DNA of 64,000 bases. Source: Candidatus Levyibacteriota bacterium. GTDB lineage: Bacteria; Patescibacteriota; Microgenomatia; Levybacterales; UBA12049. Under the pieces are notes generated by a model. That model searched no databases. It was not told the DNA's origin and worked only from the letters and a program-made list of their open reading frames with translations. The stretch is from contig DAIDHL010000005.1 of the NCBI GenBank assembly GCA_027459745.1, forward strand, positions 646 to 64,645, written 5' to 3'. Both the position numbers and the translations under genes were made by a program. Within the stretch, counting starts at the first letter, position 1, and every line of letters begins with the position of its first letter. Shown here piece by piece: positions 1 to 64,000 of this stretch.

Positions 1-299
1 TGATCCAAAACTAGTTGATATAAAGTAGCTGGTTTAAAAATTAATTGAATAAGCTCGCTAATATAAGCCATCAGCATGTTATGCTGGAAAAAAATTTGGG
101 TATATAATATCTTTCCTGACAAAAGAAAGTACCCAGCCATAAAATTGTTATATTCATCTATAAAGCTAAATGAAACTGCATTTTTGTAGTATAAATAAGT
201 AATAAAAACAAAAAAGATAGATGAAACTAAATAAAGAACTTTTGAGGTTAAAATGATACGTTCAACTTTTAAAGCCAGGACTTTATGATGAGATAGCAT
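1..299 (-). CDS. Partial hydrophobic membrane protein; the 3' part lies beyond the window start. Its ATG at 299 overlaps the end of the GT2 gene.
   Basis: Minus-strand frame open from ATG (297-299) to position 1 with no stop. Translation MLSHHKVLALKVERIILTSKVLYLVSSIFFVFITYLYYKNAVSFSFIDEYNNFMAGYFLLSGKILYTQIFFQHNMLMAYISELIQLIFKPATLYQLVLD... is strongly hydrophobic. It sits in operon context with glycosylation genes. Start uncertain (an alternative M lies further in). Confidence 0.4.
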   Translation of the reverse strand, partial: MLSHHKVLALKVERIILTSKVLYLVSSIFFVFITYLYYKNAVSFSFIDEYNNFMAGYFLLSGKILYTQIFFQHNMLMAYISELIQLIFKPATLYQLVLD

Positions 300-1224
300 A
301 ACTTCCTTTCCCGAACTTATGCAGATAGAAATCGATTACACCTCTCTTTTGCCAATATCTTCCAGAAAAGAAAATTTTGATACTTTCTCTAAATAAGGCA
401 AATTTTGTTCTTACACCCGCGTACCGGAAACCAAACAACATCCTGTTACGGCTAATAAAATAATCTTGTAGAGTAGAACCTGCTCCACCAGAAGATCCTG
501 CATTTTTATGCCAAAGCACAGCCTGAGGCCAATAAAGAATATTTATTCCTTTTTTATGAGCCTTCATACTATAATCAGCATCCTCATAATACATGAAAAA
601 TTCAGGAGGTAACATGCCTATCTTTTCTATAGTATGTTTAGTAATCAACATACAGCACCCGGTAGCTATTTCAGTTTTGTCCGGCTGATCAAATTGACCT
701 TTATCTACTTGGTCAACTCCCCTATGCGAACCTATAATGTTAGCCCAGTCCATTTTTCCACCTGCATACCAAAAGACTTTACCCTTCTCGATATCGCTAT
801 ATAGGCCTTTATGGTATTCAAAGCCAGGTGCAAAATATATTTTGGGTACTATTATTCCTGCATCATATTCTGATTCTGCTGCCCTTACTAATTCTTCAAT
901 TAAATTTTCGTGGACTATGGTATCGTTGTTTAAAAGCACTACATATCTGCACCCATCAACCAAAGCTTTCTGAATACCAAGATTATTACCAACTGAAAAG
1001 CCCGTATTCTTTTTGCTTTTTATTATATCTGTAGAAAAGACAGTAATAGGATTTTCCTGTAGATATTTCTCAATTTCTTCAATACTTCCCGGACGAGAAT
1101 GATTGTCAACAATATAAACCGTCAAATCTATATCTTTTAAGTTCAGCTTGGCTAAGGATTTTAAACAATCGATTACATTTTTTTCACCGTTATAATTTAT
1201 AGTAATTAATCCGACTTTTTTCAT
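283..1224 (-). CDS. Family 2 glycosyltransferase (GT-A fold; rhamnosyl/galactofuranosyl-transferase-like)
   Basis: 313 aa. N-terminal 'GLITINYNGEKNV...YIVDNHS' and 'LLNNDT' motifs and a DxD-like 'YYEDADYS' are typical GT2 (WbbL-like). 4-bp overlap with the upstream flippase gene. Confidence 0.85.
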   Translation of the reverse strand: MKKVGLITINYNGEKNVIDCLKSLAKLNLKDIDLTVYIVDNHSRPGSIEEIEKYLQENPITVFSTDIIKSKKNTGFSVGNNLGIQKALVDGCRYVVLLNNDTIVHENLIEELVRAAESEYDAGIIVPKIYFAPGFEYHKGLYSDIEKGKVFWYAGGKMDWANIIGSHRGVDQVDKGQFDQPDKTEIATGCCMLITKHTIEKIGMLPPEFFMYYEDADYSMKAHKKGINILYWPQAVLWHKNAGSSGGAGSTLQDYFISRNRMLFGFRYAGVRTKFALFRESIKIFFSGRYWQKRGVIDFYLHKFGKGSYAISS

Positions 1225-2678
1225 ACTTGTTTCTTTATTCTAAGGAAATCTAAAGTTTTTCTCAACTCCTGTTGTGAAATTATAAAAAGAATAGCAGCGT
1301 AGACTCCAACCGCAACACAGGCAAAAAATATAAATAACCAAAAGTTAACTATAAATGATTGTATAATATAAGAGAAAGTCATCATCAAAGCAGCTGCCAA
1401 GAAAGGTTTTATTAATGGTCTCCAAAAAGAATAGCTAACATATTGTTTAGTAAAAGGTAAAATAATAAGTAGACTAGCGGCCACCATAAATGACGCGATC
1501 GAAACTCCATTATATCCAAAATAGTGAATAAATAACGGAGTCAATATCCAGGTAAGTACAGTTAAAAATACCATTGAATAAAGAGTTACTTTTACTTTCC
1601 CTATAGCATTCAAGAAATTTGTTAAAGGAACAGTAATTGAAGCAAACAGAATATTCAATGAAAAAAAGAAAATTGAGATTACAGCTGGAATCCATTTAGT
1701 ATAACCTGGAATAGGAACATATACAATAAAAGCATGTGAGAACATCATAAATCCAATGACCAAGGGGAAAACACATGCAGAAATTAGAAACAATGACTGT
1801 TCAATAATTATTTTTAATGAATTTTTATCATGCTGTAATCTACTATAAGCAGGAAATGTGATACGCACAACATTATCCATAATCAAATTTGAGGGCAAAA
1901 AGGAAAGTTTTTGTGCAAATCCTATAATTCCCACATCACCATGAGAGAGAACTTTTCCAATATAAAGATTAACTAGATTATCTTTAATCAAAGACAGTAA
2001 ACTATTGGCCTGTAGTGGGATACCAAATCCAAACAAATTCTTTACTGTCTTAAAATGAAACGACACTCCAATCTTCCAAGGTTTGATATAGTAAATTACA
2101 AAAAGGCCTATTATACTTCTTGCGAGAATTGCAATACTAAAACTAGTAATTCCAAAGTGCATTAGCGCCAAAACTATTAAGACAACGTTATATACAAGGT
2201 TCTCTACAATATCGGGTATTACCAGTTTGTTGAAAAGCAAATTTCTTTCTAACATAACAGTAGGAATCGTTTTGAGTGAAGATATAAAAAATGAAATAAC
2301 TAAAGAATAAAACAAGAACATTCCTGCGCTATCTAAATGATAAAATCCAACTATCTTACTGGAGAAAACGAAACAAATAATAACCAGCGTCAAAACTAGA
2401 AGTTGTTGAATTGTAAAAGTAGCCTTATATTCTTCTAATGTTGGCTCCTCCTTCTTTTGAATTAAAGAGGCTGCTAAACCAATATCTTGAAAATAAACTA
2501 AAAATACAACAATTGATGATGCTATAAAATAGATACCAAAATCTTCTTTACTTAATATACTAGTTAAAATAAAACTGGTTGCGATACTTAAAACTTTTAC
2601 CAAAAAAGTACGCGAGGTTAACGCGGAAAACCCTTTCAATGATTTACTGGCAACAGCTTGCAGATCAAAATCTTCCAT
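1221..2678 (-). CDS. Polysaccharide biosynthesis protein / lipid-linked oligosaccharide flippase (MOP superfamily, Wzx-like)
   Basis: 485 aa, about 12-14 predicted TM helices, no soluble domains. Position between GT2 genes is typical of Wzx flippases. Confidence 0.65.
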   Translation of the reverse strand: MEDFDLQAVASKSLKGFSALTSRTFLVKVLSIATSFILTSILSKEDFGIYFIASSIVVFLVYFQDIGLAASLIQKKEEPTLEEYKATFTIQQLLVLTLVIICFVFSSKIVGFYHLDSAGMFLFYSLVISFFISSLKTIPTVMLERNLLFNKLVIPDIVENLVYNVVLIVLALMHFGITSFSIAILARSIIGLFVIYYIKPWKIGVSFHFKTVKNLFGFGIPLQANSLLSLIKDNLVNLYIGKVLSHGDVGIIGFAQKLSFLPSNLIMDNVVRITFPAYSRLQHDKNSLKIIIEQSLFLISACVFPLVIGFMMFSHAFIVYVPIPGYTKWIPAVISIFFFSLNILFASITVPLTNFLNAIGKVKVTLYSMVFLTVLTWILTPLFIHYFGYNGVSIASFMVAASLLIILPFTKQYVSYSFWRPLIKPFLAAALMMTFSYIIQSFIVNFWLFIFFACVAVGVYAAILFIISQQELRKTLDFLRIKKQV

Positions 2679-3378
2679 TTTTTAAATCCCACCAGAGAAT
2701 AAGGCTCTCCAGGACCGCCCTTACAACTACTGGGATGTTAGCTCCTGTAGGTTTACCGTGTAGACGCGGATAATGTTCTACACCCACCTGAGTAATTTTT
2801 AATTTTTTTATTGTTGCTTTAGCTAATATTTCAGTAGTAATCATTGCACCTTCTGACCTTAGAGGCATAATTGACTCCAGTGCGCTTTTCCTGAACATTT
2901 TAAAACCACAGTCTATATCTTTAAAATGAAAATGAAACAAAGCAAAATCCCAAATTTTTAACAGGTTCATAAGGAGGTGTCTTACCAACGGATCATTTCT
3001 GTGTTTACGATAACCAATAACCACATCAGAGTTTTGAATTGCAGGTATAAATTTATCAATTTCAGATATATCAAATTGTCCATCTCCATCGGTAAAAACA
3101 ATAAATGTATATTTAGAATTTATAAAACCTTCCTTGAGAGAAGCACCATAGCCTCGATTTGGATGATGAGATACCACTTTTAACCTATTATCTTGAGCTG
3201 ATAATCTTTTAGCAATATCTAAGGTTTTATCCATTGAACCGTCATCTACCATGAGAATCTCCCATTTTATCGCTACTTTATCTGCGACCTTTATGGCTTT
3301 ATTGACAACTTCTTCTATATTTGCTTCTTCATTCCAGAACGGGAAAAAAATTGATAGTTCTGGCAATTTCTTACTCAT
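2665..3378 (-). CDS. GT2 polyprenol-phosphate sugar synthase (DPM1/GtrB/ArnC-like)
   Basis: 237 aa. Motifs 'SIFFPFWNEEANI', 'VDDGSMDKT', 'FTDGDGQFD' and 'DCGFKMFRKSA' characteristic of dolichyl/polyprenyl-phosphate mannose/glucose synthases. Confidence 0.8.
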   Translation of the reverse strand: MSKKLPELSIFFPFWNEEANIEEVVNKAIKVADKVAIKWEILMVDDGSMDKTLDIAKRLSAQDNRLKVVSHHPNRGYGASLKEGFINSKYTFIVFTDGDGQFDISEIDKFIPAIQNSDVVIGYRKHRNDPLVRHLLMNLLKIWDFALFHFHFKDIDCGFKMFRKSALESIMPLRSEGAMITTEILAKATIKKLKITQVGVEHYPRLHGKPTGANIPVVVRAVLESLILWWDLKNGRF

Positions 3379-5069
3379 AAGCTAATGAATATTATACCAG
3401 CAAAAAGAATAATTATTCCAGCTATAGATACGATATCAGACCACGCTTCTACAGATGTTTGGGCATAGAATGCCTCCAACCTGTGTAATCCAACAGGTAA
3501 GTAAACAATTAACCCATTAGCTGCTGGAATATAGGAGATATTCTTGCTATCAATATAGACCTTCCAGTTGGAAAAAGGAGCTATATGCAAGGTAATCGGT
3601 TGTGTAGTTGCAGACTCTATAATTGCTTCAATCGAAGTAGTAGTCTGTTTATAATTTTTTAAAAGAATCTGCCCTTTTGCACTGATAGGATGGTACGCTA
3701 AAGCTTCTTTACTAGAGGAGGGAATTTTTATAATCTTAGGTAAATACTCATAAGAGACTAAAGACGACTGCCACAGCAAATAAGATTCATTTATATAATT
3801 CTGGTCTGTAAAATTATAGTATGTCTGAGGAATAAACAGTTTAGGGTATAAAATTCCTCCTAATAATATAACTACAACAATATATAAGTAACCTACCTTT
3901 AATTTCCAAAAACGCTTATGTAATATTTTCTCAAGGATAAATACTGCCGATCCTCCGATTAAGCTGGAAAAAAATGATGCTAAGATTAAGAATCTCCAAG
4001 GAAATTGAAAAAATTTCATAAAGGGTAACAAATTCCACAACCACTCTGACCAGGAAAGAGTCATAAATAGAGAAAACAGCAATCCTAGAAACAATGCAAT
4101 AAATATGTTGGTATATTTTTTAAATTCTATTTTTTTCCAAAGTATAACTATGAAAAATACAAAAGTTATAACTGATAAAAATAAATGTAATTTACCTACC
4201 CTGAAAGAAAGACCATCAACACATCCGGGTATTGATCCTCCATAACCCCAAGGACTATCCCAAAGCTGTGATAAACAAGCATATTGGGTATGGTAGTCTG
4301 AGCCTCCTTGGGTTACAGAATTCACATTTGTAAGGTTCATTTCTGTAAGAGATGGTAACCAGTAAAATGCTGAGATCAAGAGTGAACAAACTATCGTCAA
4401 AATAAAATAATAAATCATTTTACGGTTGTGGTTATAAAGACTACGAATAATAAATACTAATGACAACAAAAAAATAAACGGAGTAGCCATCAGTGCGGTG
4501 AGATTATGAGTCAAAATTAAAGCTGTATAAAACACTGAACTTAAAACTACATATCTCCATTGCTTAGTTTGACAAAGTTTAATTAAGAAAAAAATTATAA
4601 AAGGTATAAGTGCGTAAGCAAAAGCTTCAGCCATATCACCTCTCACATAAATGTCTAGTGCATGATATGGAGCGTAAACATATAATAACCCCGCTGTTAA
4701 ACCTGCTAAATTATTAAAAAGCTTACTACCTAATAGATACATTCCCAATCCTGACATTAAAACACCTAAAATTATGACGAACTTAACCGAAAAGATAGCA
4801 GACATTCCTCCTAGATATAAAATGCTAGAAAGATAATATATTAAAGGAGAATAAAAATTAAAAAAGGGATATCCATAACCAAAACCTAAATCTTGAGACC
4901 ATCTTACAGGGAACATGCCATCGCTTAAAGCCTTACTCATCTCATATACTCTTTGTACCTGACCATTATCGTGAATTGGGAAAAAACCTTGATGAAATAA
5001 AGGAAGTATCGCCCCAAGCGATAAAATAAACAAGAATAAGATAGTGTAAATTCTAACTTTTACATTCAT
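3375..5069 (-). CDS. Polytopic membrane protein, GT-C-fold glycosyltransferase-like (YfhO/PMT-like); tandem paralog of 5066..6721
   Basis: 564 aa, more than 10 TM helices. N-terminal loop 'GFFPIHDNGQ...WSQDLGFGYGYPFFNFYSPLIYY' parallels the acidic-motif plus aromatic-loop architecture of GT-C enzymes. 4-bp coupled to neighbours. Confidence 0.5.
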   Translation of the reverse strand: MNVKVRIYTILFLFILSLGAILPLFHQGFFPIHDNGQVQRVYEMSKALSDGMFPVRWSQDLGFGYGYPFFNFYSPLIYYLSSILYLGGMSAIFSVKFVIILGVLMSGLGMYLLGSKLFNNLAGLTAGLLYVYAPYHALDIYVRGDMAEAFAYALIPFIIFFLIKLCQTKQWRYVVLSSVFYTALILTHNLTALMATPFIFLLSLVFIIRSLYNHNRKMIYYFILTIVCSLLISAFYWLPSLTEMNLTNVNSVTQGGSDYHTQYACLSQLWDSPWGYGGSIPGCVDGLSFRVGKLHLFLSVITFVFFIVILWKKIEFKKYTNIFIALFLGLLFSLFMTLSWSEWLWNLLPFMKFFQFPWRFLILASFFSSLIGGSAVFILEKILHKRFWKLKVGYLYIVVVILLGGILYPKLFIPQTYYNFTDQNYINESYLLWQSSLVSYEYLPKIIKIPSSSKEALAYHPISAKGQILLKNYKQTTTSIEAIIESATTQPITLHIAPFSNWKVYIDSKNISYIPAANGLIVYLPVGLHRLEAFYAQTSVEAWSDIVSIAGIIILFAGIIFISL

Positions 5070-6721
5070 TTGAAGAACAATTTTTTAATAAAATAAAAAA
5101 TAATGAAAATAAACGAAATCAAACTAATAAGATCTGATATTAAGCGTAATGAGGTTTCTGTAAAAGTACCACTAACCGTATGAATACCTGCAGGTATATT
5201 AATATCCATTAAACCTTTAGGATTACTATATGAGATCTTAGTAGTATTACCGTCAATTTTTGCTACCCATCCAGGATAATAAATAATATTAACTTGCAAC
5301 ATAAAAGGTTTTGTTGAATTGGTATTAACAACAAATCTTCGTGAGTTATAAAATTCATCTGTTAAAAAGACTTTGTTATTTAATGCTGTAAACTTAACCA
5401 CTGGCCTCTGCAATGGTTTTTCTTTTACCCATAGAGGCATATATTCACTGGAAGATGTGGTAGTTGCATCGTTGGTTAAATAAAAATTATCACCTCTGTT
5501 AACATAACTCTGGGGATGAGCATAGGGAATTGTATAAATAATAGTAATTAACCCTAAAATTATATATGCAGGGTAAATTTTTTTAAGAGTAAATAATTTA
5601 GATGAAAGTATAGCGATCAAAAATCCTACAACACCCAGTAATGTCCAGGGATAATTAATTTCTTTAATCAATGGCGTATGCACCCAAATTGCGTTTGTAA
5701 AAGGAAATAGTAATAAGCAATATAAAACCAGAAGTATTGAAGCTATGATTAAGAATTTATCGCTCAACGAGTTTCGTAGAAAATGATTCCGGAATAGAGT
5801 TGTTGCAACAATTAAAAGTAATACTATCAATACTTGAGGTAAGCCTAGCTGAAAAGTAAACTGGTCTGCACTAGGAGGTATACCATATCCCCAAGAAGGT
5901 ATAAATAATTGCCACCAGTGAGCATAATTAATTACCCTGTCAGCAATCGGCGTTACAGCTAATGCAATAAGATTTTTTTCCGACAAAGCAGGAACCCAGA
6001 AGAATGCGGACAATCCAAAACCTAGAACTAAAGTAAAGAAATAAAACAGTGATAATTTTATTCTGTCTTTAACACTTAATAAAATAGAGCAACTCATAAA
6101 CAATAAGATTATAGGTAAAAACTCTACCGCCATTATGTTGTGTGTCGTAATTAAACTGGCAATAAAAATAGCTGCAAAAATTACATAATATAGTCGTCTA
6201 GATTTATGTATTTTAAGAAGAAAATAGATAATAAAAGGGAATAAGGCAAAGGACAGAGATTCACCTATTGATCCCCTTACAAACAAATCTACCATTCGAT
6301 AAGGATAGTACACGTATACAATTGCACTAAAAACACCCGACAATCTACTCTGCCACATTTCTTTTGCCAGCAGGTACATTCCCCACAAAGATAGCGGAAC
6401 TGTAATCGCGAATATCAACTTGATTGAATCAACAAAACTAATTTTAAATAAATGGATGAAAAAACCAAGATAATAAGGTAGCGGATAAGCGAATTCAAAC
6501 AGTGGATATCCATAACCAAAATTCAAGTTAGCACTATATCTGGCTGGGAATTGCAAATCTTTCAATTCTCTATACATGTCTGTAAGTCTCACCACAGCCC
6601 ATTCCCCATCATGAGTCGGGAAATACCCAGCATGGAAATAAGGTAATATCAAAGGAATACTTAACAATATAAATAATATTCCCGTCCAAATTTGAATATG
6701 TTGTGTAAATATTCTTTTCAT
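5066..6721 (-). CDS. Polytopic membrane protein, GT-C-fold glycosyltransferase-like; paralog of 3375..5069
   Basis: 551 aa. 'GYFPTHDGEW...NLNFGYGYPLFEFAYPLPYY' closely parallels the N-terminal loop of the neighbouring gene. Many TM helices. Confidence 0.5.
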   Translation of the reverse strand: MKRIFTQHIQIWTGILFILLSIPLILPYFHAGYFPTHDGEWAVVRLTDMYRELKDLQFPARYSANLNFGYGYPLFEFAYPLPYYLGFFIHLFKISFVDSIKLIFAITVPLSLWGMYLLAKEMWQSRLSGVFSAIVYVYYPYRMVDLFVRGSIGESLSFALFPFIIYFLLKIHKSRRLYYVIFAAIFIASLITTHNIMAVEFLPIILLFMSCSILLSVKDRIKLSLFYFFTLVLGFGLSAFFWVPALSEKNLIALAVTPIADRVINYAHWWQLFIPSWGYGIPPSADQFTFQLGLPQVLIVLLLIVATTLFRNHFLRNSLSDKFLIIASILLVLYCLLLFPFTNAIWVHTPLIKEINYPWTLLGVVGFLIAILSSKLFTLKKIYPAYIILGLITIIYTIPYAHPQSYVNRGDNFYLTNDATTTSSSEYMPLWVKEKPLQRPVVKFTALNNKVFLTDEFYNSRRFVVNTNSTKPFMLQVNIIYYPGWVAKIDGNTTKISYSNPKGLMDINIPAGIHTVSGTFTETSLRLISDLISLISFIFIIFYFIKKLFFK

Positions 6722-6728
6722 TTGCTTA

Positions 6729-8429
6729 CTATTGTGAAATTACACTGACTACAGGTTTAGTATATGGATATTGAGCTATATTATTCTGTAGTGACAGTAC
6801 GACAGGCCTAGTAGGATAGTAAAAAGTTTTAATAACATGTATATTTGCTGGTACGTCAGAACTAGCTGCAACTAATAAATTATGCTTATCTTTCACGTCC
6901 TTAGACCAATCAATTTTACGAAACTGATATTTTCCTAAACTTTCTACTGAGGTAAAAAGACTATCCTGTTGATATATAACTTCCTTTTGAAAAGATTTTG
7001 GAGAGTATTTTTGATAAAAAGCCAGTGATGTATATATAAACGGTGTATTGGTGTCTATTATAATATGTGAATAATTAGGAGCCACAGATTGTAGGTATAA
7101 GGACAAGGGTTTATCAGTCACTCTCCATTCCGCTGCATAATATTTGGGAAATCTATAATAATAAGACGCTTGAAAATATAAAAATGAGTAAACCACAATT
7201 ATAGAAACTAATATTATAAATAACCTTAAGTAGGTTTTGTTGATTTTACTCAATAAACCAATTAATACATAAAATCCGTAAGCTGAAAAGAAAATGAGAG
7301 GTATTACTAGCGGATAACTCCTGGTTCCGTGTGGAACTACAGAGCTAAAACCAACGATTAAAATTAAAATTGCTGCCCAGGAAAAAAAAATCATTGCCGA
7401 CTTAGTCACTTTTCTTGAAAGAAAATATAAACCTACTATCATAAAAAATAGATCAACCGGATAAAAAGCTCCCACATTACCCACTCCTACATCTCCATTA
7501 GTTGAACCTAAAGAATAGAAAAAAAATGTGGTTGAGAATGAGTTTGCAATGTTTCTGCAGTACTCCCAAATCAATAAGAAAAAACTATTAAAAAACAAGG
7601 CTGATAATATATGGGGCAAAGGAGTTAAATAACTTCTCATTTCAACCATTGCCGCTTTAGCATTTCCCCCCAGTAGAGTTACGTTTGTCTCATTATGTAA
7701 ACCAGAAGATTTAAAGAAAGTAAAAATAAACGGGGAAATCAGTATTAAAAAAACAATGCCCAATGAGAAAATTTTTGCGAGACTAAGTTCTTTAAATTGT
7801 TTTCTATAAATAACTACTAATGATAACAATAATAAAGGAGCATGAAATCTAGTGATGTTGTAAGAATACAATGCAATCACAAAAGCTACAACTGAAAAAA
7901 GATAAAATATTAACCTCTTTTTTTCAGCAGCGAGAACAAAAAATAATGTTCCTAAGACCTCAAAACATACTGCCAGATTTACTTCAAGTGCAACACGAGA
8001 GAAAAAAAGATTCCAAGGATTTATAGCTAAAAATAAAGCACCTATCAAGGCTAACCATTCGTTTCTGGTTAATAATTTTATTAAAAAATAAAACGCAAAT
8101 ACTGTTACAACCCCTGCTAAAGCGGAAGGAAAGCGTACCGCAAAAGTATTTACACCCAAAATACTCTCACTTATAACAGTAGTATAAATATATGCAGGCA
8201 ATTTATAATCATTAAATGATTTAAAGTACAATGGAAACTTGACTCCATGTTCGTCTCTACCTGTTTGAAGTATTGAGTAGGCGTTATAACCAATTGCTGT
8301 TTCATCCTGATTCATTCCAGCAGGAAAATTAGACAAGTTATTAAATCTTAAAAGGATGGCTATAATCACAACTATTAAAAAAAGAATTAACACTAACTTT
8401 TTTTGGTGATTTAATATAAGTGGAAGCAT
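6729..8429 (-). CDS. GT-C glycosyltransferase, ArnT/PMT family (GT39/GT83-like)
   Basis: 566 aa. First extracytoplasmic loop 'GMNQDETAIGYNAYSILQTGRDEHGVKFPLYFKSFNDYKLPAYIY' carries the DE motif and aromatic loop typical of dolichyl/undecaprenyl-phosphate-sugar dependent GT-C transferases. 11+ TM helices. Confidence 0.75.
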   Translation of the reverse strand: MLPLILNHQKKLVLILFLIVVIIAILLRFNNLSNFPAGMNQDETAIGYNAYSILQTGRDEHGVKFPLYFKSFNDYKLPAYIYTTVISESILGVNTFAVRFPSALAGVVTVFAFYFLIKLLTRNEWLALIGALFLAINPWNLFFSRVALEVNLAVCFEVLGTLFFVLAAEKKRLIFYLFSVVAFVIALYSYNITRFHAPLLLLSLVVIYRKQFKELSLAKIFSLGIVFLILISPFIFTFFKSSGLHNETNVTLLGGNAKAAMVEMRSYLTPLPHILSALFFNSFFLLIWEYCRNIANSFSTTFFFYSLGSTNGDVGVGNVGAFYPVDLFFMIVGLYFLSRKVTKSAMIFFSWAAILILIVGFSSVVPHGTRSYPLVIPLIFFSAYGFYVLIGLLSKINKTYLRLFIILVSIIVVYSFLYFQASYYYRFPKYYAAEWRVTDKPLSLYLQSVAPNYSHIIIDTNTPFIYTSLAFYQKYSPKSFQKEVIYQQDSLFTSVESLGKYQFRKIDWSKDVKDKHNLLVAASSDVPANIHVIKTFYYPTRPVVLSLQNNIAQYPYTKPVVSVISQ

Positions 8430-8435
8430 ATGTTC

Positions 8436-9977
8436 TTAAGGTAAGACTTTGTATAATGTTGCATGAACCTTACCATTATTTTTACTTACACTGTAAACTG
8501 GTATAACCGGCCAAGCAGTGGGAGCTACACCAGTGTTAGGACAATTTGGGCACGGCTCATAAAAATAAACATAGGTTGGCATCTTTTTGGCCATTGACTG
8601 CAAATCTGAGGGAATATTCCCAGAAATAGGCCAGTAAGCTTTGGTGGTAACATTAGGGTTATTATAGAAATACATTTCAAACGCAAATGGCATCAAACCA
8701 AAAGTTCCCTGTGTGCCAACAAATATGTGCTGATTTGCTGAAGCAGTTTTTAAATACTGAATTGACTCTTTTATTCCCCACCCTGCAGGCCAATCTAGCA
8801 TATATTGAGATTTATCAGCTTGGGGTATGGGTGCTTTTAATGGGTCAACAATTAAATAAAAACTGATATAGGCTGTAGGAGTAATCGCAACTAGTGTTAT
8901 CATCGATAGGTATATGGCAAGTTTTTTAGTTTTTTCATGAGATAATATTAAAGCACTACGCCAGATTCCAAATGCCACTATTGGCAGCAACACTACAGTC
9001 ATGAATAAAATGTACCTGGGAAATATAACTTTTCCAAACGTGGCATCAAAAATAAATGGTGCTAAAAAGTAAATCACTAGTACGGTTTTTTCTCTCCAAT
9101 AAGATATAGTTAACAGGCCAATTACTAAAAATACTAAATAGCTTATATTGAAGTATTCTAAAAACCAGGAGATTAATGATTGTAGATTGCCGGTAAACAA
9201 TTGAAATCTCCACAAAAGGGTATGCCCCATCCAGTCTTTTAATGTATAAATAAATACTGTATCTTTCAAACCTATTGTTCCATATAACGGAGACAAACGC
9301 AAAATAGAATAGAACATCATCCCTATTACTACAGATATCAAACCAAGAGTAATTAATCTAAATATTTTAAACTTTACTTGGTTTTGTTTAAAGTCAAAAA
9401 GCACAAATAAAAATGGCAGTAAAGCCATACTGATAAATGCACCTGCTTTGGTAAGTGCACCTCCACCTAATATAAAACCTAGATTATAACTATTTTTTAG
9501 ATTTGCTTTATTAAATAAAACTACTGAAAAATATAATGCCCAAACATACCACATGGCAGAAAGACTATCTTCTATGGCTAGACGATCATGTAGCAATGCA
9601 AGCGGGTAAAAAATGTATAACAACGAGCTAATTAACGCAACTTTTATATTCTTAAATATTCCATAAGCTAAAAACCCAACTCCTGCCATACCAAAAAAAC
9701 CACTAAAAACAGAGGATAGTCTTCCGGCTAGCAAGGGATCTTGGATGAACTTTACAAACAACATCATAATCCAGGTTTGCATAGGAGGCTTTCCATCGGT
9801 TAAAGAAATGAAACGCCAACTAGAATCGTGTAAAGCCACTTGCGCCCAACGTATATAAATAGCTTCGTCAGTAAAAATAGGTAATTTGGTTAGGAATAAC
9901 AGCCTGGTTAGAAAGTATACAATTACTATCAACAGACCAAGGAGTATATTAAATTTATGCTTCATAATTAATCTCAT
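8436..9977 (-). CDS. GT-C glycosyltransferase, ArnT/PMT family (GT39/GT83-like)
   Basis: 513 aa. 'LPIFTDEAIYIRWAQ' DE motif in the first loop after TM1. Polytopic. Confidence 0.75.
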   Translation of the reverse strand: MRLIMKHKFNILLGLLIVIVYFLTRLLFLTKLPIFTDEAIYIRWAQVALHDSSWRFISLTDGKPPMQTWIMMLFVKFIQDPLLAGRLSSVFSGFFGMAGVGFLAYGIFKNIKVALISSLLYIFYPLALLHDRLAIEDSLSAMWYVWALYFSVVLFNKANLKNSYNLGFILGGGALTKAGAFISMALLPFLFVLFDFKQNQVKFKIFRLITLGLISVVIGMMFYSILRLSPLYGTIGLKDTVFIYTLKDWMGHTLLWRFQLFTGNLQSLISWFLEYFNISYLVFLVIGLLTISYWREKTVLVIYFLAPFIFDATFGKVIFPRYILFMTVVLLPIVAFGIWRSALILSHEKTKKLAIYLSMITLVAITPTAYISFYLIVDPLKAPIPQADKSQYMLDWPAGWGIKESIQYLKTASANQHIFVGTQGTFGLMPFAFEMYFYNNPNVTTKAYWPISGNIPSDLQSMAKKMPTYVYFYEPCPNCPNTGVAPTAWPVIPVYSVSKNNGKVHATLYKVLP

Positions 9978-10063
9978 GGTTTGATTATAAATTCAAACAA
10001 CAATATTAGCAAATGATAGAACATCTCATTGGTATTTCTGAATTCATGAGGTAAAATAGCAAT

Positions 10064-11401
10064 ATGAAGATAAAAAAAGATAAAAAATCACAAACGCAAC
10101 TATCATGGATCAAATCTATAAAAGACCAACTTCTTCACCACAAAAGTGAAGTTATCATCTTCCTGTTATTGTTGATTGTCTTTATTTTTCTGAGATCTTA
10201 TCAGCTTGAATCTAGAATGTCATTTAACTTTGATCAAGTAAATGGAGCCTGGATGGCGAAAGATGCGTTAGTAGATCATCATTGGCCTCTTACTGGTCCA
10301 GTTGCCAAGCAGAATTCGGGCTTCTCTATGGCACCACTCTACTATTATATTTTGATTCCTTTTTATTTTGTCTTTAATTTGCACCCTATCGCTTCAGGAA
10401 TCGCAGCTGTTTTTATAAGTACTCTTACCTTCTTAAGTATATTTTTTGTGATTAAATACTTATTTAATACAAAGGTTGCCCTGATCGCAGCTTATATCGA
10501 TTTGGTATCCGTTTACATCATAAACTCTGACAAAATTGACTGGAATGCGGGATTAACTGTTTTGACTTCCGCTTTAACCTTCTTCTTTCTTTATAAAGTT
10601 CTCGTCGGGAAAACGAGAATGATTATTCCGTTGTTCTTAACTTTAGGCTTTTCTCTCAGCGGAGATTTTACCAATATTTTCTACTTTTTTATAGTATCAG
10701 TATGTATTCCCTTTTTCCCTAAAAGAAAAGAGACTCTATTATATCTAATTTTGGGGGTAATAATTATTATGTTATTGATTAGCCCCGTTTTGGTATCTGA
10801 CATCATTAGTCGTAAAGGTGAAGGAACTAATGCTCTTTCGTATTTGGGAACTTATTATCATGGTTTCCATTTAACCAGATTTTTACAGCTCAGAAGAGAT
10901 GCATTCATTGAATTCGTCATGTTTTTTGGTAACGACTTCGTGAGTTATTTCGATTTTCTTCTTCCTTTAATTTTTGGGTTTCTATATTATCGTCAGAATA
11001 AAAATAGAGAAGCAATTATCCTCTCCGTATTATCTATTTTATGGTTTTTTATACCTTGGATCGTATTTACTGCCTATAGCGGAGAGATTACTAACTATTA
11101 TTTTTATATGACTCGTCCAATTATACTTATGATTCTCGCTTACTTCACTTATAGACTTTTCCTTACACGTAAAATAATTATTATGACCTGTGTTTTACTT
11201 TTTTGGGGATATTTTACTGTTAATAATTTACTAAATTTTTTTCAAGAACATCCCGGGAATGATTTTTACAATGCCAAACAAATAATAACACCCGAGGTTA
11301 ATGCACATAATACTAGTGTCAGACATATATACTCTACACCAGAATCTTATCTACAATTTTATTATGAAGACTATAAAAATTTCAACTTAAAAGACAATTA
11401 A
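10064..11401 (+). CDS. Polytopic membrane protein, GT-C-like with DQ in place of the DE motif; paralog of 40034..41371
   Basis: 445 aa. 'FNFDQVNGAWMAKDALVDHHWPLTGPVAKQNSGFSMAPLYYY' loop and conserved C-terminal 'YYHGFHL...YSGEITNYY' blocks are shared with the 40034 paralog. Confidence 0.5.
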   Translation: MKIKKDKKSQTQLSWIKSIKDQLLHHKSEVIIFLLLLIVFIFLRSYQLESRMSFNFDQVNGAWMAKDALVDHHWPLTGPVAKQNSGFSMAPLYYYILIPFYFVFNLHPIASGIAAVFISTLTFLSIFFVIKYLFNTKVALIAAYIDLVSVYIINSDKIDWNAGLTVLTSALTFFFLYKVLVGKTRMIIPLFLTLGFSLSGDFTNIFYFFIVSVCIPFFPKRKETLLYLILGVIIIMLLISPVLVSDIISRKGEGTNALSYLGTYYHGFHLTRFLQLRRDAFIEFVMFFGNDFVSYFDFLLPLIFGFLYYRQNKNREAIILSVLSILWFFIPWIVFTAYSGEITNYYFYMTRPIILMILAYFTYRLFLTRKIIIMTCVLLFWGYFTVNNLLNFFQEHPGNDFYNAKQIITPEVNAHNTSVRHIYSTPESYLQFYYEDYKNFNLKDN

Positions 11402-12654
11402 ATCTTTCTTGATAAATTATAGACTTGTTTAAGAATATATAATCCTCCTATGATACTTGCCACTAGCATTCCGTACTTATACATTAATTCCTGATCGGTA
11501 AACCAAAAAGAGTTCCATTCGCCAGTAAATAGATAGGGCAAATAAGTTAATTGAGAAATAAGAGTTAGAAGTATAATCAAACCTTTGAGATATTTACTTT
11601 TAACTAAAGGCACAAAGGTTATTATATACATTAGATACCAGGGCTGAAATTCGGTACGAAAAATTGCCAGAGTTATAGCCCCTATCATTAATACAATCAT
11701 CATATTGAATAGATAATCTGGGATTGCATCCTTATTTCTTTTTTGTAATATATATACCCAGATAAATATAGGCAACAATATAATAGTGGCATATTTTATC
11801 AATGCAGAAGCTATTAGTAATAATATAGCCCACCAAAATTTCTTACTAATAAGTAGATAAAAACCCAACACCGCGAAAAACATCATAACTATATCATTAT
11901 GACTAGAGACAAGAGATTCGAAAATAACTAGTGGATTTAATGCAAAAAGAACTATTCCTTGAAGTTTCTTTGATGCGTAAATTTTATCTAGTATTTTATA
12001 AAGATAAAAAACAGTTCCCAAATAGGATGCAGTCATCAGGATTTTAAAAAGATAAAAAGTCAAGATAAATATATGCAAGCCCACAAAAGAAAATGGCAAT
12101 GTTATTAGCAACCATAATGGTCCATAAGCCTGTGCGTATGTCCTATTTGTCCAACGCATAAAGCCCAACATAGGGTCATGCGGAAAGTCCTGCGCCTTAT
12201 GTAAATAAGGGTTTTGATGATAATAAGTCAGAATTTTGGCATCGAAGATATAATTAAATAAATCATAAGACAACATGTTATAGGAAAAAGTCAAAATTAT
12301 AGCTGCTAATCCAATAATACCGGCGATTACAGGGAATGAAACTCGTTTTAAATGGACAAGTCTTAATGTATATAAATATAAACTGAAGAAAATCAAGACT
12401 GTCAGAGAAAATAAAAATGTGGATAATGGTCGGTTAAAATAACCGATATATTGGAAGCCCCGTTCAATTGTATATAACCAGGATATTCTACTAATCACTA
12501 ATCCCAGATCTGCTTGCGTATAGCTTAAAAGTAAAATTAGAGTAAAAAAAATTCCCCAGCTTGAAGTAATAATCTTCTCTTTTTTTGTTCCTTGCTTGTA
12601 TACAAATGCCAAGTTAGTAAATAATAATTTGAAGGGAGAAAGAATTATATTCAC
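11398..12654 (-). CDS. Polytopic membrane protein, putative GT-C / DUF2029(GT87)-like glycosyltransferase
   Basis: 418 aa. 'DFPHDPMLGF...YAQAYGPLWLL' acidic and aromatic loop motif. Converges with 4-bp overlap on 10064..11401. Confidence 0.45.
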   Translation of the reverse strand: MNIILSPFKLLFTNLAFVYKQGTKKEKIITSSWGIFFTLILLLSYTQADLGLVISRISWLYTIERGFQYIGYFNRPLSTFLFSLTVLIFFSLYLYTLRLVHLKRVSFPVIAGIIGLAAIILTFSYNMLSYDLFNYIFDAKILTYYHQNPYLHKAQDFPHDPMLGFMRWTNRTYAQAYGPLWLLITLPFSFVGLHIFILTFYLFKILMTASYLGTVFYLYKILDKIYASKKLQGIVLFALNPLVIFESLVSSHNDIVMMFFAVLGFYLLISKKFWWAILLLIASALIKYATIILLPIFIWVYILQKRNKDAIPDYLFNMMIVLMIGAITLAIFRTEFQPWYLMYIITFVPLVKSKYLKGLIILLTLISQLTYLPYLFTGEWNSFWFTDQELMYKYGMLVASIIGGLYILKQVYNLSRKI

Positions 12655-12659
12655 ATTAT

Positions 12660-13418
12660 TTATTTATAAATGCCAGAAATAATATTCTTTTTGATTACTA
12701 ATAAGTCTATAAATCCGGCTATTGAACTACGCAAGGGACTGACTCTTCGTGTTTCTACGTGCAACCAACGAACAGGTACCTCTTTAATTTTATAACCCAT
12801 TTTTTTTGCTAGATACAAGACTTCCATGTCCATACCAGCTGATACATTAGAACCTGAGACATTTTTGAAACCATCATGTATCTGAAAGAACTTGGTAAAA
12901 AGCTGCTGCGCAACATTGTGACTAAACATTTTAAAGCCACACTGTGTATCAACGATTTCGGGTAGACCTATTAACATTTTTCGTAAAATTACCGTGGCTT
13001 TAGATACAAATTTGCGTGTCCAAGGAGCTCCCTGCCTTTGATTACTTCGGGATCCAATAACTACATCGTAACCATCTTTTGTAAAAGGAAAAAACTTATT
13101 CACTTCTTCAATTGGGGTAGCTTGATCCATATCAGTAAATAAAATATAGTCTCCTTTAGCTGCTAAGACTCCGGCTGTTACAGCCCCAGCTTTACCACTG
13201 TGCTGATTTTTGATCAGAATAAAATTATCATTCTGTTTGATAAAATCTTCTATAAATTCTACACTACCATCTTTGGAACCATCATCTACGACAATGACTT
13301 CATAATAAAACTTTGCCTTATCTAGAAAATGCTGTACTTTATCGAGGACTCCTTTTTGTAGATTGGACATCTCATCGTAACATGGAATGACAACTGAGAG
13401 ATAAATATTTTCTTTCAC
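12660..13418 (-). CDS. GT2 polyprenol-phosphate sugar synthase (GtrB/DPM1-like)
   Basis: 252 aa. 'LSVVIPCYDEMSNL', 'VVDDGSKDGS', 'FTDMDQATP' and 'TQCGFKMFSHN' motifs. Confidence 0.8.
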   Translation of the reverse strand: MKENIYLSVVIPCYDEMSNLQKGVLDKVQHFLDKAKFYYEVIVVDDGSKDGSVEFIEDFIKQNDNFILIKNQHSGKAGAVTAGVLAAKGDYILFTDMDQATPIEEVNKFFPFTKDGYDVVIGSRSNQRQGAPWTRKFVSKATVILRKMLIGLPEIVDTQCGFKMFSHNVAQQLFTKFFQIHDGFKNVSGSNVSAGMDMEVLYLAKKMGYKIKEVPVRWLHVETRRVSPLRSSIAGFIDLLVIKKNIISGIYK

Positions 13419-13548
13419 AAAGAAATTATACAGTAAACATTCTCATCTGTCATGCTTCCTTGCAAATTGTTCACCTTTCTCTTACATAAGATTAAGCTGA
13501 TAACTGTGTTTGCTCAAAATCAGCTTTTCGGGTAAAATAAGCAGGCAC

Positions 13549-13621
13549 GGCCCCATCGTCTAGTGGTCTAGGACAGTGGATTCTCATTCCACTAACTGGG
13601 ATTCGAATTCCCATGGGGTCA
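13549..13621 (+). tRNA. tRNA-Glu (anticodon CUC)
   Basis: Cloverleaf folded by hand. Acceptor GGCCCCA/TGGGGTC (one G-U pair), D-arm GTCTAGTGGTCTAGGAC, anticodon stem GTGGA/TCCAC with loop TTCTCAT (U33, anticodon CTC, A37), T-arm TGGGA-TTCGAAT-TCCCA, discriminator A. CCA is not encoded. Confidence 0.85.
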
Positions 13622-13722
13622 CATTCGATTTTACATTAATCTTTTTATAATTCAGGATTAAATATGCTACGCTCCTAAAAATTCAAACTTTATCCATTTA
13701 AAGAATATGCCTTATAGCAAAA

Positions 13723-14619
13723 TTATTTAGTATTAAATATATCATTCAAGGTGGCATTTTTACGTCCCATGGCTATGGCAACTCTTCTTCTGGCCCTCTT
13801 TTCATACAAACTTACTGATAAGGGAGTAAAATTTCCATTTACTAGATCTATTGGTAACATTGGAGGCTCAATCTTACCCATATCGCTGTAAAAAACACCA
13901 CTTCTTACATCAACTTTATAAGGTGGTACACTACCTTGTGACTGGATTTTACGTTCTTCATGAGGTAACATAGGAGGAGGCCTAAAACCTGGAACATTGA
14001 CTTTGCCACGGTTTAGTAAACTTTGCTTCTTAAGTTCTGTAGCAGCTCTTCTGTCGTTTATTTGAACTTCCTTTTTAGCTTCTAATTTATCAAATTCAAA
14101 CTGAGATGATAGCAGCCATTTTTTGAAATTTTTAGGTGGATTAACTGAATCGCCTTCAGAATCATAGTCTTGAAATGATTTATAAATCATCAATGATTCT
14201 GGTCTATCGGTATTCTTTAATCTTAAAGAACTAGACAGTTGAGATAATAATCTACTTGAGATAGCATCTTCACAGATAGCAATAAGATTTACAAATTCTG
14301 CACCTGTGTTAGGCAACATCTCTGTTATGAACTGTCCAATACTGCCAACCAGTAAATGTGCTCCCCTGCTATATTCGCTCTGTCCATTCCCCGCATATAC
14401 CACTGCATGTAGTGCATGACGGATAATATTACGTAGATTTTCTTGAGTTATTTTAGGTTTACTTTTAACTGAAGCCTGTTCTGTCACAGCCAGATCATAT
14501 ATTTCTTCTATTGCTCCCATTATCTGAAGAACTTTACTTGAATCTTGTTCGATACCTTGGTCTATCCAATTGTCTTTAACTTCTTTACTATATCTCATTA
14601 TAAGAAATGATTCTAACAT
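13723..14619 (-). CDS. Hypothetical protein with two proline-rich 'PPMLP' motifs
   Basis: 298 aa ORF with no recognisable domain. Contains 'RPPPMLPHEERK' and 'EPPMLPIDL'. The first is an exact 7-residue match to a motif in the P-loop protein at 25107..26330. Confidence 0.55.
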   Translation of the reverse strand: MLESFLIMRYSKEVKDNWIDQGIEQDSSKVLQIMGAIEEIYDLAVTEQASVKSKPKITQENLRNIIRHALHAVVYAGNGQSEYSRGAHLLVGSIGQFITEMLPNTGAEFVNLIAICEDAISSRLLSQLSSSLRLKNTDRPESLMIYKSFQDYDSEGDSVNPPKNFKKWLLSSQFEFDKLEAKKEVQINDRRAATELKKQSLLNRGKVNVPGFRPPPMLPHEERKIQSQGSVPPYKVDVRSGVFYSDMGKIEPPMLPIDLVNGNFTPLSVSLYEKRARRRVAIAMGRKNATLNDIFNTK

Positions 14620-14686
14620 AAATCTTTGTATATTTCTTATCTAATTTTTATTGCTATATGATATATTATAGGTTATAATAAGCTTT

Positions 14687-15247
14687 ATGATTGAAGGCTT
14701 TAAACATTTTGTTAGAAAATTTAAAAAGTCAACTGAAAATGTTGATCAATTTGTAGAATCAGCGGCTGAACGAATGATTCAACTAGACAATACCCAATTA
14801 AATCTACTTACTTCGGCTTCAGAACAACGCACGAATCTGGCCCTGGCAGTTCAAGATCCGCTTGATTCAACTTTTTATCAAATCCGAAGAGTAAGATTAA
14901 CAAAAGTTGACCCTATAACCGCACAGGTGACCTCACAACCAAACGGAGTTGTAGTGGTGTCATTATTTCCTCTTGGTTTTATAGGGCAAAGAAGAATACC
15001 TGAATCTGAAATCCAGAAAACTCTCAAATTATTAGACAAAACAGAAGAAGCTGCTGCTAAACGTGAAAGGATCGCAAGAGAAAATGGAGAAATCCTTGAT
15101 CAAAGCCTACTTCCAGGGGCGGTAGGAATAGCTAGTTATACCACAACTGAGCAGTGTAAAACCCCAAACATAGACCAGATTGCTGAATTTGCAGGTGAGA
15201 AATATGCAAAATTGATATTTACACAACGTATAGATGAAAATAAATAA
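14687..15247 (+). CDS. Hypothetical protein
   Basis: 186 aa ORF divergent from 13723..14619. No recognisable motifs. Confidence 0.5.
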   Translation: MIEGFKHFVRKFKKSTENVDQFVESAAERMIQLDNTQLNLLTSASEQRTNLALAVQDPLDSTFYQIRRVRLTKVDPITAQVTSQPNGVVVVSLFPLGFIGQRRIPESEIQKTLKLLDKTEEAAAKRERIARENGEILDQSLLPGAVGIASYTTTEQCKTPNIDQIAEFAGEKYAKLIFTQRIDENK

Positions 15248-15433
15248 CACAATCAAACTTGAATATATAATTCAAAATAGTTAATATTCATTTTTGTATT
15301 TATTCTCGCTCCTCTTAACCATGAGTAAATATTAAAAAACAAAGTTGTAATTGTTTTGTATTGTAAAATTATGTATCGGCTCAGTTTGCAATACGGGATT
15401 CTATCTGATATACCTGAGACTAGTAAAAAATAA

Positions 15434-17785
15434 GTGAAAAAACAAACCCAGACAACAATTACAGACTTCTCTTTTTTTGACCACTGCCCTCAAGGATTTT
15501 ATGCCATAAGCACCGATTGGAAGTACATTTACGTTAATCGAGCGGGTTTAAAAATGGCACAAAAGAAAAAATCAGACCTGGTTAATAAAAACCCTCAAGA
15601 ACTATTCTCTGATGCTCACTCATTAGAATTCGGCCAGGCTGTAAGACGAGTCATGCAAGAACGCAAAGCCCGCAAGGTTGAAGCATTCTATCCAAGATAC
15701 AATAAATGGTATGAAAATGTAGTATTTCCTATTCAGGATGGAGTGGGAATAATAGCACAAGATATAACTACAAGGAAACGCTTGGAAGAAAACTTACTTT
15801 TAACCACTGCCCAGTTCAGCGCATTAGCAGATAATATTCCTAACCTAGCTTGGATGGCTGATTCTAAAGGAAAAATCTATTGGTACAATTCAAGTTGGTA
15901 TAAGTATACTGGAAAGAATGAACGTCAGATGCAAAAACAAGGATGGAAAAAAGTTCATGATCCTAGACTTCTGCCATTAGTAGTCAAGAAATGGACAACA
16001 GCCGTTAAAAATGGCCTACCCTTCGAGATGGAATTTCCTCTAAAGGACAGTCATGGTCAATTTCATGACTTTCTAACTCAGGTAACTCCTGTAAAAGATA
16101 ATCATGGCAATGTTTTACATTGGTTTGGTACTAATACAGACCTTACAAATCAGAAAAAAATTGAGGAAGCCCAACTTAGATTAGCTGCAATCGTAGAATT
16201 TTCGGATGACGCGATAATTAGTGAGGATTTAAGAGGATATATAACCAGCTGGAACAAGGGTGCTGAGAGATTATTTCAATATAAAGCTGAGGAAGTATTA
16301 AATAAGTCAGTTAATGTAATTGTTCCTCCAGACTTGCTTGAACAGGAGAAAGAAATTTTGTCCAATCTCAAAAAGGGTAAAAGTACAGACCATTTACAAA
16401 CTGTACGAATATCTAAGGATGGAACAAGAATAAATGTTTCTCTAAGCATTTCTACTATTAAAAACCCCAATGGAGAACTAATTGGCGGATCAAAAATAAT
16501 TCATGATATTTCAGATATTAAGCGTAATGAAGAAAATCTAAAATTTTTAGCACGAGCAAGTAAAATCCTTTCTTCCTCCTTGGATTATCAAAAGACCCTA
16601 AATAACCTTACACAATTAGCTGTTCCGCACATTGCTGATTGGTGTTCCGTAGATATGCTTAACTCTAGTTCACAGGTAGAATTAGTAGCGCTTGCTCATA
16701 AAGACCCTAAAAAAGTAGCTTGGGCTAAGGAGCTTCGCCAGCGACAACCTATAGATATGAACGCACCCCTGGGAGTTCCAAATGTATTGCGTACAGGTAA
16801 ATCAGAAATTTATCCAATTATTACAGACGCAATGTTAGTCGCGGCCGCCAAAAATCAAAAGGAATTGCAATTAGCTAGGCAAATAGGATTTACCTCTGTA
16901 ATTATCGTCCCTATACTTTCACAACGTAAACCGATCGGTGCAATTTCTTTTATTACAACTGAATCAAGAAAACGATATGTAGAAGCTGATCTAACTGTAG
17001 CAGAGGAAATTGCCAGCCGGGCATCTTTAGCTATTGAAAATTCCCGCTTGTACAGATCGGCTCAGAAAGAATTGAACGAACGTAAAAAACTGGAAAAACA
17101 GAAAGATGAATTCATCGGTGTTGCATCGCATGAACTAAAAACTCCAGTAACGAGTATTAAGTCTTATACACAAATGCTACATTATAAATTCAAGAAAGAA
17201 GGACAATTAGAAGCAGCTAATTTATTAGCCAAGCTAGACACCCAGATCGATAAGCTTACAGACCTAATTGGAGACTTATTAGATGTAACTAAAATCGAAG
17301 CTGGAAAAATGGCTTTTAATACTACTAACTTTGACTTTGATGATTTGGTTGAAGAAATTGTGGAAGAGATGCAGATAATAACTGCTAAACATAAATTGAT
17401 TATCAACGGTAGCAGCAATCAGACAATCAATGGAGACAGGGAAAGGATTGGACAAGTATTAATCAACTTGATATCCAATGCTATAAAATACTCCCCAAAC
17501 GCAGATAAAATTGTCATTAGTAATAGCCGTGAAGGCAAAAATGTCAAATTATGCGTACAAGATTTTGGTCTTGGAATTCCCGAAGAAAAGAAGAATCAAG
17601 TATTTAATCGTTTTTTTAGAATTAGTGGTCCTAATCAGGAAACCTTTCCAGGATTGGGACTGGGATTATATATCTCCAGTGAAATAATTAAACGCTCAAA
17701 AGGTAAAATTTGGGTTGAGAGCAGAGAAGGAGAAGGGTCAGTGTTTTGTTTTTCTCTACCTTTAAAAAATATGGTAAATAACTAA
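15434..17785 (+). CDS. Multi-sensor histidine kinase (3x PAS, GAF, HisKA, HATPase_c), cytoplasmic
   Basis: 783 aa. Repeated PAS-like blocks, a GAF-like block, H-box 'GVASHELKTPVTSIKSY', N/G1/G2 boxes 'LISNAIKYSP', 'DFGLGIPEE' and 'GLGLGLYISSEIIKRSKGKIWVES'. Confidence 0.9.
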   Translation: MKKQTQTTITDFSFFDHCPQGFYAISTDWKYIYVNRAGLKMAQKKKSDLVNKNPQELFSDAHSLEFGQAVRRVMQERKARKVEAFYPRYNKWYENVVFPIQDGVGIIAQDITTRKRLEENLLLTTAQFSALADNIPNLAWMADSKGKIYWYNSSWYKYTGKNERQMQKQGWKKVHDPRLLPLVVKKWTTAVKNGLPFEMEFPLKDSHGQFHDFLTQVTPVKDNHGNVLHWFGTNTDLTNQKKIEEAQLRLAAIVEFSDDAIISEDLRGYITSWNKGAERLFQYKAEEVLNKSVNVIVPPDLLEQEKEILSNLKKGKSTDHLQTVRISKDGTRINVSLSISTIKNPNGELIGGSKIIHDISDIKRNEENLKFLARASKILSSSLDYQKTLNNLTQLAVPHIADWCSVDMLNSSSQVELVALAHKDPKKVAWAKELRQRQPIDMNAPLGVPNVLRTGKSEIYPIITDAMLVAAAKNQKELQLARQIGFTSVIIVPILSQRKPIGAISFITTESRKRYVEADLTVAEEIASRASLAIENSRLYRSAQKELNERKKLEKQKDEFIGVASHELKTPVTSIKSYTQMLHYKFKKEGQLEAANLLAKLDTQIDKLTDLIGDLLDVTKIEAGKMAFNTTNFDFDDLVEEIVEEMQIITAKHKLIINGSSNQTINGDRERIGQVLINLISNAIKYSPNADKIVISNSREGKNVKLCVQDFGLGIPEEKKNQVFNRFFRISGPNQETFPGLGLGLYISSEIIKRSKGKIWVESREGEGSVFCFSLPLKNMVNN

Positions 17786-17842
17786 TACAAATTTCTTTCC
17801 CCTATCTTACAATTAATTTAATATACTAAATTTACAATCGAT

Positions 17843-18205
17843 GTGAAAACCATGAAAACAATACTTATTGCAGATGACGACCCTGCTATTGTGGAATCAA
17901 CTAAGTTCATTCTGGAAGAATTTGGCTTTCATGTAGACTATAGCTATGATGGCAAGGTTGTTTATGAAATGCACGATCATTTCCCTGATTTAATGCTTCT
18001 GGATATCTGGATGTCTGGACAAGACGGACGTCAGATCTGTAAATATTTAAAAAAAGATCCTCAAAAAAAATCAATACCGGTTATTTTGATATCGGCTAGT
18101 CGGGATGTCAAAAAATCAGCTATGGATGTAGGCGCTAATGATTTTTTGGAGAAACCATTTGATATGGACGATCTTTTAACCAAAATCAATAATCTAATTA
18201 ATTAA
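17843..18205 (+). CDS. Single-domain response regulator (CheY-like receiver)
   Basis: 120 aa. 'ILIADDDPAIVE', 'LMLLDIWMSGQDG' and 'PVILISASRD...GANDFLEKPFDMDDL' receiver hallmarks. Directly downstream of the kinase. Confidence 0.85.
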   Translation: MKTMKTILIADDDPAIVESTKFILEEFGFHVDYSYDGKVVYEMHDHFPDLMLLDIWMSGQDGRQICKYLKKDPQKKSIPVILISASRDVKKSAMDVGANDFLEKPFDMDDLLTKINNLIN

Positions 18206-18262
18206 ATATTCACAATTTAAATACGCTGGTATATCATACTTTTTTATAGTTATAATACTCCC

Positions 18263-18934
18263 ATGTCTGCTAAATATAGTTATACAAATTTTAATCCGCA
18301 TAAATTAAGCCTTCATAATATTGATCGTCAAGCAATTGATTTTGTACCTGTTAGCTCTTTGGTTCTGGACATAGGCTGTGCAACTGGATTTATGGGTGCA
18401 TATCTTAAGAAGCACAAAAATTGTCAAGTATTTGGTTTGGAAATTAGATCGGAGGAAATAAAGATTGCTAAAAAATACCTTGACGATGTAATCAAAGGAG
18501 ATATTGTTGAGAGTAAATCTATCAGCGCAATTTTAAAAAAAACTAAACAGAAAAAATTCGATGTTATTTTAGCGACTTCTGTTATTGAACATGTTACAAA
18601 TCCTTCTCAAGCACTTAAAAATATGCTCAGACTTCTTAAGACAAATGGCTTAATCATAATGAGTACCCCTAATATAGCCCATTGGTCTATGCGCTGGGAT
18701 TTATTTAGAGGAAGATTTAACTATACCGAATATGGTATTTTGGATAATACTCACTTTCATCTATTTACCGCTGATAATTTTAAAGATCTATTCCTCAATG
18801 AAGGATTGAAAATTGAAAAATTCTTAATTGATGCAGAAGGCGGTGGCTATCCGAGAATTAGTTTGATATTAGCCAAATTCTTTCCCAAGATATTTGCTTA
18901 TCAAATGTTGATAGTCGCTAGAAAAACTAACTGA
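18263..18934 (+). CDS. Class I SAM-dependent methyltransferase
   Basis: 223 aa. 'VLDIGCATGFMGAYL' glycine-rich SAM-binding motif I and a downstream acidic motif 'VFGLEIR'. Confidence 0.75.
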   Translation: MSAKYSYTNFNPHKLSLHNIDRQAIDFVPVSSLVLDIGCATGFMGAYLKKHKNCQVFGLEIRSEEIKIAKKYLDDVIKGDIVESKSISAILKKTKQKKFDVILATSVIEHVTNPSQALKNMLRLLKTNGLIIMSTPNIAHWSMRWDLFRGRFNYTEYGILDNTHFHLFTADNFKDLFLNEGLKIEKFLIDAEGGGYPRISLILAKFFPKIFAYQMLIVARKTN

Positions 18935-19729
18935 TTATAAACTCACTTTTATTATATTTTGCGTAATATTGTCTCCAAAAAAGCTTGCAGCTACTTCCTG
19001 CACAGTAGACGACAAATCTGTGACATAAAATGTTTTTTCTCCCTTAATATTTTTTTTGTTTAATAAATTTTTTATCGTAAGTAACTTTTGCAATTCATAA
19101 GCTGTGGGGTTGGCTGAGTCGATAATCTTAACCGCTGGTAAAACTTTTTGTATAGTATTTCTTAACAGCGGATAATGCGTACAGCCTAAATGCAAAGTAT
19201 CAATAGATTCTAAGTCAGATAAATACTTTTTCGCTACTAACTCGGCTACTTCACTCTCAGCTAATCCCTCTTCGGCCAATGGCACAAATAGTGGACAGGC
19301 TTTTGATACTACTGCAATGGAGGAATCTATTTTTTTTATTTCAGATGTGTATATCCCACTATTAATCGTTGCTTTCGTACCAATAATTCCCACTCGTTTG
19401 TTGCTTGTGGCTTTAACAATCATTTCAGCCGAAGGCTGAATCACTCCTATAAGTGGTATAAAAGCCATAGCTTGTAAATCTGGTAAACACGTTGCACTTA
19501 TAGTATTGCAGGCGACGACTAAAGCTTTAACTTTTTTGTCTAGAAGAAAACTAACTAGATCCTTGGCAAAAGCTGTAATAACTTCTTTACCACGATTGCC
19601 ATACGGAACCCGCGCTGTATCACCCAAGTAAATAATATCTTCATGAGGAAGTAAATTTACAATCTCGCGCGCTACGGTTAAACCGCCTATTCCTGAGTCA
19701 AAAACACCGATGGGTAAATTTCTATTCAT
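18935..19729 (-). CDS. murI: Glutamate racemase
   Basis: 264 aa. 'GVFDSGIGGLTVAREI', 'YLGDTARVPYGNRG', 'VVACNTISA' and 'LGCTHYPLL' with both catalytic Cys motifs. Confidence 0.9.
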   Translation of the reverse strand: MNRNLPIGVFDSGIGGLTVAREIVNLLPHEDIIYLGDTARVPYGNRGKEVITAFAKDLVSFLLDKKVKALVVACNTISATCLPDLQAMAFIPLIGVIQPSAEMIVKATSNKRVGIIGTKATINSGIYTSEIKKIDSSIAVVSKACPLFVPLAEEGLAESEVAELVAKKYLSDLESIDTLHLGCTHYPLLRNTIQKVLPAVKIIDSANPTAYELQKLLTIKNLLNKKNIKGEKTFYVTDLSSTVQEVAASFFGDNITQNIIKVSL

Positions 19730-19865
19730 AAAATCGACTTTAATTTTTTATACATAATAAAAATCCAGTTATACTTACCTGTCCCTAATTTCATATATGT
19801 CATAAACACAAAACAACTGTATTCATAATTATTTCCATAACTATTACATACAGTTGTTAGTTTAA

Positions 19866-19893
19866 CAATAAAAAACAGATTTAATATCTGTTT
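19866..19893 (-). terminator. Rho-independent terminator of the RRM gene (hairpin overlapping the stop codon, followed by a U-run)
   Basis: Minus strand reads 'AAACAGAT-ATTAA-ATCTGTTT' followed by 'TTTTATTG'. The stem is 8 bp and the stop codon TAA sits in the loop. Confidence 0.55.
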
Positions 19894-20216
19894 CGATTAT
19901 CGTTATATCTTGGTCTGCGGTCTCCTCCACGATTGTCTCGTGAACCAAAATCTCTTCTTGGTCTGTCTTCCATAGGTTTAGCTTCGTTTACCTTGATTGT
20001 TCTTCCGTCCAATTCTTTATCATTCAATTCCGCAACTGCTTTTTGGGCTTCTTCTTCAGTCGACATTTCGACAAAACCAAAACCACGTGAACGACCAGAT
20101 TCACGATCTGTTATGACTTTAGCTGAAACTACGTTTCCGGCTTGAGAGAAGAATTGCTGCAAACTTTCGTCAGTTGTGTTCCATGACAAACTGCCGACAA
20201 ATAATTTTTTACTCAT
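19881..20216 (-). CDS. RRM-domain RNA-binding protein with R/D/N-rich (RGG-like) tail
   Basis: RNP2 'KLFVGSLSW' and RNP1 'RGFGFVEM'. Start placed at internal M ('MSKKLFVG') because a perfect SD 'AAAGGAGG' lies 6 nt upstream. The longer ORF-track start at 20276 is unlikely. Confidence 0.85.
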   Translation of the reverse strand: MSKKLFVGSLSWNTTDESLQQFFSQAGNVVSAKVITDRESGRSRGFGFVEMSTEEEAQKAVAELNDKELDGRTIKVNEAKPMEDRPRRDFGSRDNRGGDRRPRYNDNRNRY

Positions 20217-20407
20217 ACTGTCCTCCTTTCTTCCATTATTCGTAGAGACATAGCTGTTTACTGAGGTAACTAACAAATATTAACTATCGAGCTACTCAAA
20301 AGAGAACAGTATTCTTTACTACACAGATTATAGCATATTGACGCAATATATGCCTTCAACTAATATTTTTGGCCTCAAAACCAGGCTGTGCTATAATACT
20401 CCACATT

Positions 20408-21541
20408 ATGCCTAAGATCGAAATGGGGCGAATACGCTTAAGTAAATCAGAAAAAAGTAGCATAGTACAGGCAAAAGACAGATTTATAAACCATTTAGAC
20501 AAACTTACACAACCTTCCCGTAGGCTGTTATTGAGTAATATTTTTATCAAAGGCCTACCTGGTAAATTAGAATTTACCAACACAAACTCTGAATCAGAGC
20601 TTAAGCGATATATAGACGAAGGATATGCGGTTATTGGTTTATTTACTCATCCTGGACAAAATGAGACTCTTGGCTTGCCATCTCTATGGACAAAAAGATT
20701 TAAACAGTCGCGAAAAAAACCAATTCAGTTTGCAGTAGCAGAACACATGCTACATATCCCCGGACTTGAAGGAGCTGCCAGGTTCGGAGGCGTACAGTTA
20801 GATGGTATGACTATTGAAGACACATTAGACCATATAGCTAAAAAACGCGCATTACAAACCATTCGCAATAATACCCCTTACGTTCCAATCTCCCAAGATG
20901 AGATCAATTCTATTGCAAGCAGTTTTATCTCAGTTGGTAAGTCTTTCGCCAAAATAATTAGAGAAGGCGGCACGGCATTTGAAAACCCCCAGCAAGGAAG
21001 AAGAGCATTCTTGGACGAAGAAAAAGATCATTTATATAATAAGTCTCCTGATGAGGTATTAAGGATAGTCAGAGAAGAACAAGAAAGTAAAGTGCACCAA
21101 AGAAAAGGTTTTAAACGTAAGATCAGAGAAACTATCTTTAAGGCGGCTAACAGAAGACTTCGACCATCAGCGCCCAAACAACCCTTAACCCCTTTTTCTG
21201 AAAAAATACCCGCCAAAGTCGGAACTTTCAACGGCGAGCCTGTTAAGAAATTCTTACGCTTAACCAGCGGGTGGGTGGAAGAAAACGGGAAACGAGTCAG
21301 GGTTCAACATAAAGCTGTAGTAGTTTGTATTACTGTCAAAGCTGATGTTGATTACCGTAAATTAAAAAACCTCAATCGATATCCATACACCTACCATGTA
21401 AGTGAACCTATGGAAGTACAAGATTTTCTAGCTAATGCAGCCAAGGAAGGATTAACTCCTGATGAATTTGCTTTTAGAATTTTTAATAAAAATTCAGATG
21501 AAAGATATAAGGCACGACATTTTAATCCTTATAACAATTAG
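20408..21541 (+). CDS. Hypothetical basic protein
   Basis: About 377 aa with no recognisable domain. Start set at 'MPKIEMG' because an extended -10 'TGcTATAAT' (20389-20397) lies 10 nt upstream. The ORF-track start at 20369 would precede the promoter. The 3' end overlaps the Lon stop convergently. Confidence 0.5.
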
Positions 21542-23910
21542 TCTGCTTTATATGGTTGAGGCGTGTAGGCTACACTTCTTGAGGAAACTCTTTCTTCCAA
21601 TTTTGGCTTTAATGGTTTGGCTAAGGCAATAGCTAATACTTCATCCATATGTGAGACAAATTTGAATTCAATATCTCTCTTCACTTCAGCCGGAATTTCT
21701 TCTAAATCTTTTTGATTATCTTTAGGCAATATGATCGTTTTGATACCTGCCCTATGCGCTGCAATGACTTTTTCCTTCACTCCTCCGATTTCTAAAGCTC
21801 TCCCGCGCAAGGTAACCTCACCAGTCATAGCCACTTTACGATTAACCGGAATCTTGGTCAGAGCCGACACAATAGCTGTGGTAATAGCCAAACCAGCTGA
21901 AGGACCATCTTTTGGTACTGCACCTTCCGGAACGTGCACATGTACATCAATCTTTTGATAAAAGTTTTCCGATAGACCTAAAGCCTTGGCTCGAGTACGA
22001 ATATAAGACATTGCAGCCGTGGCTGATTCCTTCATCACATCACCCAACTGACCAGTCAAAATCATACTACCCTTACCAGCCATCAATGCAACCTCAATAA
22101 ATAAAATTTCTCCTCCTGCTTCTGTCCAAGCCAAGCCAGTAGACATGCCAACTTCATTTTTCTTTTCGATTAAATTAGCACTGAATTTAATAGGACCAAG
22201 ATAAGTGGGAATCTGCTTGCTTGTAATGACAATTTTACCTGTTTTGCCCTCGGCGACTTGTTTGGCAATCTTACGTAACACCCCGGCAATACGTCTTTCT
22301 AAGTTACGAACACCTGCTTCACGGGTATAGTGGTGAATGATAAACTTTAAAGCATCATCTGAGAAACTAACTTTTTTAGAATCCAAGCCATTCATCTCCA
22401 TTTGTTTTTTTACTAAGAAATCTTTAGCAATTTTATATTTCTCATCATGCGTATAACCGGCAAAATTGATGATTTCTAAACGGTCTCGCAAAGCTGGAGG
22501 AATCGTATCCAGCACATTTGCAGTGGTAATAAACATTACATTAGACAAATCAAAAGGAACTTCGAGATAATGATCCGAAAATTCAGAATTTTGTTCTGGA
22601 TCCAGGGCTTCCAATAATGCACTGGAAGGATCTCCACGGAAATCCGCACCGACTTTATCTATCTCATCAAGCATAAAGACTGGATTTTTACTGCCTGCAT
22701 CTTTGATCCCCTGAATAATACGTCCTGGCAAAGCACCTACATAAGTTCGGCGATGCCCCCGTATTTCAGCCTCATCACGAATTCCCCCCAATGACACACG
22801 AACAAATTTACGACCCAACGCACGCGCAATAGAACGTCCAATCGAAGTCTTACCAACTCCAGGAGGTCCTGAGAAGCATAAAATAGGTCCTCTGGTTTTA
22901 CCAGTCAGCTTATGAACCGCTAAGTATTCCACGATTCTCTCTTTGGCTTTGTCCAAACCATAATGATCTTCATTTAGGATTTTCTCAGCTTTCTTGATAT
23001 CATCATTACTACTTGTTTCTATACTCCAAGGTAGGCTAATTAACCATTCCACATAATTGCGAATATATCCTGCCTCAGGGTTAAATTGGTTCATAGCGTT
23101 TAGCTTGCGAACTTCTTTCTTAGCTTTTTCTTCCACATCCTTGGGCATCTTGGCTTCTTTGATTTTTAACATCAATTCACGCATCTCTCCAGCCTCATCA
23201 TCATTGCCTAATTCTTTCTCAATCACCTTCAAACGTTCTTTTAACATGGCTTCGCGGGCACCTTTTTCAAATTGTTGTTGAGTCTTGGAAGCTATACGTC
23301 TCTCTAATTCCAAAACCTTGATTTCCTTGGCTAACAGATCAGTCAATCTTTGTAAACGTTGTTTGACATCAGTCATTTCCAACAACTCTTGACGCTCCTG
23401 AGGCTTTAATTCTAACGCTGAAGACAGTAGATCAGCCAATTCGGAGGGGGAATTTTCTGACATAATATTCATAAATAACAAAAAGTCAGCGGATTTCCCT
23501 AAATTCATGGCTCGACGAAATTCGTGAGTCAAATGGTTACATAATGCTTCAATCTCAGGAGAGGCTATATATTCATCGGGAATCTCTTCAACTCTTGCTA
23601 GCAAGAAATTATCATGTGGCTCATAAGATAGGATCTTGACTCTACTTATTCCCCTCACCTGGGCATTAATTTCTCCATCTGTACGAATCATACGCTCAAT
23701 ACGCGCCAAAGTACCAATTTCATATAAATCATTATTTGTGGGTTCATTCAAGCGAGAATTCTTTTGCAAGACAAATACCACAATCCGTTCATTAACATAG
23801 GAAGACTCCAACGCAGCCAGACTCTTTGGACGTCCAAACGTCAAAACCGAATCGGTATTGGGGAAAATGATTCCATCTCTAATTGGGATTATCGCTACAA
23901 TTCTTTCCAT
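21538..23910 (-). CDS. lon: ATP-dependent Lon protease (La)
   Basis: 790 aa. Lon N-domain, AAA+ Walker A 'GPPGVGKTS', Walker B 'VFMLDEIDK', and protease domain with catalytic Ser '[20 protein letters not shown]' and Lys. Confidence 0.95.
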
Positions 23911-23984
23911 AAATTTAGTATTAGCACTCTATCATAGGTATTGCTAGTTGTCAATCCTATTTAATCTATCATTCTATATCAAAA

Positions 23985-24350
23985 TTATTCGATATTGTTT
24001 TTAACAATGTTTATCAACGCTATCATATCAAAAGGTTTCTTTAAATAACCTGAAACCTTATATTTAAGAACAAGTTTTTCTAAATTTGCATCGGCAGAAG
24101 ATATAATTACAGGCACTTTAACTGTTTTAGAATTTTTACGCAATTGATCTATTAAACTTTCTGTCCTAAGCTGTTTATAATGTATGTCCATTAAAATAAG
24201 ACCGGGATTATGAGCAATTACCTGAGCAATAAAATCACTACTATCATCAAACCTTTGAACCACATAATGCTCAGACTCCAGTACAATACACATTACGTCA
24301 AAAATTGAATCATCGTCCTCAAAAATGAAAATCTTTTTACCCTTGAACAT
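23985..24350 (-). CDS. Orphan single-domain response regulator (receiver)
   Basis: 'KKIFIFEDDDSIFD', 'LILMDIHY' and 'KVPVIISSADANLEKLVLKYKVSGYLKKPFD'. Start taken at 'MFKGKK' because a TATAAT box lies about 12 nt upstream. The ORF-track start at 24404 is probably too long. Confidence 0.75.
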   Translation of the reverse strand: MFKGKKIFIFEDDDSIFDVMCIVLESEHYVVQRFDDSSDFIAQVIAHNPGLILMDIHYKQLRTESLIDQLRKNSKTVKVPVIISSADANLEKLVLKYKVSGYLKKPFDMIALINIVKNNIE

Positions 24351-24416
24351 TTTCAACCGTATTATAGCACTCCAGTAAAGTAAACCTGAAGTTAGACTGT
24401 ACATACTAAAAATTTG

Positions 24417-24426
24417 TTGCTATAAT
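24417..24426 (+). promoter_or_regulatory. Extended -10 promoter element 'TTGCTATAAT' 12 nt upstream of the OmpR-regulator ATG
   Basis: Sequence 'aaatttgTTGCTATAATgcacacgcgaagATG'. Same decamer at 42704-42713 before the paralogous regulator. 'TGcTATAAT' also at 20389-20397. Confidence 0.5.
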
Positions 24427-24438
24427 GCACACGCGAAG

Positions 24439-25110
24439 ATGGTACAGACAATTTTAGTCGTCGAAGACGACAAAGGAGTACAAAAATATTTAAGAGAGCT
24501 GCTACTGGATAACGGCTACGCTACACAGATTTCTGCAGACGGAATCGATGCACTTGAGAAGTTGAAAAAAATTGAGCCTGATGCAGTAGTATTGGACTTA
24601 GGCTTACCCAAAATGAGCGGTGAAGCTGTGTGTATGGAAATCCGCAAAAAGTATCCTGATCTCCCAATTATTATTCTCACAGCAAAAGACAGTATTAATA
24701 ACGTAGTTGAAGGCTTAAACTTAGGAGCTGATGATTACATGACCAAACCTTTTGTGGGTGACGAATTACTGGCACGTCTGAAGGCCAGGCTTAGACACTC
24801 TGTTTCTTCTGACGAAATTTTGCAGGTAGCTGATTTAACTCTTAATACCAAAACCATGGAAGTCAAAAGAGGAGTAAAACAAATACAACTTACTCCCCAG
24901 GAATATAAGCTGCTTGAATATTTGATGTCGAATAAAACCCGCGTTCTGACTCGTGAAATGATTTTAAATCGTATCTGGCTGTACGCTTCGGAAGTAGAAA
25001 CACGAGTAGTTGATGTATATATGGGATATCTTAGAAAAAAGATTGATTCAGGTCACGAAAAGAAACTACTTAAATCCGTCCGTGGTTTTGGTTATATGAT
25101 GAAAGACTAA
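24439..25110 (+). CDS. OmpR-family response regulator (receiver plus winged-helix DNA-binding)
   Basis: 223 aa. 'ILVVEDDKGV', 'VVLDLGLPKMSG', 'LTAKDSINNVVEGLNLGADDYMTKPF', and a C-terminal wHTH 'LTPQEYKLLEYLMSN...RVLTREMILNRIW...VDVYMGYLRKKI'. Preceded by 'TTGCTATAAT' ending 12 nt before the ATG. Confidence 0.9.
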   Translation: MVQTILVVEDDKGVQKYLRELLLDNGYATQISADGIDALEKLKKIEPDAVVLDLGLPKMSGEAVCMEIRKKYPDLPIIILTAKDSINNVVEGLNLGADDYMTKPFVGDELLARLKARLRHSVSSDEILQVADLTLNTKTMEVKRGVKQIQLTPQEYKLLEYLMSNKTRVLTREMILNRIWLYASEVETRVVDVYMGYLRKKIDSGHEKKLLKSVRGFGYMMKD

Positions 25111-26330
25111 GGCTTGTATTGGGGTAAGAACTTGGTTATATCAAGATTTGTAACCAGTTTTTCATCCAGAGGACTAAATACACAAAATACATTTTCAGCG
25201 GGTAAACCCAGCCTTTCGACTAAATATCCCTGCATTCCTTTGGCTCTCATTTTGTAAGTTCTACTATAAACGTTGAAAATATCTCCCGAAGATGACGGTG
25301 TGCGTCTCTTATTTTTTGGTTCACCCCAATCTCCTACTGGAGGGAGAATTACAGAGTTAAGTGCATCTTCTATCCACAAATCAGAATTGCCAACTCCCGG
25401 TAAAATACGTTGTTTATTTAGTTTTCGTTGCCAATATCTCTTAACTAATCCATCATATTCTTTATGTATTTCATCGTACTGTTCTTGTCTAGCAAATGAA
25501 CTTATAGCTTGTTGAGCAAGCAGAGCACGATAGAGAGTAGTTGCACTTTTTATTTTTTTAGCCTTAGAGAAGTTTTCAAACGACACACCAAATCTTGCTT
25601 TTGCAATTTTCTCAATTAACTGTATATCATCAAAAGATGGAACAGGAATTCCGCTAACTGTAGTTTTAAATTTCTTTCTTAGATCACTTTCCAGCGCAAG
25701 ATAATCTTCTAGGGTTCCCGCGCCGACTGTAAAATCTCGCATGGAAATACCTCTTTCTACCACATCCATCGTCACCATGGGATGTATAACAGCCATATGT
25801 CTACCAAACTTTCTTGCAAAGTGCTTTAGTGCTTTTTGACCTCTATCTATCCCTCCTGCTCCATGACTTCTAATTGCAGCTACGTCAGCTATAACTTTGT
25901 CGGAAATTGAAAGTGCATAATCCAAACGGTCTATGTAATCATTATTTACACTATCATATTCTAAACTCCCCCATTTAGTGGTTCCATCAGTATTTCTTCT
26001 TGAACCGAGTCTTTTTTCACCAGCTAACAACGCTAATTCGTATGGTACATGCAATGCAGGCATGACAGAGCCAATTCCCTGAGCCGTACTAGTTTTACCA
26101 CTCAAAGGAGGTCCAATCACAAAAACAATTCTTGTGTTGCTATCATCTAAACAGCTTAATATTTCATCTTCAGCTTTCTCTCCTTTTATATTCCAAAAAT
26201 TCCTTAACAATGTACCCTCGGTTTTTGATTCTACTTCTTCATGGGGTAACATGGGACGTTCTGAATACGTAGAATATGGTGAACTCAGTTTCGGACGATA
26301 TTGCCCGTTATTCATTTCAGGTAAACTCAT
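25107..26330 (-). CDS. P-loop NTPase / small-molecule-kinase-like protein (zeta-toxin/AAA_33-like Walker A) of unknown function
   Basis: 407 aa. Walker A 'VIGPPLSGKTSTAQ'. N-terminal region carries 'RPMLPHEE'. 4-bp ATGA overlap with the upstream histidine kinase implies co-transcription. Confidence 0.5.
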   Translation of the reverse strand: MSLPEMNNGQYRPKLSSPYSTYSERPMLPHEEVESKTEGTLLRNFWNIKGEKAEDEILSCLDDSNTRIVFVIGPPLSGKTSTAQGIGSVMPALHVPYELALLAGEKRLGSRRNTDGTTKWGSLEYDSVNNDYIDRLDYALSISDKVIADVAAIRSHGAGGIDRGQKALKHFARKFGRHMAVIHPMVTMDVVERGISMRDFTVGAGTLEDYLALESDLRKKFKTTVSGIPVPSFDDIQLIEKIAKARFGVSFENFSKAKKIKSATTLYRALLAQQAISSFARQEQYDEIHKEYDGLVKRYWQRKLNKQRILPGVGNSDLWIEDALNSVILPPVGDWGEPKNKRRTPSSSGDIFNVYSRTYKMRAKGMQGYLVERLGLPAENVFCVFSPLDEKLVTNLDITKFLPQYKP

Positions 26331-27484
26331 ACAAGTCTGGGCAGGTAAATACTCGCTTCAATATCGTTTTGAGAGGATTTTTTAAGTGATATCTTACCTT
26401 TGTGATGCTTGACTATATCTTTAGCTAAATACAGTCCTAACCCCATACCTGTATTCAGACTATCTCCACCTTTGTAGTATTTTTTAAAAAGATGCACCAA
26501 ATCGTCTGAAGGTATATTGCCTTTATTAACTACTGTTATTACAATTTGATTCTTTTTTTGTAATAGTACTATTGATAGAGGTGTATCTTCCTGAGAAAAT
26601 TTTGCAGCATTATCCACCAGATGGGAGATTAGCTGATCGATTTTTTCCGGATCACCTTTGATAAAGATTGATCTTTCATCAGTATTGTTAACAAAAGAAT
26701 ACTTTCTCTGACTGTGAATAGTCATATAGCGTAAAATCACTCTATTAATAAGGGGAATAACATCAAATGTATTCTTTACATATTGCTGTTTTTTGGAATT
26801 TATCCTAGTAATATCTAGTAACTCGTTTACAATATAGATTAATCTATGTGTTTGAGAATATAATTCATTTATCCAATCCTGCTCTCGGGATTTTCGGTTT
26901 ACAAAGCGTTTATGCAAGAGTTGAATATAGCCATGAATAGAAGTAAGAGGGGTACGTAATTCATGAGCCGCTAGAGAAATAAACTCATCCCGGGTAGAAA
27001 GTGCATTTGCCATATCTTGATAAGCTTGTGCTTTGGTTATGGCCAAACTAGCTAACGACCCTATAAAATTTAGCGTACTGATAATCTTTGAATTTAGTTT
27101 TTTCTTTTTGGTAAGATTAATAGACAACACTCCTATTTTTGTCTTTTCAAAAATTATGGGAATGTAAACAATTCCTACGATATCCAGAGTTAGTAGCTCT
27201 TTATGAAATTGGGAAACATGATTAATCGGAAGCAAGAAAACGCTTTCTTTTTTATATGCTTCATAAACAAAACCTTTACGTCTAGATTTAACTTGAAATT
27301 TAGGTGGTAAGGTACTATACACTCTCTCAAAATATGTCCCATTTTTTATGTGGATTGACCCGTAAGATGTTTGAAAAATACCAGCAGTTACACTGACAAT
27401 AACCTTATAGGTTTCTTCCAATGTTTTGCAATCCAATAATTTGAGCATCAGCTCATTCAATTTCTCCACATCAATACTGCTCAT
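26327..27484 (-). CDS. Cytoplasmic sensor histidine kinase (GAF-like N-terminal domain, HisKA, HATPase_c)
   Basis: 385 aa. H-box 'LAAHELRTPLTSIHGYIQLL', N-box 'LVDNAAKFS', G-boxes 'GMGLGLYLAKDIVKHHKGKISL'. No TM segments. Confidence 0.85.
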   Translation of the reverse strand: MSSIDVEKLNELMLKLLDCKTLEETYKVIVSVTAGIFQTSYGSIHIKNGTYFERVYSTLPPKFQVKSRRKGFVYEAYKKESVFLLPINHVSQFHKELLTLDIVGIVYIPIIFEKTKIGVLSINLTKKKKLNSKIISTLNFIGSLASLAITKAQAYQDMANALSTRDEFISLAAHELRTPLTSIHGYIQLLHKRFVNRKSREQDWINELYSQTHRLIYIVNELLDITRINSKKQQYVKNTFDVIPLINRVILRYMTIHSQRKYSFVNNTDERSIFIKGDPEKIDQLISHLVDNAAKFSQEDTPLSIVLLQKKNQIVITVVNKGNIPSDDLVHLFKKYYKGGDSLNTGMGLGLYLAKDIVKHHKGKISLKKSSQNDIEASIYLPRLV

Positions 27485-27541
27485 TACGTCTTATAGCATA
27501 CCATTTAGGGATGTGTTCTTCAAGTGAAGTAAAATGAAATG

Positions 27542-27721
27542 TTATTTCTTTTTATTTTTTTTCTGTCTGGACAGACCTCCTTTGCGCCCAGCCATCTTTG
27601 CTTCTTCACTACTCCACTTGTGAGCAGTGCCTTTAGCATGTGCAGCTTTGCCGCCTTTACTGGCGATACTTCTTTGTTTGTTGCTGTCCATTGAAGCAAA
27701 TCCGCGATTTTTTATTGCCAT
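27542..27721 (-). CDS. KGG-repeat general stress protein (YciG/con-10-like), 59 aa. Not in the ORF track because it is under 60 aa.
   Basis: Hand translation: MAIKNRGFASMDSNKQRSIASKGGKAAHAKGTAHKWSSEEAKMAGRKGGLSRQKKNKKK. Two KGG/RKGG repeats. Perfect SD 'GAAGGAGG' 5 nt upstream of the ATG. Confidence 0.65.
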   Translation of the reverse strand: MAIKNRGFASMDSNKQRSIASKGGKAAHAKGTAHKWSSEEAKMAGRKGGLSRQKKNKKK

Positions 27722-27887
27722 AAACCTCCTTCTAAAAAAATTTCATATCATTCATAATCATCTTCGTTACAAAAAAAGTAATAAATAATAAAGTCATCTC
27801 AGCTTCCATAATTAATACATCAATAATAATACTCATATATAAAAGGTCAAGCAATTCTGTGTAAGAATTATGTGTGAAATGTAGAGC

Positions 27888-28586
27888 TTATTTTTTAAGC
27901 TGTGAGTCAATCGCACTCTTTAAGTCAGTGTAGGTATAATTGCCAACAAAATGACGTTGGTTTATATAAAAGGTCGGAGTTTCGTTAACTTGTAAGGTAT
28001 TTCCATCTGCTTCATCCTTATTCACCTGGTCGATTACTGCGTTTGAATTTAGAGCTTCGTCAAATTTGCTCACATTCAAACCAATTTTTTTAGCGTAAGT
28101 GTCAAAATAAGACTTGGGATTACTACTAGTAGCCCAAGTATCCTGATTATCATATAAAATATCATGCATAGGCCAGAATTTTCCCTGCTGGCCCGCAGCC
28201 ACAGCCGCCTGAGCTCCAATCATGGCATTTTTATGAATTTGCACTAAAGGGAAATTACGAAATACTAAATTAATCTTATTGCCATACTGCTGTTTTAACT
28301 GCTTAACAATTGGATACATTGCTCCGCAACCAGGACATTCAAAATCTCCAAACTCCACAAAAGTAACCGGTGCATTGCTGGGACCTGATTGGAAACTGCC
28401 CTTAGGAACTAATAATGAGTTACTCGCTTTTGTTGAGTCAAGCTCTTGAGTTGAAGATGAGGAAGAAGTTGTACTACCAACACTACCGTTACTCAAAAAA
28501 ACCGCTCCGATTATAATAATTATTAATGTGACTATTCCAATTCCTGTTATAACTTTAGCATCCTGTGACATGAATTTATTATACAA
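27888..28586 (-). CDS. Membrane-anchored thioredoxin-fold thiol:disulfide oxidoreductase (DsbA-like)
   Basis: 232 aa. N-terminal TM anchor, Ser/Thr-rich linker, 'FVEFGDFECPGCGAMYP' CxxC active site, and DsbA-like downstream helices. Confidence 0.75.
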   Translation of the reverse strand: MYNKFMSQDAKVITGIGIVTLIIIIIGAVFLSNGSVGSTTSSSSSTQELDSTKASNSLLVPKGSFQSGPSNAPVTFVEFGDFECPGCGAMYPIVKQLKQQYGNKINLVFRNFPLVQIHKNAMIGAQAAVAAGQQGKFWPMHDILYDNQDTWATSSNPKSYFDTYAKKIGLNVSKFDEALNSNAVIDQVNKDEADGNTLQVNETPTFYINQRHFVGNYTYTDLKSAIDSQLKK

Positions 28587-28652
28587 AAGTTTTAAATCCG
28601 TGCAAGAGGTAGTTTTACATGCTGTAGTAGACCAACAACAAATGATAAATAA

Positions 28653-28865
28653 TTATTTATCATTTACACCAGGTGTAATTAACGGTGAGTGAAATGGATC
28701 ACCTTCTTTATCATTATTTCCGTTTTGATTTAAATATATGAAAATTGGAGTTGGAGGTAAATAATACTCAGTTGCTCTTTCAATCACTTCTCTTCCCCAG
28801 CCCTGTTCAGACAAAGATTTTATAACCTTATCAGCAGGAACTTTCGTCTTCTTACAAGCATCCAA
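28653..28865 (-). CDS. Small hypothetical protein (70 aa)
   Basis: ORF only. Divergent from 28986 gene. No supporting signals. Confidence 0.25.
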   Translation of the reverse strand: MDACKKTKVPADKVIKSLSEQGWGREVIERATEYYLPPTPIFIYLNQNGNNDKEGDPFHSPLITPGVNDK

Positions 28866-28985
28866 GTATCTTTGTATGCCCTAATGTAACACTCGCATAA
28901 ATTCTTACCTATAAGACTATCCTGACAAAAACAAATAAGATTGTCAATCAATACTATATTTACAACACATGATATAATAAGATTA

Positions 28986-29480
28986 ATGAGGATTAAACGT
29001 TTATTCACGTTATCTTTATTTAGCTCAGTATTTTTTCTTGTTACATCTAGTGTTTACGCTGACATGACAAATATTGTAAATAATATTACCAGCAATAATA
29101 ACTCTACTGGCAATATCAATTCAGTAAATACAGTGCAAACAAATACCAATTCTAATGGTTCCACCAGTACTAGTATTAAAATCAATGACAACGGTAAAGA
29201 AACTGACTACGAATCAAATCAGCCAGGTAGTGTAACCGTTAATTCATCTAACGGAAACGTACATGTTCAGGTCAATAATAATCGAGATCAAAATTTAAGC
29301 GGTACTTCTTCTCCTTCAGCCACACCCAGACTAGAAAAATTAGAGGATAAGTTAAAAAAACATATCTTGCCAACTGCAAAACCTGATCAGAAAACTTCTT
29401 CCCTAAGCGCAAGTTTAAAAATCTTTAATTTTGATGTTCGACAATTCTTCTACAATCTTTTTAATTTAAAATGGTTCTAG
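28986..29480 (+). CDS. Secreted low-complexity Asn/Ser/Thr-rich protein
   Basis: Start at 'MRIKRLFTLSLFSSVFFLVTSSVYA' (signal peptide), followed by N/S/T-rich low-complexity sequence. Confidence 0.5.
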   Translation: MRIKRLFTLSLFSSVFFLVTSSVYADMTNIVNNITSNNNSTGNINSVNTVQTNTNSNGSTSTSIKINDNGKETDYESNQPGSVTVNSSNGNVHVQVNNNRDQNLSGTSSPSATPRLEKLEDKLKKHILPTAKPDQKTSSLSASLKIFNFDVRQFFYNLFNLKWF

Positions 29481-29575
29481 ATAATATGAGGAGAAATAAG
29501 ACTGAAGATATATCTACCTTACACTGCTAAATTTAGACTCTCCGTAAATATGATCATTGCTATATCAGAAAAAAA

Positions 29576-29926
29576 TTGTATACTAGACAGATGGCAGAAG
29601 AAAAGAAATTGATTATCGAAGATTTAAAGGTAGGGACCGGCCCTGAAGTAAAATCTGGAGACCACGTAGTCATGCATTATGTCGGCACTTTAGAAGATGG
29701 AACAAAATTTGATTCTTCTTATGATCGTGATCAACCCTTTGAAACACCAATCGGAGTTGGATATGTAATCAAAGGCTGGGATATGGGTGTTCAAGGTATG
29801 AAAGTAGGAGGAAAAAGAAAATTAACTATTCCTTATCAATTGGGTTACGGAAAATATGGAATTGATCCTGACATCCCTGGATTTGCTACGTTAATATTCG
29901 AAGTAGAGTTATTAAGAATCAAATAA
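29576..29926 (+). CDS. FKBP-type peptidyl-prolyl cis-trans isomerase
   Basis: 'GDHVVMHYVGTLEDGTKFDSSYDRDQPFETPIGVGYVIKGWDMGVQGMKVGGKRKLTIPYQLGYG...ATLIFEVELL' is the canonical FKBP domain. True start may be the second ATG (29591, 'MAEEKK'). Confidence 0.85.
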   Translation: MYTRQMAEEKKLIIEDLKVGTGPEVKSGDHVVMHYVGTLEDGTKFDSSYDRDQPFETPIGVGYVIKGWDMGVQGMKVGGKRKLTIPYQLGYGKYGIDPDIPGFATLIFEVELLRIK

Positions 29927-30205
29927 TCAGCCATTAAGATATCGCATGGAGAAGCAGCATGAGGGTTTCACATATTATTGCCGCAAATATAACCACTGTG
30001 ATTAACAAAAAACTTGCCATTAAATGATTCTGAGCCTTTATTGGATTCACGCTTTTTACCCTAGCAACATCTTGATACAACTTATTTGTAATAAAGACAA
30101 TAAGTAATAATAAGAATTATGCAAGAATAAACTTAATATTACCTGAAGTCTCAAATTTCTTTCTGAATGACAAAAGTTCAGATTTCTAGTAAAATAAGCT
30201 CACAA

Positions 30206-30276
30206 TGCTGGATCATCTAACGGTAGGATAGTGGACTCTGAATCCATTCATCTTGGTCCGAATCCAAGTCCAGCAG
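30206..30276 (+). tRNA. tRNA-Gln (anticodon CUG)
   Basis: Hand fold. Acceptor TGCTGGA/TCCAGCA with the U1:A72 pair typical of bacterial tRNA-Gln. D-stem ATCT/GGAT. Anticodon stem GTGGA/TCCAT with loop C-T-CTG-A-A. T-arm CTTGG-TCCGAAT-CCAAG. Discriminator G. CCA not encoded. Confidence 0.8.
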
Positions 30277-30373
30277 CATTTAACAACCGAGGTTAGAAGC
30301 TAGTCGACCGAGCAGGTTGACAATCATTATGATATTGAGAAGTGATCAAAGATAATTAATTTTGATTCTAGGT

Positions 30374-31960
30374 CTAGCATCCGACATTTAATTTTTGTCC
30401 AGGATAAATAAGAGAAGATTTTAAATCATTTTTTTGCATAATGTTTTTGGAAAATATCCCCTCCCCTAAGTTATTATTTGCAATTTCCCATAAACTATCT
30501 CCAGGTTGAACTGTATAGGTTAGACATGCAGTTAATTTCCCTTTATTAGTAAAAACACCCAAAACATTCTTTGATATCGAAGAATTTATATTTGAACTGA
30601 ATGGAAAAACATTAACTGAAACGACTTGCGACCAATTCCCCGGCATGCACCCATTTTGTCCTCTTACTTTGAAATACCATGTCCCGGCAAAAAGATCATT
30701 AATAGTATATGCAATAACTCCACTTATCTCTGGATTATTCAATGTTGTCCCAAATCCAATTGCAGAACTATCTAATCCATAACTTATATAATACCTTGTA
30801 TTTCCACTCAGTATTGGTACAAAATATAATGTTGCAGTAGTACCGGTTGAATTTACTTGAAATAAATTAGGTGCAATTGGTACAGTTCCTCCACAACCCG
30901 ATGGACTTGACGAATTAGACGAAGTATTTGATGATGACGATGGCAAAGTGGTGGGGGTTGGATTAGTTGCTTGCCATTGAAAAACGGGATAGACTGTCCC
31001 ATTATTTGAATTACTCCAGATCGTGTTAAAGTCCCAGTTATTCATGGGTGGATTTGTTACTGTATAAAAATAAGAAAGCGTCGTCTCAGATGTACATTGG
31101 TAATCTCCCGTCTGATAACAGTTGCTTGGGGAACCGGTTGTTTTATACCAGTAATCAGCTGTAGGGTTTCCACCTGATATCCCAACCAGCCCTCCTCTAT
31201 TTGTTACGCTTTGATCTACACTTCCAGTACTAAAACTATAAGAAATTGATCCACCGTTTTCCACATATCCAACTAGGCCTCCTATCGTACTGCCACCCGT
31301 TATATTTCCAGTTGCATATGAATTTGAAATATCAGCCGTACCACCATCATCAACACCTACCAAACCTCCTTCATCTCCAGAACCAGTTGACTGAACATTT
31401 CCCGTGGCATAAGAATCACTCACTGTTCCAAAATTATAGCCTACAATCCCCCCACCATTGGGATGAAGCCCTCCGTCGGTTCCGTAAATATCTACATTAG
31501 AGTATGATTTGGTTATCGACCCTTCACTTACTGCTGCTATTCCACCCATATTACCAACAGAACTACCTCCAGTGACACTGCCGCTTACATAGCCTACTTT
31601 TGTTACGACACCACTGCTTCCGATATAGCCAAATATACCTACATACAATTGGTTCTTATTTATAGTCAAATTCGTAATTTTGTATTCATTCCCATCGTAA
31701 GTACCAGTAAACTTGCTAGAACTAGATCCAATGGGGGTAAAATCATACCCTGTACAATCAATATCATTTTGTTGTTGATAATAAGAACTCAAGCTGTTGG
31801 CAACTTCTTGCAATTGTGCACATGTGGTCACTTGATACGGACTACTACTTGTGCCACTACCTGATCCGGAAAACGCAAAAGCTGAGGTCGTTGTAAAAAG
31901 AGAAAATAGGGAAATACTAATCGTACATAAGAAAATATTTAGCGGTTTATTTATGTTCAT
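30374..31960 (-). CDS. Secreted Gly/Ser-rich surface protein with C-terminal LysM peptidoglycan-binding domain
   Basis: 528 aa. Signal peptide 'MNINKPLNIFLCTISISLFSLFTTTSAFA', repeated glycine-rich 'GG(I/L)VG...G' beta-strand motifs, and C-terminal LysM 'YTVQPGDSLWEIANNNLGEG...YPGQKLNV'. Confidence 0.7.
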   Translation of the reverse strand: MNINKPLNIFLCTISISLFSLFTTTSAFAFSGSGSGTSSSPYQVTTCAQLQEVANSLSSYYQQQNDIDCTGYDFTPIGSSSSKFTGTYDGNEYKITNLTINKNQLYVGIFGYIGSSGVVTKVGYVSGSVTGGSSVGNMGGIAAVSEGSITKSYSNVDIYGTDGGLHPNGGGIVGYNFGTVSDSYATGNVQSTGSGDEGGLVGVDDGGTADISNSYATGNITGGSTIGGLVGYVENGGSISYSFSTGSVDQSVTNRGGLVGISGGNPTADYWYKTTGSPSNCYQTGDYQCTSETTLSYFYTVTNPPMNNWDFNTIWSNSNNGTVYPVFQWQATNPTPTTLPSSSSNTSSNSSSPSGCGGTVPIAPNLFQVNSTGTTATLYFVPILSGNTRYYISYGLDSSAIGFGTTLNNPEISGVIAYTINDLFAGTWYFKVRGQNGCMPGNWSQVVSVNVFPFSSNINSSISKNVLGVFTNKGKLTACLTYTVQPGDSLWEIANNNLGEGIFSKNIMQKNDLKSSLIYPGQKLNVGC

Positions 31961-32400
31961 AATTTTAATATATTAACTATTTATAAAAAAAACAATACAT
32001 GTATATATAAAATTTACTTGCGTGTGTATCTGTTTAAATTTAGAATCTGATTTAAATAACCAAATCATCAAGGCTGGTATATATTTAGGAAAACTAGTTG
32101 TCAATAATGAAAATGAAAAAAACTTAACCCCCAATTAAGGCTGTTATTCTTAGGACATCATCAGCTACTTATGAATTAAGTAGCTTGGAGATAGTACAAA
32201 AATAATATTAACACAGCTGTACAAGAGAGAAGACTCAGAATAAAATTGACAAATGTTTCTTGAAGAACTAAAAAAATCCATGAAAGTAGAATTTAACTAA
32301 GTAAAATTTCCTACATAGTACAACTATGCCAGCACAAATATTTAACCTCGCTTGAGCATGTCAAACCACAAACCTGGATTCTAAATATGGAATTAGTGAT

Positions 32401-32970
32401 CTAAAAATTTATATTTAATAACTTTTCAACCATTAAACTTAAGGCTACAAAAGCGAGTACAATACCTGAAATCAATTCTGCTTTATCTGTTAAGTTCTTA
32501 CTGATTCTATTTCCAATCGTTGTACCAAGATAAGTAAAAATAAAAGCTTGAGCAGCAATCAGAAGGACAGAAAGAGCAATTGGCAACCCTAATACACCAA
32601 TACTAAACCCAACTGCTAATTCATCTACACTTACGGTTATAGAGGTCAGTAAAAGACCTCTCCAGTTAGTAACTAATAATTTTCCTTCACTCTTTTGAAA
32701 AGATTCTGCAATAACCCAACCACCTATGATAAATAGTACTAATATTCCAAACCATGAAGCTATGTCGCCAACTAAATTTATGAACAAACTGCCTAACAAA
32801 TAACCGACAAGTGGCATACCGCCCTCAAAAAGCGCAAAACTACCACCTACTTTCACTCTCTCACTTTTTTTCATCCCTGATAAACCAAGTCCCACAGCAA
32901 CAGCAAAGGAATCTATACCTAGCGAAATTATTAGTGCAGCTAATTTTAGCTCAGTAATTAACGCGTGCAT
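32401..32970 (-). CDS. mntP: Manganese efflux pump MntP (DUF204 tandem repeat family)
   Basis: 189 aa. Two internal repeats 'SLGIDSFAVAVGLGLSG' and 'SVDELAVGFSIGVLG' matching the MntP 'SMDAFAASIG / SLDAMAVGVG' signature. 6 TM. Confidence 0.8.
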   Translation of the reverse strand: MHALITELKLAALIISLGIDSFAVAVGLGLSGMKKSERVKVGGSFALFEGGMPLVGYLLGSLFINLVGDIASWFGILVLFIIGGWVIAESFQKSEGKLLVTNWRGLLLTSITVSVDELAVGFSIGVLGLPIALSVLLIAAQAFIFTYLGTTIGNRISKNLTDKAELISGIVLAFVALSLMVEKLLNINF

Positions 32971-33027
32971 TCATATATTATAGATTATGTCTTCCGACCT
33001 GGAATATTTAAGTGTTAAAATACGCGT

Positions 33028-33609
33028 ATGGATAAGAAAAAACTAACACACATGGGATTATGGTTGGAATATACAACATTGGTATGGAACATCATAGGTT
33101 GTTGGATTGTCTTAATATCTGCTTTTGCTGCCAAATCAGTTGCCTTAGCCGGCTTTGGCATTGACAGCCTTATTGAGATATTCGCTTCTATCATTGTCGT
33201 CTGGCAATTAAAATCTATTAACAAAGATAAAGAAGAATTTGCAGAACGGATTATTGGCATAGCGTTTTTACTCTTGGCGTTATATATCGGCATCCAATCT
33301 TTGGTTGTGTTATATACCAAATTTCATCCGCATAACTCTATTTCTGGCATTATCTGGCTGGTCCTAACAGCTATAAGTATGTTTGCGTTAGCATATGGCA
33401 AAGGAAAAATAGGCAAAATGTTAAACAATCCAGTATTAAAAAAAGAGTCTAAAGTTACTGTGATTGATGGATTACTTGCAGTGGCAGTATTGCTTGGTAT
33501 TAGTCTAAACGCATTACTTGGCTGGTGGTGGGCCGATCCGTTAGCCGGGTTGTTCATCGTCTATTATGGACTTAAAGAAGGTATGCAGGCAATAAAAGGA
33601 AATATGTAA
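33028..33609 (+). CDS. Cation diffusion facilitator (CDF)-like transporter, transmembrane domain only (no cytoplasmic C-terminal domain)
   Basis: 193 aa. TM2 'SVALAGFGIDSLIEIFASIIVVW' resembles YiiP 'ALVDSLVD'. TM5/6 'WWWADPLAGLFIVYYGL' resembles CDF 'W.W.DP...L'. Divergent from mntP across a 57-bp intergenic region. Confidence 0.5.
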   Translation: MDKKKLTHMGLWLEYTTLVWNIIGCWIVLISAFAAKSVALAGFGIDSLIEIFASIIVVWQLKSINKDKEEFAERIIGIAFLLLALYIGIQSLVVLYTKFHPHNSISGIIWLVLTAISMFALAYGKGKIGKMLNNPVLKKESKVTVIDGLLAVAVLLGISLNALLGWWWADPLAGLFIVYYGLKEGMQAIKGNM

Positions 33610-33625
33610 TTATAAAAATTTTCTT

Positions 33626-34090
33626 TTGTCTTCGTTTCAACTGTATATTTGTTATATTCTAATTATGCAAAAAGGAACCTATAAAAGCTTTAGCCTTTTG
33701 TTTATCATCGTCATCCTAAACTATATGGCCCAAATCCCTTATGACATCCATTTATATGCGGGTAGATTTAATCCTATCGGCGCTGTAATGTTGGTTGGTA
33801 CTCTTCTATGGTTTTTGATAGGATTTAATTTAGTTTTAAAACAGAGCAGAATGGGATACTGGCTCTTATTCTCCTTCCTCGTGGTGCAATTTCTATTTTA
33901 TTTCCACGGGCAAATTATTTTAATGCTGTGGGGTTACGGTCTTTTTTATCATTTACTACGCTTCAACGATATGATTCTCTGGTGGGTATTTTTTATCGGT
34001 GATGTAAATTTTTTTACGGCTGCATTTTACATTTATTATCTGTGGAAAAAAAGAAAATCATTAATCAAAAACCATATTAACAAATCTTGA
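33626..34090 (+). CDS. Hypothetical integral membrane protein
   Basis: 154 aa ORF with about 4 hydrophobic helices. Likely start at 'MQKGTYKSF'. Confidence 0.4.
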   Translation: MSSFQLYICYILIMQKGTYKSFSLLFIIVILNYMAQIPYDIHLYAGRFNPIGAVMLVGTLLWFLIGFNLVLKQSRMGYWLLFSFLVVQFLFYFHGQIILMLWGYGLFYHLLRFNDMILWWVFFIGDVNFFTAAFYIYYLWKKRKSLIKNHINKS

Positions 34091-34442
34091 GTCTATAACC
34101 TAGTGGGACTAAATTTACCAGCTTCTTTACAATTCTATCTCCGACCTTAAATTGATCCCAAATTTCTTTACCCACAACTACAGATTTTTCAGTTCCTTCC
34201 TCTGTTTTTACAACCAACGTATACACGATATATGAACCGTCTTTGACTCCTTCCTGTCCTTCTTCATTTTTTCGGGCAATAATTCCCTGATATGCCTGCT
34301 TTTTGGTATTTGCAATAACTAACCACACCACAACCACGCAAAGAACTAAAGTTCCGACAATTGTTGCAATGACTGCTATCATACCCGTAGACATAAAAAA
34401 GATTTTATCGCAAAACGAGCATAAATTTTCCCTCATTAACAT
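34077..34442 (-). CDS. Hypothetical single-pass membrane protein
   Basis: 121 aa. N-terminal TM 'GMIAVIATIVGTLVLCVVVVWLVIA' plus a soluble C-terminal domain. Confidence 0.4.
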   Translation of the reverse strand: MLMRENLCSFCDKIFFMSTGMIAVIATIVGTLVLCVVVVWLVIANTKKQAYQGIIARKNEEGQEGVKDGSYIVYTLVVKTEEGTEKSVVVGKEIWDQFKVGDRIVKKLVNLVPLGYRLKIC

Positions 34443-34636
34443 CTCCTAACCCAAACTTTGTAAATATAACTGCAAACATGTTTTGTATTTAGAAATTTAA
34501 ACATTACAAATATTTTATAAGACGCTATTGTTAATACTGAATATTGCAATACCCGAGCCTATACGATAGAATGCAAAAAGTAAAAAACAAAACTATATCA
34601 AAGAAAAGAATTATAAACTTAATATAACCTACATCT

Positions 34637-36958
34637 TTGGAAAGAGGGGCAAAACTAGTGAAAATTCACAAAAAACAGCATGCAAATGTTAAAAAACGGC
34701 AGTGGGGCACAGAAGAAAACATAACCTCACTCCCAATTTTACATGACAAACCATCATTACTAAAAATCGCACTGAGTAGAGTAGCTATTGTACTTACTGT
34801 GGTCTTTTGGTTGATGTATATCGTTTCCACAATCTTAAGACAATTTTTAGATGGTTCAGGCAATTATGAATTTACTATGGAAGCCTTCAGTTACGCCCTA
34901 ATTGTAACTTTTCTCACATTTTCCGCCCTGATGTATTTGATTGCCCGTCAAGGAGCCTTTCAGCGATTCAGCAAGCATGTGCGTGTACCCCGTTCTATAC
35001 TTGATAAGCACTTTACGACAAATCAACCAACAATTACCGTCTTAATCCCCTCTTATGCAGAAGAACTTGCAGTGATTAGAAAAACTATCCTCTCGGCTAT
35101 GTTACAAGAGTATCCACATATTCGCATAGTGCTACTTATGGATGACAATCCATACCCAAAAGATGCCGTAAATTTAAAACGAGTTAATCAAACTCGTGAG
35201 CTTATTAAAGATTTACAAATATTGCTGGACAAGCCATATAAACACGTCTCACATGCATTAGCCACATTTGAAAAGTTTAAAGCTAAAAATAAGATAATTT
35301 CTTTAAGTAATATTAAGGATTTAGCTAACGAATACGAATGGGCAGCCAACTGGTTAAATAAGTTTGCCGATGAAGAGTTAATTGAAGATCATGTTGATAA
35401 ATTTTTCACTGAACAAGTACTGCGGGAATTGGCGAAAGATCTACAATTAGTTTCTCATGCACTTCAATTGTCCCTCAAAGACCAAGCAAAACTTTCATCT
35501 GAGCGTATACATCAGCTTTATCGCAGATTAGTATGGATCTTTGGTGCTGAACTGAAGATTTTCGAACGTAAAAAATATGCTTCTTTATCTCATGAAGCAA
35601 ATAAGGCTATGAATCTTAATGCTTATATCGGATTAATGGGTAAAACGTACCAGTGCGAAGAAACAGTAGATGGCACGATCCTCATACCGACTGAGCAGAA
35701 AAACCCTAATAATATTATAGTTCCGGATAGCGATTTTATACTTACACTTGATGCTGATTCTATACTGCTTCGCGACTATTGTTTACGTCTGGTATATTTT
35801 TTACAACAACCTGACAATGCCCATGTAGCTGTAACCCAAACTCCCTATTCTTCTTTCAGGGGAGCATACTCACGTATTGAAAGATTGTCAGGGGCAACCA
35901 CTGATTTACAACATATTCTGCATCAGGGCATGAGTCAATATGGAGCAACTTTTTGGGTAGGAGCAAACGCTGTCATCAGAAAACGTGCACTGGAAGATAT
36001 TGCTATCCGGGAATGGGTAGGGGGTTTTGAAGTGAAACGCTTTATTCAAGATCGTACCGTCATAGAAGATACAGAATCGAGTATTGACCTGGCAAGTCAT
36101 GGTTGGACACTAGTTAATTATCCAGAAAGATTGAGTTATAGCGCGACACCACCTGATTTTGGTGCACTAGTTGTTCAGCGTCGACGGTGGGCCAATGGAG
36201 GATTATTAATTCTTCCCAAACTTTGGTCACAACTCACCGTGCGCAAAAATCGTAATGAGATTATTTCACGCACTGAAATAATGCTAAGAATAAACTATAT
36301 GGCCTCTATATGTTGGGCAAGCTTTGGACTAATCTTTCTACTTGCATTTCCTTATGACGGTCGCTTACTTAGTCCCTTAGTGTTGTTAGCTGCACTTCCC
36401 TACTTTATCGCCATGGCTTATGATTTAAAATATTGCGGATATAACTATAGCGATGTGATTAGAATTTATGGTTTTAATCTTATTCTCCTACCAGTAAATT
36501 TGGCCGGGGTGTTAAAATCGATTGAACAAGCCTTAACAGGCAAAAAAATTCCCTTCGCACGCACACCCAAGGTAAAAAATAGAACCTCAGTCCCTTTGCT
36601 CTATCTGGTTGTTCCTTTATTTATTGTCGCATTTTCTCTTTTTACACTCTGGCGAAATATAGAAAGCGCGAATATAGGTAATGCCCTGTTTGCAGGCTTT
36701 AATGCAATAGTGGCTACCTGGGCGATAGTGGCATATATAGGTATTATTAATTTATTGGCAGATTTATGGAGAGGTTTAACCAGTTGGTTATATGTGGAAC
36801 ACAAGTCCAAGACCCTAATCCCGCCCCCTACCCAAACTTCAGGAGTAGACTGGAAGGTTGTGCTTTATCATGGCGAAGACAAAGGTACAGTGCCTCATAC
36901 ATTTCTAAGAGAAATTGCAGACGAATCTAATTACCCTAAAGGAGGCTTTATTCGATGA
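34637..36958 (+). CDS. Processive family-2 beta-glycosyltransferase (cellulose/chitin-synthase superfamily) with N- and C-terminal membrane domains
   Basis: 773 aa. N-terminal TM helices, DxD 'LTLDADSIL', 'VIEDTESSIDLASHGWTLVNY' (TED/EDR-like motif) and 'QRRRWANGG' (QxxRW, identical to the chitin-synthase QRRRW signature). About 6 C-terminal TM helices. No obvious PilZ domain. Likely real start is GTG 34658 with RBS 'AGAGGGG' upstream. Confidence 0.8.
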   Translation: MERGAKLVKIHKKQHANVKKRQWGTEENITSLPILHDKPSLLKIALSRVAIVLTVVFWLMYIVSTILRQFLDGSGNYEFTMEAFSYALIVTFLTFSALMYLIARQGAFQRFSKHVRVPRSILDKHFTTNQPTITVLIPSYAEELAVIRKTILSAMLQEYPHIRIVLLMDDNPYPKDAVNLKRVNQTRELIKDLQILLDKPYKHVSHALATFEKFKAKNKIISLSNIKDLANEYEWAANWLNKFADEELIEDHVDKFFTEQVLRELAKDLQLVSHALQLSLKDQAKLSSERIHQLYRRLVWIFGAELKIFERKKYASLSHEANKAMNLNAYIGLMGKTYQCEETVDGTILIPTEQKNPNNIIVPDSDFILTLDADSILLRDYCLRLVYFLQQPDNAHVAVTQTPYSSFRGAYSRIERLSGATTDLQHILHQGMSQYGATFWVGANAVIRKRALEDIAIREWVGGFEVKRFIQDRTVIEDTESSIDLASHGWTLVNYPERLSYSATPPDFGALVVQRRRWANGGLLILPKLWSQLTVRKNRNEIISRTEIMLRINYMASICWASFGLIFLLAFPYDGRLLSPLVLLAALPYFIAMAYDLKYCGYNYSDVIRIYGFNLILLPVNLAGVLKSIEQALTGKKIPFARTPKVKNRTSVPLLYLVVPLFIVAFSLFTLWRNIESANIGNALFAGFNAIVATWAIVAYIGIINLLADLWRGLTSWLYVEHKSKTLIPPPTQTSGVDWKVVLYHGEDKGTVPHTFLREIADESNYPKGGFIR

Positions 36959-38535
36959 GTAGTACACAAAGAAAATTATCCTGGTGGAGAGTGTGCTTGA
37001 TGCTATTTATGTTGTCAGCAATCACGGCAGGGGGGATATTTATGTGGATAGAATGGAAACAAGCTAAAGCTGTAGTAAAACCACAGGCATGGTTTGCCCC
37101 TTATGTGGATGTGACCGCAACTCCTTTATTTTCCTTTGAACAAATGGGCAGCTCATCAACTCCAAATGTAGTTTTAGCATTTATAGTCGCTTCATCTTCT
37201 AATCCATGTATACCAACATGGGGAAATGCTTATACACTAAATCAGGCTAGCATAGCATTGGATCTGGACAGAAGAATTGCCCGTTTGAGACAACAAGGCG
37301 GCAATGTAGCTATCTCCTTTGGTGGACAAGCCAATAATGAATTATCCTTCAGTTGCACTGATACCAAGCAATTATTCAATGCTTACCAAGCAGTTATTCA
37401 ACGCTACAAAATCGACACCATCGACCTGGATATCGAAGGAAGTGATCTAAGCAACATAGCAGCCTTAGATCGTCGTGCAGAAGTTATTGCTAAACTACAA
37501 AAAAGTATACGCTCCCAAAAGAAAAATCTAGCTGTCTGGTTAACTTTACCGGTATCCCCGCAAGGATTAACTCTAGACGGAGCTAATGTGGTGGACAAAT
37601 TTTTAGCTGCAGGTGTAGATATCGCTGGAGTAAATGCTATGACTATGGATTATGGCAATAGCAGAAGTCCCCACCAAACTATGGCTCAAGCTTCTGAGCA
37701 AGCCTTGGTGGAAACACATCGTCAGCTTGGTATTTTATATAAACAAGCTAAAATAAATCTTAACAGTACCACCTTATGGAGCAAAATTGGCGCCACGGTT
37801 ATGATTGGGCAAAACGATATTATAAATGACATTTTTACACTTGATGATGCGCAAAAGCTAAATTCTTTTGCACGTTCGGAGGGAATGAGTAGAATATCAA
37901 TGTGGTCAGCCAACCGGGATATTCAATGCGGAGTAAATTATGTGGATACACAAATTGTTTCTGATTCATGTAGTGGAGTGAAACAAAATAAACAACAATT
38001 TGCTAGCTTACTTAGTTATAAGTTAACTGGTGATTTCACTCATAATTCTCAGGTCATAACTATTCAAGATGCCGGAGCCAATGTGCAAAAACCTGATGAC
38101 CCTGGTAAAAGTCCTTATCAAATTTGGAACTCAACTTCCGTCTATCTACAAGGAACTAAAGTTGTCTGGCATAGGAATGTTTATCAAGCCAAATGGTGGA
38201 CGCAAGGTGATTTACCGGACAATCCGGTTTTAGAATCTTGGCAAACTCCCTGGCAACTTATTGGCCCTGTCTTACCTGGGGAAAAACCAATTCCTCAACC
38301 TACCTTACCCCCAGGTACATATCCTACCTGGTCTGGTACACAAATATATGATGTGGGAATGAGAGTGCTTTTTAACGGTGTTCCTTATCAGGCAAAATGG
38401 TGGAACCAAGGAGATAGTCCTGCCGCTTCAAGTGCCAATCAAGACAGCTCACCTTGGTTAGCATTGACTCAAAGTCAAGTTAACACTCTGATTCAAACTA
38501 TCAATGCTACTAAATCAGCCACCGTTAAGAAATAG
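36955..38535 (+). CDS. Membrane-anchored GH18-like glycoside hydrolase (chitinase-like) with two C-terminal CBM5/12 (ChtBD3) chitin-binding domains
   Basis: 526 aa. N-terminal TM anchor. 'ISFGGQ' and 'KIDTIDLDIEGSD' (DxxDxDxE GH18 catalytic motif with one substitution). Two repeats 'Y..G..V...NVYQAKWWTQGDLP' and 'VPYQAKWWNQGDSP' match CBM5/12. 4-bp ATGA overlap with the synthase. Confidence 0.75.
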   Translation: MSSTQRKLSWWRVCLMLFMLSAITAGGIFMWIEWKQAKAVVKPQAWFAPYVDVTATPLFSFEQMGSSSTPNVVLAFIVASSSNPCIPTWGNAYTLNQASIALDLDRRIARLRQQGGNVAISFGGQANNELSFSCTDTKQLFNAYQAVIQRYKIDTIDLDIEGSDLSNIAALDRRAEVIAKLQKSIRSQKKNLAVWLTLPVSPQGLTLDGANVVDKFLAAGVDIAGVNAMTMDYGNSRSPHQTMAQASEQALVETHRQLGILYKQAKINLNSTTLWSKIGATVMIGQNDIINDIFTLDDAQKLNSFARSEGMSRISMWSANRDIQCGVNYVDTQIVSDSCSGVKQNKQQFASLLSYKLTGDFTHNSQVITIQDAGANVQKPDDPGKSPYQIWNSTSVYLQGTKVVWHRNVYQAKWWTQGDLPDNPVLESWQTPWQLIGPVLPGEKPIPQPTLPPGTYPTWSGTQIYDVGMRVLFNGVPYQAKWWNQGDSPAASSANQDSSPWLALTQSQVNTLIQTINATKSATVKK

Positions 38536-38541
38536 AGGCTA

Positions 38542-38724
38542 TTACTTCATCAACCACAAAAATTTAACCAAGATGGCCATTAATATAAATCCATTTAAAA
38601 ATAATGAGATCAGTATCAATCCCAAACCCAAACCAATTGGCGAATTCCAACTATGCCAAGAATAATCACTTATAGCTTGCATAGCTGCGATGTGTCCTAA
38701 ATGTTTACTTTCGATTTTATCCAT
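38542..38724 (-). CDS. Small hypothetical membrane protein (60 aa)
   Basis: ORF with one hydrophobic helix. No other support. Confidence 0.25.
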   Translation of the reverse strand: MDKIESKHLGHIAAMQAISDYSWHSWNSPIGLGLGLILISLFLNGFILMAILVKFLWLMK

Positions 38725-38769
38725 AATTTATATTTCACCCCCTATCCATAAACTCTGAATTCTCTAATC

Positions 38770-39279
38770 TTATATGTCCAGATATTCAACCGGAGTTTCA
38801 TATTGCTTTGCATATTCTAAAATCGAGGAGTACAACTCTTGAGGAATTTTACCTTTTAACTCTTCAGGAGATTTACCTACCAACAATTCACTTTTTTGGG
38901 AGTTAACTAGATAATCCCCACTTTCTTTCCATTCCTTTTTATTTGTAAGCAAACTTGCTTTGCAAATAGTTCCCAACCATACAGCCCAATTTTCTTTTTG
39001 TGTACGATAGATATTAGCTTTTAAAAACCAAATTTTATCATCGCTAAACCCACTCCATTTACCGATACGAGAACCAATAAAACGCTGTTCACGTTCAGCT
39101 CCGTCTACGCCAACCTTGAGACCAATTTCCTCCATGTCTTTTTGTTTATCCTCCTGACGGGCAATGAATTCACGCAGAGCACGCACAATAACTGAGGAAA
39201 GAGCCTCACCGGCTATAGTTTTAGCCTGCTCGAAGAGTGACTCATCCTTTTCACTTACATAAATAGTCTTATTTGCCAT
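38770..39279 (-). CDS. EXLDI-family protein with ribbon-helix-helix-like N-terminus
   Basis: 169 aa. N-terminus 'KTIYVSEKDESLFEQAKTIAGEALSSVIVRALREFIAR' has an RHH (beta-strand plus two helices) pattern. C-terminus ends '...PVEYLDI', matching the EXLDI motif that names that family. Preceded by a consensus promoter and palindrome. Confidence 0.5.
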   Translation of the reverse strand: MANKTIYVSEKDESLFEQAKTIAGEALSSVIVRALREFIARQEDKQKDMEEIGLKVGVDGAEREQRFIGSRIGKWSGFSDDKIWFLKANIYRTQKENWAVWLGTICKASLLTNKKEWKESGDYLVNSQKSELLVGKSPEELKGKIPQELYSSILEYAKQYETPVEYLDI

Positions 39280-39315
39280 ATACGTATATTATACATATAT
39301 GTATAATGTTGTCAA
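39280..39315 (-). promoter_or_regulatory. Consensus sigma70 promoter (TTGACA-N16-TATAAT) overlapping an 18-bp perfect palindrome; TATAAT ends 8 nt before the ATG (leaderless or short leader)
   Basis: Minus strand reads 'TTGACA acattatacatatatg TATAAT atacgtat ATG'. Palindrome 'TTATACATATATGTATAA' (39289-39306) spans the spacer and -10. Confidence 0.6.
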
Positions 39316-39486
39316 GATATTAATAAGACAAGAGTAATAGCTTCGTCTTGAGTATGTCTTGCTAAAAGAGTGTAATAAATCGTATAAATACGATTGCCAC
39401 ATAACAACTCTTTTTTTCGCCTTATCTAAAAGCAGTGGCAAACACTATGGTAATCTAATTAGTCTGAGTGATTAAATATGAGAGCA

Positions 39487-39912
39487 CTAAGAGGTCTGCT
39501 TATCTGCTTTAAAAATCCATTGTCTGCCAAATTTGTCATAGAACTGTCCATAAGTGCCAAATGGCATCTCATGTAAATCTTGAAACCTGCTCTTTTCTGC
39601 TCCAACGGCTAACTTGTCAAAAATTTCTTTTAACTCATCGTAAGCTTTGCCTATGATAAAAATCGCAAATGTATTTCCAGAGACGGGTTCAAAATCAGGA
39701 GAAGCCATCCAGTCAGTGGCTGATATCTCTATTGCTCCACTTTTTAGATGGGCATTGATAATTCTACTCCATTTTTCTTGAGGAAAGGAACTTTTCATGG
39801 GAGTATCACCTAACTTTGTGAGACTCAAAACTCCTCCCAGACACTCATGGTAAAATGTCATAGCTTCCGCACAGTTACCATCAAATAGTAAAAAGGGTGT
39901 ACAGTACAACAT
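39487..39912 (-). CDS. VOC-family protein (PhnB-like / 3-demethylubiquinone-9 3-methyltransferase-like glyoxalase fold)
   Basis: 141 aa. 'PFLLFDGNCAEAMTFY', 'INAHLKSGAIEISATD' and 'FGRQWIFK' are typical of PhnB-like VOC proteins. Confidence 0.7.
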   Translation of the reverse strand: MLYCTPFLLFDGNCAEAMTFYHECLGGVLSLTKLGDTPMKSSFPQEKWSRIINAHLKSGAIEISATDWMASPDFEPVSGNTFAIFIIGKAYDELKEIFDKLAVGAEKSRFQDLHEMPFGTYGQFYDKFGRQWIFKADKQTS

Positions 39913-40033
39913 CTTTAAATATTATACTTAGTATAATATTAAACATAAATAATTAAATAATCTTAATATAAATTAAATCTTGTCAGTACCACTATAAATT
40001 GACTTAGGAATGCTCGTATGACAGAATAATAGT

Positions 40034-41371
40034 GTGAAATCGATCAGCCATAAGAAAAACAGTTTACAAGTATCTAACTTCATAAATATTCCTTTTCTAC
40101 TGAAGCATAAAATACAAATTGCTATGTTTTTATTATTTATTGTATTTATCATCCTGCGTTTTATTTTATTAACCCAGAGGGCAAATTTAGGCTGGGATCA
40201 AATTGATAGTGCCTGGGCGGCTAAAAGCATTCTGGTTGATAAACATATTTTTATGTTAGGACCAGTTGCCAAAGGTAATAGTGGTATTTATATAGGTCCA
40301 TTATATTTTTACTTGATTTCTATTTTCTATTTTTTTACCAATTTGAATCCCATAGCCTCACCCATCTTCCAGGGAATTTTAAGCATAGTTAATTTGTTAG
40401 TTTTATTTTTCATTGTCAAAAAAATGTTCAATCTCAATGTTGCGTTTATTGCCTGTTTTATAAATACATTTACTCTTTTTATTATGAATTCTGACCGTGG
40501 ACAAAGTGACTTCTATTTAATTGTTCCGACATCATTGGTTATTTTTTATTTTCTATACAAAGTCATAACCAATCATGCAAAATATATCATTTATCTGGCA
40601 ATAGCTGTAGGTCTTTCATTTCATGTCGATTTTACCTCAGTATATTACCCACTAATAATATTATTGGCTCTACCTTTCTTCCCGAGAACTAAAGCTACCT
40701 TGAAATATATTCTAATTTCCATACCAGTATTTTTACTCTTTTTAGTTCCTTCGATAGTTGCCGATATAACCCTAAAACATTCAACTCCAACTAATTTAGT
40801 TTATCTTTTTAATAATTATTATCATGGACTACATTTGGCAAGAATTATACAACTAACTAAAGATGCCGTTATAAGTGGAACTGAATTATGGCCATTCGCC
40901 ATGTTATCTCCAACTATTCTTACTCCCCTTACATTTTTAATATATGTCTTATTTATGTTTGTATATTATAAAAAAAACAAGAACAGAAATAGCCTCCTTC
41001 TTTTTTACCTTATAGGGCTATGGATAATCATTCCCTGGTTAATTATGTCTACTTATAGTGGAGAGATAACAGACTATTATTATTCAGTATCCAGAGATCT
41101 TTTTATTTTTGCCTTATCATACATTATCTATATACTTTACATTCAAAAAGTTATTGCTGCTAAATTAGTAATAATTGTTATTGGACTAATATATGCTTTT
41201 TATAATATCCAGCTTTTCTGGCACGAAGGGAATGGCAATTTTCTCTCGGTCGAAAACAATGTTAAACAAGCAGTAGCTCATAATCAACTTATACCCTATG
41301 GAAGCCATGATCCTAACTACTATGTACAATATGTATATTTAAGAGATAAAAAATTAGGAATTAAGTATTAA
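40034..41371 (+). CDS. Polytopic membrane protein, GT-C-like; paralog of 10064..11401
   Basis: 445 aa, identical length to its paralog. 'NLGWDQIDSAWAAKSILVDKHIFMLGPVAKGNSGIYIGPLYFY', 'NYYHGLHLARIIQLTKDA' and 'YSGEITDYYYSVSRD' are collinear with the 10064 gene. Confidence 0.5.
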   Translation: MKSISHKKNSLQVSNFINIPFLLKHKIQIAMFLLFIVFIILRFILLTQRANLGWDQIDSAWAAKSILVDKHIFMLGPVAKGNSGIYIGPLYFYLISIFYFFTNLNPIASPIFQGILSIVNLLVLFFIVKKMFNLNVAFIACFINTFTLFIMNSDRGQSDFYLIVPTSLVIFYFLYKVITNHAKYIIYLAIAVGLSFHVDFTSVYYPLIILLALPFFPRTKATLKYILISIPVFLLFLVPSIVADITLKHSTPTNLVYLFNNYYHGLHLARIIQLTKDAVISGTELWPFAMLSPTILTPLTFLIYVLFMFVYYKKNKNRNSLLLFYLIGLWIIIPWLIMSTYSGEITDYYYSVSRDLFIFALSYIIYILYIQKVIAAKLVIIVIGLIYAFYNIQLFWHEGNGNFLSVENNVKQAVAHNQLIPYGSHDPNYYVQYVYLRDKKLGIKY

Positions 41372-41423
41372 AAAATTTCATTTTCCGTTCATAATTGTTC
41401 GATAACATCCATTTATAGTAAAT

Positions 41424-41747
41424 ATGAAACCTCAATATTGGATAATAATCTTAATATTTTTAGCAATTATTGGGTTTGGTGGATACAAACTTTGGCATCA
41501 TTTCAACGCTCAATCCATGCTACATAACGTACAGAAAACAGCTATGGTAAACGCGGTCCCTAGTCCTTCAACCTCAGTTACAAATACTACAAATAGCGGC
41601 GGTTTACCCAATAAATCTGATACCAGTAACCAACAGTTAAATCAGGATTTGCAAAATATACAAAACAGTATGAATCAATTGCAACAAGATCAAAATACTT
41701 CCAATCAGGACGTAAGCACTCAATCTCAAGATACTCCTCAGCAATAA
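41424..41747 (+). CDS. Small TM-anchored Q/N/S-rich protein
   Basis: 107 aa. N-terminal TM 'YWIIILIFLAIIGFGGY' then a low-complexity tail. Confidence 0.35.
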   Translation: MKPQYWIIILIFLAIIGFGGYKLWHHFNAQSMLHNVQKTAMVNAVPSPSTSVTNTTNSGGLPNKSDTSNQQLNQDLQNIQNSMNQLQQDQNTSNQDVSTQSQDTPQQ

Positions 41748-41875
41748 TTTTTTTAATTAAATACTGCAGACTTAATCAATTTAAATACATATTTTAAACT
41801 TCTATATTTGTTTTACTAAAAAACCGCCTATTTCTAGACGGTATTTTAGCTCTCAGTCATCAATTTATCCTAATT

Positions 41876-42661
41876 CTACTGTGTTGGCGACGGAGTAGTA
41901 GAAACAGTTGAAGATCTAAGATACTGTACAATCTGCTTGGCGTCAGCAAAAGCAGCTTTTAAATCAGCTGCACCAGCCTGAATTTCTGTCCGGGCAGTTT
42001 TTAACGTTGCTGAAGTACCGGCAGGGTCACTATCATAACTTTGCGGAGTTAAAGATGTAACCTGAGACTCAACACTATTATATTGCGTGTTAGCATCACT
42101 AATCTTGGACTGCATATCTGTTAACAAGCCCGTCATACTACTTGGGTTACCCAAAGACTGAAGTCTTGTCTGCAGTTTAGTAGCCAAATCTGATAATTTA
42201 GTATCTGTAACACTCATAGTATCTGACGCAACTAACAAATGTAATTGCGGCAAGAACTCAACGTAAATACGATAGGTAGTAAAGATACTTTTATAATCCG
42301 CTCGTAATGTAGGTAAATCAGTATCTCCATCAGCCTTAGCTTTCAAACTGGTCAAACCATTAATATCGGTGGTAATTTCAGCTGAATATTGGGCTTTTTG
42401 TGCTGATGATAATTTAACTAAACCATTTATACGAGTTTCCACGGCATTAAGTACTGTCAAACGTTGAGTTATAGCATTGTCAGCTAAAGTATGCAAATTC
42501 GACAGCCTGGCAGCTTGATTAGCTGCTTTAGTGTTAATAGGAGCTGTGGTTACACTCTGAGCAAATGCTGTCAAAGGCATGACTAATAATAAAGCTGTCA
42601 AACTGCCTGTGGTAATAATAGTTGTAAGTTTTGTTGTAATCATATATTCACCTCCCTTCAA
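41876..42661 (-). CDS. Secreted hypothetical protein (signal peptide plus helical / coiled-coil region)
   Basis: 261 aa. Signal peptide '...LTALLLVMPLTAFAQS'. Remainder alanine/threonine-rich and predicted helical. Start may be the internal 'MITTKL'. Confidence 0.5.
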   Translation of the reverse strand: MKGGEYMITTKLTTIITTGSLTALLLVMPLTAFAQSVTTAPINTKAANQAARLSNLHTLADNAITQRLTVLNAVETRINGLVKLSSAQKAQYSAEITTDINGLTSLKAKADGDTDLPTLRADYKSIFTTYRIYVEFLPQLHLLVASDTMSVTDTKLSDLATKLQTRLQSLGNPSSMTGLLTDMQSKISDANTQYNSVESQVTSLTPQSYDSDPAGTSATLKTARTEIQAGAADLKAAFADAKQIVQYLRSSTVSTTPSPTQ

Positions 42662-42703
42662 TAGTACTAGTTATATAGGCAAAACATGAACAGAAAATGA
42701 CAT

Positions 42704-42713
42704 TTGCTATAAT
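42704..42713 (+). promoter_or_regulatory. Extended -10 promoter element 'TTGCTATAAT' 7 nt upstream of the regulator ATG (predicts leaderless mRNA)
   Basis: Sequence 'catTTGCTATAATcagctacATGagaatactag'. Confidence 0.5.
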
Positions 42714-42720
42714 CAGCTAC

Positions 42721-43392
42721 ATGAGAATACTAGTAGTTGAGGATGAACAAACCTTAGCCTACACGATCAAAACCGGACTGGTTGATGAAGGGTTTGCCGT
42801 CGATGTGCTTAATACAGGGCTAGCAGCTTATGAACAGGCCAGTGTAGAAGAATATGATGTGATAATTCTTGATCGTATGTTACCCGAAATGGACGGTATG
42901 TCAATTTGCCGACGTTTACGATTAGAAAAAAACTTTACCCCTATAATCATGCTTACTGCCCGTGGGAGCGCCGAGGAGAAAGTTGAGGGTTTAGATGCAG
43001 GTGCTGACGACTATCTTGCTAAACCTTTTTCATTTAATGAGTTAATTGCCAGAATTCGATCTTTAATTCGTAGATCTACCACCAAAGAAACAATACTACA
43101 AATTGATACATTAATCGTAGATCCTGCCAAACACCTGGTCCAACGCAACGGAATTAATATTGAATTGACTGCTAAAGAATATGCCCTGCTGGAATTTTTA
43201 CTCCGACATCCTAATCAGGTAGTAACTCGTGAGCAAATATCAAGTCATGTATGGGATTATGCGCATGAATCAATGAGTAATACCATTGAAGTATTGATCA
43301 AAAGACTACGCAGTAAGATAGATAAAGCTTTCCCAAAAGAAAAAAAGCTTTTTACAACTGTACGAGGATTAGGTTATAAAATATCAGCTTAA
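42721..43392 (+). CDS. OmpR-family response regulator
   Basis: Start at 'MRILVVEDEQT'. 'IILDRMLPEMDG', 'MLTARGSAEEKVEGLDAGADDYLAKPF', and a C-terminal wHTH. 'TTGCTATAAT' ends 7 nt before the ATG. Confidence 0.9.
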   Translation: MRILVVEDEQTLAYTIKTGLVDEGFAVDVLNTGLAAYEQASVEEYDVIILDRMLPEMDGMSICRRLRLEKNFTPIIMLTARGSAEEKVEGLDAGADDYLAKPFSFNELIARIRSLIRRSTTKETILQIDTLIVDPAKHLVQRNGINIELTAKEYALLEFLLRHPNQVVTREQISSHVWDYAHESMSNTIEVLIKRLRSKIDKAFPKEKKLFTTVRGLGYKISA

Positions 43393-43394
43393 CT

Positions 43395-44411
43395 ATGCAA
43401 AATTTTTTACAGTATCTTCCACCGTTTACTCGAGCCCGATTAATATTATCAGGTTGGTATACCTTTATCTTGCTTTTAATTTTAATTGCGTTTTCTGTAG
43501 CTTTATCAATTACCTATAATAATGATGTTACACGTATTGTCCTTCAGCAGGATTTTGGCAACCATGTACCAAGAACACTGTCTAAGGTAGAATTAAGATT
43601 GGTTATTGCTCAAGTTAGAGCTTTAAGATCTACTTCCAGACTAGATATTATAGTGATAGATATCATAACCATCATAGTCGGAGGCGGACTAAGTTTCCTT
43701 TTAGCAGGAAAGACCTTACAACCCATCCAAAAAACCCTCCATAGTCAAAAAGTTTTTATTGCAGATGCTTCTCATGAGTTAAAAAGTCCTGTAACCGCAA
43801 TTCAATCCGCTTGCGAAGTAGCACTTCGTTCATCAAAAAAAACCAATGAAGACTATAGAGAAGTTTTACAGACCGTACATGAGCAGACATTAAGGTTGGG
43901 TAAATTGATTAATGATCTGCTATCGTTATCAGTATTAGAATCGGGTGGAACAAAAGAATTAAAACCATGTTCTTTATCTGATATTGCTCAAAAAGAGTGC
44001 AATAATATGCTACCCATAGCTAAAAAGGCTAAAATTAATCTGAAGGTAAATATTGAACCAAATGTTATTATAACTGGAAATCCGGAAAGCTTGCAGAAAA
44101 TCGTGATAATTCTACTGGATAATGCACTAAAGTTCACTCCTGCACACGGTAAAATTAGCGTTGAAGTAAATCAGAGACCTACACCTACCTTAAGGATAAG
44201 AGATACAGGTATAGGCATTCCAGCTGAAAAACAAAAAGATATTTTTAAGAGATTTTATCAGGCCGACTCCTCACATGCCGGCCAGGGAGCAGGATTGGGA
44301 TTATCACTGGCTGAGGCTATTATGCAAGAACACAAAGGTAGAATTAGTGTAGAAAGTACTCCAAGCAAAGGCAGTATATTCTCCTGTAGTTTCCCCAAAA
44401 AACAAGTTTAA
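43395..44411 (+). CDS. Membrane sensor histidine kinase (2 TM, HisKA, HATPase_c), cognate of the upstream regulator
   Basis: 338 aa. H-box 'ADASHELKSPVTAIQSA', 'LDNALKFTP', 'DTGIGIPAEKQKDIFKRF' and 'GAGLGLSLAEAIMQEHKGRISVES'. Confidence 0.85.
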   Translation: MQNFLQYLPPFTRARLILSGWYTFILLLILIAFSVALSITYNNDVTRIVLQQDFGNHVPRTLSKVELRLVIAQVRALRSTSRLDIIVIDIITIIVGGGLSFLLAGKTLQPIQKTLHSQKVFIADASHELKSPVTAIQSACEVALRSSKKTNEDYREVLQTVHEQTLRLGKLINDLLSLSVLESGGTKELKPCSLSDIAQKECNNMLPIAKKAKINLKVNIEPNVIITGNPESLQKIVIILLDNALKFTPAHGKISVEVNQRPTPTLRIRDTGIGIPAEKQKDIFKRFYQADSSHAGQGAGLGLSLAEAIMQEHKGRISVESTPSKGSIFSCSFPKKQV

Positions 44412-44469
44412 CACTCTCAATTTATACATCAGCGTGACAAAATAAATAAATCTGCTAAGATGTCCTCTC

Positions 44470-45552
44470 GTGATGCTGCCAATAAAGAAGTTAGTCCTGC
44501 AAAATCTTAGTGTTATTTGCTTATTAATTCTTTTTTTTACGTTTTACTTTCAACAATCGGTTAATGCCCAAAATATAGTTTCTAATCAAGGTACGCCAGA
44601 AAATACTCTTTCTCCATCCCATCAGATTAAACCACCTTCTGCTTTCCCTTTTGCCTGGATGTTCTTGCCCGCTCTTCAACATAGATCATATCCTGGCAGT
44701 AAGATAAAAATTGAAAAAAACCTGACTTCTGGAAGTAATTACAACCGATATCTTACTTCCTACTATTCAGACGGATTAAAAATTTATGCGTTACTAACTG
44801 TCCCTGAGCAAGCAACTCCGTCTGGTGGGTTTCCGGTGATTCTATTTAATCATGGATATATAAAACCCCAGGATTATAATACGCAAACTTCCTACGCCAA
44901 ATACGTCAATGCATTGGCTACCCAAGGATATATAATATTTAAACCTGATTATAGAGGTAACGGTAATTCACAAGGTTCTCCTGCCCGAAGCTTCATTTCT
45001 CCTGAATATATCATTGATGATATGAATGCCTTGTCCTCAATTCAAAGATTTAAACTTGCAAATCCTAATAAAATAGGCATCTGGGCCCATTCTATGGGAG
45101 GGAATATTACTCTTTATGATTTAGTCATTGCTAAAAACATAAAGGTCGCAGTTATCTGGTCTGGATTAGTCGGCTCCTATGCGGAAACATTAAATTGGTG
45201 GGAAAAGACAAATAAAAACAATCACGACCAAGCAAGCTATAGCAATACCGCCAAAATTGTTAATAATATTATTAAATACATCGGAACACCTGAGAGCAAC
45301 CCGTTTATCTGGCAATTTATCGATCCGTCTGCAGATATTAAGGATATCACTGCACCTATTCAAATAGATGCAGGACTAGATGATCATACACTACCTGTAC
45401 AATTCTCAAGAGATTTTGCGGCCAGATTAAAAAATGCCCACAAAACAGTACAACTTAATCTTTATGCCGGAGAAGACCATAGTATTTCTGGTCCGCACTT
45501 TGATCAAGCAATGAACAATAGCATTGCATACTTTAATAAATATCTAAAGTAA
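44470..45552 (+). CDS. Secreted alpha/beta-hydrolase (S9/dienelactone-hydrolase-like serine hydrolase)
   Basis: 360 aa. Signal peptide. Nucleophile elbow 'GIWAHSMGG' (GxSxG). Downstream Asp/His candidates 'GLDDHTLP' and 'GEDHSI'. Confidence 0.7.
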   Translation: MMLPIKKLVLQNLSVICLLILFFTFYFQQSVNAQNIVSNQGTPENTLSPSHQIKPPSAFPFAWMFLPALQHRSYPGSKIKIEKNLTSGSNYNRYLTSYYSDGLKIYALLTVPEQATPSGGFPVILFNHGYIKPQDYNTQTSYAKYVNALATQGYIIFKPDYRGNGNSQGSPARSFISPEYIIDDMNALSSIQRFKLANPNKIGIWAHSMGGNITLYDLVIAKNIKVAVIWSGLVGSYAETLNWWEKTNKNNHDQASYSNTAKIVNNIIKYIGTPESNPFIWQFIDPSADIKDITAPIQIDAGLDDHTLPVQFSRDFAARLKNAHKTVQLNLYAGEDHSISGPHFDQAMNNSIAYFNKYLK

Positions 45553-45600
45553 ATTTAATATAACAATGCTCTTGCAATGCATCCTCATAAAGACTAATAT

Positions 45601-46998
45601 ATGTTCAAGATGAGTCCAAGACTGCGATTGAGATTATTGCAGTATGGTCTACCATTTGTAGTAGTAATCTTAATTGCATATTTAAAAATTATCTTCATAA
45701 AAGAGCTTCAGGAGAGTATATTCCTTTTATTTTTTTCTGCTGTATTGGTTAGTGGATGGTATGGTACTTTAAGATCAGGATTAATCGCCACGTTAATTTC
45801 AGGACTGTTGGCAAACTATTTATTTATTCCACCTGCTTTCACTTTTAAAACCGACACACCATCCCTGTTTAATACGGGGATTTTTTTTATCGAAGGAACT
45901 TTATTTAGTATTATCATCAAAGCACATAATATATCCAAAAAGAAAATTGCAGAAAGCAGTGAAAGATTTAGGATCGTGGCCGAGGGTGTTAACGACTATA
46001 TGATCATGATCCTCGACCCCAACGGCCGGATAGAAAACATCAACACCACAGCACAACAAATACTAGGATACAAACGAGAGGAAATAACCAATTTGAATTT
46101 TTCTCATTTATATAATGTCAAAGATCGACGCAAACGGTTACCAAAAAAACAGCTACTTCAAGCAATGGAACGGGGCCATAAAGAAATTTCTGGCTGGCGA
46201 ATTAATAAAAGTGGAAAGTCTTTTTGGATACAAGGCACGATTTCCTCTATAAAAAACAAAGACGGAAGCATAAAAAGTCTGGTCGCAGTCTTTAAAGACA
46301 TTACTCGACAAAAAAAAGTAGAACGGGAAAGAGAAGATTTTATAAGTATAGCTACACACGAATTGAAACAACCAGTCACTAGTATCAAAATATACGCTCA
46401 AGTCTTGTATATACACTTACAAAAAATTAAAGATCTTAAAGCGATTCAGTTCAGCAAAAACCTGATTGAGCAACTAAATAAGATGGAAAATCTACTTAAT
46501 TCTCTACTTGATGTGACAAGAATCCAACGTGGTAAAGTAATTTTAAACAAAGAAAAATTCAAGCTGCAAGACCTTCTAGTCCAGGTCGTATCTTCTGTGA
46601 CAAAAACTTACCCTAACTACAAAATTGAGATCGAGAACGATAAAAATAATTATGTTCTCGCTGATAAAGAGCGCATACGTCAAGTCTTAGTTAATTTAAT
46701 CACTAACGCAATTAAGTATTCACCCAAGTCAAATCTTGTAAAGGTAAAGACACAACGCAACAAAAATAAAGTCGTTATTTCAGTACAAGATTTTGGCATA
46801 GGTATAGCTAAAAACGAACAGCTCATGATTTTTGATAGATTCTATCGAGTCGGAGAAAAGAAAACGCAAATAACAGGTCTAGGATTGGGGCTTTATATAA
46901 CCTCTGAAATATTGAAAAAACACTCAAGCAAACTCTACCTGACTAGCAAGGTCAACCAAGGCTCTACTTTCTATTTTAATCTACCCATTGTAAATTAG
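45601..46998 (+). CDS. Sensor histidine kinase with KdpD-like (DUF4118-type) membrane domain, PAS, HisKA, HATPase_c
   Basis: 465 aa. N-terminal 4-TM block, a PAS block, H-box 'ATHELKQPVTSIKIY', 'LITNAIKYSP', 'DFGIGIAKNEQ' and 'GLGLGLYITSEILKKH'. Confidence 0.85.
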   Translation: MFKMSPRLRLRLLQYGLPFVVVILIAYLKIIFIKELQESIFLLFFSAVLVSGWYGTLRSGLIATLISGLLANYLFIPPAFTFKTDTPSLFNTGIFFIEGTLFSIIIKAHNISKKKIAESSERFRIVAEGVNDYMIMILDPNGRIENINTTAQQILGYKREEITNLNFSHLYNVKDRRKRLPKKQLLQAMERGHKEISGWRINKSGKSFWIQGTISSIKNKDGSIKSLVAVFKDITRQKKVEREREDFISIATHELKQPVTSIKIYAQVLYIHLQKIKDLKAIQFSKNLIEQLNKMENLLNSLLDVTRIQRGKVILNKEKFKLQDLLVQVVSSVTKTYPNYKIEIENDKNNYVLADKERIRQVLVNLITNAIKYSPKSNLVKVKTQRNKNKVVISVQDFGIGIAKNEQLMIFDRFYRVGEKKTQITGLGLGLYITSEILKKHSSKLYLTSKVNQGSTFYFNLPIVN

Positions 46999-47040
46999 CT
47001 CTTCTTAGCCTATCGTAAAATATATTAGAAAAATTAGTAA

Positions 47041-48566
<1,526 letters not shown>

Positions 48567-48567
48567 G

Positions 48568-49041
48568 ATGAAAACACTGACTAACTCTTTAACGATCTTA
48601 AATATACGAACAACCACTGAACAACAAGAATGGATTAATATTCTGGAGGATATAATTGAGGATAATAAATCTGAGACAGATTTTAATTTAGAAAAATACA
48701 GTAAAAAAAACCTCACTTTGATTCAGTTCAATTCGCTGGAAGAATATTTAAAAGAATTTAAACCAACTGAGATGATGGAAGAATTACAAAAGTTAAAAGA
48801 TGAACTTACCAAGCTACCGGTGGTAAATATGACTATCGCATTTGATCCAAACAGCAATTTTGTAAATCGAGTAGTAGGAATAGTTCGTGAGAAAGTTGCC
48901 GCACAGGCTGTAATTCACTTAACAATCTCCAAAAATATAATCGGCGGTTTTCTTTTAGATTACCAGGGTAAATTCTATGATGCTAGTTTAATCAACATGA
49001 TTCATAATCTAACAAAGGAGAAAGAACATGCCAGACTTTGA
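48568..49041 (+). CDS. atpH: F-type ATP synthase subunit delta (OSCP)
   Basis: C-terminal 'VVNMTIAFDPNSNFVNRVVGIVREKVAAQAVIHLTISKNIIGGFLLDYQGKFYDASL' matches the delta C-terminal domain ('...DPSLIGG..., G..-DGS'). Start placed at ATG 48568 immediately after the b stop. The ORF-track start at 48526 overlaps b. Confidence 0.7.
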   Translation: MKTLTNSLTILNIRTTTEQQEWINILEDIIEDNKSETDFNLEKYSKKNLTLIQFNSLEEYLKEFKPTEMMEELQKLKDELTKLPVVNMTIAFDPNSNFVNRVVGIVREKVAAQAVIHLTISKNIIGGFLLDYQGKFYDASLINMIHNLTKEKEHARL

Positions 49042-50551
49042 TACTTTACTACATACTTGGAATGAAATAGGTTACGTACAAGAAGTGAATGGTTCACTTC
49101 TAACAGTTGATGGTCTGCCCAAGGCCAAAATGAACGAGGTTGTGCTCTTGGAATCTGGAGAATTAGCCCAAGTCTTTTCTTTGCAGAAAGATAGGGCTAT
49201 GTTGTTGTTGTTCTCGCGCCACTCTATCAATATCGGAACTCGTGTAGTCAGAACCGGGGAAACTCTCGATATTGAAGTAGGAAATTTTTTATTAGGAGCA
49301 TGCATTGATCCTTTAGCCAAACCTATTATCGCTAGTTTAACTCCCTCTAATTCAGAAAAGCGACCAATTGAAGTTAGAGCTAAAGGTATTGCGGAGAGAG
49401 AAAAAATCACACAGCCTTTTGTCAGCGGAGTATCTATTGTGGATATGCTTATCCCTTTGGGTAAAGGCCAAAGAGAGCTGATTATCGGTGATCGAAAAAC
49501 CGGAAAAACATCTTTTCTTTTGCAAACTGTTTTGAGTCAAACAAAAAGCGGAACGGTGTGTATTTATGCCATGATCGGTAAACAGCAAAATGAAATCAAT
49601 AACCTAATTAATTTCTTAAAGGAAAACAAGATTATGGATCAAACAGTACTGGTGGTCTCTTCTCGTCATGATCCCGAAGGTTTAATTTACCTGACTCCCT
49701 ACACTGCTATGACTATCGCTGAGTATTTTCGCGATCAGGGTAAAGAAGTCTTGTTAGTCATGGATGATTTAACTACACATGCCAAGGCATATCGCACAAT
49801 TTCTTTGATGGCTAAAAGATTCCCAGGTAGAAGCTCCTATCCAGCTAATATCTTTTATACTCACGCCAGGCTATTGGAGCGTGCAGGAAATTTCAAACAA
49901 GATGGTAAAGTCAATTCGATTACCTGCTTGCCGGTGGCTGAAACAACCAACGGAGATTTATCCGGCTATATCCAAACAAATCTGATGTCCATGACCGATG
50001 GTCATATTTTCTTTGACGTCAATCTTTATTCTGCAGGACGTCGTCCGCCTATTAACTCATTTTTGTCCGTAAGTAGAGTCGGCAGACAAACACAAACCCC
50101 ACTAGGACAATCAATTGCCCGGGAATTAAATAGTTTTCTGACACTTCTGGAAAAATCAGAAAAGTATTCACATTTTGGCGCAGAAGCGACTATGAATATC
50201 AAAGATACTCTCTCTTTTGGCAGTAAGATAATTGCTTTTTTTAACCAGTCTACAGACGTATCAATGCCTTTGCCCTTGCAAATGTTTGTCTTTGCACTAC
50301 TGTGGGCCAGATATTTCCAGGCTTTATCAATACCTGAACAAGAAGAGAAAATTAGTGTAATTAGAAAATTATATTTTTCTCAAAAAGAAATTCAGACATT
50401 TGTCGACAATCTTATTGTCAGTTCCGATACTCTTAATCACCTTTTGACACAACTTAATACACAAGATGCTAATATAAAGAAGTATTTTACGGTCAGTCAG
50501 CCGACATTTAAACCAACTAACACCTATGAAGGACCAAGCAATACAAAATAA
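49028..50551 (+). CDS. atpA: F-type ATP synthase F1 subunit alpha
   Basis: 507 aa. 'PLGKGQRELIIGDRKTGKTS' is the alpha-subunit P-loop signature. RBS 'AAGGAG' upstream. Confidence 0.95.
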   Translation: MPDFDTLLHTWNEIGYVQEVNGSLLTVDGLPKAKMNEVVLLESGELAQVFSLQKDRAMLLLFSRHSINIGTRVVRTGETLDIEVGNFLLGACIDPLAKPIIASLTPSNSEKRPIEVRAKGIAEREKITQPFVSGVSIVDMLIPLGKGQRELIIGDRKTGKTSFLLQTVLSQTKSGTVCIYAMIGKQQNEINNLINFLKENKIMDQTVLVVSSRHDPEGLIYLTPYTAMTIAEYFRDQGKEVLLVMDDLTTHAKAYRTISLMAKRFPGRSSYPANIFYTHARLLERAGNFKQDGKVNSITCLPVAETTNGDLSGYIQTNLMSMTDGHIFFDVNLYSAGRRPPINSFLSVSRVGRQTQTPLGQSIARELNSFLTLLEKSEKYSHFGAEATMNIKDTLSFGSKIIAFFNQSTDVSMPLPLQMFVFALLWARYFQALSIPEQEEKISVIRKLYFSQKEIQTFVDNLIVSSDTLNHLLTQLNTQDANIKKYFTVSQPTFKPTNTYEGPSNTK

Positions 50552-51416
50552 TTTTAACGATTTGAAAGATATGAACACTATCGTTTTGACTTATGAAGAA
50601 GTGGCGGCAATTCGCATGCAAAGAATCCGTTCGGTCGTTTTGCAAAAAAGATCATTCGTGGAAGAGTTACAGCACGTTTACAGTGTGGTAAGAAGGATGT
50701 ACAAAAATGATATTTTGGACTTACTGAAAAAGAAAAAAATAGCTGATACCAGAGTTCTCAATCGCAGAAATGGTAAAACCATTGCCGCTTTTATCGGAGC
50801 CAATACTGGTCTTTATGGAGATATTGTGAGAAAGACTTTCGAATATTTTTATAATGAAGTCCAGGACCATCCTGAATATGATTTAGCGATTATCGGCAGA
50901 ACGGGGAAATTATTAGCTGAGGAATATCAGATGAAACAGGCTATACAATATATTGACCTCTCTGATCAAGCCATCCAAAAGGAAGAGTTGAATGGCTTAA
51001 TTTTGACCTTGTTACAATATGAAAATGTCATTTTATATCACGGAGAATTTAAGAATATGCTGCATCAGGATGCGATCGCTTCCAGATTTGATGAGTCATC
51101 CACTCAACCTGCAACCGATGAGAACTCCGCTGAGACTCAACATCAGAAAAAAGAAAAATGGTTAGTTGATCCATCCTTGGAAGAATTACTTAATTTTTTT
51201 GAATCGGAACTATTCTCTTCGTTTGTAGTGCAGACAATCGGCGAAGGTCAATTGGCTAAGTTAGCCTCCAGAATTGATACACTAGAGCAAGCGACCGAAC
51301 ATATTCAATTAGAAGTAGAAAAAGCTGGTCGCAAACTGGATCAGTTAAATCATGAGATACTAAATAAAAAACAAAACGACATGCTAAGCGGAATGATGGT
51401 TTGGAATATACAATAA
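50526..51416 (+). CDS. atpG: F-type ATP synthase subunit gamma
   Basis: 296 aa between alpha and beta. N-terminal 'IVLTYEEVAAIRMQRIRS' resembles the gamma 'ITKAMEMVAASKMRK' helix. C-terminal helical region. Confidence 0.7.
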   Translation: MKDQAIQNNFNDLKDMNTIVLTYEEVAAIRMQRIRSVVLQKRSFVEELQHVYSVVRRMYKNDILDLLKKKKIADTRVLNRRNGKTIAAFIGANTGLYGDIVRKTFEYFYNEVQDHPEYDLAIIGRTGKLLAEEYQMKQAIQYIDLSDQAIQKEELNGLILTLLQYENVILYHGEFKNMLHQDAIASRFDESSTQPATDENSAETQHQKKEKWLVDPSLEELLNFFESELFSSFVVQTIGEGQLAKLASRIDTLEQATEHIQLEVEKAGRKLDQLNHEILNKKQNDMLSGMMVWNIQ

Positions 51417-51418
51417 TT

Positions 51419-52810
51419 ATGAATACTAAAGGAAAAATAATTAATATTAAAGATCAGATTGTTGAAGTTGAATTCATGGATAGCAATGCACCCAAACTGC
51501 ATGATCTATTGTATTTGGAAGAGGATAAAAACTCTTTACTAGAAGTTACCGGATCCTCAGCTCCCTCTCAGTTTTACTGCATGATTCTCAAAGGAGCTGA
51601 TAATTTTTACCGTGGTGCACCGGTTATAAATAGTGGTTCAGGTCTGACTATTCCCATCGGAAATGAGACTTTGGGCAGAGTCATTGATATCTTTGGCACA
51701 CCTATTGACGGTAAGGCAGAAATTAAAACAAATAACCATCACCCTATCTATAAAGATCCCCCGCCGTTGGAGTCAATTGCACCCAAAACAGGTGTTTTGG
51801 AATTGGGGATTAAGGTTATAGATTTTTTTGCTCCCATGCTGCAAGGTGGCAAATTAGGAATCCTGGGAGGCGCTGGTGTAGGAAAAACTATTTTATTAAC
51901 CGAAATCTTGCACAATGTCGTTATCTTAAACAAAAACAAAAGTGTATCCGTATATACGGGTGTGGGAGAACGTACTAGAGAGGGACAGGAATTGGTGGAA
52001 TCCCTGGCGGAAGGTGATGTCCTAAAGTCGGCTGCACTAATCTATGGAGCAATGGGTGAGAGCCCAGCAATTCGTTATTTAACAGCTTATGCCGGTATAA
52101 CTATGGCTGAAGGTTTTAGAGATGTGGAAAAAAAGGATGTCCTCTTTTTTGTAGATAATGTTTTTCGTTTGGCCCAAGCTGGAAACGAACTATCTATGCT
52201 GGCAAATACCATCCCTTCAGAAGACGGCTATCAGCCGAAATTGGATAGTGAAATGGGTACTTTTCATGAAAGACTAGTATCCACTAAAGATGCAAACATT
52301 AATACTATTGAGGCTATTTATGTCCCCAATGATGATATTACTGACCAGGGAGTACAGGCTATTTTCCCTTATCTTGATTCAATCATTGTATTATCAAGAA
52401 ATGTCTATCAGCAGGGATTTTTGCCAGCTGTAGATATCATGTCCAGCGGTTACTCCAAGGCTTTGACGCCTACAATTGTGGGAGAAAAACATTATTCCGC
52501 AGCGATTGAGGCACAACAATTGCTAAAAAAAGCTGCTTCCTTGGACCGTATCGTCTCCTTAATCGGTGAGTCAGAATTGTCAGCTGATGATCAGGTAACT
52601 TACAGACGAGCACAAAAGTTAAGAGCATATATGACTCAAAGCTTCTTCACAGCCGAAAAGCAAACTGGACGCAAGGGTGTCTTCGTCCCGGCTAAAGATA
52701 CCGTAGATGATGTGATTGGTATCATGCACGGCGCATTTGACGAATTGACCGTAGATAAATTTATGTTTATTGGTAGTTTATCAGAAGTAAAAAAGCCCAA
52801 TGGATCCTAA
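51419..52810 (+). CDS. atpD: F-type ATP synthase F1 subunit beta
   Basis: 'MNTKGKIINIKDQIVEVEF' N-terminus, P-loop 'GGKLGILGGAGVGKTILLTEIL', and a DELSEED-region equivalent. First ATG follows the gamma stop directly. Confidence 0.95.
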   Translation: MNTKGKIINIKDQIVEVEFMDSNAPKLHDLLYLEEDKNSLLEVTGSSAPSQFYCMILKGADNFYRGAPVINSGSGLTIPIGNETLGRVIDIFGTPIDGKAEIKTNNHHPIYKDPPPLESIAPKTGVLELGIKVIDFFAPMLQGGKLGILGGAGVGKTILLTEILHNVVILNKNKSVSVYTGVGERTREGQELVESLAEGDVLKSAALIYGAMGESPAIRYLTAYAGITMAEGFRDVEKKDVLFFVDNVFRLAQAGNELSMLANTIPSEDGYQPKLDSEMGTFHERLVSTKDANINTIEAIYVPNDDITDQGVQAIFPYLDSIIVLSRNVYQQGFLPAVDIMSSGYSKALTPTIVGEKHYSAAIEAQQLLKKAASLDRIVSLIGESELSADDQVTYRRAQKLRAYMTQSFFTAEKQTGRKGVFVPAKDTVDDVIGIMHGAFDELTVDKFMFIGSLSEVKKPNGS

Positions 52811-53078
52811 AGAATATACCGATCAAGTCTATACCGTGACCATTCGCAGTACGGAAACAGTGTATGAGCAGGATTTACCTGTAAGTGCCGTTTCGTCAAA
52901 AAATGTTAACGGTCCTTTTGATGTACTTCCTTTGCATGCCGATTGTATCTCTATTGTGGAAGATTATTTGGCCTATTACCCCCAAAAAGGTGAACGCAAA
53001 TTAATCAATATTCATAAAGGAGTCCTCAGAGTAGAAAACGGCAATGTCTATATCTTCCTAGATACCCTGACAAAATAG
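52800..53078 (+). CDS. atpC: F-type ATP synthase subunit epsilon (beta-sandwich domain only, short)
   Basis: 92 aa. 'GPFDVLPLHADCISIV...GVLRVENGNVYIFLDT' parallels epsilon 'G.LGI.PGHAPL...GG.LEV....V.VLAD'. Confidence 0.65.
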   Translation: MDPKEYTDQVYTVTIRSTETVYEQDLPVSAVSSKNVNGPFDVLPLHADCISIVEDYLAYYPQKGERKLINIHKGVLRVENGNVYIFLDTLTK

Positions 53079-53172
53079 CGATATTGTTCGAATGAAATGA
53101 GAACTATAATTGTCTTGAATTGCAAGAATATCGTTCGAGCATCTCGAGAACTATACCCTTCTTTTACCCTCC

Positions 53173-56100
53173 CTACGGTGTTCCGGTCAGCGGAGCGAAC
53201 ATCATCGCGGCATTGTTGCTATACAACATTTTTACTTGGGTCTGCGTTAGTGCGTAATTATATAGTCTTACATCATCAATTTGACCTTTAAAATAATTCC
53301 CATCTTGTCTCGCTCCGATACGCAAGCCGGCAGCATAATTGGCAAGCGTTTTGGTCATAGTTGCTGTACCAATAGATACGCCATTAACATACATAACTGC
53401 TGCTGTACCAGCTTGAGTTATTACAACATGTGACCAAGTATTTAGAGGCAAACTATAATTTACTGACATGAGTGAGGCGCCGGTGTTACTTACTACCCAG
53501 ACGATTTGTTGCGTGCCACTGTTGTTGTACATTTCCAACACATAACCAGTTGTATTACCAGCATCATCGCGTTTATCGATGAGTCCATATACATTTCCAC
53601 TTGTTGGGTAGGAGCTAGGTTTTACCCAAAATGAGAGCGAAATATTGGAAGGCGTAAGCGCTGTATTGTCGGGTATGTTGGCATAATCATCGGTACCATC
53701 AAAGTTGAGGCTGGAATTGAATTTGCCATTCACTCCATTGTACCAAGCAGATGTAGATAATCCATCATTGCACGTCCCGGGAGATGTTTGTGAACCACTC
53801 GCACCAATAGTCAATGTTCCGTTGTATCCATTACCTGAGCTATCCCCAAGCAGATTTCCCTGACAGTCATCAAATTTCCACCAAGCCAACGGCGCTCCAC
53901 GATTATAATCCCAAAGGATTTGGGCAGCGCTTCGAGCATAACCATAAATTTTAAAACCTGAAATATAACCCTGTAAATAACCTCCACCTGTTTCTGCATC
54001 CGGCGCTCCTAAGAGAATGCCTTCTGTAACACTGGGTAATACTCCACTCAGTGAACCAGTTCCATCAGCATTCCCATCAACATATGTTCTAACCGTTGTG
54101 CCATCCCATGCACCAACTATAAAATGCCAATGATTATCGTTTATAGTACGAGATGTTACTGAACTTGCAGCTGATCCGCCGGAATTAAATGGAGTAAAAC
54201 GCAAAGTTCCATTCTGAGCTAGCAAAAATTGCCATACTCTAGTAGATGTTGTTGACATGTCTCTATTAACGATTTGATTTCCATAGCTGGTACCTGGCAC
54301 TTGAGATGTTTTTATCCAACCTTCGATAGTAACATAACTCATAGTGGGTAAACTTGATATGCCTACATAATTATTTGAACCATTAAGATAGGATAATTCT
54401 TGCTCAAGTCCATTAGGTCCTTTCGTAAAAAACCATTGATTTCCCAGAGTTCCATTCCAGGTACCATTATTTCCATTACCACTTGTATCATTAACTGTAA
54501 TCCCTTGTCCTTCTTGAAAATTCCACTCTCCCACTGGCGCAGCACACGAAGATGTATCACCTGGGACACAATATAGTTGATTTTGCGCTTGCGGCTGGTA
54601 GGTAGAAGAAGTACCCAAGACGCCGGCGGTAACACTCGAGCCTTGGTTGTAATAATCAGACTTAATTTGCCCTGCTGTGAGAGAATAGTTATACACTCTG
54701 ACTTCATCAATCGATCCATCCCAGATAAAATTACCGCTATTGGTGAAATTTCCAATATACGTTTCCGTAATTGGATTACTTAAGAATGTTCCATTCCAAG
54801 AAGATGTTGCACTCAGCGCACCATTGACATACAGAGACAATGTGCTGGTAGAGCTATTTGCAACCGCCGTGAGGTAATACCATTTCCCAATCGTCGGAGT
54901 AAAGTTAGCTTCTACCTCTGTCCAGATATTACCACTTTGGTCTATACCTGTGCGGAATTTATTACTAGTATCTCTTTCAATATTTAAGATTGATCCTATG
55001 GAATTATTCTCTGCATAGATCGCATTTTCTGTCCCGTCGTTATCATTAGACTTGACCCAGGCGCTAATCGTAAAGTTACTGGTATTCGCAACGATAGAAC
55101 CATTATAAGGAACGGCATACTGACTACTGCCATTCAGACTGAGTGCTTTCCCATTCACCGCGTCATTGGTCCACACCGGAGTACCGACAAGTGATGCATC
55201 ATAGGTACTTCCACCACTCCCACTATTGTGAGCAGTCGTGCCATAACCTTCATTAAATTTCCAATAACCTACTGGCCCAGCCCGGCTCCCAGCATCTACC
55301 AAATTGGTATCTCCTTCATTCATACCCTGCAAGACCTGAGTTTGAGAAATAGGATAATTATATATTTTTACTTCATCCATACTCCCGATGAAATGATTAT
55401 TCCCGTTCACATCAGTTCCCATATAAAGTGGCACACCTTGATTTAACAAAAAACTACCGGCTGAAGAGAGATCAGCTGTTGCTGGATAGTTTATTCCATT
55501 GACATACAGACTGATTGATGAACTTGCAGCGTTCCATACCATTGTAATGTATTGCCATTTTCCACCCGTCATAGTTGTATTTGTATGCACATTTAACTTT
55601 CCACCACTTGTATACACAGCCGCACACAAACTTTGCCCGGTTGCACCACTATATGCATTTCCACATTCTGAGATTACCCAACCATAACCTGTTGAGCTGT
55701 TTTGTGCAGCAAATATTTTTTGGGATACATTACCAGTTGGAGGTAATATCCAAGCAGACAGAGAAAAACTACCTGCGTTAAATGATGTACTGGTAGAGTT
55801 AGGAATGGAAATATTAGTAGTTCCGGGGAAAACACCTACTTCACTGTCAAACGCACCATACTTGCTAAAGGAATAATTTGAACTGGACCAAGTTCCATTA
55901 TTTCCATAACCTGATAAATCTTTTAATGTGTTTCCACTTCCTTCCTCAAAGTTATAGTATGCCACAGGCCCGGGCGTGTAACTATATAAATTCTGTACAT
56001 CTGTACTAGATAAAACACGGTTATAAACACGCATTTCATCAATCGATCCATTAAAAACTGCTCCTGCCCCATATGTGGCACCAATTTCGATGTTATAACT

Positions 56101-58644
56101 TGTAGTTATCGATGAAGTCAAACTATCATGTATAACAGTCATTGCTAATAATTTATTATCCAGGTATATTTTCATTCCAGCGGCTTTGCTAGATCCATCA
56201 TATGTCTCTACAATATGATGCCATTTACCATCATTCACAGTCACCGTACTTTGCTCGGAAATGAGGTTCGTGGTAGCATAATTGCTCGTCAAGCCCACTA
56301 TAATATAACCCGAGCTAGTTAATTGCAAATCCCATCCTTGATAAGCTGGCCCTCCTCCAGCTTTGGCAATAATAACAGGATTGGTAGAGACATTACTCGT
56401 CTTAATCCAATTACTTATAGAAAAAGTGTTCGTTCGGTCAAAGTTCATGCTACTGACATTGCCAGCATTTATATATTGAGTCGTCCCATTAAATGTTCCT
56501 GCATCTCCATATACACCACCTACAGTGGGTGTGCTACTATAACCCACGCCTGTCGCATTATTGCCATTCCCACTTGAATCAGTTACTTCACCAGAAACAT
56601 TATTATATGAGGCCTCATCCATTTTATAGTATGCTAACAAACCATTACTTAAAGTATAATTAGTTGACACGCCTAAAACTTCGCTTCCACTAATCGTAGT
56701 TCCACGACTGTTATAATCAGCCAGCACTTGTCCCAAAGATCTTGCATATCTATAATATTTCACCTCATCAATATATCCCTGAAAGTACTGTACATTGCCC
56801 ATTGCATACCCAATGTACGCACCCCCCAGAACTGTAGTTAAAGTGGTCGAAATACTTCCCGCATTCACGCCATTGATATACGCAGTTAAGACAGAACCTG
56901 TATATGTTAATTCAACGTGATTCCAATAATTTAAATTTAATTTTGAATTAGTAGTTAAAATATCATTACCATATCTGCCAATTTTAAGAGATCCATCCCC
57001 AGCCGCGCCATTTTCAGCAATAATCAGAGCATTATTGGTACCACTGGTTCCATAGGCAAAAGGAGTACCATAATTACCGGAAGCAAAAACAGTTGGTTTT
57101 ACCCATAGAGAAACAGAAAATGGATTGGCACCGGAAGCAAATTTACTGTCAGAAGCCGTAACGGCACTGCTGGCTCCATCAAAATACAAACATTTTCCGC
57201 TTATACATTGACTCTCTTGCTGCCAGGTAGGCTTTGTGGTACCGGATAACGTGGCATTATTTTTATTCGATGTGCTGTCATATGCTGTAACACCTTGCCC
57301 ATCATCAAATTTCCAATACGACACCGGTGCAGTACCCACCTCTTCTGATTGGAGAGAGTAGGTTATGTTATCGCCCGCTGTTTGAATAGCATAAGTATTT
57401 TTATAATCTAAGGCTACTTGTTGAGGGGTACGAACGTTATTATAAACGTGTACATCGTCTATCTGACCATTAAATAAACTGTCACCCGTCCATGAATTAT
57501 AACCGCTAATTTGCACAGGACCAGTGGTTAGTACACTACCACTAAGTGTATTAAACTGTGTAGTTGTAGATTGAGCTACGCCATCAATATATATAGAGAT
57601 TCCAGATGGAGAAGAGTTACCATTATATGTCGCAACTACATAATGCCAACTACCATTATTGACAGTTCCGGTTGTGTTGACTGATAGCTCATTTGAACTA
57701 TATGTATTAGTTAAATTAAGATTAACAGTACCCGATGTTGTTACTAAAAAAAAGATTCCCGGCCAAACGTTATTGGTTGTAAGAGCCTTGGAGTAAATAA
57801 TTTGCTGAGCGCTTGATGAGGTTTTAATCCAAGCTGTCAAACTAAAAGTATTGGTCTTGTCAAAAGCTAGAGTACTAACATTACCCATAGAAAGATATGC
57901 ATTGGTCCCATTGAATGTAGCATCTGAGCTATAAACTCCTGTTCCCCAGCTAGTTGTCCCACTCCAAGAACCATTATCAGCATATGCTGTAGAATCAATT
58001 GCTGATGTACCACTACCGTCATTCAATGTCCAATATCCCAGTAACCCGACTACATTATCAAAACCTTGAGTGGTTGAACCGGCTTTGGCGCTGGGGTTTC
58101 CGTAATACATATAAATATTATTAGTACCCGCTTGGAGACTATCGATCATTACCCAAACTTTGGTCGATGTTGTATTACAGCCCGAGTCAATATAATAACT
58201 TAAATTCTTCCCGCCTTCATTCGTAAAGCGTAGATCCTGACAATTGCTTTGCAATTTACCGGCAGAAATAAGTGTAGAAGTATTAAGTGCAAATGATTTC
58301 TGTATATTACTAACCGTAGCTCCTGTTGAATTGGTCACAATAATTCCTTCGCGATATGACCAATTGTTATCAAACCAAGCAGCTTGCACTGGTTTGATAT
58401 TTAACATTACCGTTATAAAACCTATCATCGAGAACAGAAAAAGAGAACCAATTATCAAGTATGAGTATTTGGTATGTGGTATTTTGTATTTGGTACGCAA
58501 CCCTTTCGTCATTGCAAGGAATCCCGATTTATCGGGAGACCGAAGCAATCTAGTCAATGATCTATTCTTTCTAGATTGCTTTACTAATGTTCGCAATGAC
58601 AGATTTATTTTAATTTTTAATAAATTCTTAAATCTTAATTTCAT
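53173..58644 (-). CDS. Giant membrane-anchored surface protein: DUF2341 domain followed by about 8 LamG (concanavalin-A-like lectin, Laminin_G_3) domains
   Basis: 1823 aa. N-terminal TM 'YLIIGSLFLFSMIGFITVML', then 'AAWFDNNWSYREGIIV' (the DUF2341 WxxxWxxR motif). Repeated LamG C-terminal motifs: 'FNGQIDDVHVYN', 'FNGSIDEMRVYN', 'FIGSMDEVKIYN', 'WDGSIDEVRVYN', 'LQGYISGFKIYGYARS', 'FKGQIDDVRLYN'. Alternative start 'MTKGLRTKYK' at 58512. Confidence 0.8.
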   Translation of the reverse strand: MKLRFKNLLKIKINLSLRTLVKQSRKNRSLTRLLRSPDKSGFLAMTKGLRTKYKIPHTKYSYLIIGSLFLFSMIGFITVMLNIKPVQAAWFDNNWSYREGIIVTNSTGATVSNIQKSFALNTSTLISAGKLQSNCQDLRFTNEGGKNLSYYIDSGCNTTSTKVWVMIDSLQAGTNNIYMYYGNPSAKAGSTTQGFDNVVGLLGYWTLNDGSGTSAIDSTAYADNGSWSGTTSWGTGVYSSDATFNGTNAYLSMGNVSTLAFDKTNTFSLTAWIKTSSSAQQIIYSKALTTNNVWPGIFFLVTTSGTVNLNLTNTYSSNELSVNTTGTVNNGSWHYVVATYNGNSSPSGISIYIDGVAQSTTTQFNTLSGSVLTTGPVQISGYNSWTGDSLFNGQIDDVHVYNNVRTPQQVALDYKNTYAIQTAGDNITYSLQSEEVGTAPVSYWKFDDGQGVTAYDSTSNKNNATLSGTTKPTWQQESQCISGKCLYFDGASSAVTASDSKFASGANPFSVSLWVKPTVFASGNYGTPFAYGTSGTNNALIIAENGAAGDGSLKIGRYGNDILTTNSKLNLNYWNHVELTYTGSVLTAYINGVNAGSISTTLTTVLGGAYIGYAMGNVQYFQGYIDEVKYYRYARSLGQVLADYNSRGTTISGSEVLGVSTNYTLSNGLLAYYKMDEASYNNVSGEVTDSSGNGNNATGVGYSSTPTVGGVYGDAGTFNGTTQYINAGNVSSMNFDRTNTFSISNWIKTSNVSTNPVIIAKAGGGPAYQGWDLQLTSSGYIIVGLTSNYATTNLISEQSTVTVNDGKWHHIVETYDGSSKAAGMKIYLDNKLLAMTVIHDSLTSSITTSYNIEIGATYGAGAVFNGSIDEMRVYNRVLSSTDVQNLYSYTPGPVAYYNFEEGSGNTLKDLSGYGNNGTWSSSNYSFSKYGAFDSEVGVFPGTTNISIPNSTSTSFNAGSFSLSAWILPPTGNVSQKIFAAQNSSTGYGWVISECGNAYSGATGQSLCAAVYTSGGKLNVHTNTTMTGGKWQYITMVWNAASSSISLYVNGINYPATADLSSAGSFLLNQGVPLYMGTDVNGNNHFIGSMDEVKIYNYPISQTQVLQGMNEGDTNLVDAGSRAGPVGYWKFNEGYGTTAHNSGSGGSTYDASLVGTPVWTNDAVNGKALSLNGSSQYAVPYNGSIVANTSNFTISAWVKSNDNDGTENAIYAENNSIGSILNIERDTSNKFRTGIDQSGNIWTEVEANFTPTIGKWYYLTAVANSSTSTLSLYVNGALSATSSWNGTFLSNPITETYIGNFTNSGNFIWDGSIDEVRVYNYSLTAGQIKSDYYNQGSSVTAGVLGTSSTYQPQAQNQLYCVPGDTSSCAAPVGEWNFQEGQGITVNDTSGNGNNGTWNGTLGNQWFFTKGPNGLEQELSYLNGSNNYVGISSLPTMSYVTIEGWIKTSQVPGTSYGNQIVNRDMSTTSTRVWQFLLAQNGTLRFTPFNSGGSAASSVTSRTINDNHWHFIVGAWDGTTVRTYVDGNADGTGSLSGVLPSVTEGILLGAPDAETGGGYLQGYISGFKIYGYARSAAQILWDYNRGAPLAWWKFDDCQGNLLGDSSGNGYNGTLTIGASGSQTSPGTCNDGLSTSAWYNGVNGKFNSSLNFDGTDDYANIPDNTALTPSNISLSFWVKPSSYPTSGNVYGLIDKRDDAGNTTGYVLEMYNNSGTQQIVWVVSNTGASLMSVNYSLPLNTWSHVVITQAGTAAVMYVNGVSIGTATMTKTLANYAAGLRIGARQDGNYFKGQIDDVRLYNYALTQTQVKMLYSNNAAMMFAPLTGTP

Positions 58645-58685
58645 AATTCTTTATTTATAAGTCCCAATTAAATCGTATCCACCCC

Positions 58686-61600
58686 CTAGTTAATGATCCA
58701 CCAGTTAAAGACAACCGGCGTATTCTTTGGCGTGTCCATATCAACGGTAAATGATGTTTTGGCTGACTTCTTAGTTACATATAACGCTCCTGATCCCTTG
58801 GTTTGTGAAGTCACAAAAATAAGCGAAGTTGATGAAACAATATTGGTAGGAATCGTTACACTAGTCAGACCTGCAGAAATTGTCGCCACTCCCACACTTG
58901 GATTCAAAGCATCAGGTGTAATATTTACCTTGCTGGCAGTTAATGTTCCCTGCAAGCTTACATCTCCCGTCGTACTAATTATTACACTGCTACCTTCCAA
59001 TTGAATGTCAGCTAAAGCTTCTGACTGTAATTGCAAAGGCTGACCAAGACTATCAATCTTGCCATTTAATCCATCGATTGTAATCAAGCCGTCAGTAATT
59101 ATTCCAGTCACTCCTACATCATTAAGAGTAGTTCTCCCACCCACCATCAGATCACCAGAAATTGTGGCTGTCTTGATATCCAGTTGGTCCGAGCTAGCAA
59201 AATTAGCTGAACCGGTGGCAAATAATTGATTTGGTAATGCGCTCATGGTAGCATTTTCCAAAGCTGATAATCGAGCAGACAGTGAGGCAATCAAGGCTGC
59301 GTGGTCATCAAGTGTGGCATGGATGGCAGTATTATCTGTTTGCAAACCAGCGACTTGTTGCTCTAAGGTTGGCGTACCCGTGGTACCAGAATTAGGCGTG
59401 GTGGTCGAAACATTTCCACTACTGGTTATATATACGGTTGGATCATACCAAGACACATTTGAATAGACGAGAATTGTCCCTACATCATTGGGGTTAGAAT
59501 CGCTATAAATAGCTAATGCTCGACCGATAATTACTCCTGCAGCAGTTGCTTTGACTGCCACTCCGGGAGTAGATGAGGATGTCAAAGGATCACCAACATT
59601 AATTGTTCCATTTGCACTACTCACATTCACGGGAACTCTTCCAACCAAAGCGACTGGATATAAATTTGGATGAGTAGAATCAGTCTTGGCTTCTGAGTTA
59701 ACAGTTACACCAGGACTACTGGAAATTATTCCCAGTAACCCAGTTTGATTTTGAGAAGTGGCCTTTACAATAGCATTGGAATTACCGTCATTTGCCATAA
59801 CTACCACATCGCCAGGAATAAGTGTTTGAGAAGAAATATAATTTTCCGCTACGTCTGCTCCAGTAATTGTCGTCGAAGTAGCATAAATAGTTCCTGCTGT
59901 ACTTCCGGAACACGCGGTAGACATCGTTGCCTTCACACAAAGAGACGCGACGATACGTGTATTACCGCTATTATCAATTCTAAAGAGAGGCGTCCCAGAT
60001 GAACTGGCAGTAAATATATCTGCTGATTCTGTTTGATTGAGCGTTAAGAGAGCCTTGCCAAATACTTGACTGTTTGTCATATAGGCTTGACCAAACAAGT
60101 TTGGCGCGATTGGCGGATTTTGCGCCCCCAAGACAAATTGTCCGGAAACAGTGGCCGCCCCTGTAGTCATAAATGATTCAGCATCCGCTACCACCATACC
60201 CTTGTTGTATGGGTCTAGAATCAAATTACTCGAATTGAACGGTTCACCCGGACGAATATAAATATTGGAAGAAGACTTAATAAATGAATTCATCGGATTG
60301 GTCAAATTAATATCATATGCCACAGATAAATCACCCGGTGTAGTCACTTGTAATGGTTCACTGGCAATGACCTGATTTTGTGTCACAGCAAACACACTGG
60401 TGCCGGCATTTTGTACATTGAAGATATTAGTTAGAGTTCCATTAGAACCCACATTCAAATCCAATAAATCACCCGTGGCAGTAGTAGCAACCGTGGGGTT
60501 CCATGCGAGACTTGACAAGCCACCCGTAAAGGCTGAGTTACCGGTATAGCTAAGATTTAACAAACTGCCTGAAGTCAAAGCATTTGAATTGGAAACCAAT
60601 GAAAGTTCATTGCCGGTAGTTAATAAATTGGCACTAAGAGTAGCCACGTTGCCGGTGGTTTCGGAACTGGTTTGAATTAAATCACCATTATATACGTTGA
60701 ATGCGAATTTGGCAGAAGAGGTTGCGCTACCGCCAAATAACACATCTTGCGTTAAATTACCTTCGGTTATCAAAGCACCAGTCGAATTAAATGGACTACT
60801 GCCTCCTCCACCACCACCCGGACAACTGGCACTACCTGTGACAATACCATTTACAGTGGTGACACAAGCCGCACTGGCAATCGTCGCCCCGGCATTACCA
60901 TTCATCGTCAAACTCCCTGTGGACAAAGCCAAAACTCCTGTCCCATTGCCAGCCTTCAAGGTCAGATTGCCAGTCGTCGCATTCCCGATATTCAAACCCT
61001 GGTTGGCAGTGGTAGCCAAAGTACCATCGGCAGTAATATATAATCCACCAGCTACTCCGGCCGAAATACTTGCAACTGGTGTTCCTGAATTCACATTTAT
61101 GAAAGCAAATTTAGCTGAGGGAGTAGAAACTCCTCCAAGCAGTAAATCTTGTGTGGTAATAGCCTCGCTTATTGTCCCTCCGATAGAGTTTAAAATATTT
61201 GCTCCACCGCCACTTGGACAAGCACCACTTCCGGTAACAATACCACCTACTGTCGTGACACAACCGGCACTTGCAATCGTCTGTCCTACACTACCACCAG
61301 CATAAAAAGTATTGGCAAAAATGTTCCTAAAAGCTATTGCACTCGTACCCAAATCTGTAACGTTATTACTGTTTGGACCTACATACCCACCAGCTATATT
61401 ATTTAAAGGTGCTAATAAAATATTTCCAGTTGTAGCAGAACCAAGCGTCAAGCTATGATCGTTGGTCGTAGCCAAAACTCCCAACCCAGTCAGATAGGCT
61501 GCATTATTTCCACTAGCCGCAGAGATACTGGCAGTAGGAGTTCCCGAATTAATATTTATAAATGCAAAATCTGCCGAAGCTGTTGAAGTTCCACCCAACA

Positions 61601-64000
61601 ACAAATCTTGGGTCGTATTATTTTCTATAATACTGCCACTGAGTGTGTTGAAGGGACTACTATTGACGGCTGGACAGGCTGCACTACCCGTTACGATACC
61701 GTTACTTGTCGTTACGCATGATGCAGAAGCAACTGTTGAACCTGCAGTACCATTCATCGTCAAACCACCAACAGATAATACTAGCAAGCCAGCGCCATTA
61801 TTAGGTGAAAGGGTAATATTACCGGTACTCGCTCCTCCAATAGTCAAATTTTGCTTGGCGGTGGTAGCCAATGTACCGGTTGAAGTAATATATAGACCTC
61901 CTGCAGATCCAGCAGACAGACTGGCGGTAGGTGTACCAGTATTTACATTCAAAACAGCAAATTTGGCCGCAGCTGTGGATGTTCCTCCAAGTAAGAAATC
62001 TTGCGTGTTAATCAGTTCTTGAATCGTTCCACTAACAGCCTGGAAAGGAGAACTAACAGTACCTGCTCCACAACTTCCCCAAATTGGAGCAGAGCCTCCC
62101 GAGATTAGACATTGACCAGAAGTATTGGTTGAAAGTGCCGTAACTACACCATTGGCTGAATTATCAGCATACAAAACAGTATTGTTCGCCCCACCATAAC
62201 CAGGAAGGTTAATAGCTTCACCACTTCTGCCCAAAGATAAGGTAGTAGCGTTTGTATTACCAATATTTAATATTCCTGATGTAATTGTATCTAGACCAGA
62301 ACCTGAACTTACCTTCACATTACCATTCTGACTGACAATAAATCTACTTAATCCACTGGTACTGGCTGCTAATAAATCACCACTGCCTGAATTATCAACA
62401 ATCAAACCAGCCATATTAGTGGATCCGGAGATAGAAGCAATTGGAGTAGTAGCTGAATTGCCTCTAACATCCACCGTCGCCAACGGAGCAATCGTATTAA
62501 CTCCCATGCTGCCAAGTCCACTTATAGTCATCAAGGCTGTAGTGGCACCATTATATACAGTCATACCACCAGTTCCTGCTATTCCGTTGGTAGCATCATA
62601 ATTTATGGCCAGCATACCTGCACCCTGTGAGTTCAAATTCAAATTGGCATTACCCAACGCAGCCGCAAAGCTACTAGCAGCGCTAGTCAAAGTAGAAGCA
62701 CTAGTCTTGGCTTCAAAATCATCGAAATTGGCTGTAAATTGTTGTGTTTGTGATACAGTTACCCTAACACGTATGCCAGTCACAGCAGTTCTTGAGGGAA
62801 TTGAGGTAATATTACAATCCATTTTTTGCCAACTACTTGGACTGGTGATATTCATCGTACCCACCCCGTTAAAACTACAGGTCTGCCAATTTGGTGACCC
62901 ACTAGTTCCGGTATTAATATCCATAGTCAGGTATGATCCGGCAAGAGTAGAATACGCATAAAAAACAATATCATTCATGTTACTCATATCCATAGGCGAA
63001 AAGTTGGTTCTAGCAACATTATAAATTGTTTGGTCTGAATTAATTTTTGCTTTATAAATAGTGGCTTGTGTTGAGGTTGTCATGCCACCCACCAAGTATC
63101 CATAATTATTGCCACTATTATCTGTAAACCCAAATGCTCCAGCATTGGCTGTAGCAGTGCCTAGCTGATAATTGCCCATTGTACTGACAGACGTTACATT
63201 CCCACTTCCATCAAGTGTGGCCTTATATACAGTTGTTTGTTTGGTACCGCCAGTTGTGGTTCCACCTAGTATATATATGTAATTATTTGCACCAATTGTC
63301 TGGAAGAAAGCAGATTCACCATATAATGCTGTAGGTAATGTTGCTTGTCCACTGGTTGTTAGGCTTGTAATATTGCCATTAGCGCTGTTAATTGTGCCTT
63401 TATAAATCGTATTCTGCGCAGTCGTCCCATTTTCTCCACCAATTACCCAAATATAATTATTCCCACCGATATTCCCTGTGACAGTTGCATGGTGAGAAAT
63501 TCCAGTAGTTAATTGTGATTGACCAGATGCCGTAGGTGTTCCCAAAGTACCTGTTAACGATGCTGTAATATTATAAACTGTAGTTTGATCAGATGTTCCA
63601 TTATTGCCTCCAATCACATATATATATGTACTACCATTGATTATCACTGCATTAGCTGTTGCACCAAATAATGCTTGAGGTAGGGGATTTGCAGCCGAAG
63701 AAAATGCAGCCACATTCCCAGTATTATAATCTACAGTAGCCTGACTTATGGTAGATTGAGCAACTCCAGATGTATTTTCCCCTCCCATACTGTATAACAT
63801 CGTTGAATATGGAATAGATAAATATGTAGTAGATCCTCCTGATTGACCTCCTACTGTTGATATAGTTCCCGGCGTAACCGATTTCACATAATTTAAGAGG
63901 ATTTTGCCTGCTCCACCTCCCATTGAACCAGTACCTCCATTTGCAGATAATGAACCATTATTTACAACATTCGTTGCAGCAAGATGAATAAGTCCTCCAC
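58686..64000 (-). CDS. Giant surface protein, 5'-partial (continues beyond the window end): Kelch-like beta-propeller repeats, about 140-aa tandem beta-rich repeats, and a C-terminal conserved beta-rich module with coiled coil
   Basis: More than 1770 aa. The frame stays open upstream of the ORF-track Met to position 64000. N-terminal 'YIYVIGGNNG / YIWVIGGENG / YIYILGGTTTGG / YGYLVGGMTT' Kelch-like repeats. Repeats 'GGTSTA.AKFAFINVNSGTP.ASISAG..GGLYIT..GTLATT' occur 3-4 times. C-terminus 'GADVAENYISSQTLIPGDVVV...VALVGRVPVNVS' then coiled coil 'LQTDNTAIHATLDDHAALIASLSARLSALENA'. Confidence 0.75.
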   Translation of the reverse strand, partial: GGLIHLAATNVVNNGSLSANGGTGSMGGGAGKILLNYVKSVTPGTISTVGGQSGGSTTYLSIPYSTMLYSMGGENTSGVAQSTISQATVDYNTGNVAAFSSAANPLPQALFGATANAVIINGSTYIYVIGGNNGTSDQTTVYNITASLTGTLGTPTASGQSQLTTGISHHATVTGNIGGNNYIWVIGGENGTTAQNTIYKGTINSANGNITSLTTSGQATLPTALYGESAFFQTIGANNYIYILGGTTTGGTKQTTVYKATLDGSGNVTSVSTMGNYQLGTATANAGAFGFTDNSGNNYGYLVGGMTTSTQATIYKAKINSDQTIYNVARTNFSPMDMSNMNDIVFYAYSTLAGSYLTMDINTGTSGSPNWQTCSFNGVGTMNITSPSSWQKMDCNITSIPSRTAVTGIRVRVTVSQTQQFTANFDDFEAKTSASTLTSAASSFAAALGNANLNLNSQGAGMLAINYDATNGIAGTGGMTVYNGATTALMTISGLGSMGVNTIAPLATVDVRGNSATTPIASISGSTNMAGLIVDNSGSGDLLAASTSGLSRFIVSQNGNVKVSSGSGLDTITSGILNIGNTNATTLSLGRSGEAINLPGYGGANNTVLYADNSANGVVTALSTNTSGQCLISGGSAPIWGSCGAGTVSSPFQAVSGTIQELINTQDFLLGGTSTAAAKFAVLNVNTGTPTASLSAGSAGGLYITSTGTLATTAKQNLTIGGASTGNITLSPNNGAGLLVLSVGGLTMNGTAGSTVASASCVTTSNGIVTGSAACPAVNSSPFNTLSGSIIENNTTQDLLLGGTSTASADFAFININSGTPTASISAASGNNAAYLTGLGVLATTNDHSLTLGSATTGNILLAPLNNIAGGYVGPNSNNVTDLGTSAIAFRNIFANTFYAGGSVGQTIASAGCVTTVGGIVTGSGACPSGGGANILNSIGGTISEAITTQDLLLGGVSTPSAKFAFINVNSGTPVASISAGVAGGLYITADGTLATTANQGLNIGNATTGNLTLKAGNGTGVLALSTGSLTMNGNAGATIASAACVTTVNGIVTGSASCPGGGGGGSSPFNSTGALITEGNLTQDVLFGGSATSSAKFAFNVYNGDLIQTSSETTGNVATLSANLLTTGNELSLVSNSNALTSGSLLNLSYTGNSAFTGGLSSLAWNPTVATTATGDLLDLNVGSNGTLTNIFNVQNAGTSVFAVTQNQVIASEPLQVTTPGDLSVAYDINLTNPMNSFIKSSSNIYIRPGEPFNSSNLILDPYNKGMVVADAESFMTTGAATVSGQFVLGAQNPPIAPNLFGQAYMTNSQVFGKALLTLNQTESADIFTASSSGTPLFRIDNSGNTRIVASLCVKATMSTACSGSTAGTIYATSTTITGADVAENYISSQTLIPGDVVVMANDGNSNAIVKATSQNQTGLLGIISSSPGVTVNSEAKTDSTHPNLYPVALVGRVPVNVSSANGTINVGDPLTSSSTPGVAVKATAAGVIIGRALAIYSDSNPNDVGTILVYSNVSWYDPTVYITSSGNVSTTTPNSGTTGTPTLEQQVAGLQTDNTAIHATLDDHAALIASLSARLSALENATMSALPNQLFATGSANFASSDQLDIKTATISGDLMVGGRTTLNDVGVTGIITDGLITIDGLNGKIDSLGQPLQLQSEALADIQLEGSSVIISTTGDVSLQGTLTASKVNITPDALNPSVGVATISAGLTSVTIPTNIVSSTSLIFVTSQTKGSGALYVTKKSAKTSFTVDMDTPKNTPVVFNWWIIN
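60700..62100. repeat. Intragenic tandem DNA repeats (about 400-450 bp units, diverged) inside the giant surface-protein gene
   Basis: Similar DNA blocks start near 60821 ('ggacaactggcactacctgtgacaataccatttacagtggtgacacaagc'), 61217 ('ggacaagcaccacttccggtaacaataccacctactgtcgtgacacaacc') and 61671 ('ggacaggctgcactacccgttacgataccgttacttgtcgttacgcatga'). The spurious plus-strand ORFs 60697..61305 and 61645..62022 with near-identical peptides reflect the same repeats. Confidence 0.7.

Follow-up and report, generated by a model that had tools for sequence, protein, structure and literature searches.

The closest described systems to the locus analysed here are regulators of the ribbon-helix-helix (RHH) class. 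Repressors of the CopG/Arc/MetJ group (RHH_1, clan Met_repress) carry a beta-alpha-alpha unit of ~45 residues at the N-terminus, with a G-x-x-x-S turn before helix 2, and have palindromic or repeated operators; an operator which overlaps the -10 of its own promoter is the classic layout for autorepression. In NikR the RHH unit is joined to a C-terminal ligand-binding domain, and the protein represses the nik ABC transporter operon. The RHH antitoxins of type II modules (VapB, CcdA, ParD, RelB, FitA) are the products of the leading gene in an autoregulated cassette of two, and antitoxins are fast-evolving. By comparison, the EXLDI family (TIGR04342) is a name only, with no function, operator or partner described, and a literature search on EXLDI and TIGR04342 found no paper on the family.

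An EXLDI gene lies in the window, by which we mean the whole stretch of 64,000 nucleotides that was analysed. It is probable, at roughly 0.75, that the two genes here form a self-contained operon under negative autoregulation, in which the 169-aa protein acts as a one-component transcription factor built from an RHH domain and an EXLDI domain. The anatomy of the promoter and operator can be read directly from the sequence, and the conservation across phyla and the operon partners from the comparison of loci. The effect on the promoter would be repression and not activation, which an operator lying over the -10 implies by analogy only. RHH-type autorepression is in itself already known; what is new is the uncharacterised C-terminal domain, the unusually conserved operator and the newly identified operon partners.

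The window protein is a full member of the EXLDI family. It scores 60.4 bits (E 2.1e-16) against a curated cut-off of 32 bits, its residues 49-169 covering model positions 1-124 of 124, and it ends in EYLDI, the motif from which the sequence-only reading had proposed membership. Residues E165, L167, D168 and I169 show little or no variation amongst 33 close and 90 diverse homologues. At least 218 homologues were found in the protein database, nearly all exactly 169 aa in length and with identities of 57-78%, and when 1.84 billion cluster representatives were searched exhaustively with HMMER just 272 clusters were returned at E <=0.001. The cluster alignments start at residue 1 (M-P-N-K-T-I-Y-V) and finish at E-x-L-D-I, and the N-terminus M-P/A-N-K-T-I-Y-V is near-invariant in more than 200 homologues, again with alignments from residue 1. 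This confirms the ATG at 39279 as the start and makes the N-terminal domain integral to the EXLDI family; the TIGR04342 model, which begins at residue 49, leaves this conserved domain uncovered.

For the N-terminus an RHH-like beta-alpha-alpha segment had been proposed from the sequence, and structure prediction bears this out, with a profile comparison pointing in the same direction. The AF2 model, made from a 90-sequence alignment, has a pLDDT of 91.9 and a pTM of 0.78. In this monomer residues 1-9 are extended, followed by a helix (10-23), a turn (G24...S28) and a second helix (27-46), all at a block pLDDT of 88-96, and thus the predicted structure contains the strand, helix, helix topology within ~45 residues. 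The beta-ribbon is not visible in a monomer model. When the N-terminal profile was aligned to CopG (PDB 1B01/2CPG) with hhalign, a probability of 81% was obtained (E 1.2e-5, 40 columns). Searched by sequence against solved structures, the N-terminus gave marginal matches, such as PDB 9kkd (a CopG-family RHH protein; E 0.021, helix 2 only), and spurious 'TIYV' repeats in designed propellers. The best Pfam match of the window protein was to VapB_antitoxin over residues 12-45, at 12 bits as against a gathering score of 23.4, and there was none above threshold. Amongst the 90 family members there were 23 sub-threshold matches, all to families of the RHH clan: CcdA (9), PSK_trans_fac (Rv0623-like; 5), RHH_1 (4, best E 0.0016), VapB (4) and Arc (1), where one member may match more than one family. 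Neither the window protein nor any of the 90 members reached a Pfam RHH gathering score, and so the EXLDI proteins, unlike the CopG/Arc/MetJ repressors, fall short of formal RHH membership. Nevertheless, the assignment of residues 1-47 as an RHH-like domain is well supported, and the domain is predicted to adopt the RHH fold and to bind DNA.

The remainder of the protein has no counterpart in CopG or Arc, which are without such a folded C-terminal domain of 120 aa. In the AF2 model the stretch from residue 50 to 161 is folded into an antiparallel sheet of five strands with long hairpins, against which helices pack (pLDDT 86-98, with a loop block at residues 121-130 of pLDDT 75), and the last eight residues, which include the E-x-L-D-I tail, are without regular structure. 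Searches of the whole protein against solved structures by sequence gave no match; no ligand-binding fold was recognised for the EXLDI domain and no solved structural relative was found. The predicted architecture, an N-terminal RHH domain fused to a larger C-terminal regulatory domain, is that of NikR, and the likeness would extend to a one-component repressor acting at a palindromic promoter site of a transport operon (compare the ABC-2 operons of the distant relatives, clade B, described below). However, the EXLDI domain resembles NikR_C or ACT-like domains neither in sequence nor in fold; neither a metal-binding domain of this type nor an evident metal-binding motif was found in the protein, and the transporter of clade B is an ABC-2 system of the exporter type rather than an importer.

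The features of the locus are given in Table 1.

Table 1. Features of the EXLDI locus, in window positions.
Feature	Position	Strand	Basis or remark
EXLDI-family gene, 169 aa, ends EYLDI	38770..39279	-	ORF and TIGR04342 match
RHH-like DNA-binding domain (predicted), residues 1-47	39139-39279	-	model and profile comparison
EXLDI domain, residues 49-169	38773-39135	-	TIGR04342
Shine-Dalgarno-like GGGGGTGA before second cistron	38735..38742	-	in relatives (A)GGAGGTGA right after the EXLDI stop
Second cistron, 60-aa tail-anchored small membrane protein (predicted)	38542..38724	-	directly downstream in window and L001-L020
-35 hexamer TTGACA	39310..39315	-	sequence; consensus promoter scan
-10 hexamer TATAAT	39288..39293	-	operator right arm forms hexamer; ends 8 nt before ATG
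Putative operator site 1, TATACAT-AT-ATGTATA, 16-bp inverted repeat	39290..39305	.	within 20-bp palindrome 39288-39307; covers spacer and -10
Putative operator site 2, 10-bp palindrome TATACGTATA	39279..39288	.	spans -10-to-start-point region, includes A of ATG

On the minus strand the gene is preceded by the consensus promoter that the sequence-only reading had described, TTGACA (39315-39310) and TATAAT (39293-39288) with a 16-nt spacer between them and the 8 nt ATACGTAT between the -10 and the ATG. It scores 12/12 and is the sole such match to TTGACA-N16-18-TATAAT in the 64-kb window; however, the chance expectation is 0.14 per window, with at least one match in 12 of 100 shuffles, and the match by itself is not significant. 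What matters is its placement on a gene start. The perfect palindrome over the spacer and -10 was found where it had been described, but it is 20 bp (ATTATACATA/TATGTATAAT) in length and not 18 bp, and the flanking palindrome proved to be a perfect 10-bp repeat which adjoins it and takes in the first base of the start codon. The window is 31-44% GC, and TA-rich palindromes and -10-like hexamers are frequent in it.

This composition would allow a reading in which the palindrome merely reflects an AT-rich promoter and is not bound and regulated by the protein, and the occurrence of a 12/12 promoter in 12% of shuffles is also in its favour. A scan of homologous loci speaks strongly against it. 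The scan covered 80 loci at one genome per species, 81 with the window, of which L001-L025 are close relatives (clade A, identity 53-78%) and L026-L080 are distant relatives (identity 32-38%) from Nocardia, Glycomyces, Streptosporangium, Paractinoplanes and Chloroflexota. Each was searched for the motif TATACRTNNAYGTATA (TATACRT-NN-AYGTATA) with <=2 mismatches and <=130 nt upstream of the start. The motif was present at the promoter in 78 of the 81 loci, the exceptions at this stringency being L024, L049 and L075, and was found nowhere else in the 656,559 nt of these loci. It always takes the same place, downstream of the -35 and ahead of +1, and the -10 (TATAAT, TATAGT or TATACT) is supplied by its right arm. 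In clade A the promoter reads TTGACA-n-TATACaTATAtGTATAaTATACgTATATG, with a -35 of TTGACA or TTGACT, and in Nocardia it reads CTTGCcaTGTAtGTATACgTCTACGTATAGTtgG.tCATG with a TTGCCA-like -35. The motif is kept even in actinomycete DNA of 62-72% GC, which excludes a compositional accident, and the invariant beta-strand (N-K-T-I-Y-V) of the protein goes together with an invariant operator core. In addition, 22 clade-A loci keep the consensus of site 2, aTATACgTATATG, even though it would be untranscribed or non-coding there. The 8 nt that separate the -10 from the start codon are maintained where promoter function need not conserve them. We therefore regard the AT-rich reading as very improbable.

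In the loci with a predicted leaderless start the element would not be transcribed, which indicates that it acts as DNA, and an Rfam scan of 38300-39700 found no RNA family. The palindrome behaves as a putative operator that is conserved across phyla, and the earlier proposal of a small regulator which represses itself through an operator on its own promoter gains support from both the promoter layout and the cross-phylum motif, although it is by inference that the control would be negative. Such conservation of operator sequence across phyla is a point of difference from the CopG/Arc/MetJ systems. Site 1 is the only exact copy of the motif in the window and the regulator thus appears to be local; a wider regulon was considered and rejected, as the other matches in the window carry 2 mismatches and are at chance level.

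Downstream of the EXLDI gene the comparison of loci gives an output to a module for which the sequence-only reading had named none. In the window and in L001-L020 an ORF of 46-63 aa follows directly, and in 20 relatives the canonical (A)GGAGGTGA stands before it, right after the EXLDI stop codon. The small proteins begin with a polar helix and end in a hydrophobic one, and all have an invariant W-x-x-W-x-S-P-x-G-L; in the 60-aa protein of the window the motif is W-H-S-W-N-S-P-I-G-L, and no Pfam, NCBIfam or PADLOC family was matched. When metagenomes were scanned for the small protein, an EXLDI match preceded every full-length match wherever the contig reached far enough. Eighteen of these loci have a complete EXLDI gene with the small gene directly downstream, 17 of them with the operator motif just upstream; in a further three the EXLDI match is incomplete or truncated by the contig end, and in one the contig breaks off at the small gene. 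The flanking genes of the clade-A loci are otherwise not conserved, which argues for an autonomous two-gene cassette. Flanking genes are shared between the window and L001, a Levyibacteriota MAG.

In the distant loci the partner is a different one. A DrrA-like ABC ATPase lies within about 100-400 nt downstream in 50 of the 55, and an ABC-2 permease is present in at least 32. Neither the small protein nor the ABC transporter is found next door in L021-L024, L040 and L065. The output would thus be a co-transcribed 60-aa membrane protein in close relatives and a DrrAB-like ABC-2 exporter in the Actinomycetota and Chloroflexota, and as the partner differs between the clades this 'output' is a composite inference. 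There are also weaker relatives of the small protein, with W-H-G-W-G-S-P-V-G-L-G and a transmembrane helix, which occur without EXLDI and adjoin PadR or MarR regulators, FAD monooxygenases and MFS pumps. What these systems have in common may be a function at the membrane, under the control of a regulator and of the xenobiotic or envelope-stress type, and a role of the output in envelope stress or efflux is speculative.

The earlier suggestion of an antitoxin-like module has to be weighed against these partners. The RHH-EXLDI protein would then be the antitoxin, regulating its own synthesis, and the small hydrophobic protein would be a toxin that damages the membrane; the order of the genes, with the RHH protein first and the small partner second, the palindromic operator on the promoter, the variable flanking genes amongst clade-A loci and the weak Pfam matches to the VapB, CcdA and Rv0623-like models would all be in keeping with such a module. 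However, neither protein matched a toxin or defence family in Pfam, NCBIfam or PADLOC, and there is no recognisable toxin partner. The EXLDI protein, with its fixed length of 169 aa and identities of 57-78%, is unusually conserved for an antitoxin, and its C-terminal part is modelled as a large folded domain of 120 aa and not as a short toxin-wrapping tail. Distant members have an ABC transporter as partner instead, and the relatives of the small protein keep the company of PadR/MarR regulators, MFS pumps and monooxygenases. A search of a phage collection gave no EXLDI match, and that of a plasmid collection gave a single one, on an unannotated 2.66-Mb Nocardia farcinica replicon; the family is thus absent from phages and true plasmids. 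The GC content of the cassette equals that of its flanks, which also led us to reject a horizontally acquired island. The antitoxin suggestion is therefore disfavoured, and we consider such a module quite improbable.

For the preferred reading, an autorepressed one-component regulator, the following mechanism is proposed. The beta-ribbon of the RHH domain (N-K-T-I-Y-V), in a dimer or dimer of dimers, would read TATACAT-NN-ATGTATA together with TATAC-GTATA; the inverted repeats kept at the promoter lend indirect support to an intertwined dimer of this kind. The spacer, the -10 and the start point of the protein's own promoter are made up of these repeats, and bound protein would thus exclude RNA polymerase. 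The EXLDI domain would provide the input or effector function. Either a ligand or a contact made with the membrane partner may free the operator and so induce the membrane protein, which would be translated from its own Shine-Dalgarno sequence, or, in the Actinomycetota and Chloroflexota, the DrrAB-like ABC-2 exporter. The nature of the signal is speculative.

Whether this input would be a ligand or the partner itself is the main question about the system. In the latter case the EXLDI domain would be a cytoplasmic docking or accessory subunit for the co-encoded membrane protein, either the small tail-anchored protein or the ABC-2 exporter, and only protein in surplus over this partner would return to the operator, with the consequence that the operon would set its own stoichiometry or report the state of a transporter. 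MalK-MalT and Mlc-PtsG offer a parallel. An invariant C-terminal E-x-L-D-I with no regular secondary structure in the model fits a docking peptide, a membrane or transport partner stands directly downstream of the EXLDI gene, and a ligand-binding fold was not recognised. However, the partners in the clades are unrelated whilst the tail and the domain are conserved, which makes a single docking surface for both unlikely, and six loci have neither partner next door. Titration by the partner is possible but, in our judgement, unlikely.

With respect to phylogenetic range, clade-A loci labelled as Acidobacteriota, Bacteroidota and Gammaproteobacteria are all 30-43% GC, and a multi-phylum spread of the close clade based upon these labels was rejected as unsafe. 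They are probably mis-binned CPR contigs, and for this reason the safe span is restricted to Patescibacteria, Chloroflexota and Actinomycetota. Over this span it is tempting to join the separate results into a wider picture: that EXLDI proteins are unrecognised cross-phylum one-component regulators, with an RHH domain and a sensor fold absent from the PDB; that their 16-bp operator is essentially unchanged between the three phyla; that the switch lies in the E-x-L-D-I tail, which would be a docking peptide or a degron; and that the regulon is a dedicated envelope-protection or efflux device, consisting in CPR of a new family of tail-anchored micro-proteins with W-x-x-W-x-S-P-x-G-L and elsewhere of DrrAB-like ABC-2 exporters. 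As a whole this picture is tentative, and we think it less likely to hold than to fail in some part.

A family that was a name only would gain its first testable function, with a predicted operator and predicted target genes. To our knowledge almost no transcription factor of the Patescibacteria has a known site, and we are aware of few transcription-factor/operator pairs that are conserved over phyla so distant. The homologues in culturable Nocardia, Glycomyces and Streptosporangium mean that the regulator can be studied there and the results transferred to the uncultured Patescibacteria, and the conserved pair is useful as a marker for the reconstruction of regulons. The orthologue of Nocardia farcinica lies at NZ_LN868939.1:885334-885831. 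Two uncharacterised objects have been exposed, a C-terminal domain with no solved structural relative and an unannotated family of small membrane proteins, and the importance of the finding would rise if the EXLDI domain proved to be a sensor of new fold that governs envelope or efflux functions in different phyla. Should the finding be wrong the loss is small, as the gene would otherwise be a conserved hypothetical.

The translation of the regulator itself is of interest, as the sequence-only reading had described the gene as apparently leaderless. The 20 nt upstream of the ATG contain no GGAG, GAGG or AGGA, and the -10 ends 8 nt before this codon. The same arrangement, with the -10 ending 6-10 nt before the ATG and no usable Shine-Dalgarno, was found in 53 loci (the window, a further 19 from clade A and 33 from Nocardia). 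Conversely, of the 26 loci with promoter and operator at a distance of 17-54 nt upstream, 25 have a Shine-Dalgarno (GGAGG, GAGG or AAGG). Such a clean alternation with leader-plus-Shine-Dalgarno lineages is the pattern expected of real leaderless and leadered variants of one gene, and it lends the earlier description support. We propose that the mRNA would begin with the A of the ATG or with a base beside it, in which case the repressor would be translated from a leaderless message. A literature search on leaderless starts and Patescibacteria returned nothing pertinent. In the window, a Shine-Dalgarno precedes 5 of the 46 large ORFs and a TATAAT-like hexamer ends 6-10 nt upstream of 15, with a sharp peak at 6 nt; leaderless starts appear to be common in this genome and no special property of the EXLDI gene.

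A survey of the translation starts across the window covered 46 non-overlapping ORFs of at least 120 aa. Only 5 of these carried GGAG, GAGG or AGGA upstream, and in 15/46 a TATAAT-like hexamer ended 6–10 nt before the ATG, the distance between the two showing a sharp peak at 6 nt among the window ORFs. Judged from the sequence, leaderless starts look like the default type in this genome.

Within the EXLDI protein, the curated NCBIfam model TIGR04342 spans residues 49–169 only. Conservation in the family is highest in the N-terminal MPNKTIYV... domain, which is predicted to bind DNA and for which neither Pfam nor NCBIfam has a model. In one Chloroflexota locus (L040) two EXLDI paralogues lie in tandem and are followed by a gene for a 438-aa protein, which is common to L040 and another of the distant loci, L065, where it takes the place of the ABC transporter.

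The cassette of the EXLDI gene and the small membrane protein ORF is convergent in the window with a GT2–GH18 gene pair; the two genes of this pair overlap by 4 nt, and the small ORF stop lies 6 nt from that of the GH18 gene. Directly upstream of the cassette, on the same strand, is a gene for a PhnB/VOC-like protein (PF06983, 24.5 bits), and in four loci, the window included, such a gene lies no more than a few kb from the cassette. A type IV coupling ATPase (TrwB/VirD4-like) is convergent to the cassette in 13 metagenome clade-A loci and is absent beside it in the window.

Coordinates of the features discussed
Feature	Location	Strand	Remarks
GT2, 773 aa	window 34637-36958	+	Glyco_trans_2_3, processive-synthase-like
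GH18, 526 aa	window 36955-38535	+	two CBM5/12 modules
EXLDI N-terminal domain	window 39139-39279
PhnB/VOC-like	window 39487-39912	-	PF06983 match
PhnB/VOC-like, relatives	L001:2756-3175, L003:8089-8499, L010:4826-5242
Leaderless-looking starts, examples	window 3378, 28571, 32970, 39912	-
Leaderless-looking starts, examples	window 14687, 18263, 20408, 24439, 28986, 33028	+
TrwB/VirD4-like ATPase	L136:1683-3131	-	example
TrwB/VirD4-like ATPase	L088-L090, L097, L100, L103, L105, L108, L110, L112, L113, L118		other 12 loci
Tandem EXLDI paralogues	L040:4001-4564, 4711-5202
W-[HY]-G-W-G-S-P-V-G-L-G proteins	L109:1489-1572, L132:1483-1569, L160:1489-1587		examples

Several clade-A contigs are labelled as Gammaproteobacteria, Acidobacteriota or Puia MAGs. 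When these labels (record titles) were set against GC for L003, L009–L014, L017, L020 and L025, the contigs were found to have 33–42% GC; because this matches the CPR contigs, mis-binning is suggested, and the MAG labels are therefore no basis for claiming a wide phyletic spread.

The small protein also has weaker relatives in a wider, unannotated family of tail-anchored proteins of 45–60 aa with the motif W-[HY]-G-W-G-S-P-V-G-L-G, found among metagenome loci L091–L160 in GC-rich genomes in which EXLDI is absent. In these loci the adjoining genes encode PadR (12 loci) or MarR (10) regulators, FAD monooxygenases (15) and MFS transporters (9).

Follow-up and report, generated by a model that had tools for sequence, protein, structure and literature searches.

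Two consecutive giant genes on the minus strand of the window (the whole 64,000-nucleotide stretch of DNA analysed here) probably code for native proteins of the cell surface in a bacterium of the Patescibacteria (CPR), and one of the two would be a fibre assembled by a phage-type intramolecular chaperone. By analogy with the phage systems considered below, this bacterium seems to build its surface fibres as phages build theirs. That the gene products are cell-surface fibres and not parts of a prophage is most likely because of the chromosomal context of the genes, their matching GC3, and the neighbourhoods of their relatives, which contain no phage structural genes. The sequence of gene 2 supports the design of an attachment fibre, an architecture already proposed in a sequence-only reading of this DNA and one that a beta-rich shaft, a propeller and a chaperone of the phi29 gp12 type would fit. 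The same reading had described two successive minus-strand proteins separated by 41 bp, for which the exact limits are given in Table 1, and had spoken of modular surface proteins; indeed, both products are very large, rich in Ser, Thr, Gly and Asn, modular in composition, and exported or anchored.

Table 1. Features of the two genes, ordered by position in the window (residues of gene 2 are counted from the first visible one)
Feature	Residues	Position	Strand	Basis
Gene 1, 1823 aa, exported or anchored, DUF2341 and seven LamG	1-1823	53173-58644	minus	ORF, translation, Pfam
Seven Laminin_G_3 (PF13385; concanavalin-like lectin fold)	204-1810	53215-58035	minus	Pfam
DUF2341 (PF10102)	134-193	58066-58245	minus	Pfam, E 1.4e-12, 48.3 bits vs cutoff 23.4
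Gene 1 signal peptide or signal anchor	hydrophobic 62-81	58381-58461	minus	read from translation
Spacer of 41 bp, gene 2 stop to gene 1 ATG		58645-58685	both genes minus	read from sequence
Gene 2, 3' part, last 1770 codons and stop of 4313	1-1770	58686-64000	minus	open to window edge
C-terminal beta-sandwich, K1-lyase_C, ending in conserved NWWIIN		58689-58904	minus	
Long alpha-helix, probable coiled coil	1545-1587	59238-59366	minus	AF2, module residues 227-269
phi29 gp12-like autochaperone beta-barrel (Peptidase_G2-like)	1382-1520	59439-59855	minus	
Predicted autocleavage site A1381/D1382-V-A-E1385	1381/1382 (full-length 3924/3925)	59844-59858	minus	profile alignment
Degenerate fourth repeat unit and beta-rich linker	1067-1318	60045-60800	minus	HMM domain, P0167 3611-3710, E 1.9e-7
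Repeat block R1-R3	650-1066	60801-62051	minus	DNA and protein repeats
Repeat R3	933-1066	60801-61202	minus	DNA and protein repeats
Repeat R2	781-932	61203-61658	minus	DNA and protein repeats
Repeat R1	650-780	61659-62051	minus	DNA and protein repeats
Degenerate unit before R1, C-x12-C loop at its end	521-649	62052-62438	minus	23-28% identity to R1-R3
Beta-rich domain without assignment, common to P0024-P0030	336-520	62439-62993	minus	blastp map
Kelch-type propeller blades	56-335	62994-63833	minus	profile-level support only

Gene 2 had been recognized as 5'-partial, and its missing part is supplied by the full-length product P0167 (4313 aa), whose positions 2544-4313 are 100% identical to the 1770 residues visible here. 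The stop codon occupies 58686-58688, and no other in-frame stop lies between 58686 and the window end. What is visible corresponds to the C-terminal 41% of the protein, an observation that had escaped the earlier reading; the whole gene spans 12.9 kb and would start about 7.6 kb past the window end. P0167, gene 1 and atpA lie on one NCBI contig of 102,115 bp, and the exact 1823-aa product of gene 1 is also present in the public protein collection. The N-terminus of P0167 consists of MKKK followed by a hydrophobic signal/anchor.

The case for a phage-type chaperone comes from the C-terminal part of gene 2, a module of roughly residues 1319-1770. The module 'GADVAENY...VALVGRVPVNVS' and the coiled coil, both of which had been pointed out before, are present, the former in the sequence and the latter as an AF2 helix with pLDDT of 80-91 along most of its length. 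In the alignment of the family with phi29 gp12 (Peptidase_G2; PDB 3gqh, 3gq7, 6qz9), the motif 'aDlAE' falls on 'S/DFAE', so that gene 2 has D-x-x-E at the aligned S691/D692 site, and the crystallized fragment 3gqh begins at that very D. Conservation of D-x-A-E is almost complete, with D kept in 96 of 98, A in 95 of 98 and E in 98 of 100 domain copies (80 genome loci), and it is likewise near-invariant in a set of 105 copies. The D692 and E695 residues of gp12 are said to play catalytic roles. The mature gp12 chain extends to residue 691 (PMC6542822). A separate observation, missed when the sequence was read on its own, is that the conserved C-terminal motif is where an assembly chaperone of phage type is predicted to cut itself.

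Assignment of the barrel is based on fold, profile and relatives, as PF11962 (Peptidase_G2) does not match the core of gene 2 even at E<=10. The same model is matched by 7 of the 20 aligned relatives (best E 3e-6) and, in precomputed annotation, by P0067, while the family profile recovers gp12 chains with E values of 2.7e-4 and 7e-4. The best Foldseek matches of the C-terminal module are phage structural proteins, and in the AF2 model, a monomer with pTM of 0.43, the barrel has the fold of the gp12 C-terminal fragment. Downstream of it, K1-lyase_C (PF24146) scores 29.6 bits against a cutoff of 27, with module residues 381-450 aligned to positions 1-69 of the 70-position profile. The last 70 residues of gene 2 superpose on the structures of the K1 capsule lyase and the K64-1 S2-4 depolymerase (PDB 7w1c, 9k4a); however, only this terminal, non-catalytic domain is common to them, and no match to the lyase beta-helix was found in gene 2. 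The earlier proposal to look for tail-fibre and S74 chaperone domains was well aimed: the type indicated is phi29-gp12-like, followed by K1-lyase_C, and not S74, since Peptidase_S74 (PF13884) has no match in gene 2 or in full-length P0167. Peptidase_S74, known from phage K1F and others and from the eukaryotic MYRF, follows the logic proposed for the module of gene 2, that of a C-terminal self-cleaving trimerization chaperone for beta-helical fibres, but its fold and catalytic mechanism are unrelated. In P0025, S74 occupies the place of the G2-like barrel before the same C-terminal 210 residues, and several relatives from the repeat family also bear PF13884.

Both in phi29 and in K1F the C-terminal domains are autochaperones that are cut off after folding of the trimer (PMC3357383), and in phi29 the chaperone is needed for trimer assembly before its removal (PMC3357383, PMC6542822). 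In gene 2, as in phi29 gp12, the chaperone is placed where a long, beta-rich fibre would have its distal end. Its product differs, however, in that it is no virion protein but has 4,313 residues and a signal/anchor that ties it to the cell, and in having about 250 residues (coiled coil and K1-lyase_C) after the domain that in phi29 forms the end of the chain; among 43 complete relatives, 186-727 residues separate the start of the domain match from the C-terminus. It also differs in that its sequence alone falls below the Pfam model and in that its cleavage is a prediction.

One plausible mechanism would be the following. The fibre of gene 2 would be held at the membrane by the N-terminal signal/anchor, and its shaft would be long and beta-rich, composed of lineage-specific repeats of 130-150 residues closed by disulfide loops, and would be joined by a Kelch-type propeller, while the distal C-terminus would carry the phi29-gp12-type barrel, then the coiled coil, then the K1-lyase_C beta-sandwich. 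After Sec export, by analogy with the phage proteins, the barrel and the coiled coil would align three chains and nucleate folding of the shaft. The conserved Asp and Glu of D-x-A-E might then cut between A1381 and D1382, after which the C-terminal fragment of 389 residues could be freed or retained non-covalently as the fibre tip matures. Any fragment freed in this way would be much larger than that of phi29 and may have a role of its own. The identities of the domains, the fold match, the conservation of the motif, the chromosomal setting and the spread of the family are observed; we infer that the proteins are located at the cell surface, that the fibre is a cleaved trimer, and that their role is that of adhesins or of host contact.

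Considerably less likely is the possibility that the two genes specify a structural envelope or an S-layer-type coat instead of specific adhesins, and that the C-terminal module only oligomerizes and stays uncleaved. PGAP names relatives of the repeat family 'S-layer family protein', and the nearest solved relative of the gene 1 LamG domains, 4qvs (E 1.4e-9), is called 'S-layer domain-containing protein'. Phage cement/decoration proteins use this barrel fold for trimers that are not cleaved, hence the fold alone does not imply cleavage. A paralogous barrel occurs in a 266-aa membrane protein that heads the F-ATPase cluster of the window, and it has no D-x-A-E motif; this could be counted in favour of a coat, yet it also fits a role of the motif that is specific to the fibre proteins. 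Autocleavage of gp12 is reportedly dependent on ATP, which would be lacking outside the cell, and this counts for an uncleaved module too. On the other hand, near-invariance of D-x-A-E in the fibre proteins is hard to explain unless the motif has a catalytic or structural role there, and searches turned up neither SLH nor any other domain known to anchor S-layers. Moreover, the relatives are mosaic and rapidly shuffled, combining 2-19 repeat units with modules that can replace one another, which one would sooner expect of proteins that interact with hosts than of those that form S-layer lattices.

The putative shaft contains three full repeat units of 131-152 residues, which share 53-65% protein identity, score 140-150 bits apiece with the repeat HMM, and each terminate in a C-x13-C loop. 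In the DNA the repeat families recur every 393-459 nt, with starts near 60.8, 61.2 and 61.7 kb and identity of 60-76%, so the tandem beta-rich repeats placed there by the sequence-only reading are borne out, as three full units with degenerate units on both flanks. The region of the degenerate fourth unit and linker is common to P0039 and P0260. The repeat family comprises 861 representative proteins with 2-19 units per protein, the named relatives being Patescibacteria, and no significant match to it was found in PDB, Pfam or NCBIfam. The AF2 model of the repeat/shaft region was poor (pLDDT 52, from an alignment of 54 sequences).

Judged by their sequences, the repeats of gene 2 are real and old duplications. 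An assembly artefact was considered and rejected, because units diverged to this degree assemble uniquely. The earlier suggestion that variation in repeat number could produce antigenic or phase variation is not supported either: the units have no more than 18 bp in exact agreement, which makes such variation unlikely at this level of identity, and TRF found no simple-sequence tracts of note, which could serve slippage, inside either gene. This corrects the view of such diverged repeats as a phase-variation device.

Upstream of the repeats, five blades of the 'YIYVIGG' type can be counted at intervals of about 55 residues, although closure of the ring is predicted only. The Kelch-like blades noted earlier find support at the profile level, as profile A6 (residues 56-335 with homologues) gives 103 Kelch matches in PDB, the best being KLHL12 (2vpj) at E 9e-15, but not by Pfam with the single sequence, which misses every Kelch cutoff (Kelch_6, 21.5 vs 25.3 bits). 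The homologous protein P0030 does pass the cutoff for Kelch_1. Apart from this shortfall of the sequence alone, gene 2 differs from known Kelch propellers in its longer blades and in their being embedded in what would be an extracellular fibre. The beta-rich domain at residues 336-520 gave no family match, and no PDB match was obtained for gene 2 by phmmer.

On the basis of its domains, gene 1 most likely specifies a surface protein that binds carbohydrates and is produced along with the fibre. It was expected to contain a transmembrane anchor, DUF2341 and about eight LamG domains; a signal peptide or signal anchor, DUF2341 and LamG domains are present, though the number of LamG units is seven, and both Laminin_G_3 and DUF2341 exceed the Pfam cutoffs, which supports the lectin fold predicted for it. 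Laminin_G_3 is matched in seven stretches (E 2.6e-160, 528 bits vs cutoff 27.6), in agreement with seven starts of the form 'W/Y-x-F-D/E-E/D-G' spaced by about 230 residues, and pairwise identity of the units is 21-35%. From the sequence, a possible signal-peptidase site, VQA/AW at 88/89, may be proposed, and the junction '...A-A-W-[FY]-D-x-N-W-x-Y-R' of gene 1 is also found in the DUF2341-LamG genes of two related loci (L037 and L040). For large DUF2341 proteins of Patescibacteria a role in adhesion has been put forward (PMC11809585), and in a cultured Saccharibacterium lectin-like envelope proteins are essential (PMC10633639).

Two other identities were tried for gene 1 and rejected. Similarity to the TafC fimbrial protein (NCBIfam NF052521) reached 199 bits, half of the 410 required, and is of LamG level only. 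MshQ-type proteins, the tip adhesins of pili, also have DUF2341 followed by Laminin_G_3, but no type IV pilus genes were found to accompany gene 1: families of the pilus assembly ATPase, platform and prepilins were all missing from the 42 window ORFs scanned (those of at least 120 aa). Furthermore, unlike MshQ-type proteins, gene 1 has a Sec-type signal/anchor at the N-terminus and not a prepilin leader, as well as seven LamG units and a fibre gene as its partner.

The F-ATPase cluster of the window directly adjoins the gene pair. The glycosylation island, which the earlier reading had called adjacent, actually lies at 283-13418, about 40 kb away; glycosylation of the two surface proteins would be conjectural. 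No terminator-like site was found in the spacer, and scans for promoters and terminators gave signals of background level only. The order fibre gene, then DUF2341-LamG gene recurs in four related loci (L012, L034, L037 and L040), but such a pair is present in only 4 of the 71 loci with enough downstream sequence. GC3 is 0.30-0.31 for both genes, equal to that of the other window genes, and for this reason recent horizontal acquisition was rejected.

These data also bear on the possibility that gene 2, perhaps with gene 1, encodes a fibre of a prophage, a tailocin or a phage-derived particle, i.e. a virion receptor-binding protein residing in the chromosome, to which we ascribe a low probability. 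The C-terminal module is phage-like in fold and sequence, tblastn detected the barrel in the jumbo phages PA5oct (in a 'virion structural protein') and Atu_ph07, some relatives are named 'tail fiber domain-containing protein' by PGAP, and P0001 and P0002, to which the C-terminus is most closely related, lie near integrases, transposases and resolvases. In addition, the flank upstream of gene 2 lies beyond the window. Among the PHROG families that gene 1 resembles is a 'virion structural protein', but the PHROG matches cover LamG domains only. Virion fibres need no N-terminal signal, whereas the full-length protein has a signal/anchor, and complete relatives (279-3713 aa) start with signal peptides, TM helices, or HTH and TM. 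Phage structural families of Pfam (capsid, portal, terminase, tail, baseplate) were found neither in the window nor in six related loci, where the neighbours are the F-ATPase cluster (window), housekeeping genes (L004-L006) and mobile-element genes (L001-L003), and GC3 is that of the rest of the window. A secreted or surface tailspike-like depolymerase digesting host capsule or cell-wall polysaccharide, with gene 1 as its carbohydrate-binding partner, is still less probable: a Gly-rich, beta-helix-like segment just N-terminal of the window part of gene 2 and the LamG and sialidase-N-like matches of gene 1 would agree with it, but no catalytic glycosidase or lyase family was found in all 4,313 residues, and the depolymerase matches cover non-catalytic C-terminal domains only, at large rmsd.

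Cell-surface fibres assembled by a phage-type chaperone would not be confined to this locus. The barrel domain was found at 294 loci in GTDB species genomes, and the best 80 of these 294 are almost all in Patescibacteria. Loci L012 and L056, from MAGs, are saccharibacterial examples with a G2-fibre gene. Many members of the family have a single TM helix that connects the fibre with a DNA-binding domain in the cytoplasm, of MerR/HTH_17 or integrase-SAM-like type, although the protein of gene 2 itself has no HTH. A much more speculative proposal, which we regard as improbable, is that the giant membrane-anchored fibres of Patescibacteria all belong to a single modular system, taken over from the tail fibres of phages and equipped with a self-cleaving chaperone of either the G2 or the S74 type, in which TM-linked HTH domains couple surface events to regulation and the 266-aa barrel protein docks the fibre. 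If this were true, the TM-HTH fibres would link host contact or cleavage to gene regulation, as a bacterial counterpart of the MYRF principle, and the related barrel on the membrane protein heading the F-ATPase cluster could be a docking site for the fibre.

A life attached to other microbes is presumed for Patescibacteria, and we know of no account of how most of them recognise and hold their hosts; as far as we are aware, tests have been confined to type IV pili and a few lectin-like proteins, in Saccharibacteria. The locus described here is a member of a large family without a model in the copies of Pfam, NCBIfam and PDB that were searched, and no description of its architecture was found in the literature on Patescibacteria/CPR outside subscription journals. 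For annotators, it means that 'tail fiber domain' matches in these genomes need not indicate a prophage. Since cleavage is predicted at one exact position that hardly varies, experimenters have a site to mutate, while expression of the soluble C-terminal module provides a second experimental handle. Judging from their sequences, fibres that are anchored to the cell and may reach several thousand residues would share, in these bacteria, the self-cleaving assembly domain of phage tail spikes.

The C-terminal module of gene 2 contains a domain which resembles the autochaperone of bacteriophage phi29 gp12. In the AF2 model, based on an alignment of 24 sequences, a confident beta-barrel (module residues 60-200, pLDDT 82-98) is followed by a 43-residue helix, a less certain stretch and a confident terminal beta-sandwich. 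The barrel profile matches a tailspike 'chaperon domain' as well as gp12 chains (E 2.7e-4 and 7e-4), Pfam Peptidase_G2 is matched by 7 of 20 relatives, both PF11962 and PF24146 are present in one related protein (P0067), and the last 70 aa of gene 2 exceed the Pfam cutoff for K1-lyase_C. The motif G-A-D-V-A-E-N-Y aligns on W-S-D-F-A-E-Y-F of gp12, whose crystallised cleaved fragment starts at that Asp. The last residue of mature gp12 is 691 (PMC6542822), and its C-terminal domain is an autochaperone, required for trimer folding and later removed (PMC3357383).

When one genome of each GTDB species was scanned, relatives of the barrel were found encoded at 294 loci, and the best 80 of these belong nearly all to Patescibacteria, of many classes. 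Several are titled 'uncultured Gammaproteobacteria', but the records are automated MAG entries, including a 0.9-Mb chromosome, and we suspect mislabelling. Among 105 domain copies from the barrel loci, the D-x-A-E motif is almost invariant (Asp in 96/98, Ala in 95/98, Glu in 98/100 copies). In contrast to phi29 gp12, the barrel is never the terminal domain in this family, since in the 43 complete ORFs (279-3713 aa) its match begins 186-727 aa ahead of the C-terminus. In one relative, P0025, Peptidase_S74 stands in place of the G2-like barrel, ahead of the common C-terminal 210 aa. Judging from these sequences, two unrelated self-cleaving chaperones appear interchangeable at one position, which would therefore serve assembly; this is the strongest indirect argument for such a role.

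The N-terminus of complete relatives is a signal peptide, a TM helix, or a TM helix preceded by a MerR/HTH_17 or integrase-SAM-like domain. In many relatives of the fibre, a cytoplasmic MerR/HTH_17 domain, or one like the N-terminal SAM-like domain of phage integrases, precedes one TM helix and a giant extracellular fibre; the former domain accounts for the PGAP name 'MerR family transcriptional regulator'. This layout would join a membrane-tethered DNA-binding domain to a surface fibre. The gene 2 protein differs in that its N-terminus holds only a signal or anchor.

Features of genes 1 and 2 and N-terminal types of gene 2 relatives (P, proteins; L, genome loci); gene 2 residues are numbered over the 1770 visible in the window
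Feature	Position or members	Strand	Remark
Gene 1	53173-58644	(-)	1823 aa, long reading frame
DUF2341 of gene 1	aa 134-193		Pfam
Seven Laminin_G_3 of gene 1	aa 204-1810		units of ~230 aa; Pfam E 2.6e-160
Gene 2 stop codon	58686-58688	(-)	41 bp upstream of gene 1 ATG
Kelch-type blades of gene 2	aa 56-335		profile with homologues
Beta-rich domain of gene 2	aa 336-520		no assigned family
Three full tandem repeat units of gene 2	aa 650-780, 781-932, 933-1066
C-terminal module of gene 2	aa 1319-1770
HTH-type N-terminus	P0028, P0030, P0039, many of P0049-P0148; L037, L043, L046
Integrase-SAM-like N-terminus	P0035, L009, L020, L052, L073

As the sequence-only reading had stated, gene 2 is truncated at its 5' end, its frame being open to the window edge, and the spacing of the two genes was given exactly. 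The full-length protein is available: residues 2544-4313 of P0167 (4313 aa), recovered when the repeat profile was run as an HMM against 1.84 billion representative proteins, match the visible 1770 with 100% identity, and a single 102,115-bp NCBI contig carries P0167 together with the products of gene 1 and of the window's atpA. P0167 starts with MKKK and a 17-residue hydrophobic segment, a predicted signal peptide or signal anchor; its part beyond the window holds more units of the gene 2 repeat, seven 'GNVGIGTTSP..LDV' motifs and more Cys-x12-16-Cys loops.

The similarity to gp12 raises the possibility that gene 2 encodes part of a virion, and integrases and transposases lie near its two closest C-terminal relatives. 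However, the window is ordinary chromosome, with F-ATPase genes, Lon, two-component systems, glycosyltransferases and tRNAs. No phage morphogenesis genes were found in six loci of relatives, three of which have housekeeping neighbours (tRNA synthetases, GreA, MreB, F-ATPase cluster). The GC content of 53173-64000 is 0.40-0.44, against 0.31-0.37 in the rest of the window, but the excess is located in codon position 2 and reflects Ser/Thr/Ala/Gly-rich proteins; GC3 of both genes (0.30-0.31) is similar to that of the ATPase, Lon and kinase genes, which argues that they are native to the genome. Taken together, export signals, native codon composition and chromosomal context strongly favour a cell-surface protein over a virion component.

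The proposed surface protein is a mosaic, its propeller, repeat and C-terminal blocks each having different best relatives. The Kelch-like blades noticed earlier fall under Pfam cutoffs in the gene 2 sequence alone, whereas a profile including homologues matches 103 Kelch propeller structures (best E 9e-15). The tandem repeats are evident in both DNA and protein, as three full units (53-65% identity in protein, 60-76% in DNA, period 393-459 nt) with degenerate units on both sides, and a C-x13-C loop closes every full unit. A DsbA-like thioredoxin-fold oxidoreductase with an N-terminal extension is encoded at 27888-28586 (-) and could make the fibre's many Cys-x12-16-Cys loops. The repeat has no match in Pfam, NCBIfam or PDB; at E<=1e-3 its family comprises 861 representative proteins of up to 7,448 aa with 2-19 units each, named members being mostly Patescibacteria (Levybacteria, Saccharibacteria, Dojkabacteria and others), with a few partial fragments labelled otherwise. 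Phase variation by repeat number, suggested from the sequence, is not supported: the longest exact match between units or anywhere in 53173-64000 is 18 bp; TRF reported no relevant tandem tract in the two genes. The spread of 2-19 units is evolutionary shuffling, not a switch.

The product of gene 1 is a predicted exported or anchored lectin-fold array, as indicated by its DUF2341 and LamG domains and an N-terminal hydrophobic stretch, which is followed by VQA|AW. The array itself was foreseen, with about eight domains; seven units are present, delimited by seven conserved starts and five conserved 'IDE/DV-x-x-Y' ends, and their pairwise identity is only 21-35%. Other concanavalin-fold families give weaker, overlapping Pfam matches. 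The junction 'AAW[FY]D-x-NW-x-YR' recurs in related genes of other genomes, and the nearest solved relative is the LamG domain of an 'S-layer domain-containing protein'. A TafC identity was rejected (NCBIfam score half the cutoff), and PHROG matches were at LamG level only. Large DUF2341 proteins of Patescibacteria have already been noted, with a proposed role in adhesion (PMC11809585); gene 1 adds another member to a known kind. Its 5' end and the spacer (58465-58660) contain AT-rich micro-repeats, 7-nt GTATTTG x4.4 and 15-nt TAATTTCATAAATCT x2.7. An alternative start at M45 (58512) would leave a spacer of 173 bp, a longer one; in the public record the protein has 1823 aa.

In 4 of the 71 loci that extend far enough downstream, a G2-fibre gene is closely followed on its own strand by a DUF2341-LamG gene: L012 (Saccharibacteria), L034, L037 (Daviesbacteria; 192-aa ORF in between) and L040, where 2 nt separate genes for a 3,794-aa fibre and a 2,256-aa DUF2341-LamG protein. 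The paired LamG proteins are collinear with gene 1 (30-35% identity), and the fibres are alike only in their C-terminal blocks. The linkage is recurrent, far from universal; co-expression of genes 1 and 2 is plausible.

The first gene of the F-ATPase cluster, 47086-47886 (+), encodes a 266-aa protein without a Pfam match, in which a beta-barrel lies between a signal peptide and two C-terminal TM helices. Hhalign identifies the barrel as a homologue of the gene 2 G2-like domain (probability 99.1%, E 1.6e-18); D-x-A-E is absent, the alignment beginning past the motif. The helices resemble ATP synthase subunit c only weakly (PDB E 0.28-0.44); they have an 'ALGRNP' loop, and helix 2 lacks an acidic residue. 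The window showed no canonical gene for subunit c or a. Orthologues of the 266-aa protein adjoin atpA/G/D in L006, L009, L012, L060, L062, L072 and L077. Giant fibre genes lie less than 10 kb from the F-ATPase cluster in the window (47086-58644), in L006, which holds a Kelch-block relative, and in 7/80 G2-domain loci, against ~1.6/80 expected by chance (20-kb span, ~1-Mb genome, relatedness of genomes ignored); the loci concerned are L006, L009, L012, L034, L060, L062, L072 and L077.

A glycosylation/polysaccharide island does exist at 283-13418, but ~40 kb away rather than adjacent. It holds three GT2 genes, a Polysacc_synt_3 flippase and four consecutive GT-C-type membrane glycosyltransferases (PMT_2/PTPS_related, 513-566 aa); GT-C/PMT_2-like paralogues number four to five, with one weak sub-cutoff GT87-like match, and a further PMT_2 gene lies at 40034-41371. 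A link to the Ser/Thr-rich products of genes 1 and 2 is possible. At 34637-38535 (+), the genes for a 773-aa GT2 (Glyco_trans_2_3, processive synthase type) and for a chitinase-like GH18 protein of 526 aa, which has two CBM5/12 modules, overlap by 4 nt; they may form a synthase/hydrolase pair for a chitin-like polymer. A gene at 30374-31960 (-) encodes 528 aa with GLUG motifs and, at the C-terminus, a LysM domain; the product is probably a surface protein that binds peptidoglycan. Two-component genes (15434-17785, 24439-27484, 42697-46998) encode four histidine kinases, two with PAS/GAF arrays, and two OmpR-type response regulators, a density that seems high for 64 kb of a presumed small CPR genome.

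One plausible mechanism, judging from its sequence, would have the fibre exported by Sec and held by its N-terminal anchor. By analogy with phi29 and K1F, trimerisation would be seeded by the C-terminal barrel and coiled coil, and the alignment together with the motif invariance points to autocleavage at A1381|D1382. Weak points are that the barrel fold occurs in non-cleaving proteins too, that the chaperone-like domain is not terminal, and that the shaft gave no usable structural model; autocleavage in phi29 is ATP-dependent, which also counts against the cleavage model. The propeller and LamG domains may be displayed to bind carbohydrate or a partner, as their domain families suggest; in a cultured Saccharibacterium, lectin-like envelope proteins are essential (PMC10633639).

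Some gene 2 relatives already bear pipeline labels such as 'tail fiber domain-containing' or 'S-layer family' protein. In the literature covered, we found no description of a G2-type chaperone barrel in cell-anchored giant proteins, of its invariant cleavage motif, of its interchange with S74, or of the 130-150-aa repeat family. The components of the gene 2 family are familiar, and its putative function is deduced from sequence. The family is large, and its named relatives belong to Patescibacteria, an important group about which little is understood. It suggests a concrete mechanism by which their surface fibres may be assembled, one that can be tested.
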